NCBI GenBank assembly: GCA_019828565.1
Contig: JAHDYR010000053.1
Coordinates: 842,272 to 906,271, forward strand
Direction: 5' to 3'
From: Carpediemonas membranifera BICM
Lineage: Eukaryota > Protista > Fornicata
DNA length: 64,000 nt
The notes beneath the pieces are model-generated. The model saw nothing but the letters and a program-made list of their open reading frames with translations, made no database searches and was not told the origin of the DNA. Position 1 is the first letter of the stretch, and every line of letters starts with the position of its first letter. This document shows, piece after piece, positions 1 through 64,000 of this stretch. The position numbers and the translations under genes are program-made.

Positions 1-1067
1 TCGCCATGCACACGCTAAACCAGGGCGCGGTGCGGGCGGTGCTCATGCAGACCGGGGCAGCCCCGCGACAACCGAGAGCCAGCTGGAAAGGAAGATGCTG
101 ACTAATTCAGAGTTACAGTCTCGTTTGCTTTCATTGCAAGAAGTTCTATTCTGCGGTGAACATTGCAACAAGAGACGGCATCATCGCCAACAACGACGTG
201 CACCATCACCTCTACACCGGAAGGTTGTTCGAGATGATGCCAGGCGAGACTGGCCACACCCGAGTCAACGCCCCAACTGTCTCCCTGGGCGTTTGGTCTG
301 GGGTCTTTCCTGGTCATACTTGCACCCCCGCGTGGAATCTACGTGCTCGATCGCACCCAGTGGCAAGACATTCAGTTCGATCAGACACCACCGGAGTATT
401 TCATGTGTGCCCGAGACGGATACTTCACCCAATGCCCACGGTGGGAACAGTTCGAAGAAAGCGTGCCCCTTTGGCACAAGGATGATCTTCTTCGGGATGC
501 AGTGTCACTCGGCTGCGTGCTAGTTACCCCCGTTGGTCATGTGGCTGCGGGGCGGGTCAGGCAGTTTATTGTAGGGCCCGACTGTGTTGACTCAGCCATG
601 TTTTTGTGCCACTGCCTCCGAGAGTTGACCGTGTTGTTAGCAGTACAGTTTTCAGCGTCGTTGTCAGTGGGTCACAGCTGATCATGTCTGGGTCGACCCC
701 ATCGACCTTTTCAAAAGCCTGGGGTGGTTCCCGGACACAACGAGGAAGACGCATGTCTGACGCCAACTCCACTACAGTTCCAGCGCCGTGTGACGCGTTT
801 CTTCTGTGACAACGTCAGATACGTCGCTGTGACTGGCCAGGAGTCGATCTGTGCCGCTGAGATCCCGATGAAGCGGCGGGCCAGCGTCACCACAGTTCTC
901 CCATTTGCCGTGGCAGCCGTGGCGACCGAGCGTAGCACGCGCTTCCTCCCTGTTCAATCTGACGACGGACGCCACTCCAGAACCGATTGGTATGCCAGCT
1001 GAAACGGCAGCTGCAACTATTGCAGTGGTCGACATCGAACCAGGAAATAACAGATAAAACTTTAAAC

Positions 1068-2800
<1,733 letters not shown>

Positions 2801-2836
2801 TGCTACAAAACCTATTGGTCCTCACAGGCGAAGAAC

Positions 2837-3607
2837 ATGCCAAGAGGACGTAACTTTTCAATGTTTGTTTCTCTTTTGGGGGATAATGTCGATGGGGCAA
2901 TTTCTGCCGCCTGTGGCGCAGTTCGGGCCGAGTTGCAGAGATTGCAGAGACGAGGCACAACTCAGCGGGCCCACATCGCCATCACCGCCGTGCGCCAGAG
3001 TTTGCATCGGCCCGCTCGGGATGGGGTCCATTACTTCGACCAAGTGGCCCCTGCCCGTCGCCTTCGCCGCCCGCGACAGGCTGACCGCCAGCCTGATGAC
3101 GGACCAGCCGCAGCTGTGCAGCAACAGGGTTCCGGAAACACTACACAGGGGGACGGCGAGGAGGATGGTATGGCATTTGGCGACACCGACGATGACAATA
3201 TCGGAGGGTACCATGCCTACAGCCCTGCCTCTGATGCCGGACCTGCCGTACCTCAAGACAACATCTCATTCGTTGGTTGGGATGACGGATTTGGGTTCGA
3301 CGGTGGTTTTGATGGTTTTGATTCGCCCGAACTCCATGATATCTTGACCCCGATCCCCGTCCGCCTGCATCGTGCCGAGGATCAGCCTGTCCGGGAGGCG
3401 GGTCGTGCCGAGCGACAGCCTGTCCCGAACAGACGTGGGCCCAACCGTGAGAGAGTTGCCGCAGTTTTAGAAAGTGAGACAGAAACGATGGACCCCGACG
3501 CATTTGTCACATTCCGTGACCTCAATGCCGCTCTACAGCCGATTAATAACAGGCTCGAAAGAATTGAGAGCAGCATCGTCGAGATTCTCCGTCGCTTGCC
3601 CGAATAA
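2837..3607 (+). CDS. Hypothetical acidic/low-complexity protein with C-terminal coiled coil (copy 1, 256 aa from ATG 2837)
   Basis: Open frame, heptad-like C-terminus (LQPINNRLERIESSIVEILRRL); differences between copies are frame-preserving. Confidence 0.6.
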   Translation: MPRGRNFSMFVSLLGDNVDGAISAACGAVRAELQRLQRRGTTQRAHIAITAVRQSLHRPARDGVHYFDQVAPARRLRRPRQADRQPDDGPAAAVQQQGSGNTTQGDGEEDGMAFGDTDDDNIGGYHAYSPASDAGPAVPQDNISFVGWDDGFGFDGGFDGFDSPELHDILTPIPVRLHRAEDQPVREAGRAERQPVPNRRGPNRERVAAVLESETETMDPDAFVTFRDLNAALQPINNRLERIESSIVEILRRLPE

Positions 3608-3736
3608 CAGAATGCTAGTGTAAATACCTTTGTAAAGATGCCTTGCGGTGATCGACGCGTTGGGCGCAGAGGTGCGCCGAAGAAGGGCATAGGAATGTCG
3701 CCCAAGCCGCTGTTGGCCAAGGATTGGGAGAAGTCA

Positions 3737-5200
3737 TGGCAGTGAACAAACTTGGCTGCAGCGGTGTGGCAGACCCTGCCATTACCCACAATAAGGGCCG
3801 CCGCGATCGATCCGACTGTCAGTCAGAACTGCAACGCGAGTATCACTTCGTGGGGGAACGTTTATCGGTGCTCGATAGCACGCAAGATGCCACCAGAGAA
3901 GCGCTTATCTCCGCATTCCTTGTCTCGCTCGCTGTACCGCCATGAAACACCGGGGAAATCCTCTCACAGCTCAAAGACGCCTTCTTAAGCCACTTCAACG
4001 AGCAAATGCCGATGATCCATGACGTAGAGAGTAGTATTGCACCCAAGCGCGCCTCTTCTCTCGAATCCCTCATCGCCACGCACTCCAAGATCCTCTCGAA
4101 TCATTCGCGCAAACCCTCCTCGACCGTGCCCGCTCGATCCACACCAGTTCCCCCCGCTATTCATGAACGTCGAGCTCGCCGATGGAGAGGACCTCCCGGT
4201 CGCCATGCACACGCTAAACCAGGGCGCGGTGCGGGCGGTGCTCATGCAGACCGGGGCAGCCCCGCGACAACCGAGAGCCAGCTGGAAAGGAAGATGCTGA
4301 CTAATTCAGAGTTACAGTCTCGTTTGCTTTCATTGCAAGAAGTTCTATTCTGCGGTGAACATTGCAACAAGAGACGGCATCATCGCCAACAACGACGTGC
4401 ACCATCACCTCTACACCGGAAGGTTGTTCGAGATGATGCCAGGCGAGACTGGCCACACCCGAGTCAACGCCCCAACTGTCTCCCTGGGCGTTTGGTCTGG
4501 GGTCTTTCCTGGTCATACTTGCACCCCCGCGTGGAATCTACGTGCTCGATCGCACCCAGTGGCAAGACATTCAGTTCGATCAGACACCACCGGAGTATTT
4601 CATGTGTGCCCGAGACGGATACTTCACCCAATGCCCACGGTGGGAACAGTTCGAAGAAAGCGTGCCCCTTTGGCACAAGGATGATCTTCTTCGGGATGCA
4701 GTGTCACTCGGCTGCGTGCTAGTTACCCCCGTTGGTCATGTGGCTGCGGGGCGGGTCAGGCAGTTTATTGTAGGGCCCGACTGTGTTGACTCAGCCATGT
4801 TTTGTGCCACTGCCTCCGAGAGTTGACCGTGTTGTTAGCAGTACAGTTTTCAGCGTCGTTGTCAGTGGGTCACAGCTGATCATGTCTGGGTCGACCCCAT
4901 CGACCTTTTCAAAAAGCCTGGGGTGGTTCCCGGACACAACGAGGAAGACGCATGTCTGACGCCAACTCCACTACAGTTCCAGCGCCGTGTGACGCGTTTC
5001 TTCTGTGACAACGTCAGATACGTCGCTGTGACTGGCCAGGAGTCGATCTGTGCCGCTGAGATCCCGATGAAGCGGCGGGCCAGCGTCACCACAGTTCTCC
5101 CATTTGCCGTGGCAGCCGTGGCGACCGAGCGTAGCACGCGCTTCCTCCCTGTTCAATCTGACGACGGACGCCACTCCAGAACCGATTGGTATGCCAGCTG
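3737..5200 (+). pseudogene. Decayed multi-exon hypothetical gene (repeated in every unit, e.g. 1-1000, ~8012-9470, ~53958-55420)
   Basis: Protein-like stretches in shifting frames (...VNIATRDGII...EESVPLWHKDDLLRD...), an in-frame TGA near 3943, and splice-like signals GCTGACTAATTCAG and GTTGACTCAG. Confidence 0.4.
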
Positions 5201-5266
5201 AAACGGCAGCTGCAACTATTGCAGTGGTCGACATCGAACCAGGAAATAACAGATAAAACTTTAAAC

Positions 5267-6772
<1,506 letters not shown>

Positions 6773-7036
6773 TTATAGGTTATTGGCCTGTGTTATCACG
6801 GATATACTGGGAGACGCGAACCCTCTTCGACTCTATCGTTGTCGGTGTCGACTCACGCATAATTTTCGAAGCTTTGGATCATTCCTCCTGGCCAGGACAG
6901 CTGGCCTTGGTCGTCGGGTCGAGAAGGACTATGTCTGTGGTATCTGGCTGCACGCGAGAGTACACTGCAATAAATATTTTCTGTGACCGTCCTCTTGACA
7001 TGCTACAAAACCTATTGGTCCTCACAGGCGAAGAAC

Positions 7037-7882
7037 ATGCCAAGAGGACGTAACTTTTCAATGTTTGTTTCTCTTTTGGGGGATAATGTCGATGGGGCAA
7101 TTTCTGCCGCCTGTGGCGCAGTTCGGGCCGAGTTGCAGAGATTGCAGAGACGAGGCACAACTCAGCGGGCCCACATCGCCATCACCGCCGTGCGCCAGAG
7201 TTTGCATCGGCCCGCTCGGGATGGGGTCCATTACTTCGACCAAGTGGCCCCTGCCCGTCGCCTTCGCCGCCCGCGACAGGCTGACCGCCAGCCTGATGAC
7301 GGACCAGCCGCAGCTGTGCAGCAACAGGGTTCCGGAAACACTACACAGGGGGACGGCGAGGAGGATGGTATGGCATTTGGCGACACCGACGATGACAATA
7401 TCGGAGGGTACCATGCCTACAGCCCTGCCTCTGATGCCGGACCTGCCGTACCTCAAGACAACATCTCATTCGTTGGTTGGGATGACGGATTTGGGTTCGA
7501 CGGTGGTTTTGATGGTTTTGATTCGCCCGAACTCCATGATATCTTGACCCCGATCCCCGTCCGCCTGCATCGTGCCGAGGATCAGCCTGTCCGGGAGGCG
7601 GGTCGTGCCGAGGATCAGCCTGTCCGGGAGGCGGGTCGTGCCGAGCGACAGCCTGTCCCGAACAGACGTGGGCCCAACCGTGAGAGAGTTGCCGCAGTTT
7701 TAGAAAGTGAGACAGAAACGATGGACCCCGACGCATTTGTCACATTCCTTGACCTCAATGCCGCTCTACAGCCGATTAATAACAGGATCGAAGGAATTGA
7801 GAACAGGATCGAAGGAATTGAGAACAGGCTCGAAAGAATTGAGAGCAGCATCGTCGAGATTCTCCGTCGCTTGCCCGAATAA
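7037..7882 (+). CDS. Hypothetical acidic coiled-coil protein, copy 2 (25 aa longer through in-frame duplications)
   Basis: Extra 33-nt RAEDQPVREAG unit and two extra 21-nt IEGIENR heptads relative to copy 1. Confidence 0.6.
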   Translation: MPRGRNFSMFVSLLGDNVDGAISAACGAVRAELQRLQRRGTTQRAHIAITAVRQSLHRPARDGVHYFDQVAPARRLRRPRQADRQPDDGPAAAVQQQGSGNTTQGDGEEDGMAFGDTDDDNIGGYHAYSPASDAGPAVPQDNISFVGWDDGFGFDGGFDGFDSPELHDILTPIPVRLHRAEDQPVREAGRAEDQPVREAGRAERQPVPNRRGPNRERVAAVLESETETMDPDAFVTFLDLNAALQPINNRIEGIENRIEGIENRLERIESSIVEILRRLPE

Positions 7883-9538
7883 CAGAATGCTAGTGTAAAT
7901 ACCTTTGTAAAGATGCCTTGCGGTGATCGACGCGTTGGGCGCAGAGGTGCGCCGAAGAAGGGCATAGGAATGTCGCCCAAGCCGCTGTTGGCCAAGGATT
8001 GGGAGAAGTCATGGCAGTGAACAAACTTGGCTGCAGCGGTGTGGCAGACCCTGCCATTACCCACAATAAGGGCCGCCGCGATCGATCCGACTGTCAGTCA
8101 GAACTGCAACGCGAGTATCACTTCGTGGGGGAACGTTTATCGGTGCTCGATAGCACGCAAGATGCCACCAGAGAAGCGCTTATCTCCGCATTCCTTGTCT
8201 CGCTCGCTGTACCGCCATGAAACACCGGGGAAATCCTCTCACAGCTCAAAGACGCCTTCTTAAGCCACTTCAACGAGCAAATGCCGATGATCCATGACGT
8301 AGAGAGTAGTATTGCACCCAAGCGCGCCTCTTCTCTCGAATCCCTCATCGCCACGCACTCCAAGATCCTCTCGAATCATTCGCGCAAACCCTCCTCGACC
8401 GTGCCCGCTCGATCCACACCAGTTCCCCCCGCTATTCATGAACGTCGAGCTCGCCGATGGAGAGGACCTCCCGGTCGCCATGCACACGCTAAACCAGGGC
8501 GCGGTGCGGGCGGTGCTCATGCAGACCGGGGCAGCCCCGCGACAACCGAGAGCCAGCTGGAAAGGAAGATGCTGACTAATTCAGAGTTACAGTCTCGTTT
8601 GCTTTCATTGCAAGAAGTTCTATTCTGCGGTGAACATTGCAACAAGAGACGGCATCATCGCCAACAACGACGTGCACCATCACCTCTACACCGGAAGGTT
8701 GTTCGAGATGATGCCAGGCGAGACTGGCCACACCCGAGTCAACGCCCCAACTGTCTCCTGGGCGTTTGGTCTGGGGTCTTTCCTGGTCATACTTGCACCC
8801 CCGCGTGGAATCTACGTGCTCGATCGCACCCAGTGGCAAGACATTCAGTTCGATCAGACGCCACCGGAGTATTTCATGTGTGCCCGAGACGGATACTTCA
8901 CCCAATGCCCACGGTGGGAACAGTTCGAAGAAAGCGTGCCCCTTTGGCACAAGGATGATCTTCTTCGGGATGCAGTGTCACTCGGCTGCGTGCTAGTTAC
9001 CCCCGTTGGTCATGTGGCTGCGGGGCGGGTCAGGCAGTTTATTGTAGGGCCCGACTGTGTTGACTCAGCCATGTTTTGTGCCACTGCCTCCGAGAGTTGA
9101 CCGTGTTGTTAGCAGTACAGTTTTCAGCGTCGTTGTCAGTGGGTCACAGCTGATCATGTCTGGGTCGACCCCATCGACCTTTTCAAAGCCTGGGGTGGTT
9201 CCCGGACACAACGAGGAAGACGCATGTCTGACGCCAACTCCACTACAGTTCCAGCGCCGTGTGACGCGTTTCTTCTGTGACAACGTCAGATACGTCGCTG
9301 TGACTGGCCAGGAGTCGATCTGTGCCGCTGAGATCCCGATGAAGCGGCGGGCCAGCGTCACCACAGTTCTCCCATTTGCCGTGGCAGCCGTGGCGACCGA
9401 GCGTAGCACGCGCTTCCTCCCTGTTCAATCTGACGACGGACGCCACTCCAGAACCGATTGGTATGCCAGCTGAAACGGCAGCTGCAACTATTGCAGTGGT
9501 CGACATCGAACCAGGAAATAACAGATAAAACTTTAAAC

Positions 9539-11050
<1,512 letters not shown>

Positions 11051-11662
11051 TTATTGGCCTGTGTTATCACGGATATACTGGGAGACGCGAACCCTCTTCG
11101 ACTCTATCGTTGTCGGTGTCGACTCACGCATAATTTTCGAAGCTTTGGATCATTCCTCCTGGCCAGGACAGCTGGCCTTGGTCGTCGGGTCGAGAAGGAC
11201 TATGTCTGTGGTATCTGGCTGCACGCGAGAGTACACTGCAATAAATATTTTCTGTGACCGTCCTCTTGACATGCTACAAAACCTATTGGTCCTCACAGGC
11301 GAAGAACATGCCAAGTGTTGCAGCAGGAAACACAGAGAGTGATTTAATTGATCCGGGGTAAATCAGTCATCAATTGATTACACTTCCCCCAAGATCCGGA
11401 AATAAAAATTCGGATCTTCCAAAATCTCCAGAACCCCGAAATAAAATTCCTTGGTCCAAATCTTCAGCAGAATCTATTCCCGCAGGTTATGTCTCATTGA
11501 AGGTCCCCATGCTGAGGACGCATCAAAAACAAACCATCAACGTCGTATGCCGTGAATAACAACTAATCAACATCAAAACCAATGGAATCCAGCTTATTGT
11601 AGCTGAACACTGCTCCTTCCCCCATGGCTCCGAAGTTTCCAGCCTTTTCAGCGACTACCGCC

Positions 11663-12089
11663 TTAGTTCGCTTTGAACCGCAGCATCTTCCGCTGTGCAG
11701 GCAACTTCTTCGCCAAATGAGGTACTTTCTCCAAGTATCTGTCAAGTGCTTCGAGTTTGTCTAGCTCCAATGTGAATGGCTCCCACGTGGCTTCCTCAGG
11801 AAGGTACCCTTCCCAAATAACATGCAGTAGCAGCTTCCGTCCCTCGAACTTGTGCTCGTTGATCTCCTCCACCACGTATTCGTCGTCTCGCTCCGCAGCA
11901 ACCTGCTTCAGCTGATCGAGCGTCAAGCTTGTCTCGAACACCCTGAGCCTGTCAGCGTGGATGCTGTGGGTCTTCCCGGACGTCAGGTTACGGACACGAT
12001 AAACGTTCGGGGACTTGTCTGGGCCTATGCACCACATCGGCCCGAGCAGAGTAGATCTCCTACCGGAGTTCGACGCCACCAGGACTGCG
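11663..12089 (-). pseudogene. Integrase C-terminal (GPY/F-like) region plus chromodomain of element A
   Basis: LGPMWC...EYVVEEINEHKFEGRKLLLHVIWEGYLPEEATWEP; paralogous to the C-terminus of element D pol. Confidence 0.85.
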
Positions 12090-12442
12090 TGTGCTCGAGA
12101 GGACGGAAAAACAACTTGGTGCTTTAGTCAAAGAGAAGTCGACACAACAGTGTCGACCGGAATGGCGGATCGAATCGCCAATCAAATAAAATATTTGATT
12201 GGCACACTGCCACACTACCTCCCCAGAGGCGGAGCCCGAGACCTTCAAGAGCGGTCAAAGCTCATTTCCGCCTGGCGACAGGCGCACAGCGGGTCCTGCA
12301 GCAGGACACGGGCGGACATCTTGGCCGGGCACACCTTCCCTCAAGGCTCTGACGGGTGGGAGAGTAGAGACAACTTGTACTAGCACGGATCGTTTATTTG
12401 TTTGGGCAGGACGCTGAACCAATGTCCTGCCTTGACAGTAGC

Positions 12443-13508
12443 TTAGAGTTGCCAGCCATTGCGGCGGCAGGCGGCCTCGACTGGCTGTCTCCATGAAGGG
12501 CTGACGTTGAGAAAGTCGTCGAGAGCGGCCATCTGGGCTGTCTCAGCGTTGAGCGTGACCTCCGAATCCTCTGCTGACTCGCACCCGGCCCAGTGGACTA
12601 GGAGGTATATGGTCTTCGATCTGGCTGGACGACGGGCCGAGACGATGTGGTCTACGGCGTACTCCCCCTCTTGCTCGGCGACTAGGGTCTTGAGCTCGTC
12701 GAGGTCCGTGGAGCCAGTCCAGGCCTTGATGCGGCGGTCGGAAACTTCCATGGTCTTATCGGTCGTGATGTGTTGGATGATCGACGACGACGTGTGGTCA
12801 CCGCGGCGCAGATATCTGAACGGACCGCGCCAGTTTGCCTCGATCTTGGCGGACTTCGGGCGAAGGAGGAGTACGAGAGAGCCGGGCTCGTGCGTGGGGG
12901 GCACATTGGTGGGAATTGCAGCCTTCTTGGCGGCGTAGCGAGCGAGGGCTTCGCGGGCGGCCTTTAGGCGCGAAGGATCGGCCTTCCCTTCGGTGAATGG
13001 GAAGAGGATGTCCAGAGGAGAGGCCTTGGTGGACGAAACCTGCTTGGAATTGAGGATAAGCTCGACAGAGGGCAGATGTTCGTCCCAGGGTTGCATCGTA
13101 GCGGGCTTGATGATCTTTTCGATCTCGAAGTTGTACCTTTCCACAATGCCGTTGGACTGTGGGCTGTAAGGGGCGGAAAAGCGGTGATTCAACGAGAGTG
13201 CGCATGTAAGCTCATCTATTAGCTTCGCTGTGAACTGCGAGCCGTTGTCGGACTGGATCTCGCGAGGTACGCCGTAGGCACCGCAGTAAGCATAAAGTGC
13301 GCGAGCGGCCGCGAGGGCGTCAGTGGACGTGGCTGGGAACAGTCTGATGTACCTGGAGAAGGTGCCCACGATCGAGATGATGTAGGAGTTTCCCGACGGC
13401 GTGGTGGGTAGGGGCCCAAGAGTGTCGACCTGAACTCTGTGGAAAGGAGCGTCCGAGGAGGATGGGTGATACGCGATGGGGCACTCTCTGGCAGGGGCAT
13501 GCAGCTGG
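12443..13508 (-). CDS. Element B pol, 3' part: integrase core and chromodomain
   Basis: QVDTLGP...IQSDNGSQF...PQSNGIVERYN (DDE), WRGPF, EYAVDHIV...YLLVHWAG; continues CPHCQLHA from the other side of the LINE. Confidence 0.9.
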
Positions 13509-13983
13509 TCAGTTCACCAATGATTTCAGCAAAGTGGAAACACTTCGATCATGGATGGACAAGGACCAACAGGCCTGGCCTATATGGATAGGGCAGTGCC
13601 CCATGGAGCTCAGAAGGAGCGGCCTTGGCCTCCTGTCTGAACATTCAAGGGTTGCTATCAGGGCATACCGCTGGGCGCGAGTGGGAGCTCCACGCCCATA
13701 CCAAGGAATCAAAGTGTCTTCATGGAACGTATGTTTACAAGGAAAAGGAAAACAACCGTCGAGGGCCAGTGCTAGCACCGGCGGCTACATGGTTTTGTCA
13801 AGACCACAAGGAAGGAAGGGCAGCACAAAAGGGAAACAGGGGCCGTCGATAGAGGCTAAAAGGAGACTACGAACAAAGCAACAACAACTACACAGAAAGG
13901 CCCCGCTACTCAGAAAAGGGCGACGCATTTTTAGGACCGCGCCTTTTTGGAAAGAATGGCCTATATAGTACGGAGCATGGACA

Positions 13984-16900
13984 ATGGGAGAAACTGGAAG
14001 GCCTGGACGGAGACCTCACCCGGATATGTACATGTGGCCCGACTTTCGGACCCAAAAATTCCGACCCAGTTTATGGACTAGGAAAAGGGGAGAAATTTTG
14101 CACTCAACAATGCAGGTAGAAATACCGACAAGGATCAGGGATTCCACGCAGAAGCAGTGGGAGGACATCAGGGAACTACTGGACAGCTTCCTCGCTGAAA
14201 GGAACGATTCAAGGACTCTACTTCTTCGTAGAACAGGCAAGTTTACAGGAAAGTCGCTCAATGCGAACTCCAAAGGACGCAAGGAAGTAATCATGAACGC
14301 CAGACGCATCCTCTTCGCAACCGGCGTCACTGACAACAAGGACATCATCCTCAGGAACCCATGCGGCATCCACGGCCTCCGCGACCTTTTCTACATGCTC
14401 ACAGAGGCGCTCAACCCCAGAGACGAGGAAGCAAAGGACATGGCACAGGCACTGGAGCCCAAGACGCTGAAAGCGGGCTTCACTGGCATGGCAAGATGGC
14501 CATCTGAGAAGGACATCGAGACGGCGATCCTCAAGCCGAAGGAAGATGGGCCCATCGAATGGGATGTAGACAGGGACAGCGTCAAGAAGGCCGAAGGGTC
14601 GTTCATACTGGTATCAGGGGCTCATGGAGACGAGGCCGTAGAAGGCGTGCCTTACGACAAGGTATGGGATCCGGCAAACCAAGGCCCGGTCACCAGAGTG
14701 GCCTACGAGCAAGAGGACGGCAAGTACAGGGTCATCCTAGAGCTAAGCGACACGTCAGCATGGTCCATCAGCCGCTTCATGGAGGAGGCTAGGGACATCC
14801 TCAGGCTTCAGGCACCGGAGGCCCCGGCCATATGGCAGGCAGCATGGAACAAGTCAGGGATCTACCTGAAGGGCAGAACCAATATCCTGGGCGAAGGGGA
14901 GGAGACCCCCTTAGCAACGAGCCGCCGTTCCGGAAGGTGAGGCTGGAAGTGCTCAAGGCCACCTCGGTCCGCAGCAATAGGGACGAACATGCCGATCTGG
15001 ACAGGTCGTCCGCTAGCACGGTCATCGACGGAGACGAGGAGCAACATGTCAAGGACAAGGAGGAACGACGCCAGCAGGCCACCATGCCCGGCAGAAGAAG
15101 CCTCGACGACAGCCTCCTGGAAGTGAACAAGGACATGGTCGGGGCCAACCAAGGCAAGATCGACCAGGACGAGGAGGTCGACTCAAACAAGGTCAGCAGC
15201 CAGCCGCCGAGGATGCCTAGAAAGGACAAGGAGAAACGACTGGTGATCGGAGCCATCGACTTCGAGTGCGCAGACCCTGGCGTCAAGAAGGCAGGGATCC
15301 CTGCCATCCCGGTTGAGGGCGGGATCGTACTCTTTGACCTCAGCACTGGGGACATTCTTGGACACGGGCATGGCCTGTATTACCAGGACATACCGGCAGC
15401 AAGCATGGACCAAGCGAGGTACACGGCATGGGCAGTGACGGGGCTGCCGCCGGCCACCTTCGTGGAGGTCGGGACGGGGCGGCCGCCGATCGAGTATGAG
15501 AAGCACATACATACTTTCAGGGACTGGGCCAACCGCCTGGCGGCTCAGCTGGCAAGGATCGAAAGGTCGGAGGGTTGGAAGATAATCATGTATGCAAAGG
15601 GGGTGGAGATGGAAAGCTTCCTCCTCACGAACCCCACAAATGGACTGGAGCAAGGAACCAGGGAATTCTTCCAAGCTAGGCTGGTGGACGAGAAGAAGCT
15701 ACCAGAGATCCTGGAGAACAACGGCAAGGAGGAGGCTGGCCAAAACCTCAGGGACAACCTCGACAAGGCCAACTACCTGGAAGCAGTAACAACATGGTCA
15801 AATGGATGGCAGAACAGGAGCGAGCCCAAGGGAGTCTGTCCGTACCACAGACACACCGCGGGTTGCTACCACTGTGGGTTGGCGGATACAGTAGTCTTCA
15901 CAGCCAGGATCAGGGCCCTATGCAAGGAGAGGATGAGCACCCCAGACGTCTACCACTACATGGGTAAGGCACTCGACAAGACCATGGAAGCAGTCGGGAA
16001 GGCGGAGCCGGGCATAGATATCATGGGAGGCCCGGAATTCGCGACAAGGAGGGACACCTTTGAGATCTTCGGCACGTACCCGATCGGGGACGCAAGGGAC
16101 GTCAGCAGGGAAGTCGGCGACAGGATCCTCGTAGTCCCGGACAACGGACACCGCTTCGGCATCGGCTTCGGGTTCGGGGAGGTTCTGTTGGGCATGAAGG
16201 GCATCTTACTGCCCCCCTCACAATCATGGACAACGAAGGTGTACTGGAGAGAAGCCCGCTATGGACCATCATGGAAAGAGCCACGGCTAACCAGCTCCGC
16301 ATGGTACGCGTCAGGAAGGGCCTAGGGGCAGCAAGGGAGGAGGACATCATAACCATGGCCATGCTATACGAGTGGTGGCCCTCGAAGGAGGCTACGGCTC
16401 ATCAAGGAGTCTGGGGCTGCGACGACCTAGCAGAGAGCCTCAGGGACTATGAGAAGGTCATAGTCAACGTCAAGGCCCCCAGGAACAGGGGTAGGATCAC
16501 CCTAGGGGCGAGCTTCATCCCGAGAGACTGGGGCATGGTCAGGGTCAGCGAGGCTGGGACCATCCTAAGCCGCATGCGCAAGGAAGGGGCCAGACTAGTC
16601 TCGGCAGCTATCCCGGACGAGCCCAGAGCCAACACAGTCAATGTCCCAGGCATCACGTATGTCCCCACCATCGACGGAAAGTCCGAACAGCCATACCAAA
16701 GTAGGTTCTTCGACAACGGCCTGGAGGAAAAGGCGAGGCGGATTAGCACCAGGATGGTGGGCAGGCACTTCGGCCAGGACGCGGATCAAGGACATCACGA
16801 CCAGCATGGAGACAGGGAAGAGGACAGAAGGGTAGGACACGGAGCCGGCGGTAGAGCTGGTGTCAGAGCTGACGACAGAACCGGCGACAGAGCTGGTAAC

Positions 16901-17485
16901 ATGAACAGGACCTCGGATCGTAACCACGGAGGAGACGACAGGGAGAGACAGGACAACACGGGAACGCAGATGAGAGGCTCGTTCAGCGGGAACACCTGGG
17001 CCGGTAGAGGCTCAGAGGGAGGCATGGACAACAGCAAGGATCACTCTTCCTCCACGACGCTCAAGCGCAAGGAGGGCAGCACGAGTAGGATCATGGACTC
17101 GGACAGCGGAAAGAGAAGCAGGCACGAAGAGGACATGGACTGGGAGTCTGGAAGCAGACAGGCAACCGGCATGGACTCGGAGAAGCTGCGGCTCCGAAAG
17201 CAGTTGGCAGAGGCGCAACAAGAGATCTCAGCGCTCAAGTCTGCCCGACTCATGCAAGAGCAAGGCCACGGAAGGTTGGTGCTCTCCGGCGTCGCGACTA
17301 AGCCCAGCAAGGAGAAGCCCACGATCCCCCGGCACAAGCACAAGAAGGCTAAGAAGGCCAAGCAGATCTCACCCATGGACCTGATGACCCAGTTCATCAC
17401 GGTAATGCAGAGTCTACAAGGACAGCAAGTGAGTCAGGCCGAGGACAGCTGCAGCGGCAGTGGGGAGTCCACGGAGGAGGAGTAA
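13984..17485 (+). CDS. LINE ORF1 (~1170 aa if two -1 frameshifts are corrected) with a DEDDh/Maelstrom-like exonuclease domain (~15240-15900) and C-terminal coiled coil/basic tail
   Basis: Three overlapping ORFs (13984-14940, 14832-16325, 16226-17485) whose overlaps contain C-runs; motifs AIDFEC...PVEG, YAKGVEME, CPYH...HCGLAD. Confidence 0.7.
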
Positions 17486-17817
17486 GGACATGGTAAAGCA
17501 GTATTCTTTCAAGGAACAAGCAACATTTTCTTTATAATTCACAAGCCCTGGCTCCCACCCAGGGCCCGGCATTAGCTGAAATGCACTGCCGGTAGGCTGT
17601 AGCGGCAGCCAAAGGGGGGGTCACGTCATATCGTCCCCCTCCTAAGTACCCTGCCCGAAGAATGGAAGGTCACCAGGTGGTAACAAGGTTGGCCTGACAA
17701 GGGTCACCGAGACCGGCATCTAGGCCCCTTGTTAGGACAAGGATAGCAGGAGAGGAGCGGGAAGCTGGGGCTCCCAAATTCTGGGAATTCGCAGGATAAG
17801 GAAACAGGACAAAGGCA

Positions 17818-20800
17818 ATGGTAACCTACAAGATACTTAGTCTGAACACAGAGGGACACATAGGAAGAGGAAAGGACTTCACGGCGTCTATGGCAACGGC
17901 GATTCAGCTAAGGTTGAAGGACATAGAGGCAGTACTCATACAAGAGACATGGAGAACGGCGAATACGAGGGTTCATTGCTTCATGGACCTTGACTACGCA
18001 CTAGCAGGGAGGGAGACGGAAGAGGACCTGGTCTTAGCCAACGAAAAACGAAAGGCGGATGTCAAAAGTCAGCACCGCATCAACCGACAACTAGGCATAG
18101 CAGGCAATGACGAACCTGCGCCAAGATGGAAGGGAACAAGGGAAGGCATCGGCACGATAGTGAGCCCACACGCAACTGCAAAGTGGGACATCGGCATAAC
18201 GGACAGCCTATCGGGAAGAGTGCAAGCCAGCATAATGAGAACCGGCAGGGACATACTAGTCATCAACGTGTATGGCCCTCCATCCGGCCACAGCAAGCAG
18301 GAGAAGGATGGATTCAGGGACACTATACAGAAGATCATGGACATGAAAGGGAGCATGGAGGCCATAATTATGGGAGACTGGAACATCGACCCAGGCCAGA
18401 TGGAAAGATCCACCCGGTGGAAGGATATGATGGAGAAGCACAGGCTCAAAGCCATCATACCCAAGTCTGGGACGCTCACATCAGGAACATCAACCCCGGA
18501 CTTTGCAGTGACAACACCAGGAATCCAGGGGGCGGAGATTGAGGTGGTAGAGTCTCAGAAGGTCGGGGTATGGGGCTCAGCACACAATGGAATCACACTA
18601 GCATGGAAGGAACAACGGTACTATGGCAGAAGTGAGCGAGACGTGGCTCTGGCCATACCCGAGGTGCACACCTGGCCCATGAAAAGAAGGAGGGGCCAGT
18701 CACAGTCTCAAAGCTGAACAGGATCAAGAGCTCGGACCAATGGGAAGAGACTATAAGAGCATGCATGGGCGACCCAGTGAACAACAGGGGAGCAAAGGCA
18801 AGGGACAAAGTGTTCGGGAACGGAGTGTGGAGCGAACTCCAGCGAACCCCATGGACAGAAATAGGCAACAGGACCAGGAAGGAAAGGATGAAAGAGGAGC
18901 TGGAGAAATACTGGGGAGAGCGCAGGGCCAAATGGGTGGCCGACATCAGCAGAAGTGCAAAAAGGGGGTATAGGGCCTCAAGGGCCTCAGTGGAAGCTGT
19001 CCCAATCAATTGATTAAACCTCTTTCGCTAGCTGTTCTATCCATACCACAGTGATCACTGTCATGGTTTTAGTCAGCAACAGCCGTTTAGACGAGTATCG
19101 TCTTCATGTTGCAAGCAAAAAGCAGCCGTCTAGCATCCTCTTTTTCCTCGGGAGCGAGAAACTAGCCGAAATCCGCGCGGCGTTCATCCCGACAACGAGA
19201 TTCCCAACATTCGAGGATTTCCAATGCTTCTTTGAGACAGAGATCCGTCCTCCCATTCATAAGCCTTCCGAGCAGAATGAACCCGAGAAGAACGACGACG
19301 ACAAATCGGCCGAGGAGCTCAGCGCTCTCCTGGCCAAGCTCAAGGATATAGACACCCAAGCGGCCTCGATCGCTTCAGACGAGCTGAAGCAGGCCTTCAT
19401 CACCGCAGCCCTCAAGGCGGTCAGTCCGCCACCGACGGCCCCAGACACCTCGACCAACGCCTCAGAGCGCCTCTCGAGGGAGGAGCTCCGCGAGCGGGCG
19501 GACCTCTTGCTCACCTACACCGCGTACTTCGAGCTGACACCCGCCCAGCGGGCTAACCCAACCGCTCGCGCGGCGGCGATCCTGGAAAGGACCACGCTCA
19601 CAGGTGGAGACATCACCTCTATGCAGAAGATGTTCCTAGCTTTCGGCAAGCACTGTCGCCAGCTGAACCCCAAGTTCCCGACAGAAGAAAACGGTTACAC
19701 GCCCCTCACCGAGAAGAGGCTGATATCCACGCTTTTCCGCGTGCTGACCCGCGGTTTTGACGTCACCGAAGCCGCCCTCGCCTTCGAGGATTTCGCCGAC
19801 GGCGCCACCACCATCGATGACGTCCAGCACCGCATCCTGGCTTTGCCAACTAACTCCGATGGGACGATCGTCACGCCTTGGTCCTTCTGCCAGAGGACCT
19901 CCGGTCCCATGGCAGGCGCCAAGGTCCCCGCTACACCGGGCAACGGCCGCAAGACCTGCCGCGTCCACGGTCCCGGCGGCCACTCTACTGAAGAGTGCCG
20001 GCTGCTGAAGCGCCAGAGTCAGGCTAACAGAGCCACACCGGCGGGCCGCCAACCTCAAGATCCCCGCCAGGGCCAGGCCTCTCAACGCACACCACACCAA
20101 GCCTCAGCCGCCCAGCAGAACCAGTCACGCCAGCCGCAGGCAGGTTGGTCCCCAACGACAGGCCGCTGGACAACCACAGCAGCCCCAGCAACCATCGACG
20201 TCGAAGGGTCCTTGGCAGTTCAGGCAGAACCCCAAGCAGGCCACACCATTCACACCGACACCCCCAACAAGCCCCAACAAGGCAGCGTTCAGAACGTAGA
20301 GCATGCCGAGCACGCTTACTCGCCGGGCCGGCTTCTCCGGATTCCAGTGACGATAGGTGACACGCTTATCTCAGCGACGGTCGACCCTGGCTCCGTAGTG
20401 TCCACCATCTCGCTGGACCTCGCCAACGCACTCGCCCAGTTTGGCAGGAGGGGCCCCGACATGGTCCAGCTGACGGGCCCTGACGACCAAGGTCTCCAGC
20501 AACACGGCACCTTCGAGACAACGCTGGTCGCGGACCGCTTGGGCGACCGCCGAACGATCATCGATTGGCCCCTGCACGTCATCAGCGGCAGGGCCGATAA
20601 GGTCCTCATCGGCTCGGATATATTGTGGTTCTTAGGCCTCATGTCCGACGAGGGCATCATGCTTCGCCTCCGCCCGCAAGTTCACGACGGCGAGGACGAA
20701 GGCCTCCCCGACGACCAGACCGATGACTTCCACGCAGTCAACAACATCGTCAGCGACGACGCGGGCCCACTTGGCACACGCATCGCAAGCGACTTCCCGC

Positions 20801-23800
20801 TCAAAGCCGAGATGGCTGATGTCATCCGCCGGCACGCACCGGTATTCGGCGAGCTGCACCCTGACGGCGCCCAGATCGCCGCCGCAACGATTGACATCGT
20901 GCCAGGCGCACCCCTACCCAACCATGCCCCTCGACCGCTCACGGCATCCACCGCCGAAAGAGTGCACGAGATTATCGACGACATGGACAGACAGGGCATC
21001 GTACGCGATTCCTACAGCCACGTGGCATCCGCAGCCGTCATCGTAGTGAAGAAGTCAAGCGAGTTACGACTTTGCGCCGACTACCGCGAGCTTAACTCGG
21101 TAACTACACCAGACAGGTTCCCCCTCGCAGATATCCGCACCTTCACCAACGACTTCATCGGTGCCAAGTACTTCTTCGCTTGTGACCTCCGGTCAGGTTT
21201 TCATCAAATGCCAGTACGCGAAGACCACAAGTACCTCACCGCTATAACGCTGCCAGGCCGGTTCAAAGAGTACAACTTTGCACCCTTTGGTCTTCGTAAC
21301 CTACCGTCACAGTTCCAGCGGGCCATCCAGGCAATCCTTGCCCCTGTGCGCGCCGACGGTACGAAGAACTACATCGATGACATCTTTGGTCGAGCCAAGA
21401 CACCTCAGGAGCTTCTAGACCACGTCGACCGCCTACTCTGTATCGCAGAGGAACGCAACGTCCGCCTCCGCGGCGACAAGTGTGTCTTCGGGGCGACGTC
21501 TATCGAGATCCTCGGCGATATCGTCGATGGCAAGGGCCGCCGCATGAGCCCTACTCGTGTCAGATCCATGCAGGACCTCGCCGCACCTCACTCGGTCAAG
21601 GACCTACGCATGATCATCGGTATGTTCACATACCTCAGTGACTATATCCCCGACTGCCAGACACGCCTCAAGCCGCTCCAGGCCTTGGTCAGCAAGGTCC
21701 CACCCTACACCTTCAACGACTGGGACGACACGCTTCAGGCTCTGTTTGATCAGCTCAAGCAGGCCGTGACAGACGAAGAGGTCCTCGCCCATCCGGACCA
21801 GAGCAGGCCCTGGCGCCTCGAGACCGACGCCTCTCTCGAAGGCATCGGCGGTGTCTTACTGCAGCTTGACTCGGACAACACATGGCGCGTCGTGTCATTC
21901 TTCTCAAAGGTCTTCAACGACACACAGTCGCGTTGGTGCACGTACGACCAGGAGCTGTTCGCGATCATCTACTGCCTCACTCGGCCTGACCTCTCGCCCA
22001 TCTTTAGAGTCCACCAGGACCTGACGATCTGGACGGACCACCGCAACTTGGTCTACCTGCACTCCAAGGCTGGCCAGGAAAACCGTAAGCACCTCCGCTG
22101 GCTGCTTATGATCCAAGAGTTCGAGTTCGTCATCAGACACATCGCAGGCGCGCAGAACACACTGGCCTACGCACTCAGTCGATACAACCCGCAGGCCACA
22201 GTCACGCAGGTCAACAACGTCTCAGAGGCCGAGCTCGACGAAGACGCCAAGCGCAAGATCGTGCAAGAAGCTCACCGATACCACGAGGGCGAGCAGGCCA
22301 CCATCAGGAACGTCCGCCAGCTTGGGCACGATTGGCCAGGCCTCCACTCCGACGTGCACGCAGTCGTGTCAACCTGCGTGTACTGCGCTAAGGCACGCCT
22401 CTCCGCTTTCATTAAGACCACAACGCAGTCTTCTCTGCGCGACCGACCCTTCCAGACCATCGCTGTAGACACCATGGGTCCTTTCCCTGTCGACTCCGAG
22501 GGTTTCAGATACATCGTGGTGGCAACCGACATGTTTACCCGCTTCACGGAGCTCATCCCCACAGCTTCCAACAACGCGACGACGGTCGGGCTGGCACTTT
22601 GGTCCATCATCGGACGCTACGGTGTGCCTCGCGAGTTCCTTTCGGACAACGGCCCCGAGTACCGCAATCGGATGATAGAAGCTTTCCTTGATCGCTTGCA
22701 GGTCACGTACCACCGGACAATCCCTTTCCACCCTCAGTCAAACGGCCTGGCCGAGAGACGCAACCAGGAAGTCAAGCGACACTTACGTGTGCTCTGTCTG
22801 ATGTTTGACCGTTACGACGCCTGGGCCTCCGTGGTCCCATACGTCCAGTACATCCTGAACACTACGGTCCACTCCGTCACCGGCGTCGAACCCATTGCTC
22901 TCTTGATGGGCAAGCATGCCTCCGCTCGCGACTTCACGATCGCACCCAAGGAGGAGGGTAGAGTTCATACTCCCCTGGACGACATAGCCTCCTACATCGA
23001 CGCGCTCACCGAGCACCTCCAGATCCTCGCCGACCAGGCCCTCAACCGCCAGCAGGCAATGACAAGGACCGCAGAGCCGACGCCCCCGATCGAGCCGGGC
23101 ACTCTGGTCCTTCGTAAGAACGAGAGCCCCACGAAGCTACACGGCCACCGCGGCCCATTCCGCATCACAGCCGCCGACGGTTACGCAGCGGAGATCACGC
23201 CGCTCACTGGCGGCAAGAGCCGCCGGGTCCACCTGAGCCAGTTAATCCGCATCTGCCAAGGCCCCCTCAGCGACGCCGAACTGTTGCGCATCGCGGCTAC
23301 CGACGACGAGGAGTATTACGTCGAGAAAGTCCTAGAGGTCGACGACGAGACTGGCGACCTCCTCATTAAGTGGCTCGGCTTCCCTGAGGCTAAGGCCACG
23401 TGGGAGGGTCCCAACTCTGACGCCGCCCGCACGTCCGTCGTGCGCCGTCACCTCGAGGAGAGGGGTAGTGTCCCAATCAATTGATTAAACCTCTTTCGCT
23501 AGCTGTTCTATCCATACCACAGAAGCTGCCATCAGAAGGTGGTGGTGTGACAACCAATACAAGGGAATGCCGGAGAGCCTCCTCAAGGACGGAGTGATAA
23601 CCACGGACAAGGCGGCCATCAGCGAGATCCTCTTGCAACAGTATGCTAGAGTCAGCAGAGGCAGGGAACCCACCTGGAAGACATGGAGGGGCAGGGACGG
23701 AAATGAGTTCAAGGAAAGCGAGGTCAAAGCCGCAATCAAAAGGATCAGGAGGGACACCGCACCAGGGCCTGACCTCACATCTGGAGACATGCTGAGAGAG

Positions 23801-25728
23801 CTGGATGAGAAAGGCCTTAGGGAAGTGACGAGGCTCATCAACAGGGTCTACAGGGAGGGCGACGTACCCAAAGCATGGAAGTATGCCACAGTGTCGGCCA
23901 TACACAAGACAGGGAAGCCAAGGGTCAAGCCGGAATCATATAGACCAATATCCTTGACACCACTGCTGTACAGGGTCTATGGTAGATTGCTCAAGATACG
24001 TCTGGAAGCAGCAACGAAAAGGTTCATACCAAGAGAACAGGCTGGTTTCCAGTCAGACAGGGACGTCATCCAGCAGATACAGTACATTGTGCAGCGGCAC
24101 CAGGAGGGGGGTGAGACCACGTCAATCTTTCTGGACATCGAGAAGGCATATGACACGGTACCAAGGGACATTCTCATGGATAAGCTACAGGGTATGGGGG
24201 TGGAGGAGCACTTGATCAGGGCAATTCAAGGCACAATAAAGGAAACCTGGATATCAGTCAAGGGGGCAAAGGCATGGGAAAGAACCAACAGGGGGAGTTA
24301 AGCAAGGGTGCGTCCTGGCACCGACACTGTTTGTGCTGTTCATGGCTAACTGGCCCCACCTGGCCAGAAAGAAAATCAAGGGAGAACGGTACGACATCAG
24401 AGAACCGCCAAGGACCACGAGCCACCTCAGCGACCGACTACCGGCAGCACTTACCATGTTTGTGGATGACACTGCGGTCACAGGGAGCAAACCGGAGCAT
24501 AGCCAGATGGTCGCCAACATAATGGTGGACATAATCAGAGAGCATGAAATGAGGGTGAACGCCCAGAAGAATGTAATGATTAGCGTGGACAGAACAGCCC
24601 TAGTCAGGATCGAGGGGGTAACACTACTGCCAGAGAAGGAGGCGAGATACCTGGGATTATGGATCGCAAGTGGGAAGGACCCTATGTCGGCCTGCATAAG
24701 GCGGAAACAGGAGCAGAGCGAAAGGTACAAGAGACTGGTGAGATGGGCAGGGTGGACCAGGGCAAACATGCCAGCACTAGCGAGCAGGCTACTACTGGAA
24801 ATATATATATGGCCCAGGATCCTCTTCGGAGTCGAGGTGTGGGGGAACGCACCGGGAGGTAGAAGGATCTGGAATGACTGGCAGGGAATCATGGCAGGAA
24901 CAGGACCGGGAGGGGGCGCAGCCATGAGGCTGATGAATGGATGGGTGGACCTCCAGGCACACATGGAATGGCTGGCAGTCAAAAGGATAGTCAACTACAG
25001 GGACCAGGATATACCAGTCAGAAACAGAGAATGGGGGCGGGGCACGGTTATGTGGGAAGCTAGGGAGAGAGTGCAGCATCTACTGGAGGGCACCAGAGAG
25101 GGAGCCCCTAAACCAGCGCTACTGGATTATGGCATGGAAACGATCAGGAGGGGGTGGATGAAGCGGTGCAAAAGCCGTACGGCACTAGGACTAATGGAAA
25201 TCATGGGGACAAGGAAATTAAGCAAGTGTCTGCAAGGTAAGCCTACGGTAGACCGAAAGGCTGGGAAGGGGCAAAGCAGGGCGGAATGGAAGAGAATTGT
25301 ATCCATTGCAGCCAATGTCAGCCCATCCCCATCGTCGGCAGAGAGAGGGGAGGGCCCTATGAGAGCCATCACAGAGCTGGCCCAAGGCGCTGACCTGAAG
25401 AGAGAAATTAGCAGACTATGCCCCCTATGCTCGGAGGAGTCGGAGGTGAGCCTGTTCTACAGGATCATTAGGGAAAAAGCCAGGACCAGCAAGGAAGCAG
25501 GAAATGATCAGGGAGTGGGCAGAGGGCCAGAGGCTAGGATCGGCAGCGCACATAATCTGTGAATGCCCGGCAGTAGACAGGGGAGAAGCTTGGACAAAGC
25601 TGTGGACAGCAGCGAAGCACAAAACTAAGGACTTGGAAGTAAGGCAGGGCCCCCAGGGCGAATGGTACCAGGAAAGACCCATCCTAGAATTACAGCAACT
25701 AATAATATGGGGCTCGGAGGACATTTAG
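17818..25728 (+). CDS. LINE ORF2: AP endonuclease, reverse transcriptase and C-terminal C/H zinc motif; interrupted by element C and three frameshifts
   Basis: ILSLNTEG, LIQETW, NVYGP, MGDWN, PDF, SAHN (APE); APGPD, YRPISL, QAGF, FLDIEKAYDTV, GVKQGCVLAPTLF, FVDD, YLG (RT); CPLC...HIICEC. Confidence 0.9.
18998..23521 (+). mobile_element. LTR element C: intact 4524-bp Gypsy/chromovirus-like retrotransposon with 53-bp LTRs
   Basis: Identical LTRs 18998-19050 and 23469-23521; TSD GAAGC; PPT GAGGAGAGGGGTAG. Confidence 0.97.
19063..23484 (+). CDS. Element C single gag-pol polyprotein (1473 aa): Gag, PR, RT, RNase H, IN, chromodomain
   Basis: CRVHGPGGHSTEEC, VDPGS, LCADYRELN, DLRSGFHQ, YIDD, ETDAS...DQEL, H-H-CVYC, DTMGP/SDNG/AERRN, EYYVEKV...IKWLG; stop codon lies inside the 3' LTR. 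Confidence 0.96.
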   Translation: MVLVSNSRLDEYRLHVASKKQPSSILFFLGSEKLAEIRAAFIPTTRFPTFEDFQCFFETEIRPPIHKPSEQNEPEKNDDDKSAEELSALLAKLKDIDTQAASIASDELKQAFITAALKAVSPPPTAPDTSTNASERLSREELRERADLLLTYTAYFELTPAQRANPTARAAAILERTTLTGGDITSMQKMFLAFGKHCRQLNPKFPTEENGYTPLTEKRLISTLFRVLTRGFDVTEAALAFEDFADGATTIDDVQHRILALPTNSDGTIVTPWSFCQRTSGPMAGAKVPATPGNGRKTCRVHGPGGHSTEECRLLKRQSQANRATPAGRQPQDPRQGQASQRTPHQASAAQQNQSRQPQAGWSPTTGRWTTTAAPATIDVEGSLAVQAEPQAGHTIHTDTPNKPQQGSVQNVEHAEHAYSPGRLLRIPVTIGDTLISATVDPGSVVSTISLDLANALAQFGRRGPDMVQLTGPDDQGLQQHGTFETTLVADRLGDRRTIIDWPLHVISGRADKVLIGSDILWFLGLMSDEGIMLRLRPQVHDGEDEGLPDDQTDDFHAVNNIVSDDAGPLGTRIASDFPLKAEMADVIRRHAPVFGELHPDGAQIAAATIDIVPGAPLPNHAPRPLTASTAERVHEIIDDMDRQGIVRDSYSHVASAAVIVVKKSSELRLCADYRELNSVTTPDRFPLADIRTFTNDFIGAKYFFACDLRSGFHQMPVREDHKYLTAITLPGRFKEYNFAPFGLRNLPSQFQRAIQAILAPVRADGTKNYIDDIFGRAKTPQELLDHVDRLLCIAEERNVRLRGDKCVFGATSIEILGDIVDGKGRRMSPTRVRSMQDLAAPHSVKDLRMIIGMFTYLSDYIPDCQTRLKPLQALVSKVPPYTFNDWDDTLQALFDQLKQAVTDEEVLAHPDQSRPWRLETDASLEGIGGVLLQLDSDNTWRVVSFFSKVFNDTQSRWCTYDQELFAIIYCLTRPDLSPIFRVHQDLTIWTDHRNLVYLHSKAGQENRKHLRWLLMIQEFEFVIRHIAGAQNTLAYALSRYNPQATVTQVNNVSEAELDEDAKRKIVQEAHRYHEGEQATIRNVRQLGHDWPGLHSDVHAVVSTCVYCAKARLSAFIKTTTQSSLRDRPFQTIAVDTMGPFPVDSEGFRYIVVATDMFTRFTELIPTASNNATTVGLALWSIIGRYGVPREFLSDNGPEYRNRMIEAFLDRLQVTYHRTIPFHPQSNGLAERRNQEVKRHLRVLCLMFDRYDAWASVVPYVQYILNTTVHSVTGVEPIALLMGKHASARDFTIAPKEEGRVHTPLDDIASYIDALTEHLQILADQALNRQQAMTRTAEPTPPIEPGTLVLRKNESPTKLHGHRGPFRITAADGYAAEITPLTGGKSRRVHLSQLIRICQGPLSDAELLRIAATDDEEYYVEKVLEVDDETGDLLIKWLGFPEAKATWEGPNSDAARTSVVRRHLEERGSVPIN

Positions 25729-26702
25729 GAAGGCCTCACGGCAGGACTACGGGAACTGGCAAAGGTTTACAACAGCTTCAAGGTGGAATAGAAGCATGTC
25801 ATGAACCCCTGACTCCAGGACCGGGAAGGGATGGACAAGGAATCAGCCATGGACCACCCTCGCTGGTGCTAAGCTCCTGGGATCAGTGAGGAAAGGCCCC
25901 ACGTATCCCGGTAGCCAGGAACCAAAGCAAGGGAAGGAACGACTGCAAGGAAAGAACAGGGAAGGACAGATCAGAAATAAGAAAGAAAGGACATGCAACA
26001 AGGACAGAGCAAGGATAAGGTCAAGGAAATCCATATTCATATGGTTGCACCACTCGTTGGGACCCCAAGGAAACTGCAGGGACTGGCCACGGGGGTCGGA
26101 GGGGCACAGGTGCCCCTGCCGCCCTTGTTAACGACATGGGAAACCAAGGACATGTAGTGCAAGCGAAATGTTGTAAGGGGTAACAGGACAACCAGGCCTA
26201 GTGCCTGGGGGTACACCACCCATGCCCTGACCCACGCCACCTAACCGGGGTAGACAGCATGGACTTAGTCACTTTCCCCGCCTTCGGGTAGGCTTCTTAA
26301 CAGAGTCGAGGGGGCATGGAATTGGGGAACCGGACAGACGAGAGGGTGCCGTGGCTGAACGGCTCTACAAGGACTGCAGGGAAGCAAGGAGTGTCATAGT
26401 CAAGGTTCTGCAGGACGATCCTGCCTGCCAATGCCCCGAGGACAGACCCCCAGGCTCCCCGGATAGTTGCCGGACTTTCAGGGAGACAGGAAAGCATATT
26501 TGCACGGAGATGGCCGCAGGGCCTCTGGGGCGATTGGAATCGGCTTTCCGCGGAGACAGTAGCACCGAAAGCCCAAGGCAAACGCTGCTGACCAGTTTGC
26601 CACGGGAAATAGGCAGTACCCCGGGGCACTCAGCTCCAAGACAACGGGAAACAAGCTCAGTCCGGGGTCAGAATCCAAGCACCATAAATTTCTTTCTTTC
26701 TT

Positions 26703-29610
26703 GCATGCAGCTGGCAGTGGGGGCAGGCCTTGATCCAGCGTCTGATGTCTTTGTACATGCCAGGCCACGTGGTCTTGGCGGCTTTGACACGGCGAATGCA
26801 CTCGTCGACGCCGAAGTGTCCGACCGCGTCATTGTGGACGGCGGAGAACTTGTCGAAGTGAGGCTCTTGGACGACAGCGTTGACTACAGGCGCGTCGGGG
26901 AGGATCCGGGAGAGGACGTCTGCAATGACGTTGTCGACGCCACGGACGTGCTGAATGGTGAAGCGAAACTCGGATAGTCGTAGGGCCCAGCGGAGAAGCT
27001 TTTTGACAGTCGGGGCCTTCCGTCTGAGTTGGACGAGGTTGCTATGGTCGGTGTGGACATGTAGGTCAGACTTGATCTGGAAGAGGGGTTCGAAGACCTT
27101 GTTGGTGAGGACAGAGATCACGGCATGCAACTCTTGTTCGTATGTTGACCAATTCGACATGGTCTTGTCGTAGGTCTTCTGGAAACAGGCCAGAATTGAG
27201 CGAGTACCGTCCTCCTCATCTTGTATTAGCACGCCTCCTTCGCCAAGTGATGAAGCGTCGGTGTAAATGTGCCAGGGTCTATCGAGGTCTGGGTATGTTA
27301 GGCTGATGTGAAGCGCCAACTGGGACTTGATGTCGTCAAAAGCAGTCAGTTGTTCCTCGCCGAAGACGAACTCGCCGGCTCTGAGTGACCGGTTGAGTGT
27401 GGCGAGTGACTTGGTGGCGTCAGGCAGGAACTGTGCGATGTAGTTGATCTTTCCGAGGATTGACTTCAACTCAGACTGGTCCCGGGGGGCCTGAGGCTGA
27501 CGATGGCCTGGATGCGGTCGGGGTCGACATGTATGCCATTTCGGTCGACGATAAAGCCGACCGATCTGACCTCGGAGGCGCCGATGACGCATTTTGCGGG
27601 CGAGAGCTTGAGGTTATGCTCCCGCAAGGCCATGAATATGGTGCGCAGGTCGTCGATGAACGTGTCATCTGAGTGGGCGGCCTCGAGGATGTCGTCGAGG
27701 TACGCCTTGCAGCGGCCGGTGGCAATGGCGGGTGCTATGACAGCCTGGATGGTACGCTGGAAGTACGAGGGCGCCGAGGCAAGGCCGAACGGGACGCGGG
27801 TGTACTGTAGGTAGTCGTCTGGCGTGACAAAGGCGGAGAGGGCTTGTGAATCTTCGTGGAGGGGAAGCTGGTGATATCCCTTGACGAGGTCAAGAGCAGC
27901 GAACCACTTCGCGCCGCGCATGGACATCAGAAACTCTCTGATGTTAGGTAGCGGGAAGTGATCCTCCACGAGGTGCTTGTTCAGCTCCGAGTAGTCGACG
28001 CACATGCGTGTCTTGTCTTTCTGCTTGACGAGGACGATAGGTGAGGCGAAAGGGCCTTTGGAGGGAGTGACGATGCCATTCTGGGCGAGCTCCGCTACGA
28101 TCTCCTTCGTCTTCTTCCTGTTATCAGGCGAGAGGCGGCGCGGCTTAATCTGCACGAGGGTATCGTCCTTGACGTGCAAGACCATGGGGGGAACGTTGGC
28201 CGGTTCAGGACCGAGCGGCTCGAAGATGTCTGAGAACTCTCGCAGAAGTGGCACGACGCGAGAGCGGAGCTCGTCCGAGGGTATTTGGACTGACTGCCAG
28301 CCCGAGCGGTAGTCTGCAAGGGCTGACTGTAGCCTTGATCCGGACACCGAGAACACTGGGAGGACGACGTCGTCAGCCGCTGGCGTAGAGTGTGTGAGCC
28401 CAAGCGATAGGCCGTCTGAAGTGAGAACGCCGAGGTCTCTGAGAGTGTCGCACCCGATTAGAGGACACTGGCGGCCAGGGAGGATGATGAAACGGACGGA
28501 GACAGCGACAGGGAATCCGGCGAGGCCTGTGAAGAGGATGGGCGCATCTACGGCCTGATTGACGGTGATTGAGCTGCCGTCGGCGAGAGTGACCGACACG
28601 GGGTCGATGCTGGTGCGGGGGAGCTGCCATATCTTTGCGTAACGATCACTCGTGCATGAGATTGCTGCGCCCGTGTCAATGATGGCTTGGAAGTGGGACG
28701 TGCCGCATGAGGCGGGCACCTTAAGGGCGTCGGCTCCGCGGCTTTTCGCGAAGTTGACCTGTGTCTGGGGACCACGTGACTGACGAGAGGGGCAATCTCG
28801 GTCGAAGTGGTTGCCCTGACAGTGGCGACAGGGGCGTGCCGGCTGCCGGGTGTTGTCACCCGAGGGCCCGGTGTTGCCGTTATTGTTGGCTGGAGTGGAG
28901 CTCTGGGCGTAGTAGCCGTAGCGGAGAGCCTCCTCGCGGGCGTTGTCGTCGCGTTTGGCAACGCGGAGGGCAAGGCGCTGGAGATCATCCATGGCGGTGG
29001 GCTTGCGTTCAGCCTTCTTGAACTTCATGACCTCCTTGAAGGGCTTCGGACGTAGGTTGTCGGTGAAGATCCTCATACAGTCTTTCAGAAAGCCTGAGGG
29101 GGATTGAGGATCGGGATCGTCGTCATCAGGGGCATCACCGTCGACGTGCCTTACAGGGACGATGGCTGCTTCTTCGTAGTCGCTGTCGGAGCTGCTGTCG
29201 GATTCGGAGTCGGAGTCGTTGTCGTCATCACGTTGTAGTACGGTGTGCAGGTTAAAAACCTCGTTGAAGCGGTGGATATAGTCTCGGACTAGAACGATTC
29301 TAGACTTCTTGTGCGTTGCGTCCACGGCACAGACAATCTTATCGAGACGTTCCTTGAGTGAGAGTAGGTCTCTTGGAGCGATCAGACGCTCGATGAGGTG
29401 ACCCACCTCTTCGTCAGTGAGCGTGTCCAGATCGGCATCGAACTGGAGCTCGAGGGCGTTGTAGAGGTCGTCGTCTAAAAACAGGGAGATCTTGGCCTCG
29501 GGGTAGTATACCTGGAACTTTCTGAATGAGCGCTTGGCGGCCCGCCAGGAGTCGGCGGAAAGACCGGCCAAGGGGATACTGGGCTGCTCTATGGGAGTAG
29601 GCAACACCAT
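26703..29610 (-). CDS. Element B gag-pol, 5' part: Gag, PR, RT, RNase H, IN zinc finger (one frameshift near 27485)
   Basis: CRHCQGNHFDRDC, IDTGA, MCVDYSELN, LDLVKGYHQ, YLDD, YTDAS, HNDAVGH...CPHC. Confidence 0.92.
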
Positions 29611-29949
29611 GATGGAGAGTATTAACACTGTGCTCGAGAGGACGGAAAAACAACTTGGTGCTTTAGTCAAAGAGAAGTCGACACAACAGTGTCGACCGGA
29701 ATGGCGGATCGAATCGCCAATCAAATAAAATATTTGATTGGCACACTGCCACATGCGGTGTCTTGTAGCTCGATGTGATCGCGACTTGGCGACTCTCCAT
29801 CACACAGTTGTTGCTGAACCACACGATTAACTTCAATCCTACGCTGTCATGACGACCTCATTTAATGATCAGTCTTATTTGGTCAATGATCTCAAACCTG
29901 CTTCTAAATTTCACTCTCTCAATTGTTTGGGTACCACAGTAATTACTGC

Positions 29950-32506
29950 ATGCATTTACCTGAAACAAAACTCAACAACGCCCCGTTCCTGCGAAAGGCC
30001 ACCACCAAGTCGTGGTATACTTTCCGTCAAGACTACGAGCAGTATGCTGCCCGTGAAGCCGATCCGATCGTTGCCTTTGACCTAATCGAAACGCAGGTCC
30101 TAGAGGTTCTTAAGATCCGAATCCCTGAACTTGAGGGGTTCCTTGAGTACGCTAATGAAACGCCGGATGAAGAGCCGGCCGATACCTCTGAACTCAACGA
30201 GGCCTTTATCACCATGGTAGACGAGCTGATGCAGCCTCTGGATGAGGTGGACGCTTTAGATCGCTTTAAGGACTTGTCGTGCGGCTCTGAGGGTAACCTC
30301 ATTGACAACATGGCCGCGTATGCCCTGGCGTATAAGCGTCAAGTTCGTAACTGTTGTAAGGTTCGGCCCACGGAGAAGCTCATCGTCGATGCCTTTGTTG
30401 CTGGCATCAGGTACGGTCGCTTGAAGGAGCGAGTGAATGCTAAGAAGGCGAAGACGCTTGACGAGACGATCGCCGAGGCATTCATCCAGGCCACGGAAGC
30501 AGAGAAGGCTCGCAGAGAGCACCAGCGTGTGGAGCGAGAGAGTGCGACCTCCGCAACGATGACTAAGGCTAAGGAGAAGTCGGAAACTGCTTGTGAGTAC
30601 TGCCAGCGCAAGGGTCACACTGCTGATACGTGTTGGAAGCGTAAGCGTGACGAGCGTGAGGGAGTAAAGGGGCAGAAGTACGTTCATCTTAATGCTTTGG
30701 TCGCGGAGGACCGCGACAACAGACCCATTGGCGAGGTGGGCATCCTGGGGAGAGTGTTGGCGTTCCTTTATGACACAGGGGCCTCTGCCGACTTTATATC
30801 CCAATCCCTCGTCAAAGAGCTCGGCCTAGTCGTCGAGCCCGACCATGCTAAGGTTAAGCTGGCCACTGGTACGATTTACAACTCACCCGGCATTGTTAAG
30901 TTGAGTGCAGATTTTGGAGTGTTGCCATCTACTGGGCGGAGAACTCAAGCTGCTCTCAATTTGCGGGTGCTACCCGGGCTGAAGCCGACATTAGTTATGG
31001 GAATATCGACATTAAGTGCGTTGGGGCTAATCACGATCGTCAAGCCGACGATGGAGAATTCTGGAGAGCCACACTTCGCGGAGCTTGATGAAGATGAAGT
31101 AGACGAGACGTTATTTACCCTTGCTGAAGCGGAGCACGAACTACAGATACGTAGCTTCCCTGAAGAGACTAATACCATCCTAAGCAAGTACAAAGACGTT
31201 CTCGGCGACATTTCGCAGCCAGCAGACGTTCCACCCTTCGAACTGGTTCTTACAAACCAGAAGGTTATCAACATCCCTCCATACCACGTCTCGGCTGAAG
31301 AAAGAGAGGATATGCAGCGCCAGACGGCGCAGCTGGAGGATCTGAATGTGATTGAGGAGTCTACGAGCAACTATAACAATCCTACGGTGCTTGTATGGAA
31401 GCGCGATCGCACCCGCAGGCTCTGCTTGGACTTTCGGCGCCTTAACGACGCGACGGAGGACTTCGATCACGACCTCCCTATCATTGACGATCTGGTAGCA
31501 AGACTAGAGGGTAAGACCCTCTTCGCTAAGCTGGACCTAAGCAAGGCCTTTCACCAGATTCCTATGACCAAGAGCTCACGCAGACTAACGGCGTTTACAG
31601 TTGGGAAGCGTAAGTACCAGTACAAGCGTTTAGCTTTCGGACTCAAAGGGGCCGCAGCCTTCTGTCAGAAGACCCTCGAATCCGTACTAGGCGATGCACT
31701 GTGGACACGGTGTCTCGCATATGTAGACGACATAGTAATATTCGGAGAGAACCAGAGAGAGTACCTCGACAATCTGGACTATGTCTTGAGAAAGCTCAAC
31801 TCGGCCAAGTTGAAGCTGAATCTGTCCAAGTCTGAGTTCGGACTGACAGAAATAGAATACTTGGGCTGGCTTGTGAATGGCGACGGCAAGCGAATCGCGC
31901 CTGACCGCCTAGAAGGCATCGACCGCCTAACCAGCCCGAGAGATGTTGCCGGAGTCAGAACCTTACTCGGGTTCACGAACTATTTTAGCCATATGATTCC
32001 GAACTACGGCAATATGATGGAGCCAGTCCTGGCTCTGACGAGAGCCAAGGAAGAGTTCCGTTGGGAGAAGGCCCAACAAGATGCCCTAGTCGACATCAAA
32101 GCGACCCTATCTCAGAACAACATGTTAAGTCACCCCAAGCGTGGCTGCCAATTAATCCTACAAACCGACGCGAGTGACTACGCTGTCGGGGCAGTTTTGT
32201 TACAGATCGAAGACGGGGAGGAGCGTCCGATTGCTTTCTATTCCAAGACACTATCGGATGTTCAAAGAAGGTGGAGCACCTATGAAAAGGAAGGCTTCGG
32301 CATTTATTACGCTATGATCAAGGCCGAGCGGTTCCTAGTAGGCAGGCCGTTTACTGTGAGAACGGACCACCGGAATTTGCTGTATATCGCGACAAGCACG
32401 AACGCTAAGGTAACTAGATGGCGCATGGCACTGGAAAGGTTCGACTATTCCGTCGTACACGTGCCTGGTCAAGCGAACGGTGCTGCCGACGCGCTATCTC
32501 GCCTAT
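29950..32506 (+). CDS. Element D gag-pol, 5' part (Gag, PR, RT, RNase H)
   Basis: CEYCQRKGHTADTC, YDTGAS, LCLDFRRLN, LDLSKAFHQ, YVDD, QTDAS, ADALSRL. Confidence 0.93.
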
Positions 32507-34254
32507 CATACTGTCAATTCCTTGACTTCAAGTCAAGTTTTTGTGACTTAAAGTCAAGGCCAAAACTTGACTTTAAGTCAAGACGTTTGAATTAATCAGA
32601 GGAACCAGGCTCTGTCAGTAAATAAGAATGGTATGGCTGGGTAGCAGTACTAGTTCTCTATTCACTGCATTGATGGCTAACTGTGGGCTAAGCTGTGACC
32701 TGAGTATGGGTGACTTCTTCTTGACGACGAGAGCCATTTTTTTCAAGTTCGACCACTTTGGCTCTGTCCCCTTCGCAGTTTTTTGCAGGATCTGATCTAC
32801 ACCAGTAGTGCTTGTGATCCAACAAAAATCTGCGAAGGGGACAGAACAGATCTCGAGATTTTTAGCAAAAGACTCGGGCCGAGTCGAGAGGCGTTATTGA
32901 TGAGCGCACAGCTCAGGGAATTTTTCTACGCTGCAACTAAAAACCAAGAGGCCGAGTAAACACAAGTATTACTACACGATGATGCCCAGACCGTCGTGTA
33001 AGGAGAACATTCTTGGGCGGTCAACGCGAAGAAAAAGTTAAAGTTATTGGAATTAAAAAGACGGCAATGTACTCGCCCTTGGCTGAAACCTCAGGCATAA
33101 TGGTTTCAGGTGTGAACTCTTCCAATTGGGGGAGTTATTGTTATTGTTCAGTTTAAGGTCACGCCGCCTGCATGAAAAAAAATGGTAATGACGGAAGCAA
33201 TGTCGGAGATATCCAGAAATGACTGTGATAGAGCTCATAGCAAGACAGCATTCGAGATATTTGCCCATCTGAGCATGCTTTCGCTCATTCTAGATGCCAT
33301 AAGCCTCTTTTCCCACAACTAATCAATATCAAGTCGGCCATTACTCAGTATCGCTCGCTCAGACATCTGAAACGTCCCCATTGGCAATATAACCCTGCTG
33401 GAACAGTGAAGTGGCGAGCATAGAGTTCTATTGATGACGAAAGGTTGCGACCGGCAAGCGCCTGGTTCATACGGCCATTTGGGGCGGCGCGAGAGCCAAT
33501 CTCGTTAATGAAAGGTAGGATGATGCGCGTATGAGTGTTTGTAGGGTCACTAACGACCTTAATGACGAGTTAGGACGTGTGGCAGGGCCGTGCGCTGCCG
33601 GAATACACAGGGCAGATTCGCCCCGTTGATTCCAGAAGCTCGCCGCTCTTCCACGCACGATAGTCAATACAGGGATAGATACACATCTGGACCTCTTTTA
33701 TACAGCCAACCAGGCTCCGCATAAACTGCGCATTTCAGATGACGCCCGATGAAGAAAACACACGAGCGACGCCGGTATCGCCGGCGAAACGTATAGCATT
33801 AACGATTGAAGGGATAGAATTGGAGCTAGACGTTGTTTATGGGATTCAACGAGCGCACTTCATTGATTCTCGCATTGATGGTGAATTAGAGCAGATGAAG
33901 CGCTGCACGGCAAGGATCAAGACATTTTGTTCATACTACATAGCAAATTACAACGAGTTTTCGATGTGAATAGATCTGTAAATAGAGAGAAACCTGTAGC
34001 AGCCGGATAAACACTGTCAGTCAACAGCCCAACCGAAGACACGCCAAAACACAAGCACAAGTCAGTTTTACTCAGTTTGATTCCCGCAATTGCAGAGTAG
34101 TTCTCATGGCAGTCTTTGCAGAGATTGCAGAGATGATGGGGTGGAGACACTCGATATTTGCATTTGTAGATGAGTTGGAGATAAATGTAGTCACTGACGC
34201 TAATCACCTTTTTGCAATGACACGGATGACGGAGTTCGTCATTCAATCTCGTTG

Positions 34255-34510
34255 CGAGCCATAAAGTGCACCAATAGTGGGAACCGACTTCCCACTATTT
34301 TCTCAGTGCCAATGAGCTATAGAGCTTTATTGAGGATATAAGCTTGCATAATAACACATCAATAGCGTCTGACGGCCGCTATGGCCCATGATACTCAATA
34401 ACAACATCAAACGAGTCAAAGGAACCACGAAACCACACAAGGAACGAGCTAGAAGAAACGATAGGAACTTTAATTGCATAAACAACATCAATACTGCCAC
34501 CAGCTGTCCA
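34255..34510 (+). repeat. 256-bp direct repeat, copy 1 (copy 2 at 38986-39241)
   Basis: Three substitutions seen between copies; contains the hairpin AATAGTGGGAA-CCGAC-TTCCCACTATT. Confidence 0.95.
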
Positions 34511-34582
34511 GTCAGCGCCCCAAAGCCAACAGCACCACGGCAGCACCACGACGCCACCGCAATTCATTCATTTACTACTGAC

Positions 34583-36342
34583 TCATTCCACAAAATAACA
34601 GTCATCCTCTGTGTTCTGTTGGGCAGACAGGTGCGATTCTGCCTTCCTCAGCTCAACAGGTGTTGCATGGTACACTTCCGCGTGTGCTGTGACGTCAGTT
34701 GGCGTGCCGGAGATATAAATGTAGTCATTGACGCCAATCACGTTTGCAATGACACGGATGACGGACATGCTCGCATTAGTGTTTGTCAGGGTGATGTAAC
34801 CCTTGTCTCTACCCTGGAAGAAGACGATTGTGCCGTCCTGGATGGATGCAATGGGCATGTTGTGAATCTGTGACCAGACCTGAATTGCGGTGTCCCGGCA
34901 GTATGGAAGACTGTCGTTCTTGCCACCCTTGCCTGTTGAACTGGCATGGCTGTAAAAGAGCTGATAGTCTGCCGGAAGTAGGTCGCGCTTCTGCATAATC
35001 CCTGCAGCAGCTTGAAGCTGCTTACGCCAATCTGTTGTCGGTACGTCACGCTCGTTAGACACATGCCTGAGGCAGTGGCCAACACAGTCACCATCGCCTG
35101 GGGGGTTGTACGGCTTGAACTTCGACCGGAGGTGACGTGTGAACTCGTCCAGGCAGTCCTCTCTCTCCTCGGTCTGGACATCCTTGTCATCTGTCGGGGT
35201 ACGGTCGTCACCTTCGTTCATCTCAGTTCCAGTCTCGCAGGTCACAGGTCTGGCCTTCTCGGGCTCAGTCTGGATACAGGCGTCGCATTTGGTCACGTCC
35301 TCCTCATCTGACTCACCCTTCTTCTCAACAGTCACCTCCTCCTCTATCTCCTCCTCCTCTGACTCCTCCTCCGAGTCCTCTGGCCTGGCCTTCTCGGGCG
35401 TGATGATGAGGGCCTTGCGCTTCACAGACATGGAGGCCTCGGGCTCGTCCGTATCGCGTCGGGGACAGGAAGTCCTGGAGACTGTGCCAGACTGTGGCGG
35501 GATGGGGCTGCATGGGAGTGATGCATCTATGGACTTGTCAGCGTCATAGGCTGCCTCTCGCTCAGCCTGCTGCTGCAGAAGGCGTCGATGCAGCGTGATG
35601 ACTTCCTCACTCTTTGCCGTCAAGCTCTTCCTCAACTGCTTGACTCTCTTCTTGTATCCTCGAACAATTTTGTGATAGTAATCGATGATAGCGCCAGTAC
35701 CTGGGGGGAGCAGGGGCGTACCTTCTCCCGCGGGGGTCTCCAACCATTCCAGGGCGATGATGTACTCTTCGAAGTACGAGCGGCAGGAGTGCTTCATGTA
35801 AGCAAGGTCTGCCTCCTTGCTGCGCACCCTGGCAACCATTGCTGTGACATGGTCGCGCACAAGCGCGTTGGTGGATGTCGCGTTGCGCCACGCCCGAACC
35901 TTGACACTCAGCGCCTCTTTTTCGATACGCGCGCCCTCATTCTCCTTGGCATACTCAGCCCTCTTGGAGTTCTTGAAGGCTGTGACAGCGGCCGACTCAA
36001 ACGCCTTCATCTCCTTCTCCGTGAAGGTTGCCTCGATGATCTCGTTCGAGGTCTTATCCTGCACCTGCTGAGACAGCAATGCCTCGAGTTCTGCCTTCTT
36101 CTCGCCCTGAATCTCGAAATATGAGCACAGGTGGTTGAAGTTGATCCCTATATAAACATTTGCACCAATTACGTACCGTTCTTGACGACTATATCGAAGA
36201 TATCGTTCTCGTCGAGCAATTTGTCCCGAAGAACGGCACTCTTCGCCTTGTTTGTCTTCTTCTCCTTGAATTCGGTGATAACGGCCTCAATCACATCATC
36301 TGAGGTGCTCTCGATCCACTCGTGAAGGAATTCGAACGTCAT
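34583..36342 (-). CDS. Cargo gene of element G: coiled-coil/acidic protein with C-terminal OTU-like cysteine protease domain (576 aa; 29-nt intron 36148-36176)
   Basis: PYNPPGDGDCVGHCL resembles the OTU Cys loop (.PGDGNC.F.A.); distal His in AHAEVY. Removing GTACGT...TTTATATAG joins the 36169-36441 ORF in frame. Confidence 0.65.
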
Positions 36343-37126
36343 TCTTCTCTTCGTTATATCCCAATAATGGACATATAACAGAGATGAGAAAATTGCCAGT
36401 AACCGTAGGCAACGGGGTGTCGGAAACGTTATACCATACAAACGGGGGATATAATCGCTCCGAAAACACCCATTATGTGGACTGAATGGCGATATAACGT
36501 ATGGGGAGTGATCCGGCGAGCTTTCGGGCGGTGCAGGCTAAGACACACCAAGTCTGTGGTGCTATAACGTACCTCGGGACGCACTGTGGAGGCCCCTAGA
36601 GTACTCGGTCATGGCATGTCAGACCAAGGGTCCCTCAAATCTGGCCCCATTCAGGATGCACCCCCTAAATGTTCCGTTGCAAGCGTCTGACGGGCGTTCT
36701 CTGGATACCGACCAAGATGGAGGTCACGTGGATCAACGGACGATAATTGCGGTATTCTGGCCATGCCTGGTACTCTCAAATCATCTATACTGCTCTGTGG
36801 TTCATTTATTGTTCATATCGTATGGTCCTGATGGACTTATGATGATTGATGTTGTTTAGGGATTATTGTTGCTTTAGTGATGCTCTGCGCCCGCCAACTG
36901 ATGTTTCTTAGTGTTGTGTACATGCCTACTACGTTAAAGCCGCCAGTATTCTTTCTATTCTTAAGTTCGCCATTTCAATCTCGTTGCGAGCATAAAGTGC
37001 GCGAATGCGCGGGTCAGTTCCCCCGTTTTCAGCGAAGCTGATGCGACAACACAGAGGCAAGCGAATCCTTACACCTCAGGCGTTGCCAAGAGGCCGTTGT
37101 CTGCCAGGATCTATTAGCAGTGATGA

Positions 37127-37455
37127 GATATACGGATTTCAGACTTTCTGCCTGCACGACCTCAAATGTTGACTCCCCTCGGCACCGAAAAGGCACCTAT
37201 ATCCATGAATACCCTCTACAGTGATGTATCCACCCGATAAATGGATTTCAAATTTGTCGGGTCTCATGATAAATGGATTTCAGACTTTCGTACTGTTGGC
37301 CATCTGAGAATTTATGAACGACCTCTAGAATATTTTGAATGCAAGAACGTGCCTATGGCACTCTATTGTACCCCTGAACACGGTTTGACCACTGTTTTGG
37401 GCATTTGGAGAGATTCGAATTTTTGTGCATGACGAAAGTCTGAAATCCGTATATC
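37127..37455. promoter_or_regulatory. 329-bp segment bounded by perfect 22-bp inverted repeats, ending just before the ATG of the recombinase-like gene (MITE or invertible/regulatory segment)
   Basis: GATATACGGATTTCAGACTTTC at 37127-37148 and its reverse complement at 37434-37455; internal degenerate copies at ~37236 and ~37268. Confidence 0.7.
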
Positions 37456-37456
37456 G

Positions 37457-38845
37457 ATGGAAGGAAGCCCGCAGGAGATGGAAACAACCATGGAAGCTAT
37501 GAAAGAAGCTTGGTTGAACAAGATTAAGAAGAAATCTTCCCGGAAAGCGGTCGCAAACAACCTTTCGCGGTTCGTTCAATTCTTACAACGTGAGCGAGGG
37601 AGTACCGAGGATGAAGCGCTCTCCGTGATCCGATCCGAGGAGGTTAGATCGCTTGTGCCCGGTTTTGCTGCATCATTGAACAAGGCAACCGCTGCTGTCA
37701 CTCTCAGTGCCGTCAACTCATTCCGAAACTCCGGCAGAGACAATGTCAAGCCGCTTGGGCAGTTTGAGCCTGTCGCATCGGAAGCTATTGTCCGACTAGT
37801 CTTCCCCTACAATGCGCTGGCTCTTATCATCAGCCACACGGGCATGACTGCCACATCAGCCCGCGATATTGATGTGAGCGAGCTCCAGATTCCCCCGGAA
37901 CTCTCTGACTGGTTGCTATTCACCGGGGCACCATCTGCGATGTCCGCTGTGATGCCTAGCACCTTCTCGCAGGCTCTCAAGTCGGTCGGGCTGAGTGTTA
38001 ACCAGCTTCGCTATGCGCCCACTGTGCATGTCGATCTCAATCAGCTCAAGAAGCGGGTGATTGAGACACAAAGACGGACTGGCAGGCCCAGGGATCCGAT
38101 CAAGGTTCGTAAGGTCATTAAGGACAAGCGCATCAGCCTGACCGATGAGCAGTTCAGGCATCAGTTGGCGTCCAGTCACTTAACGACCACGCGGCGCCCA
38201 ACGATCCTCGATCTCAACCCGGAGATCCGAAGCTCTGCTGACCTGGTGCCGCCGACGCTCGATGACTGGCTTTACAACAAGCTCAGGATTAGGATGGTCC
38301 AGCTCCACGACCAGCGTAAGCCCGAGGGGGGCGACACGGGGGAGGGTGAGTCTGACGATGAGGCGCTGTTTGACGAGACAGCTGGCGAGGCAGAGATGCC
38401 GGAGACCGCAGTGGAGGGCGAGTTTGACGATGAGGCCGGGTTGGAGATGCTGGAAGGAGAGTGGGAGGATGAGGAGAGTTCAGACAGCGATGCCGAGGAT
38501 AGCCTCGTCGACAACCTGTCATTTCTTCAGTCACAACAGGTTGAGTGTGATATGTCTGAGAGAGATACCGATGAGGGTGTCCGTAGCGGGGCCAATGGAA
38601 GTGGGCTCGCTCCGCTCTATGACGCTATGAAGACCAGGGAGCCCAGCAGACGCATTCGCCTTCGCCGCTATCACGAGAGCGAGTCAGACTTGGGCAGCAG
38701 CAGCGACAGCGAGGACGGGATGCCGAAGCTGCCCGTTGAGGCCTTTGAGCACATCCGTGATGCCGGGATGACAACTGTGAGGCTGACGAGGGCCGAGTAT
38801 GACGACCTGATGGAGAAGAGAGAGCAGGAAAAGCATCAGAAGTAA
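37457..38845 (+). CDS. Degenerate tyrosine-recombinase-like protein with acidic C-terminal half (462 aa)
   Basis: Core-binding-like helices (KSSRKAVANNLSRFVQFL; ATAAVTLSAVNSF), box I-like ALIISHTGMTATSARDIDVSEL, box II-like GLSVNQLRY. The catalytic Arg and His are replaced and no Tyr nucleophile is evident. Confidence 0.55.
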   Translation: MEGSPQEMETTMEAMKEAWLNKIKKKSSRKAVANNLSRFVQFLQRERGSTEDEALSVIRSEEVRSLVPGFAASLNKATAAVTLSAVNSFRNSGRDNVKPLGQFEPVASEAIVRLVFPYNALALIISHTGMTATSARDIDVSELQIPPELSDWLLFTGAPSAMSAVMPSTFSQALKSVGLSVNQLRYAPTVHVDLNQLKKRVIETQRRTGRPRDPIKVRKVIKDKRISLTDEQFRHQLASSHLTTTRRPTILDLNPEIRSSADLVPPTLDDWLYNKLRIRMVQLHDQRKPEGGDTGEGESDDEALFDETAGEAEMPETAVEGEFDDEAGLEMLEGEWEDEESSDSDAEDSLVDNLSFLQSQQVECDMSERDTDEGVRSGANGSGLAPLYDAMKTREPSRRIRLRRYHESESDLGSSSDSEDGMPKLPVEAFEHIRDAGMTTVRLTRAEYDDLMEKREQEKHQK

Positions 38846-38985
38846 ATGAACGAAGTAAATATGTCGTGGGAATGACTCAAACACTGACTAAGCCATCGAC
38901 TTGGCGCAGCTGACCAGACAGTCAGATATACATTCATTTATTCCTGTCTCGCTCTCTTGCCTGTCGGAGACCAGCGGATTGAGAT

Positions 38986-39241
38986 CGAGCCATAAAGTGC
39001 ACCAATAGTGGGAACCGACTTCCCACTATTTTCTCAGTGCCAATGAGCTATAGAGCTTTATTGAGGATATAAGCTTGCATAATAACACATCAATAGCGTC
39101 TGACGGCCGCTATGGCCCATGATACTCATTAACAACATCAAACGAGTCAAAGGAACCACGAAACCACACAAGGAACGAGCTAGAAGAAACAATAGGAACT
39201 TTAATTGCATAAACAACATCAATACTGCCACCAACTGTCCA
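38986..39241 (+). repeat. 256-bp direct repeat, copy 2
   Basis: Near-identical to 34255-34510. Confidence 0.95.
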
Positions 39242-39272
39242 TTGGATTCCAGAAATAGCCATTGTCTCTTCT

Positions 39273-39832
39273 GGAACGTCCGGGAGAGAGCACAGGGGAG
39301 AGAGCCCCAGGAGAAGAGAGCCCGGGGGAACGTCCGGGAGAGAGCACGGGGGAGAGAGCCCGGGGGAACGTCCAAGAGAGAGCACGGGGGAGAGAGCCCC
39401 GGGAGAAGAGAGCCCGGGGGAACGTCCGGGAGAGAGCACGGGGGAGAGAGCCCGGGGGAACGTCCAAGAGAGAGCACAGGGGAGAGAGCCCCAGGAGAAG
39501 AGAGCCCGGGGGAACGTCCGAGAGCACGGGGAGAGAGCCCGAGAAGAGAGCCCGGGGAACGTCCAAGAGAGAGCACGGGGAGAGAGCCCGGAGAAGAGAG
39601 CCCGGGGAACGTCCGGAGAGCACGGGGAGAGAGCCCGGGAGAAGAGAGCCCGGGGAACGTCCAAGAGAGAGCACGGGGAGAGAGCACGGAGAAGAGAGCC
39701 CGGGGAACGTCCGGGAGAGAGCACGGGGAGAGAGCCCGGGGAACGTCCAAGAGAGAGCACGGGGAGAGAGCCCCGGGAGAAGAGAGCCCGGGGAACGTCC
39801 GGGAGAGAGCACGGGGAGAGCACGGGGAGAGA
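39273..39832. repeat. Purine-rich complex minisatellite built from GGGGAACGTCC, GAGAGAGCAC and GGGGAGAGAGCCC blocks
   Basis: Directly visible tandem blocks in shuffled order. Confidence 0.95.
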
Positions 39833-40191
39833 TATTGGGGCCCCGAAAACGCCAGCACCACCGCAAGTAAGCTATTTTATTGCAAAATACTCTACTTGCG
39901 CTGGTACTACAGCGTTTTCGCGGCCCTTGCCCATCATTCGTCGTCTGATTTTTTCGTGCAGAATTCAAACGAGTGCCGCCTGGCAGAGGCTGAGCATCTG
40001 AGCGTGGTCCCTGCGGTATCACTCGTCAGGCATAGCTCCCGGGCATGCTCACGAAAATTCAGGTGCAGATTTGGGAGCAGAATGATCGACGAACCCCGAA
40101 AACGCCATAACCGGCACCAGTGAGCATATCTTCGTTGATGAAGCTCATTGGTGTTGGTATTATGGCGTTTTCGGGGTTCTAATACTGTACT

Positions 40192-40409
40192 CCTCATCTC
40201 TGGCGCCCTCATCCTGGCGCCCTCATCCTGGCGCCTCATCCCTGGCGCCTCATCTCTGGCGCCCTCATCCTGGCGCCTCATCTCTGGCGCCCTCATCCTG
40301 GCGCCCTCGTCCTGGCGCCTCATCTCTGGCGCCTCATCTCTGGCGCCTCATCTCTGGCGCCCTCATCCTGGCGCCTCATCCCTGGCGCCTCATTCCTGGC
40401 GCCCTCATC
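40192..40409. repeat. Minisatellite of 13-15 bp units CTCATC(T)CTGGCGC(C)
   Basis: Directly visible tandem repeats. Confidence 0.95.
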
Positions 40410-42032
40410 GCAGCGCCCACACAGCACCCCTACGCCAGCGCCACGACGCCACCCTCAGCGCCACGCCAGCCCCGCATCACCGGCGCCCTCAACAGCAAGT
40501 TCCATCATCCACATCACTCCCTAACAACATCAACGACTCGCCTACCACCGACAGCGATGGCGAAGTCTGCGTTGATGTCGCCAGTGCCAACCCAGCTGGC
40601 ATACGCGTCGCAATGAATGTAAATGTTTACGTGTTCTCTTCGTCCCTTCTATCGTCCAGGATCTGCTGTCAGACGTCCATGAGCGATCATCCCTTATCCT
40701 GCGGAGCAGCCCAACATCAGCTCAAGCGGTTCTGAGCATGCGTACAATGCTTCTGGGGCATGCAGAGTGATCATGTAGGAGCTTTATCACGATTCCAGGC
40801 TAGTTAGTGAGGGAATTCGTCTGCAGTTCCCGGCAAATCTCATTATCTCCATTATTGCTGCAGTATTCAAAGTAAACGCGAACAACACGATCTATCTCCA
40901 TTCATTGGCGCCTCGAGGAGCGCTTCAGTCCCTCTAGAGCGTGCTTCAGCAGCATTTCGATCGAGATTAAAAATCACCCGAATTCTAGCTCTGTTCTGTG
41001 GCCGCTGCAGGCACCGCTGGGCGCGATAGAGCTCGGAGCGGCGTTGTCTGCCAAAAATACCTATTTGCTCCCGGTGAAAATTGAACCCACGATCAGGGGG
41101 CTGTGTACAAAGCCTCTTCCCTCTATGCCACGACTTATGGGAAATCCGCCCTTATTAATCTCCCTACAGGGAATATAGGCCATTTTGGAGGTATGAGCGA
41201 CCGGGAGGGGGGGAATGGGGGACATTTATGGTATGGCTGGACTCTACTCGGGCAGACTTTATGATAAGGCTCAGATCAGACCTCTACGACAGCTATACGA
41301 GGAGAAACGAGCCAAGCAGCGCGCTAGCGGCCCATGGCCGCAGCAGCGCCCAGCAAAGCTCAGCTATAGGGTCACCTGAGGCCCCAAATGGCGTGCTGAT
41401 CAGGTCGACTCCCATCTATTGACTTGGTAATTGCAGAGGGCGTCTGAACGCGATGTCCTAATAACCGACTTGGTCGGAGCGGTTCGGCGATGACTCCGTT
41501 GTATTCCACACCTTCTTCTGATGCCGAAACATGCAGTCCTTTAGAGTCAACGCGCGTCCTGTCCGTCAGGCATGAAGGGCATTCAGCAGAGGCATTGCTG
41601 CGGTCTGCAGGCTGCCCTAGCGCTTCAGGATGGCCAACTGCATGATCTGGACCCATGTCTATCAAATCCATTTTGATCACATCAAACGTGTGTCAAATCC
41701 GGCAAATCGATTTTGCGATAAAAAAAGGGGCAGAAGGGAGGAAGCGACCCATACGGCGTACTTATGGACCATTTCCTCCCACCTGCCCGTTTTTTGAGTC
41801 TCAACTCTCAATTCCAATTTGTCCCTATGTTACTTTTTTCTAGCAGGATTTAAAGTTTGATACTGCGCATGCGTATTGCTTAGGAATAGCCAAGTACTAC
41901 CATACCACTTTGAAGATCCAGCTCCGGCTCATCGTCGAGTTCATTTTTTCTTGCAAAATGACTTAAAGTCAAGTTTTGTCCTTGACTTTAAGTCACAAAA
42001 ACTTGACTTGAAGTCAAGGAATTGACAGTATG

Positions 42033-43314
42033 ATGCGGTGCAACAGTCGAGGCAGATGATCACGCCACGTGGATCTCCGAGGTTCACGGAGGCATACACG
42101 GCCATCTCGGAGCGAGAGCGACGGTGAACAAGCTTATATCGCTCGGTAGGAGGTGGAGGGGCATGTATAAGGACGCAGAGGAGTTTGTCCAGTCGTGTCC
42201 TGTGTGCCAGGTCACGCGCAAGACGGCCAAGCCCGTCCAACACTTGTGCCACCGTACGGCAGGTCGCCTGCCGTTTGATGTCGTGCAGGTAGACACGATC
42301 GGACCCATCGCGGAGAGCGAGGGTCTGCGGTACGTGTGCGTGTTAATTGACACGTACTCGAAGCTAACTATGCTGGTCCCCACGCGTTCGACGGACGCAG
42401 ATGCCGCGGCAGGGGCAATTTTGGCCTGGGTGGGTCACTACGGAATTCCCCGGGTGATTCACAGCGACGGGGGCAGCCAGTATAGAAATAAGCTGATTGA
42501 CGCTCTAATGGAAAGGCTCGGGTCGCAACATCACGTCGGCACGCCTTACCGCCCGGGTTCTCAAGGAATAGTTGAGAGGGTCAACGCCGAGGTTAAGAGG
42601 CATCTAGAGACGCTAATGCTCGATCTGCAGGAGTTTAGATGGACGCGGCTACTACCTTTGGCTCAGTACATCATTAATTCAACATCTGTGGCCAGGACAG
42701 GCCTATCGCCACTGAATTTGCTTTATAACCAAGACGTGGTCGTAAGACCAGAAGAGATCATGAGCAATGAGAGCAAGATGCCATTTGAGGCCTTCAAGCG
42801 CAGCCTGGAACTACAGAGAGTCATCCAAGACCAGGCGCTGCAACAACAAACACCATCAGAAGCATCACACGTGGCCCTATCGAACAAGCCAGTGCTGGTA
42901 ACGACCACTGTCGGCCGCCGCACGAAGCTGGCTGGGCCAATGTGGTGCCAGGGACCCGCAGAGTCGCCGAACGTTTACTACGTGGAGAACCTGACGACAG
43001 GCGTAGTGGCTAAGGTCCATGCCGAGCGTCTAAGACATTTTGAGTCTGACGCGACAAGGGCTGAGTTGACACGGCTCGCGGCCCAGAGAGTTGACGAATA
43101 TGTCGTAGAAGCGATCGACTCTCACAAATTTGAGGACGGCGTCCTTCACCTACATGTGCTGTGGGAGGGGTACCTCGAGGAAGAGGCGACATGGGAACGC
43201 TTCAACGCCGACCTTGATGAACTTAGGGCGTTTGAGGAGTACCTCGCAGACAAACCGAGTTTGCGCAGAAAACTCCGAGGTCAAAGGAAATTAGCTTCCT
43301 ATAGGCAGCGCTAA
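42033..43314 (+). CDS. Element D gag-pol, 3' part: integrase and chromodomain
   Basis: HGGIHGH...CPVC, QVDTIGP, HSDGGSQY, GIVERVN, EYVVEAIDSH...VLWEGY. Confidence 0.93.
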
Positions 43315-44571
43315 TAACCAACGGCTCATCAAAAAGCCATTTTGGGGTTTTGCCCAGTTGGTGACCGCAGCCTAGGGGGGAAGAGCAGAACGTTGGAATC
43401 TAGTTACTGATATTGGTTATTTCTTATGTTCTACACCATTCTGTCCGCTATTTGTTCGTTTAGAACAGCGTTCTTCAGACTATTGTGCTCAATTGCGTTT
43501 TTGACTTCACTGGAGTCGGTCTGGCGGGTTTTGCATTTCGCCGGACTTGAACCGTTAGAATTTTTGCTGACGGTTGGGAGGCACGTTTGAGCTTGTGGAC
43601 GGTTTGGGATCATGGGGGGAAGTGTCATGACGACCTCATTTAATGATCAGTCTTATTTGGTCAATGATCTCAAACCTGCTTCTAAATTTCACTCTCTCAA
43701 TTGTTTGGGTACCACATACGCCTAAAGAGCTCCAACGAGACTGTATCGTCACTCAACTCGTCAAGAGTCGAGTCTTGCTCCTGGTCGCGATGATTACACC
43801 AAGAGGACGTAACTTTTCAATGTTTGTTTCTCTTTTGGGGGATAATGTCGATGGGGCAATTTCTGCCGCCTGTGGCGCAGTTCGGGCCGAGTTGCAGAGA
43901 TTGCAGAGACGAGGCACAACTCAGCGGGCCCACATCGCCATCACCGCCGTGCGCCAGAGTTTGCATCGGCCCGCTCGGGATGGGGTCCATTACTTCGACC
44001 AAGTGGCCCCTGCCCGTCGCCTTCGCCGCCCGCGACAGGCTGACCGCCAGCCTGATGACGGACCAGCCGCAGCTGTGCAGCAACAGGGTTCCGGAAACAC
44101 TACACAGGGGGACGGCGAGGAGGATGGTATGGCATTTGGCGACACCGACGATGACAATATCGGAGGGTATGTGGTACCCAAACAATTGAGAGAGTGAAAT
44201 TTAGAAGCAGGTTTGAGATCATTGACCAAATAAGACTGATCATTAAATGAGGTCGTCATGACACTTCCCCCCATGATCCCAAACCGTCCACAAGCTCAAA
44301 CGTGCCTCCCAACCGTCAGCAAAAATTCTAACGGTTCAAGTCCGGCGAAATGCAAAACCCGCCAGACCGACTCCAGTGAAGTCAAAAACGCAATTGAGCA
44401 CAATAGTCTGAAGAACGCTGTTCTAAACGAACAAATAGCGGACAGAATGGTGTAGAACATAAGAAATAACCAATATCAGTAACTAGATTCCAACGTTCTG
44501 CTCTTCCCCCCTAGGCTGCGGTCACCAACTGGGCAAAACCCCAAAATGGCTTTTTGATGAGCCGTTGGTTA

Positions 44572-45728
44572 TTAGCGCTGCCTATAGGAAGCTAATTTCC
44601 TTTGACCTCGGAGTTTTCTGCGCAAACTCGGTTTGTCTGCGAGGTACTCCTCAAACGCCCTAAGTTCATCAAGGTCGGCGTTGAAGCGTTCCCATGTCGC
44701 CTCTTCCTCGAGGTACCCCTCCCACAGCACATGTAGGTGAAGGACGCCGTCCTCAAATTTGTGAGAGTCGATCGCTTCTACGACATATTCGTCAACTCTC
44801 TGGGCCGCGAGCCGTGTCAACTCAGCCCTTGTCGCGTCAGACTCAAAATGTCTTAGACGCTCGGCATGGACCTTAGCCACTACGCCTGTCGTCAGGTTCT
44901 CCACGTAGTAAACGTTCGGCGACTCTGCGGGTCCCTGGCACCACATTGGCCCAGCCAGCTTCGTGCGGCGGCCGACAGTGGTCGTTACCAGCACTGGCTT
45001 GTTCGATAGGGCCACGTGTGATGCTTCTGATGGTGTTTGTTGTTGCAGCGCCTGGTCTTGGATGACTCTCTGTAGTTCCAGGCTGCGCTTGAAGGCCTCA
45101 AATGGCATCTTGCTCTCATTGCTCATGATCTCTTCTGGTCTTACGACCACGTCTTGGTTATAAAGCAAATTCAGTGGCGATAGGCCTGTCCTGGCCACAG
45201 ATGTTGAATTAATGATGTACTGAGCCAAAGGTAGTAGCCGCGTCCATCTAAACTCCTGCAGATCGAGCATAGCGTCTCTAGATGCCTCTTAACCTCGGCG
45301 TTGACCCTCTCAACTATTCCTTGAGAACCCGGGCGGTAAGGCGTGCCGACGTGATGTTGCGACCCGAGCCTTTCCATTAGAGCGTCAATCAGCTTATTTC
45401 TATACTGGCTGCCCCCGTCGCTGTGAATCACCCGGGGAATTCCGTAGTGACCCACCCAGGCCAAAATTGCCCCTGCCGCGGCATCTGCGTCCGTCGAACG
45501 CGTGGGGACCAGCATAGTTAGCTTCGAGTACGTGTCAATTAACACGCACACGTACCGCAGACCCTCGCTCTCCGCGATGGGTCCGATCGTGTCTACCTGC
45601 ACGACATCAAACGGCAGGCGACCTGCCGTACGGTGGCACAAGTGTTGGACGGGCTTGGCCGTCTTGCGCGTGACCTGGCACACAGGACACGACTGGACAA
45701 ACTCCTCTGCGTCCTTATACATGCCCCT
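44572..45728 (-). CDS. Element F integrase and chromodomain (1-bp frameshift near 45270)
   Basis: Same protein as 42033-43314. Confidence 0.88.
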
Positions 45729-48700
45729 TGTGCCGTGCTAGGGCCCAGAAATATGATAAAGACTGTTTTACGAATTCCGCAGGTTAAGGGCACACTTCCC
45801 TCCCAATGCGTGTCGCACGACTAACGGCGACCGCTCCTGCGGAACTTCTTCTTAGCACTCTCAAACATCGGCTTGAGACCAGGATTGAGCTCGAGATAAC
45901 TGTCGATAGCCTCGAGCTGGTCGTAGTAGCGATTATAGGGGATGTATGAGTCCTCGTCGGGGGTGAGGCCTTCCCAACGGATCAGTAGCTCCAGAGAGCC
46001 GTTCTTCTTCTTACGGTGGCCTACGACTGCCTCCACGGGTTGTTCATCTTGCTCGTAGGCGGCAATTTCCTCGAGCTCCTTCTCCGTGAGGCCGTCGGCG
46101 TGGAATGTGACGAGTCGGTCTGCGTGGACTGTGGCGACGCACTTCGACACGAGATCCATCACCTTGTAGGTGTTGGGGTGATCGCCCTTCCCCTCCATGC
46201 GGAGCGGTCCGCGCAGAGGCGGGAGTAGCTTGGTCGGCGGCTTGCCCGGGTATCTCAGCAGGACGTAGGTTTCGTTCTCCCAGGCCCGTGTGCTGTCCGA
46301 GGAGCCTGCAGCCTTGTTTACCTCGTAGGCTTTGACCTTGATCGCGGCAAGTTGTTGGAGCGACGTGACGTGGGCCTGGAAGCGGACGATGTCGTCGGCT
46401 TCGACTGAGCCCGGCTCGAGCATCTGGGTTGCGTTGGTCAGGGCGTCGGGCGCGACGCGCAGCATGGTTGACTTGCGTCCGAACAATAGTTCGAAGGGGC
46501 TGAGGCCTGTGGTGGAGTGGCGGGTGGCGTTGATAACGTGCTGGGCGATGGGCAGGTATGCGGGCCAGTTGTCGTCGCGGGCGTCCAGCAGGAGCGCTCT
46601 TAAGCGTCTCATGACGGTACCATTCAGGCGTTCGACTACGCCGTTGCTGGCCGGATGATATGCCGTACTGAACCGGTGCTTGAGGCTCAGTCGCTCGTTC
46701 ATCTCCTCGACTAGGGCATTCCTGAACTGTGTACCTTGGTCAGACTGGAGCTCGGCCGGGACGCCGAAAGTCGCCCAGATCTCCAGCAATGCGGCTGCTG
46801 CCTCGGCTGCGCTCGTTGACCGTGTGGGCTTCAATATGGTGAACTTCGAGAACACGTCCACCACCGTGATGACGTACTTGAGACCGTCTCTCTCGGGCAA
46901 AGGGCCAATGGTGTCCACCTGCACCGTCTCGAATGGGCGGATGCGCTGAGTAGAGTGCCACTTGATCGGCTCCTTGCGGGCTGGCTTTGTCTTGCGACAG
47001 ATTGGACACTGGCGTAAGGTCGCGCGGACGTCATCCGACATGCCTGGCCACGTGACACCGGACTGCTTCAGATTGGCGATGGTCTGGTCTGGGCCGACGT
47101 GGCCCTGTGCACCGGCGTGCGCCCTGGTGATCTGCTCTTGGCGCGTCGTGGTGACGTGGTCGATCGAGCGGCGCACCTCGTTCTTGCGCTGAGATGATGG
47201 CCGCGACAGTGCGTCGGCTACGAGGTTCTGCGCTCCAGCTATGTGTGTGACGTTATACGGATACTCTGTCATGGTGAGTCGCCATCGTGTCAGTTTCTTA
47301 GTGCCGTCCTCGTCTGTCTTCCTGAGTAGCCATATCAGATTACGATGGTCCGTGCGAAGCTCGAACGGCTTCAGCTTGAAGAGGGGGGAAAACTCTGGTC
47401 GCGTTACACAATAGACAATGGCGAAAAGCTCCTGTTCCACCGTGGACCACCGTTGCTGGGTCTCGTCGAGGGTCTTGCTGTAGAAGGCGAGTGGGACCTT
47501 CTCGTCACCCTCGCCCTGCCACAGTACACCACCGATGGCGGTCGACGATGCGTCGGTCTCGAGAGTCCACTTTGCACTCAGGTCTGGGAGCGCGAGGGCG
47601 GTGTGCTCGGCTACTAGGGTCTTCATACGGGCGAATGCTTCGTCCTCAGTGGCAGTCCAATCGAGGGGGGCCGACTTCTGCGGCGATCCCTTTAGGAGGG
47701 CGTTGAGCGGGGCTGATGCGTGGGCGAGGTGTGGGATATAGTTTGACAGATAGTTGAACTTGCCTAGCGTGCGGCGCAGCTCCGTTGTCGTCGTTGGGGG
47801 TGTGAGGTCCTGGATGGCTGCGATACGTGAGGGGAAACCGACCTGCCAGACTCGTTGACTATAAACCCACAGACTTCAACCTCCTTCATGCCAATGGCAC
47901 ACTTGTCGGCGCGGAGTTTGATATCGTAAGCTTCCAACTGGTCGAAGATCTGGGTGAGGGTCGACTTGAAATCCTGAATGGAGCGGGCGTACGCAAAGAT
48001 ATCGTCGATATAGGCTCTCGAACCGTCGATACCAGCGAGCATCTCGTCCATGGCTCGCTGGAACTTTGCTGGGGCGTTCTTCAGCCCGAATGGTGTACGT
48101 AAGAACTCGTAATGCCCGCCCGGGACGGTGAATGCGGTGAGCGGGATGCTATCGGTTGCCATGTTCTGCTGCCAGTATCCGCTGCGCAGGTCGAGCGCCG
48201 CGAACACGGAGCATCCGCTCGCCTCGTGTACAAACGATCGGATGTCCGGCGTGGGGTACAGGTCGTCGATGGTGGCGTTGTTCAAGACGTTGTAAGCGAT
48301 GCAGAAGCGGTCTTCGCCGCTCTTCTTCTTTGCCATGACGTGCGGGCTAGAGTGCGGACTTTGACTCTCTCGGATCACGCCCTGGTTGAGCATCTTGTCG
48401 ATCTCCGCGAGGGCTGAGTTTCCCGGGTCACCCTTCAACGGCCTGGGTCGGGCCCTGGGTGTAGGGCGGCTTGGATCGACGACGATCTCGTGTGGCGGCA
48501 TCCTGCTGCCATCCGGAGGTAGAGGGCCAAACACGGCCTTGCGCTCGCGAAGGAAGTCGGTCAGCCAGGCAGCCAGCTCCGGGTTCTCTTCGGTCGGCAG
48601 CTTAACCTTGCGCCACTCTTCCTCGGGGTCGACTTCTTCTGTTGTCGAGTCGAGGTAGGGGTGCTGTCCCAGGCCGTCGTCGTCATCGATCGGGTCAGCG

Positions 48701-50647
48701 GACGGTATTAGTAGCCGGTCGTTCAGCAGGAAGCCGAGGCGGCGGAGCAAATCGCGTCCAATGAGGACCTTCTTCCTCTGGCCCTTCGTGACCATGAGCA
48801 ACGCAGTGGTGGTCACGGTCTTTCCGTCGACACTGGGGAGGGTCAGCGAGACCTTGGCGGCTTTGCCAGTGGAGATGATATCGTCCCCAGCGCCGAGAAG
48901 TTCGACTGAGGTCGGTATCAGGGTCACGTCGGGGATCGCTGCGAGGGCAGGGGCTGATATGACCGACGTGCAAGCGCCGATGTCGAACTTGACGTTCATG
49001 TGCTGGCCGTTGATAACAGCCGGGACCTTCACCGGGTCCTTGTCGAGTATGATGTCCTCGATCTCGTAGACTTCGTTCTCCAACTCCGAATGAGACGCTT
49101 CATCCGCGTCAAACACCTCATCGACGCGGCGGGGGTTCTTCAGGGTAGACGAGGGGCGGAGGTCCATGCGGCCGGCCCGGCGATCCGACTGTTGGTGACT
49201 GGTGGGCGCCACAGGGCGTGCGCGGTTGCCGGGCTGCTTTTGCCGCTCTTCGGGTCTGCGTTCCTGACGCTTCTCGGTCTGTGGCTGGCGTTCTTGGGCC
49301 TTGTAAGCCTCCCGTCTGATGAGGAACCTGCAGTCCTTCGTCTCGTGGTGCGGGTTCCAGCCATGCTGTGTGCAGTATCTCGTGTGGGAAGGAGGCATGC
49401 GGAACTTGGTCTTGTCCCTGAACTGCTGGAACGGATCGCGACCATCGAGCCTGCGAGCGAGCGGCTTCCTGCCTGAAGTGCCCGACGCCTGCTCGTTGTT
49501 GTCGGCTTGTGGGCTGGCGAGTCTGAAGGCACGCCATGGGATAATGATGTTCTCGTCGTGATCAACATCCAAGTCGCGTAGTTTGTCGAGAAGTTCGCTG
49601 ATCTTGTCGGAGTAGTCCTCAATCTCTTCTTCGTATACATCCTCGGCTTCTTTGGAGAAACCTCTAGTGGCGAAGTCCCGAATGATCCGCTCGAGCAGTT
49701 TTTGCGGAGATGGTGGGGACGTCCTTGATGTCTGGGTTGAGGGCGCTTATGAGCTTACGTGCCTTCTCGACGGCCGTTCGGTGCCGGGGCTCCGGACCGT
49801 ATAGCGTGATGTTGTCGAGCTTTGCCTTGAGGAGCTTGGCTCTTGCGCCCGGGTCCGTACTAGTCAAGAGGGTATATGCGAGGTAGGGGGCGATGGAGGT
49901 CGCCTCCTTGGCGAGGAAAGCGTAGACGTCCCCGCCATCGAAGACTGGCCAAGCCGCCGAGGAGGGGGCGGGCTTGGTCTCCTCGGGCACTGGGGGCATG
50001 TACACGAACGCCACCGAGACGTCTTCGCCGTCCGGGCCGGTCAGGTTGCCAGGCCGTGCGACTGTCTCGACGTTTGCGATGTCGTGGTCGTCGGTCAGCT
50101 GGGTGAAGAAGTCGCGGGCCTTCTTGCCGCAGTCAGTCAGTATCTGGGGATGTTGAGCTTCAAGGCACTCCCGGGTCATTGCTGTCAGGGTGGGGTCCTT
50201 GTGCTTAGCTGCACACTCGCTACAGGCGGCGAACGTGGCTTTTCTTATGGTCTTCTGTACCTCCTCTACCCAGATGGCGGTGAGGTTGTCGGTCTTCGTT
50301 GTACGGGCTCGTGCCGCAGTACTGGCAGAGCTTGTGTTCGCCGCGCGGCGAGCATCGGAATCGGACAGAACGGTTCGTTGTAGGTCCTCGAAAGTGTCAA
50401 AAAGAGTGGTTGGGCGCCACTGGGCGCGAAGTTTTTCTGTTGTCTCGGGGGACAATGCCCTAAAGAACGAAATTGGATTCTTCTCGTGGGGCATCGCCGA
50501 GAGGTACTCCTGGAGTGCTCTCTCGACGGCGAACGGGGTGTCAATTGTAAGAGTCTTCATTTGAATCGGCAGTATCGATACTGTGCCGTGCTAGGGCCCA
50601 GAAATATGATAAAGACTGTTTTACGAATTCCGCAGGTTAAGGGCACA
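45729..50647 (-). mobile_element. LTR element E: 4919-bp Gypsy/chromovirus-like retrotransposon with 66-bp LTRs
   Basis: Identical LTRs 45729-45794 and 50582-50647; 4-bp TSD CCCT; PPT GGGAGGGAAG. Confidence 0.96.
45821..50560 (-). CDS. Element E gag-pol (split into three ORFs by frameshifts): Gag, PR, RT, RNase H, IN, chromodomain
   Basis: CTQHGWNPHHETKDC, FDIGA, LDLRSGYWQ, YIDD, ETDAS, CPIC, QVDTIGP/SDQG/VVERLN, VEAVVGHR...IRWEG. Confidence 0.9.
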
Positions 50648-53321
50648 CCCTCCACCTCCTACCGAGCGATATAAGCTTGTTCACCGTCGCTCTCGCTCCG
50701 AGATGGCCGTGTATGCCTCCGTGAACCTCGGAGATCCACGTGGCGTGATCATCTGCCTCGACTGTTGCACCGCATAGGCGAGATAGCGCGTCGGCAGCAC
50801 CGTTCGCTTGACCAGGCACGTGTACGACGGAATAGTCGAACCTTTCCAGTGCCATGCGCCATCTAGTTACCTTAGCGTTCGTGCTTGTCGCGATATACAG
50901 CAAATTCCGGTGGTCCGTTCTCACAGTAAACGGCCTGCCTACTAGGAACCGCTCGGCCTTGATCATAGCGTAATAAATGCCGAAGCCTTCCTTTTCATAG
51001 GTGCTCCACCTTCTTTGAACATCCGATAGTGTCTTGGAATAGAAAGCAATCGGACGCTCCTCCCCGTCTTCGATCTGTAACAAAACTGCCCCGACAGCGT
51101 AGTCACTCGCGTCGGTTTGTAGGATTAATTGGCAGCCACGCTTGGGGTGACTTAACATGTTGTTCTGAGATAGGGTCGCTTTGATGTCGACTAGGGCATC
51201 TTGTTGGGCCTTCTCCCAACGGAACTCTTCCTTGGCTCTCGTCAGAGCCAGGACTGGCTCCATCATATTGCCGTAGTTCGGAATCATATGGCTAAAATAG
51301 TTCGTGAACCCGAGTAAGGTTCTGACTCCGGCAACATCTCTCGGGCTGGTTAGGCGGTCGATGCCTTCTAGGCGGTCAGGCGCGATTCGCTTGCCGTCGC
51401 CATTCACAAGCCAGCCCAAGTATTCTATTTCTGTCAGTCCGAACTCAGACTTGGACAGATTCAGCTTCAACTTGGCCGAGTTGAGCTTTCTCAAGACATA
51501 GTCCAGATTGTCGAGGTACTCTCTCTGGTTCTCTCCGAATATTACTATGTCGTCTACATATGCGAGACACCGTGTCCACAGTGCATCGCCTAGTACGGAT
51601 TCGAGGGTCTTCTGACAGAAGGCTGCGGCCCCTTTGAGTCCGAAAGCTAAACGCTTGTACTGGTACTTACGCTTCCCAACTGTAAACGCCGTTAGTCTGC
51701 GTGAGCTCTTGGTCATAGGAATCTGGTGAAAGGCCTTGCTTAGGTCCAGCTTAGCGAAGAGGGTCTTACCCTCTAGTCTTGCTACCAGATCGTCAATGAT
51801 AGGGAGGTCGTGATCGAAGTCCTCCGTCGCGTCGTTAAGGCGCCGAAAGTCCAAGCAGAGCCTGCGGGTGCGATCGCGCTTCCATACAAGCACCGTAGGA
51901 TTGTTATAGTTGCTCGTAGACTCCTCAATCACATTCAGATCCTCCAGCTGCGCCGTCTGGCGCTGCATATCCTCTCTTTCTTCAGCCGAGACGTGGTATG
52001 GAGGGATGTTGATAACCTTCTGGTTTGTAAGAACCAGTTCGAAGGGTGGAACGTCTGCTGGCTGCGAAATGTCGCCGAGAACGTCTTTGTACTTGCTTAG
52101 GATGGTATTAGTCTCTTCAGGGAAGCTACGTATCTGTAGTTCGTGCTCCGCTTCAGCAAGGGTAAATAACGTCTCGTCTACTTCATCTTCATCAAGCTCC
52201 GCGAAGTGTGGCTCTCCAGAATTCTCCATCGTCGGCTTGACGATCGTGATTAGCCCCAACGCACTTAATGTCGATATTCCCATAACTAATGTCGGCTTCA
52301 GCCCGGGTAGCACCCGCAAATTGAGAGCAGCTTGAGTTCTCCGCCCAGTAGATGGCAACACTCCAAAATCTGCACTCAACTTAACAATGCCGGGTGAGTT
52401 GTAAATCGTACCAGTGGCCAGCTTAACCTTAGCATGGTCGGGCTCGACGACTAGGCCGAGCTCTTTGACGAGGGATTGGGATATAAAGTCGGCAGAGGCC
52501 CCTGTGTCATAAAGGAACGCCAACACTCTCCCCAGGATGCCCACCTCGCCAATGGGTCTGTTGTCGCGGTCCTCCGCGACCAAAGCATTAAGATGAACGT
52601 ACTTCTGCCCCTTTACTCCCTCACGCTTACGCTTCCAACACGTATCAGCAGTGTGACCCTTGCGCTGGCAGTACTCACAAGCAGTTTCCGACTTCTCCTT
52701 AGCCTTAGTCATCGTTGCGGAGGTCGCACTCTCTCGCTCCACACGCTGGTGCTCTCTGCGAGCCTTCTCTGCTTCCGTGGCCTGGATGAATGCCTCGGCG
52801 ATCGTCTCGTCAAGCGTCTTCGCCTTCTTAGCATTCACTCGCTCCTTCAAGCGACCGTACCTGATGCCAGCAACAAAGGCATCGACGATGAGCTTCTCCG
52901 TGGGCCGAACCTTACAACAGTTACGAACTTGACGCTTATACGCCAGGGCATACGCGGCCATGTTGTCAATGAGGTTACCCTCAGAGCCGCACGACAAGTC
53001 CTTAAAGCGATCTAAAGCGTCCACCTCATCCAGAGGCTGCATCAGCTCGTCTACCATGGTGATAAAGGCCTCGTTGAGTTCAGAGGTATCGGCCGGCTCT
53101 TCATCCGGCGTTTCATTAGCGTACTCAAGGAACCCCTCAAGTTCAGGGATTCGGATCTTAAGAACCTCTAGGACCTGCGTTTCGATTAGGTCAAAGGCAA
53201 CGATCGGATCGGCTTCACGGGCAGCATACTGCTCGTAGTCTTGACGGAAAGTATACCACGACTTGGTGGTGGCCTTTCGCAGGAACGGGGCGTTGTTGAG
53301 TTTTGTTTCAGGTAAATGCAT
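50648..53321 (-). CDS. Element F gag-pol, 5' part
   Basis: Near-identical to 29950-32506 and continues through the uninterrupted RNase H/IN junction. Confidence 0.93.
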
Positions 53322-55486
53322 GCAGTAATTACTGTGGTACCCAAACAATTGAGAGAGTGAAATTTAGAAGCAGGTTTGAGATCATTGACCAAATAAGACT
53401 GATCATTAAATGAGGTCGTCATGACAGGGTACCATGCCTACAGCCCTGCCTCTGATGCCGGACCTGCCGTACCTCAAGACAACATCTCATTCGTTGGTTG
53501 GGATGACGGATTTGGGTTCGACGGTGGTTTTGATGGTTTTGATTCGCCCGAACTCCATGATATCTTGACCCCGATCCCCGTCCGCCTGCATCGTGCCGAG
53601 GATCAGCCTGTCCGGGAGGCGGGTCGTGCCGAGGATCAGCCTGTCCCGAACAGACGTGGGCCCAACCGTGAGAGAGTTGCCGCAGTTTTAGAAAGTGAGA
53701 CAGAAACGATGGACCCCGACGCATTTGTCACATTCCGTGACCTCAATGCCGCTCTACAGCCGATTAATAACAGGCTCGAAAGAATTGAGAGCAGCATCGT
53801 CGAGATTCTCCGTCGCTTGCCCGAATAACAGAATGCTAGTGTAAATACCTTTGTAAAGATGCCTTGCGGTGATCGACGCGTTGGGCGCAGAGGTGCGCCG
53901 AAGAAGGGCATAGGAATGTCGCCCAAGCCGCTGTTGGCCAAGGATTGGGAGAAGTCATGGCAGTGAACAAACTTGGCTGCAGCGGTGTGGCAGACCCTGC
54001 CATTACCCACAATAAGGGCCGCCGCGATCGATCCGACTGTCAGTCAGAACTGCAACGCGAGTATCACTTCGTGGGGGAACGTTTATCGGTGCTCGATAGC
54101 ACGCAAGATGCCACCAGAGAAGCGCTTATCTCCGCATTCCTTGTCTCGCTCGCTGTACCGCCATGAAACACCGGGGAAATCCTCTCACAGCTCAAAGACG
54201 CCTTCTTAAGCCACTTCAACGAGCAAATGCCGATGATCCATGACGTAGAGAGTAGTATTGCACCCAAGCGCGCCTCTTCTCTCGAATCCCTCATCGCCAC
54301 GCACTCCAAGATCCTCTCGAATCATTCGCGCAAACCCTCCTCGACCGTGCCCGCTCGATCCACACCAGTTCCCCCCGCTGTCCATGAACGTCGAGCTCGC
54401 CGATGGAGAGGACCTCCCGGTCGCCATGCACACGCTAAACCAGGGCGCGGTGCGGGCGGTGCTCATGCAGACCGGGGCAGCCCCGCGACAACCGAGAGCC
54501 AGCTGGAAAGGAAGATGCTGACTAATTCAGAGTTACAGTCTCGTTTGCTTTCATTGCAAGAAGTTCTATTCTGCGGTGAACATTGCAACAAGAGACGGCA
54601 TCATCGCCAACAACGACGTGCACCATCACCTCTACACCGGAAGGTTGTTCGAGATGATGCCAGGCGAGACTGGCCACACCCGAGTCAACGCCCCAACTGT
54701 CTCCTGGGCGTTTGGTCTGGGGTCTTTCCTGGTCATACTTGCACCCCCGCGTGGAATCTACGTGCTCGATCGCACCCAGTGGCAAGACATTCAGTTCGAT
54801 CAGACACCACCGGAGTATTTCATGTGTGCCCGAGACGGATACTTCACCCAATGCCCACGGTGGGAACAGTTCGAAGAAAGCGTGCCCCTTTGGCACAAGG
54901 ATGATCTTCTTCGGGATGCAGTGTCACTCGGCTGCGTGCTAGTTACCCCCGTTGGTCATGTGGCTGCGGGGCGGGTCAGGCAGTTTATTGTAGGGCCCGA
55001 CTGTGTTGACTCAGCCATGTTTTGTGCCACTGCCTCCGAGAGTTGACCGTGTTGTTAGCAGTACAGTTTTCAGCGTCGTTGTCAGTGGGTCACAGCTGAT
55101 CATGTCTGGGTCGACCCCATCGACCTTTTCAAAAAGCCTGGGGTGGTTCCCGGACACAACGAGGAAGACGCATGTCTGACGCCAACTCCACTACAGTTCC
55201 AGCGCCGTGTGACGCGTTTCTTCTGTGACAACGTCAGATACGTCGCTGTGACTGGCCAGGAGTCGATCTGTGCCGCTGAGATCCCGATGAAGCGGCGGGC
55301 CAGCGTCACCACAGTTCTCCCATTTGCCGTGGCAGCCGTGGCGACCGAGCGTAGCACGCGCTTCCTCCCTGTTCAATCTGACGACGGACGCCACTCCAGA
55401 ACCGATTGGTATGCCAGCTGAAACGGCAGCTGCAACTATTGCAGTGGTCGACATCGAACCAGGAAATAACAGATAAAACTTTAAAC

Positions 55487-56958
<1,472 letters not shown>

Positions 56959-57466
56959 AGCAATGGCTTTTTGTCTCAAGGGACAGTTCTGCTTTCCTGA
57001 TCGGTCTTCGGACGGCGGTTGACCATGATCCGATTCGGCGACTGGATCGAGTAATTCGAATCTATCCGAGAATCGCGATCTAATGGCATCTAATGCAGCT
57101 AATCGGGAGATTGCGCAAGAGTATTAGCCCTGTACCCTTGTGTTGATGACTCCGACTGACTCTAGTTCTACGGAGTCGGCCAAGAGACGACTCGGCGAGA
57201 CAATTGAGCCCTCGCCCGCCATCTCGTCCCAGCCAGGAGTATCCAACCAGCAATAAACTGCCCCAATGACCCTGGAGGGTCCGGCCCCAGTCGCGAGTCT
57301 GTTATTGTGAATGAACAAAAAAATTTGAGAAGGGTTGGATGTTCGGAAAGCGAATTGAATGAACTGTCGTACATTCTACAGTGGACTCGGATGCCATCCC
57401 TTGTCACTGCCACGTTCTCCGCCCAGACTTTATGAAAGTACACAGTCACATGGTCATGACCGTCAA

Positions 57467-59653
57467 TCAGTCCCCCAAGGCCACACTAGCACCACTGCGT
57501 GCCCACAGCCTGCCCCTATGTCGCGTGCGAACCATCGCCTCCACCTCGTTGAACTGAAGCCCACCGACCCCGCTGAGGGCAGCGTGGAGGCGGGTGATGG
57601 CGGCCAGGTCTCCCTGGAGCAGGAGCTGGAGGCAGACGGCGTTTAGAAGCCGCTGGGAGTTGGCACCGTGGGTCTGGAGGTGTTCTATGACGTCATCAAC
57701 ATCAACACCGGCCTCGATTGCCTTCCAATCGGGCGGGAGAGTGGCACTGCCTGGCCTAGCCTTGGCCTTACTGCGACCCCCAGCGACCGGCCTGGCAGAC
57801 TTGGACACAGTTCTTGTCACACCCGTCGCTGGGACGGGTCGGATTGTGACGGGCGCCTGAACCACGCCTTCGACTGAAAACACGCTGCCCTTCGCTATAT
57901 CAGGTAGCGCTGCCTTCCTGCTTGCTATCCATCTGAGCTCAGCGCCAGTGTCCACCGTCTCGACCAGGAACTGCCCGATGTTCATAGTGCCGACACCACC
58001 ACCACCACTCCCAGCCCCGCCGACTCTGCCGGTCAGCCCGATGCCCCTGATCTCTGCTGGATCAATGCCGGGCATGGCGCGGTAGACTCCGATGACAACG
58101 GTGGTCACAGAATCTTTGGAGATATGGCTGACCTTGCTTGATGCGGTTCGATCGACGGTCCGACCTGATCCCAGATATTTGCTGGGATCTACGGGTGCTT
58201 CAGGGTGTCTGAGTGCAACGGTCAGGGATACCGATTCAATCTTAACCTTGGCAGTCGATATTCGGATCCAGAGCTCATCACACAACTTCCGGATGAACTC
58301 AACCACTTGATTGTGGTCTGTGAATCTAACACCCCACCGTACAGACAGAGATACGGTCTTCCTGCTCGGCCTTACAGTCTTGAACTCCTTCCCCCCGAGG
58401 CCAAGGGAACTCTGGTGAATCTGTAGGCCCCTATTAGATCCAAAAGAATCTGTGAGCAGCGATACATCTGCCTGCTGGACGTCTCCGATTGTGTGAATGC
58501 CCAGCTCATGCATCTTTTGCTTAAACTTCCACCCGATCCCGGGTAAATCCCCCACAGCCTCCTGGGTGAAGTCCGACCTGAATTGTGTGGGATCCGAAAC
58601 TCGGTAGACCCCGTCTGGCTTGGCCCGTTTCAGGGCTAGCCGGGCAGAGAGCAGAGAGTACCCGACGCCGATGCTGGCATTGCACCCAGTCACTGCCCGA
58701 ATCCGATCTCTGATCGAATCTGCAGTCGATTCTGACTCCAGCCCGGTCATGTTGAGAGCCAGCTCATCGATTGAGAGGGGCATAAGCGCTGATGACATTT
58801 CGCCGCAGAGGGCGTAGACCTGTCTAGATACAGCTTCGTATCTCGGATAATCATATGATCTGGTCCTAAGATTCGGACAAAGATCAAGGGCATCACCCGT
58901 GTTCATGTTAGCCTTCACCCCGAACTCTCTAGCGGGATAGTTGCATGCAGACACTGCCGCGGTGGCCCCCTGCCCGTGGGTGATCGCCAAGGGGTGTCCA
59001 AGGAGGGTTGGGTCGTCAGCCATAGCTACAGAGGCGAAGAAGCAGTCCATGTCGACGTGGTAGAACACGGGTCTCCCCTGGGTGGAGGGCAGGGGGCCAG
59101 CTGGGGGATTGGTCTCCAGCCAAGCCTGGATCTCAGTTTTCCAGGTCGAAAGGTGGTGCAATCGACTCTTTCCATAGTACTGGTCGACAAAACTGGGTCT
59201 GGTCTCATGGGTCTGGCGGGCAGTGACCGCGAATGGTGCGGTCGGTAGCTTCTCGCCGGCTTTGCATGACTCGACAACCCAATCGGGGGATACACAGGCA
59301 CGGTCGCCAAACTCACGCACACGATGATCTGGAATCACTGCGGTGATGATGTGGGTGACGCTTGAGGTGTAGTGGTAGGCAAACACGCCGTGGTTGTCGC
59401 CGATGAGACGACGGAGAGTGGTAAGGCTCGGTTTGGTCCGGCCATTCACAAATATGACGCAGCCCTTGAATATATCCGATATGTAGCCTTGCTTGTCCAG
59501 TGTAGTCTCCAATCGGGCCCACTTCACACTCAAGTACTCATTCCGAGAGGAATACGCAGCCCCCTTTGTTGTATCTGCCCCTACACGATCTAAATCAATA
59601 TCATCAGGCTTGCTTCCTTGGTATAGCGCTTGAAGCTGCTCCAAACCCTGCAT
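57467..59653 (-). CDS. REV1: DNA repair protein REV1 (BRCT + Y-family deoxycytidyl transferase)
   Basis: N-terminal BRCT (IFKGCVIFVNG...VTHII...VSPDWVVES), SRLHHLSTWK N-digit, HVDMDCFFASV, CNYPAREFGV, SIDE, DLPGIG. Confidence 0.93.
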   Translation of the reverse strand: MQGLEQLQALYQGSKPDDIDLDRVGADTTKGAAYSSRNEYLSVKWARLETTLDKQGYISDIFKGCVIFVNGRTKPSLTTLRRLIGDNHGVFAYHYTSSVTHIITAVIPDHRVREFGDRACVSPDWVVESCKAGEKLPTAPFAVTARQTHETRPSFVDQYYGKSRLHHLSTWKTEIQAWLETNPPAGPLPSTQGRPVFYHVDMDCFFASVAMADDPTLLGHPLAITHGQGATAAVSACNYPAREFGVKANMNTGDALDLCPNLRTRSYDYPRYEAVSRQVYALCGEMSSALMPLSIDELALNMTGLESESTADSIRDRIRAVTGCNASIGVGYSLLSARLALKRAKPDGVYRVSDPTQFRSDFTQEAVGDLPGIGWKFKQKMHELGIHTIGDVQQADVSLLTDSFGSNRGLQIHQSSLGLGGKEFKTVRPSRKTVSLSVRWGVRFTDHNQVVEFIRKLCDELWIRISTAKVKIESVSLTVALRHPEAPVDPSKYLGSGRTVDRTASSKVSHISKDSVTTVVIGVYRAMPGIDPAEIRGIGLTGRVGGAGSGGGGVGTMNIGQFLVETVDTGAELRWIASRKAALPDIAKGSVFSVEGVVQAPVTIRPVPATGVTRTVSKSARPVAGGRSKAKARPGSATLPPDWKAIEAGVDVDDVIEHLQTHGANSQRLLNAVCLQLLLQGDLAAITRLHAALSGVGGLQFNEVEAMVRTRHRGRLWARSGASVALGD

Positions 59654-59841
59654 GGGCTGATGCGCGAGTCCATGCTTTTGCCGCCGACTTCCACCGAGTC
59701 AATTGCACCCAACAGCCATTGGAGCAGTCGCCCAGTGCTCAACGTGATGGTCGTGGCAGCAGGCAATATCCGTGGTTTTGGGGAGCGTTCGAAAAATGTG
59801 CTTATACTGCGCAACAAACAATATTCGGCTCATCCAGACGA

Positions 59842-62800
59842 ATGCCATCCGTCGAAGGAAAGATCATTCTGAATGGCAGTTACGTTTGTGTCACTAAGCA
59901 TGATTACACAGCAACTGGGCAAAGAGATCGGCCGTGGAGGGTATGGCTCTGTGTACCGGGCCATTGACATCTCAAACAACCCAACATGCGGAACAACAGT
60001 GGCTATCAAGGCCCTGAATATCAAGGGTATGGATAAGGAGGAGCAGCGTGCGACAATGATGGAGATTGACCTTCTTTCCAAACTGCACCACACCAACATC
60101 GTCCAGTACGTCCAGAGCGACGTCGAGAGCGACACGCTATATATCGTCATGGAGTACATTGAGAACGGACCCATTACATCCATGGTCAAGGACGTCCACA
60201 AGGCCGGTGCCCAAGTCCCGGAGAACGCTGTGGCCCGCTACGTGTACCGTACGCTCGTCGGCCTGGCGTATCTCCACTCTGAGGGTGTTATTCACCGCGA
60301 CATCAAGGGCGCCAACATCCTCATGACCAAGGATGGCATCCCAAAGCTTGCTGACTTCGGTGTGTCGATAGCATCCGATGATGCCTCGGCAGAGGAGATC
60401 GATGTCGTCGGCACACCATACTGGATGGCTCCCGAGGTCATTGAAATGACGGGGTTGTCCACCGCTAGTGACATCTGGTCCCTCGGCTCCACTGTCGTCG
60501 AACTCTTCACCGGCTCCCCACCATACTTTGAGATGGCGCCCATGCCCGCCATGTACAGGATCGTGCAGGATGACTGCCCGCCTCTACCCCCCCAGATCTC
60601 TGTCCTCTGCAAGAACTTCCTGATGAAGACGTTCCAGAAGGACCCCAACCTCCGTCAGTCGGCCAAGCAGCTGCTCAAAGATCCCTGGTTCGCCCTGTTC
60701 TGCAGGGACGAGGTTGAGACCACCAGACTCAAGGCGTTTGCCGACGATGGCGATGTGGACGCCGACATGGAGCTTATCATGCCTGCTCCGTCCAAGGGCC
60801 CGAAGCTCATCCAGCTGGGGTCGACCGATGCTCTCAAGGCCAGCACCACCACTGCTGAGCAGAAGCTCACCATGTTCGGTGATGATGACGATGATGCTGA
60901 CTTCGACGACTTCGCAGAGTCTGATGCCTTTGAATCCGAGTCGGACGACGATAAGCCGCTCAAGCTGTCCCTCCCCGCCGCTAAGCCGGCCACTGCCGAC
61001 GATGACGATGACTTCTCAGCTTTCGATGAGGTAGTCGACCCCGAAGAGGCTGCCCGCGTCGCTGCCGAGGAGTACGCCGTCCTGCAGCTCCGCAAGGAGG
61101 CCGAGGAGTGCATCGCCAGCATGTGCACCGCCGAGGGCACCGCCACTGCTTCCACGCGTCTCCTTGAGCTGCTCGACACCCGCCCCCAGCTAATCTCTGA
61201 GGTGCCCCAGCGGGTGGGTCTCATGGTACTAGTGGATATGCTGGAGTTCCACGCAGACTCCAAGCAGGGCCGCCGCGCCAAGTCAGATCCCCACGCCGAC
61301 GTTGCCCGAGTGCTGATGATCATCAACGCGCTCTGCAAGGAGGCCTCTGTCATGAAGGGCCTCGTGCTCGTCGGAGCCCTATCTCCCCTGCTTTCGTTCT
61401 CAAAGTCCCCGTCGCCTCAGGTCAGAATCGAGGTCATCACCTTCCTCCGCCTCATGGTCGGGCTCATCCCCGGCCATGACAGCGCTATGGAGCAGCGGCA
61501 GTCGGTGCAGGCCCTGTACTCCAGCGGCGGTGTGGCTGCACTGGTCCAGCTCCTTGGTATCCCGAAGAACCCATCCAACGGCGACCTGTTCGTGGCTGTC
61601 ACAGCACTCCACTTCATTAACGAGCTCTTCTCGATCACTCAGGATGTACGCCGTGCTGACCTGGTGAGGCTGCTGGCCAAGCACGTCACCCCAGTCCCAT
61701 TGGTCGGCCTGCTCACATCAATCACCACACTTGACTCGGGGAGACTCAAGGAAGTCGCCACCAGATACGCCGCCCTCGCCAAGAAGCCGGAGCCCCCCGC
61801 TGTCGCCCAGGAGTCCGAATCGTCCGAGGGGTGGTCATCCACGGACGAAGACGAGGGCGAGGCCCCTGATGCCGAGCCCCAGTCAACTGAGCCCGCCCCT
61901 GAGACGCCCGTGGACCTCTTCGCCGTATCTGACACCATCCTTGGCCTGCTGACCTCACTATCCCAGACAAACGACGCAGTTGTTCTTGGAGCGCTGGCCC
62001 GCCGCGAAGTCATCACCACGCTCGTCTCCGTGGTCGACGGCAAGGGCCTCATTCCCTCCCAGCTGCTCGAGCTCCTCCGCGTGTTCAGGCAAATGTCTGT
62101 CACCCGCTTCCAGCCGCTGTTGACGGCCCTGGCAGACTGCGGGGCGATCGAGGCGATCGTACCGCTCCTGTCTGAGCAGACGATCGACTGCTACAACCGG
62201 ACATATCCCGAATGCGTTCCGGCCCCCGCCCAGACCGTGTGGAACCATATTGTATTCATCCTTTACTACACGTGCAAGCTCAACCCTGACCGCCTCTCTC
62301 TCGCAGCCATGCACGGGCTGTACAGCTATCTTGCCGTCATTGCAACCTCGAGTCGGGTCGCAGTCAAGGAGTTCGCACTCCCTATGTTGTTCGAGATCCC
62401 CAGGTTGTTGGACAACCCGAAGCAGCGTGCCCGCATCAACCTCGGGGAGATGTCACCCTCGGTACTCTTCGAACTGCTCCGAGACCCGACCCGCTGCACC
62501 CACGCCCTCGACGCCCTCGTCGCCTGGTGCCGGGCAGGGGGTAAGAAGGGGAAGGAGAACGCCGTCCGGACCCACATACTCAAGGACAGTACGTTCACGA
62601 CCAGCGACGGCGACACGTCAGCGCTGGGTCTGATCATCGGCGTCAGCAAGCTTCTCGAGACCCAGGGCGAGCGGTATATCAAGTACATGGCTACCAGCGG
62701 CGAGCTCCTGAGGCTTGATGCTGACATCCGAAACAAGGTAATCCAGCATAACAACTTCGAGTTCGTCCGGATGCTCGTCCGGACGCTACTGGAGGGCAAG

Positions 62801-63007
62801 GTGCCCATTACGGCCCAGAACGAGGTCTCTAAGATCTTGTCTCTCGTATTTGTTCAGAGCGATGATCTCCTTGAGCTCGGCCACAGCAAGGTGCTCGGGT
62901 TCAGGCCCCAGCTTGAGTCGATTGTGAAGGAGAGCAAGAGCATCTTTGTCAAGAAGCGTGTGGAGAAGATCCTCGAGTCCCTGCCTCTCGCCACTGCCTA
63001 CCCATAG
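59842..63007 (+). CDS. STE-group Ser/Thr kinase, Cdc15/Cdc7(SIN)/MAP3K-epsilon-like, with C-terminal helical (ARM-like) region; 28-nt intron 59884-59911
   Basis: GRGGYG, VAIK, HRDIKGANIL, ADFG, VVGTPYWMAPEVIEM, YRIVQDDCPPLP. Removing GTTTGT...TTACACAG gives MPSVEGKIILNGSY-QLGKEIG in frame. Confidence 0.85.
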
Positions 63008-63221
63008 ATTTACTGCGGGGGACGTTCAGGGTTGATTGTGTTTTGTAAATGGATTTGACTGAAGGGGCGTTTCCACCAATGAGGGGTGCTCTTTAAGTCC
63101 TCCGAGGGACAGTGGAGGGTGTTACATCCATGTATAACCGACGTTGAGCTCGGGCTGGGCCCCTTTTCATCGTCGCATTTTAAGGTTCCAAAACTGTTAT
63201 TGTCGGTAGTTCTCGCCATTC

Positions 63222-64000
63222 ATGGGCAATGTGGTGTCCCAGGACGGCTTTATGCGACGATATATTCTAGAAGAGTATGAACGGCAAGTGGAAACGGCTG
63301 AATCGATTAACGTGGCCGAGCTTATGCTCATGGAGTCCCCAGACCATGTTAAGATCGACTGGAAACATTGGGGAATCCTGTACTGCCTTGACGAGGATAG
63401 AGATGGCCGGTTTGAACTCCACAACTTCTTCAACCTTGTGGAGTATTACAATATCGTCTCGGAAGAATTCAATCAGCGGAACGCCATCCCATTCGTGCAG
63501 GCATGCTGTTCGCTCCTAATGTGGAAGAGTCTAGTCTCCTCTGGCGGCCGTGAACACTTTGTCGACTGGTTCTCCCGCCTCTTTGTCCAGATTGGCGGCG
63601 TCGAGTCATTCGCTGACGTACCCGGCGTCGCCTTCCTCCCTCCCTCGACAGTCCACCACATGTTCGATATCCTGGACATCGAAGACGCCTTTGGCATTGA
63701 CTATGAGTCGTTCTTCCGGCAGTGTCAGACTGTAGGGGAGGAGGCCGGGCTCATTCCTCTCTGTGTGGAGGAGATCGACGAACATGTGCCCGTGCTGGTC
63801 GCCAAACAGCTTGCATTGCATATGATCAACGGCTTTATCAACCTGGCGGCCGAGGTTGAGGTCGGGTCGACTGGCATCCCTGATTATCCTACAACTTATG
63901 CCGTGGGAGACATACCTCTGCCCAAACCAAGGGTCCTCGCCCTTAACCTCACTGAGAAGGCTGAGGAGACGCGGCAGCAGAAGTTGAATATGTCAGGAAG
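63222..64000 (+). CDS. Hypothetical protein with EF-hand-like loop and possible N-myristoylation signal; runs off the window
   Basis: Open frame MGNVVSQDGF...LDEDRDGRFELHNF with no stop before 64000. Confidence 0.7.
   Translation, partial: MGNVVSQDGFMRRYILEEYERQVETAESINVAELMLMESPDHVKIDWKHWGILYCLDEDRDGRFELHNFFNLVEYYNIVSEEFNQRNAIPFVQACCSLLMWKSLVSSGGREHFVDWFSRLFVQIGGVESFADVPGVAFLPPSTVHHMFDILDIEDAFGIDYESFFRQCQTVGEEAGLIPLCVEEIDEHVPVLVAKQLALHMINGFINLAAEVEVGSTGIPDYPTTYAVGDIPLPKPRVLALNLTEKAEETRQQKLNMSG

Follow-up and report, generated by a model that had tools for sequence, protein, structure and literature searches.

The window analyzed here, a 64-kb stretch of the Carpediemonas membranifera genome, contains a 9.5-kb element at positions 32507-42032 whose terminal inverted repeats (TIRs) are 74 nt long (76 nt with the flanking AT, 32505-32580 and 41959-42034) and 99% complementary. 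The termini read CATACTG...CAGTATG, a feature shared by 32 of 32 family termini. The left TIR (32507-32580, forward strand) opens with the terminal CATACTGT and holds three 13-nt palindromes, TGACTTNAAGTCA, at 32523, 32544, and 32568, matched in the right TIR (41959-42032, reverse strand) by palindromes at 41959, 41983, and 42004. These six exact sites compare with 0.12 expected by chance in the 64-kb window, and at zero mismatches the window has none outside the two TIRs. An AT target site duplication (TSD) lies on either side (32505-32506 and 42033-42034), in place of the single AT found at empty sites, one of which is present in the window itself (50759-50789) and which number 21 genome-wide, all in copies of the host Ty3/gypsy retroelement family. 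The TIRs with their three palindromes each, the AT duplication, and the empty site are thus all present as described in the first-pass annotation of this sequence, and the late jump that it proposed is likewise borne out, the element having inserted after the host gypsy element had spread.

The interior displays the direct repeats, hairpins, and minisatellites reported previously. A left subterminal region (32581-33919) is 98-100% common to all family copies, among them the transposase-bearing ones described below, and is followed by two direct repeats of 256 nt on the forward strand (34255-34510 and 38986-39241, 99% identical to each other), a G/A-rich minisatellite (39273-39852), whose length variation between copies accounts for most of the size differences, and a 14-nt minisatellite (CTGGCGCC[C]TCATC; 40172-40451), which also differs in length among copies. 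The minisatellite periods in the interior are 14 nt and about 46/92 nt. Two large open reading frames (ORFs) lie between the direct repeats, both intact in the window copy and interrupted by 1-nt gaps in many sister copies.

The first of these, a 498-aa ORF on the reverse strand (34583-36079), had been called OTU-like. Its C-terminal ~190 residues represent a possible OTU-type cysteine protease carried as cargo: a GDGDC motif can be made out by eye, and the ESM Atlas feature score to OTU-bearing clusters is 0.91, but there is no match in Pfam or among PDB sequences, a single-sequence AlphaFold model of the region reaches a pLDDT of 34, and the sole matches in a word search for homologues are copies within the same genome. 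We therefore treat the protease assignment as a lead only. The second, a 462-aa ORF on the forward strand (37457-38845) with an acidic C-terminal half, had been described as recombinase-like, for which Pfam and PDB sequence searches returned no support. The cargo does differ from copy to copy, and this ORF is absent from two TSD-flanked copies (C6a and C3b). Among ten ORFs of the window copy, Pfam gave sub-threshold noise and no transposase family, in agreement with the original observation that no transposase is visible in this copy; the ORFs of the variant copies gave the same noise, except for a borderline SET match in the C62 copy.

A search for the TIR across the genome returned 32 identical termini and none in a reversed-pattern control. 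Matching 2-bp flanks were found in eight of nine complete copies, for which we calculate a chance probability of about 2e-9, the remaining copy (C67) having unmatched flanks, AA versus GC. The matched flanks comprise six different dinucleotides: AT at the window copy and at C54, and TA, AG, CT, AG, GT, and TC elsewhere. The duplication is therefore 2 bp of any sequence, and AT-specific targeting, as proposed from the window alone, is rejected. Segmental duplication as the source of the copies was also rejected, on account of their unique flanks and TSDs.

The C3b and C62 copies have the left 1.6 kb in common with the others and then carry an extra 3.7 kb, consisting of a divergent two-gene module with a gene for an 857-aa protein and one for a 438-aa zinc-finger protein. 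The full-length, TSD-flanked form measures 11.8 kb (C3:323120-334965), with the module adjoining the left subterminal region, and a second module with intact genes begins at C62:15127. Remnants of both genes are retained in the window copy. On the reverse strand, 33920-34123 corresponds to residues 370-438 of the C62 438-aa protein, the 3' end of the accessory gene (about 69 codons; 91% identity, C39:876191-876397); an 8-nt filler, ATTGCAGA, follows at 34124-34131, marking the junction of a 3,689-bp internal deletion; and comparison with the transposase sequence P0001 identifies 34132-34173, on the forward strand, as the last 13 codons of the transposase gene (DDGVETLDICICR) and its stop. The same 31-nt junction is found in 12 copies and the intact boundaries in two. 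Because the junction is exactly the same in all 12, a single deletion followed by amplification in trans is indicated.

Only one uninterrupted ORF for the cognate transposase was seen, in C62, within a nested region; on the C62 contig, which was read in part, the genome terminus search found no right terminus matching the TIR type of the window element (type 1). The complete C3 copy differs by a single T at three T4/T5 homopolymers, two of which put the transposase gene out of frame and one the accessory gene; the differences may be genuine or may stem from the assembly. Lacking a transposase of its own, the window copy must be mobilized in trans, one of the two options originally offered. The mobilizer is not missing, since the 857-aa gene is present in copies with the same TIRs. 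The transposase-bearing copies make the window copy a deletion derivative, as the first-pass annotation had considered, but their enzyme is not a standard transposase of the kind that profile libraries recognize.

The 857-aa protein has no Pfam match at E <= 0.1, PIF/Harbinger-type families included, and transposase profiles searched against PDB sequences gave nothing relevant, with no RAG1 chain found by the family profile. Genome scans with the RAG1 profile (PF12940, nothing at E <= 1) and the Transposase_21 profile (PF02992, no match) are weak negatives, as the controls were equally silent. Paralogs occupy at least 50 loci in the genome as mostly intact ORFs of 800-880 aa, and 19 relatives are detectable among 1.8 billion representative proteins. 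The sequences P0005, P0008, and P0010-P0014 are relatives from outside Carpediemonas.

In an alignment of 18 sequences, D364, D443, E718, E719, and E722 are near-invariant. The AlphaFold model of the protein (pLDDT 81.9, pTM 0.75) shows a beta1-3/alpha1/beta4 core, and all 48 Foldseek matches in the PDB at E <= 0.001 are to RAG1, BbRAGL, or HzTransib (best E 5.6e-9). In VIA-align, RAG1 scores highest (Z 13.7 over 443 residues, model 130-762 versus RAG1 478-1026), followed by Transib (Z 12.7) and BbRAGL (Z 12.1). Within the ESM Atlas, RAG1 clusters are nearest by features (0.92), and CACTA Transposase_21 and RAG1 models are nearest by structure (TM 0.64-0.67). On the basis of this model, the protein is likely a DDE transposase of RAG1/Transib-like RNase-H fold; D364, D443, and E718/E719 are its predicted catalytic residues and, going by the alignment ranges rather than a residue-level superposition, would be equivalent to RAG1 D600/D708/E962. 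Because the P element scores nearly as well (Z 11.9), the fold match alone leaves the superfamily unfixed. The 438-aa accessory protein contains PHD/FYVE-type zinc fingers; its gene and the transposase gene are divergent neighbors at at least 19 paralog loci, and a word search for homologues of the protein found none.

Four TIR types from the genome all open with CATACTGT; the 5'-CA..TG-3' ends seen here also occur in the three other types, and the paralogous families differ in their inner repeats. One of these families is connected to the window element through the right subterminal region (40918-41956, forward strand, from 40700 at some loci), which is 93-97% identical to at least 30 loci of this sister family with its different TIR. 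A 224-nt repeat in this region, tentatively considered as an LTR fragment, was reassigned to the sister transposon family. For this family, 37 termini were counted, along with at least 10 intact genes for an 879-aa paralog, which is 40% identical to the 857-aa transposase and is found about 1.1 kb from the type-2 TIR at at least 10 loci. The TIRs of the two families have the same terminal octamer, layout, and spacers, but their palindromes are wholly unlike (TGACTTNAAGTCA in type 1, TAGATWATCTA in the sister family).

Taken together, these findings make it highly probable that the window element, recently mobile but non-autonomous, derives by internal deletion from a C. membranifera family of cut-and-paste DNA transposons and has the 857-aa transposase of the sister copies as its mobilizer. 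In this scheme, a single 3,689-bp deletion would have removed nearly all of both genes and left both 74-nt TIRs in place, after which the derivative would have spread to at least 12 places by means of transposase supplied in trans. The enzyme would read the terminal CATACTGT common to several paralogous families, and the family-specific 13-nt palindromes, three per TIR, would be bound either by the N terminus of the transposase or by the accessory protein. Excision, through presumed catalytic activity and a cleavage chemistry that could, for example, involve hairpin formation, would be followed by joining to the target with a 2-bp stagger and no target sequence preference.

An alternative is that type-1 TIRs are moved by the far commoner 879-aa paralog of the sister family, and not by the linked 857-aa protein. 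In its favor are the 37 termini and at least 10 intact transposase genes of that family, the CATACTGT octamer, TIR layout, and spacers in common with type 1, the 93-97% identity over the right subterminal ~1.2 kb, and the fact that just one uninterrupted cognate 857-aa gene was seen. We nevertheless regard this route as improbable: the palindromes of the two TIR types are entirely different and the transposases only 40% identical, which suggests that the two enzymes have separate specificities, and a TSD-flanked copy carries the 857-aa gene together with type-1 TIRs. Less probable still is an autonomous copy moved by its own unrecognized enzyme, such as the product of the 462-aa ORF. As this proposal would have it, the window copy retains both large ORFs intact and neither belongs to a recognizable family, but TIRs with a fixed 2-bp TSD are the signature of DDE transposition and not of tyrosine or serine recombination. 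We rejected self-mobilization by this ORF in view of the DDE transposase stumps in the window copy itself, the 1-nt gaps in both ORFs of many sister copies, and the TSDs of C6a and C3b, which do without the 462-aa ORF. Membership of the ISL2EU or PIF/Harbinger-type transposons targeting AT, the affiliation first raised for this element, has a negligible probability and was rejected, for although 2-bp duplications are attributed to ISL2EU elements and AT flanks the window copy and C54, the link falls with a duplication of any sequence (TA, AG, CT, AG, GT, and TC elsewhere) and the linked 857-aa transposase has a predicted fold of RAG1 type and no match to any Pfam family, PIF/Harbinger-type included.

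The window's puzzle, a cargo element devoid of transposase, is in our preferred reading a deletion derivative with a nameable driver. This driver belongs to a transposase family that is invisible to Pfam and present at at least 50 loci in the 24-Mb genome of a free-living metamonad, and its predicted RAG1/Transib/CACTA fold comes without the zinc motifs described as common to that clade and with a duplication of 2 bp instead of 5 bp. Such a family would extend both the known sequence space and the range of hosts of the transposase group ancestral to V(D)J recombination. The literature searched contained no account of DNA transposons from Carpediemonas, and the family lends itself to direct tests, given its near-identical copies, its empty sites, and TIR codes specific to each family. 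More speculatively, and at somewhat less than even odds in our estimation, Carpediemonas could harbor a self-contained radiation of RAG1-fold transposons that do without zinc, in which the cleavage-proximal octamer CATACTGT is fixed, family specificity resides in a swappable three-palindrome cassette, and whole end modules are exchanged between families by recombination, as the 93-97% identity of the right 1.2 kb in two families with only 40% transposase identity would reflect. If true, this would constitute a natural experiment in which a code of heptamer plus specificity element, as in the RSS and Transib ends, co-evolves with a recombinase and its zinc-finger partner.

Members of the CMCT clade are DDE/DDD transposases of RNase-H fold with 5'-CA..TG-3' termini, TSDs of 2-5 bp, and C(2)C and H(3-4)H motifs (PMC12730594). 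The Carpediemonas family resembles them in its near-invariant DDE residues, the RNase-H-type core of the model, the RAG1/Transib fold matches, the 5'-CA..TG-3' ends, a 2-bp TSD within the clade's range, and short motifs repeated inside the ends. It differs in that none of the 18 aligned sequences shows C(2)C or H(3-4)H: CxxC occurs in 0 of 18 sequences in the tested interval and H(3-4)H has no conserved column, the conserved positions being instead H541-x2-H544, C594, and E596. In addition, its ends read CATACTGT and not CACTA or CACAGTG, its inner motifs are palindromes of 13 nt placed at three fixed sites, and the Transposase_21 and RAG1 profiles give no sequence-level match. CACTA elements have a two-gene organization, TnpA/TnpD, which is shared here, and Transposase_21 models are among the structural neighbors in the Atlas; set against CACTA/EnSpm elements, however, there is no PF02992/DUF4218 match, and the termini are CATAC with a 2-bp TSD in place of CACTA with a 3-bp TSD.

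RAG1, RAG-like (ProtoRAG, AanRAGL), and Transib proteins form the group with the best-matching solved structures (Z 12-13.7 over 380-450 residues, RAG1 ~460-1007), and the combination of a conserved terminal sequence by the cleavage site with an inner specificity element recalls the heptamer and nonamer of the RSS. The partner gene is divergent, as in the AanRAGL1/2 gene pair of a unicellular alga (PMC9435367). In contrast to RAG and Transib, the TSD is 2 bp and not 5 bp, and sequence identity is about 10%; judged by motif, the zinc ligands at the ZnC2/ZnH2 positions of RAG1 are lacking, and the partner is a 438-aa PHD/FYVE-type zinc-finger protein which, judged from its sequence, gives no sign of a RAG2-like propeller. 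At the level of the window copy, the closest parallels are Ds of Ac and dSpm of En/Spm, which are ordinary non-autonomous class II derivatives. As in these, an internal deletion with filler has eliminated the transposase gene and kept both ends, and the derivative outnumbers its parent (12 versus 2-3 copies); unlike them, the Carpediemonas derivative is still 9.5 kb long and has kept two large ORFs intact along with long minisatellites.

The window (C39:842272-906271) comes from the 24.2-Mb, 69-contig assembly of the free-living metamonad Carpediemonas membranifera, and proteins of sister copies of its element at 32507-42032 match NCBI entries for this species exactly. The element is real and young, a non-autonomous transposon copy with an ordinary origin. 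Its lineage within the RAG1/Transib/CACTA transposase group is undescribed and unusually divergent. Over 76 nt, a length that counts the palindromic flanking AT, the element's arms at 32505-32580 and 41959-42034 show 99% complementarity; the terminal inverted repeat (TIR) proper is 74 nt, with CATACTG at the element start and CAGTATG at its end. Perfect TGACTTNAAGTCA sites occur exactly six times in the 64-kb window, three per TIR with starts spaced by 21 and 24 nt, where 0.12 would be expected by chance, bearing out the termini and triple palindromes described in the first-pass annotation. The host site is the pol open reading frame (ORF) of a Ty3/gypsy retroelement, and the empty target with a single AT is present both at window 50759-50789 and, genome-wide, in 21 copies of this retroelement. 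The insertion was therefore precise, as originally proposed, duplicated the AT and postdates the spread of the host retroelement. The interior does contain the annotated repeats: a 256-nt direct repeat, hairpins, and two minisatellites. Both copies of the direct repeat give one ORF start, MIL[N/I]NNIKRVKGTTKPHKERARRN... (window 34388-34873 and 39119-40123), and hence the repeat may represent a promoter-plus-leader cassette ahead of differing downstream sequences.

A genome-wide search with a 31-nt terminal pattern returned 32 occurrences with zero mismatches, against none for the reversed control. Nine terminus pairs delimit complete elements of 6.8 to 11.8 kb, and 14 termini lack a partner owing to contig ends, nested insertions, or rearrangements. 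Copies are 97-99.9% identical, and their size varies mainly through the minisatellites. Flanking dinucleotides are identical in eight of the nine complete copies (AT, TA, AT, AG, CT, AG, GT, and TC); with a chance of 1/16 per copy, coincidence is excluded, and the target site duplication (TSD) of the family is 2 bp without a preferred target sequence. The sole complete copy with unmatched flanks, AA on the left and GC on the right, is C67:884032-893582 (loci L031 and L032), perhaps because two copies recombined or adjacent sequence was deleted. The earlier reading of an AT-specific duplication linked to ISL2EU-type elements was dropped, since AT is one case among many in this tabulation, next to TA, AG, CT, GT, and TC.

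Several copies lie in unusual contexts. Palindromic arrangements are found at C13:5999-18711 (L051, L045, L046) and C1:552596-574104 (L047, L039, L040). On C13, the 20 bases flanking one terminus correspond in reverse complement to those flanking another (14 compared), and a full inverted copy has its right terminus directly against a partial left end (1-3604); on C1, 162 of 200 positions are the same in the two 200-nt flanks. These palindromes could be products of aberrant (sister-chromatid or self-targeted) transposition or fold-back artefacts of assembly. In addition, the C62 copy, which has an intact transposase gene, is nested in another family member: L059:1-200 (C62:14927-15126), the sequence on its left, is 100% identical to the interior of the C3 copy (L044; element coordinates 8526-8723). 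The C13 copy, too, sits inside a member of the family.

Three copies diverge from the window copy directly past the common left 1.6 kb: two gene-bearing copies, at C3:323120-334965 (11.8 kb, TSD GT) and from C62:15127 onward, and a truncated version at C6:1278524-1285314. Relative to the window copy, the C3 and C62 copies hold an extra 3,689 bp comprising two divergent genes separated by 42 bp, a 438-aa ORF on the minus strand and an 857-aa ORF on the plus strand. In C62 the 857-aa ORF is unbroken, and its product matches NCBI protein J8273_7647 identically. Compared with the C62 module, that of C3 has two substitutions and, in T4/T5 runs, three length differences of a single T. Two of these length differences fall in the transposase frame and one in the accessory frame; they disrupt both genes and may be assembly errors or real. 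The window copy retains two gene stumps, one on the minus strand at 33920-34123, encoding residues 370-438 of the 438-aa protein, and one on the plus strand at 34132-34173, encoding DDGVETLDICICR and a stop, the last 13 residues of the 857-aa protein; between them lie 8 nt of filler, ATTGCAGA. Twelve copies have an identical 31-nt junction, and the C3 and C62 copies have intact boundaries. Given these stumps and the common junction, a single deletion gave rise to a non-autonomous derivative that has since reached at least 12 sites. The derivative outnumbers the gene-bearing form by about 4:1. The initial description of an element with no visible transposase is thus correct insofar as the window copy is non-autonomous, but the gene survives in sister copies and has left its remnants in the window.

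The 857-aa protein has no Pfam match at E <= 0.1, and a word search of 5.8 billion proteins returned four matches, all from Carpediemonas. With a three-paralog profile, an exhaustive HMMER search across 1.84 billion representatives yielded 19 proteins, of which 15 have values below 1e-30; among 10 that were looked up, four are annotated C. membranifera proteins and six are NCBI, ENA, and JGI/IMG records, with some clusters including Logan members. The organism's own genome contains 57 matches, most of them 800-880-aa open frames with 31-49% identity, and several occur more than once as identical copies. Near-invariant positions in an 18-sequence alignment are W362 and D364 (WxDGW), D443 (GDHKA), PPxMHxSH (537-544), RTTGCNEQ (590-597), and LLEExFERDF (E718, E719, and E722).

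An AlphaFold2 model built on this alignment is confident (mean pLDDT 81.9, pTM 0.75) and is predicted to be an RNase-H core with a large helical insertion: D364 lies within one of the strands of a three-stranded sheet, D443 closes the fourth strand, and E718 follows 275 residues later in a helix. Foldseek gave 48 PDB matches at E <= 0.001, and every one is RAG1 (best E 5.6e-9), HzTransib, or BbRAGL, the RAG-like transposase of amphioxus. VIA-align paired model 130-762 with RAG1 478-1026 (Z 13.7, 443 residues aligned, rmsd 6.0), followed by HzTransib (Z 12.7), BbRAGL (Z 12.1), the P element transposase (Z 11.9), and ISCth4 (Z 8.2). Judged from the offsets of the aligned ranges in the mouse RAG1 matches (model ~134-760, RAG1 ~461-1005), D364, D443, and E718 may correspond to RAG1 D600, D708, and E962. 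The ESM Atlas, a separate and weaker source, places RAG1 clusters among the nearest by features (0.92), and by predicted structure ranks CACTA-type Transposase_21/DUF4218 models (TM 0.64-0.67) and RAG1 (0.64-0.65) nearest. Taken together, the structural comparisons of the model indicate the RAG1/Transib group.

No homologue of the 438-aa protein turned up by word search, and it has no Pfam match. A six-frame genome search identified paralogs at 26-32% identity, which adjoin transposase paralogs in the same divergent arrangement at at least 19 loci, for example C8:991775-992893(-) with 993055-995286(+), C7:421833-422948(-) with 423110-425653(+), and C57:17729-18847(+) with 15024-17567(-). This conserved pairing argues that both genes serve transposition. 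By eye, the C-terminal third displays a C4HC3 (PHD-type) pattern, followed by a stretch with weak similarity to a FYVE finger (1wfk, E 0.006). A separate multi-copy family of ~414-aa open frames (at least 20 near-identical loci, including C16:37913-38752, C24:271186-272031, and C1:875150-875995) is 31% identical to accessory residues 128-386; no listed transposase paralog adjoins the loci compared.

Cargo varies among copies. The window form carries a 498-aa ORF (34583-36079, minus strand), whose OTU-likeness is a lead only, and a 462-aa ORF (37457-38845, plus strand), for which we found no support for the label "recombinase-like"; both have single-base gaps in many copies. The C62 copy carries other ORFs instead, among them a 243-aa ORF (L059:6906-7634, minus strand) whose SET-domain match is borderline (22.0 bits; cut-off 22.4). 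This SET-like ORF occupies the position of the window's OTU-like gene. Further replacements are seen in the C3 and C54 copies.

At least 30 other loci match the right subterminal ~1.0-1.26 kb (window 40700 or 40918 to 41956) at 93-97% identity, and all matches end two bases short of the TIR. At L049 (775-851), the shared region runs on into a different 76-nt end, CATACTGTGAAAGTCGGTAGATAATCTACGATTTTTTCTAGATAATCTAGGGCCTAAAAACCCTAGATTATCTATGG (type 2), with the same terminal octamer and the same T-rich and GGCC-AAAA spacers as the window type (type 1). Its three palindromes, at corresponding positions (17, 38, and 64 versus 16, 38, and 61), are TAGATWATCTA where type 1 has TGACTTNAAGTCA. This end occurs 37 times in the genome and at at least 10 loci lies ~1.1 kb downstream of an 879-aa paralog with 40% identity to the 857-aa protein. 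That two families share a near-identical 1.2 kb despite such divergent transposases suggests a recent exchange of end modules. Two more end types also start with CATACTGT and bear other repeats: one with GGGTAC-type palindromes (L052:6190-6277, on C13), adjoining a 913-aa, 25%-identical transposase paralog (L052:2435-5176), and one with two GGAATTTCC repeats (L057:9210-9293, on C54). The 913-aa paralog is preceded by a 559-aa ORF in the same direction, whose GxNxxGxLGLG motif is RCC1-like. The terminal octamer CATACTGT would be recognised by the enzyme's conserved catalytic portion, and the inner repeat sites would carry family specificity.

The window element shares its kind of origin with ordinary non-autonomous class II elements. 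CACTA elements also carry two genes, TnpA and TnpD, a set-up that the Carpediemonas module resembles, as it does that of RAG1L/RAG2L elements. In a unicellular alga, such a RAG1L/RAG2L pair is reported to be divergent (PMC9435367); at the sequence level, the 438-aa partner gives no sign of RAG2-likeness. On its fold matches, the 857-aa protein is a putative DDE transposase of the CMCT group, Kojima's clade of CACTA/EnSpm, Mirage, Chapaev, Transib, and others, with 5'-CA..TG-3' ends and 2-5-bp TSDs (PMC12730594); Kapitonov and Koonin grouped Chapaev with Transib (PMC4411706). The Carpediemonas family agrees with the CMCT clade in termini, TSD, and fold, but the clade's C(2)C and H(3-4)H motifs are lacking in all 18 aligned sequences, and its 2-bp TSD differs from the 5 bp of Transib and RAG. 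We therefore place it as a divergent lineage within or beside the CMCT clade, rather than in Transib or CACTA.
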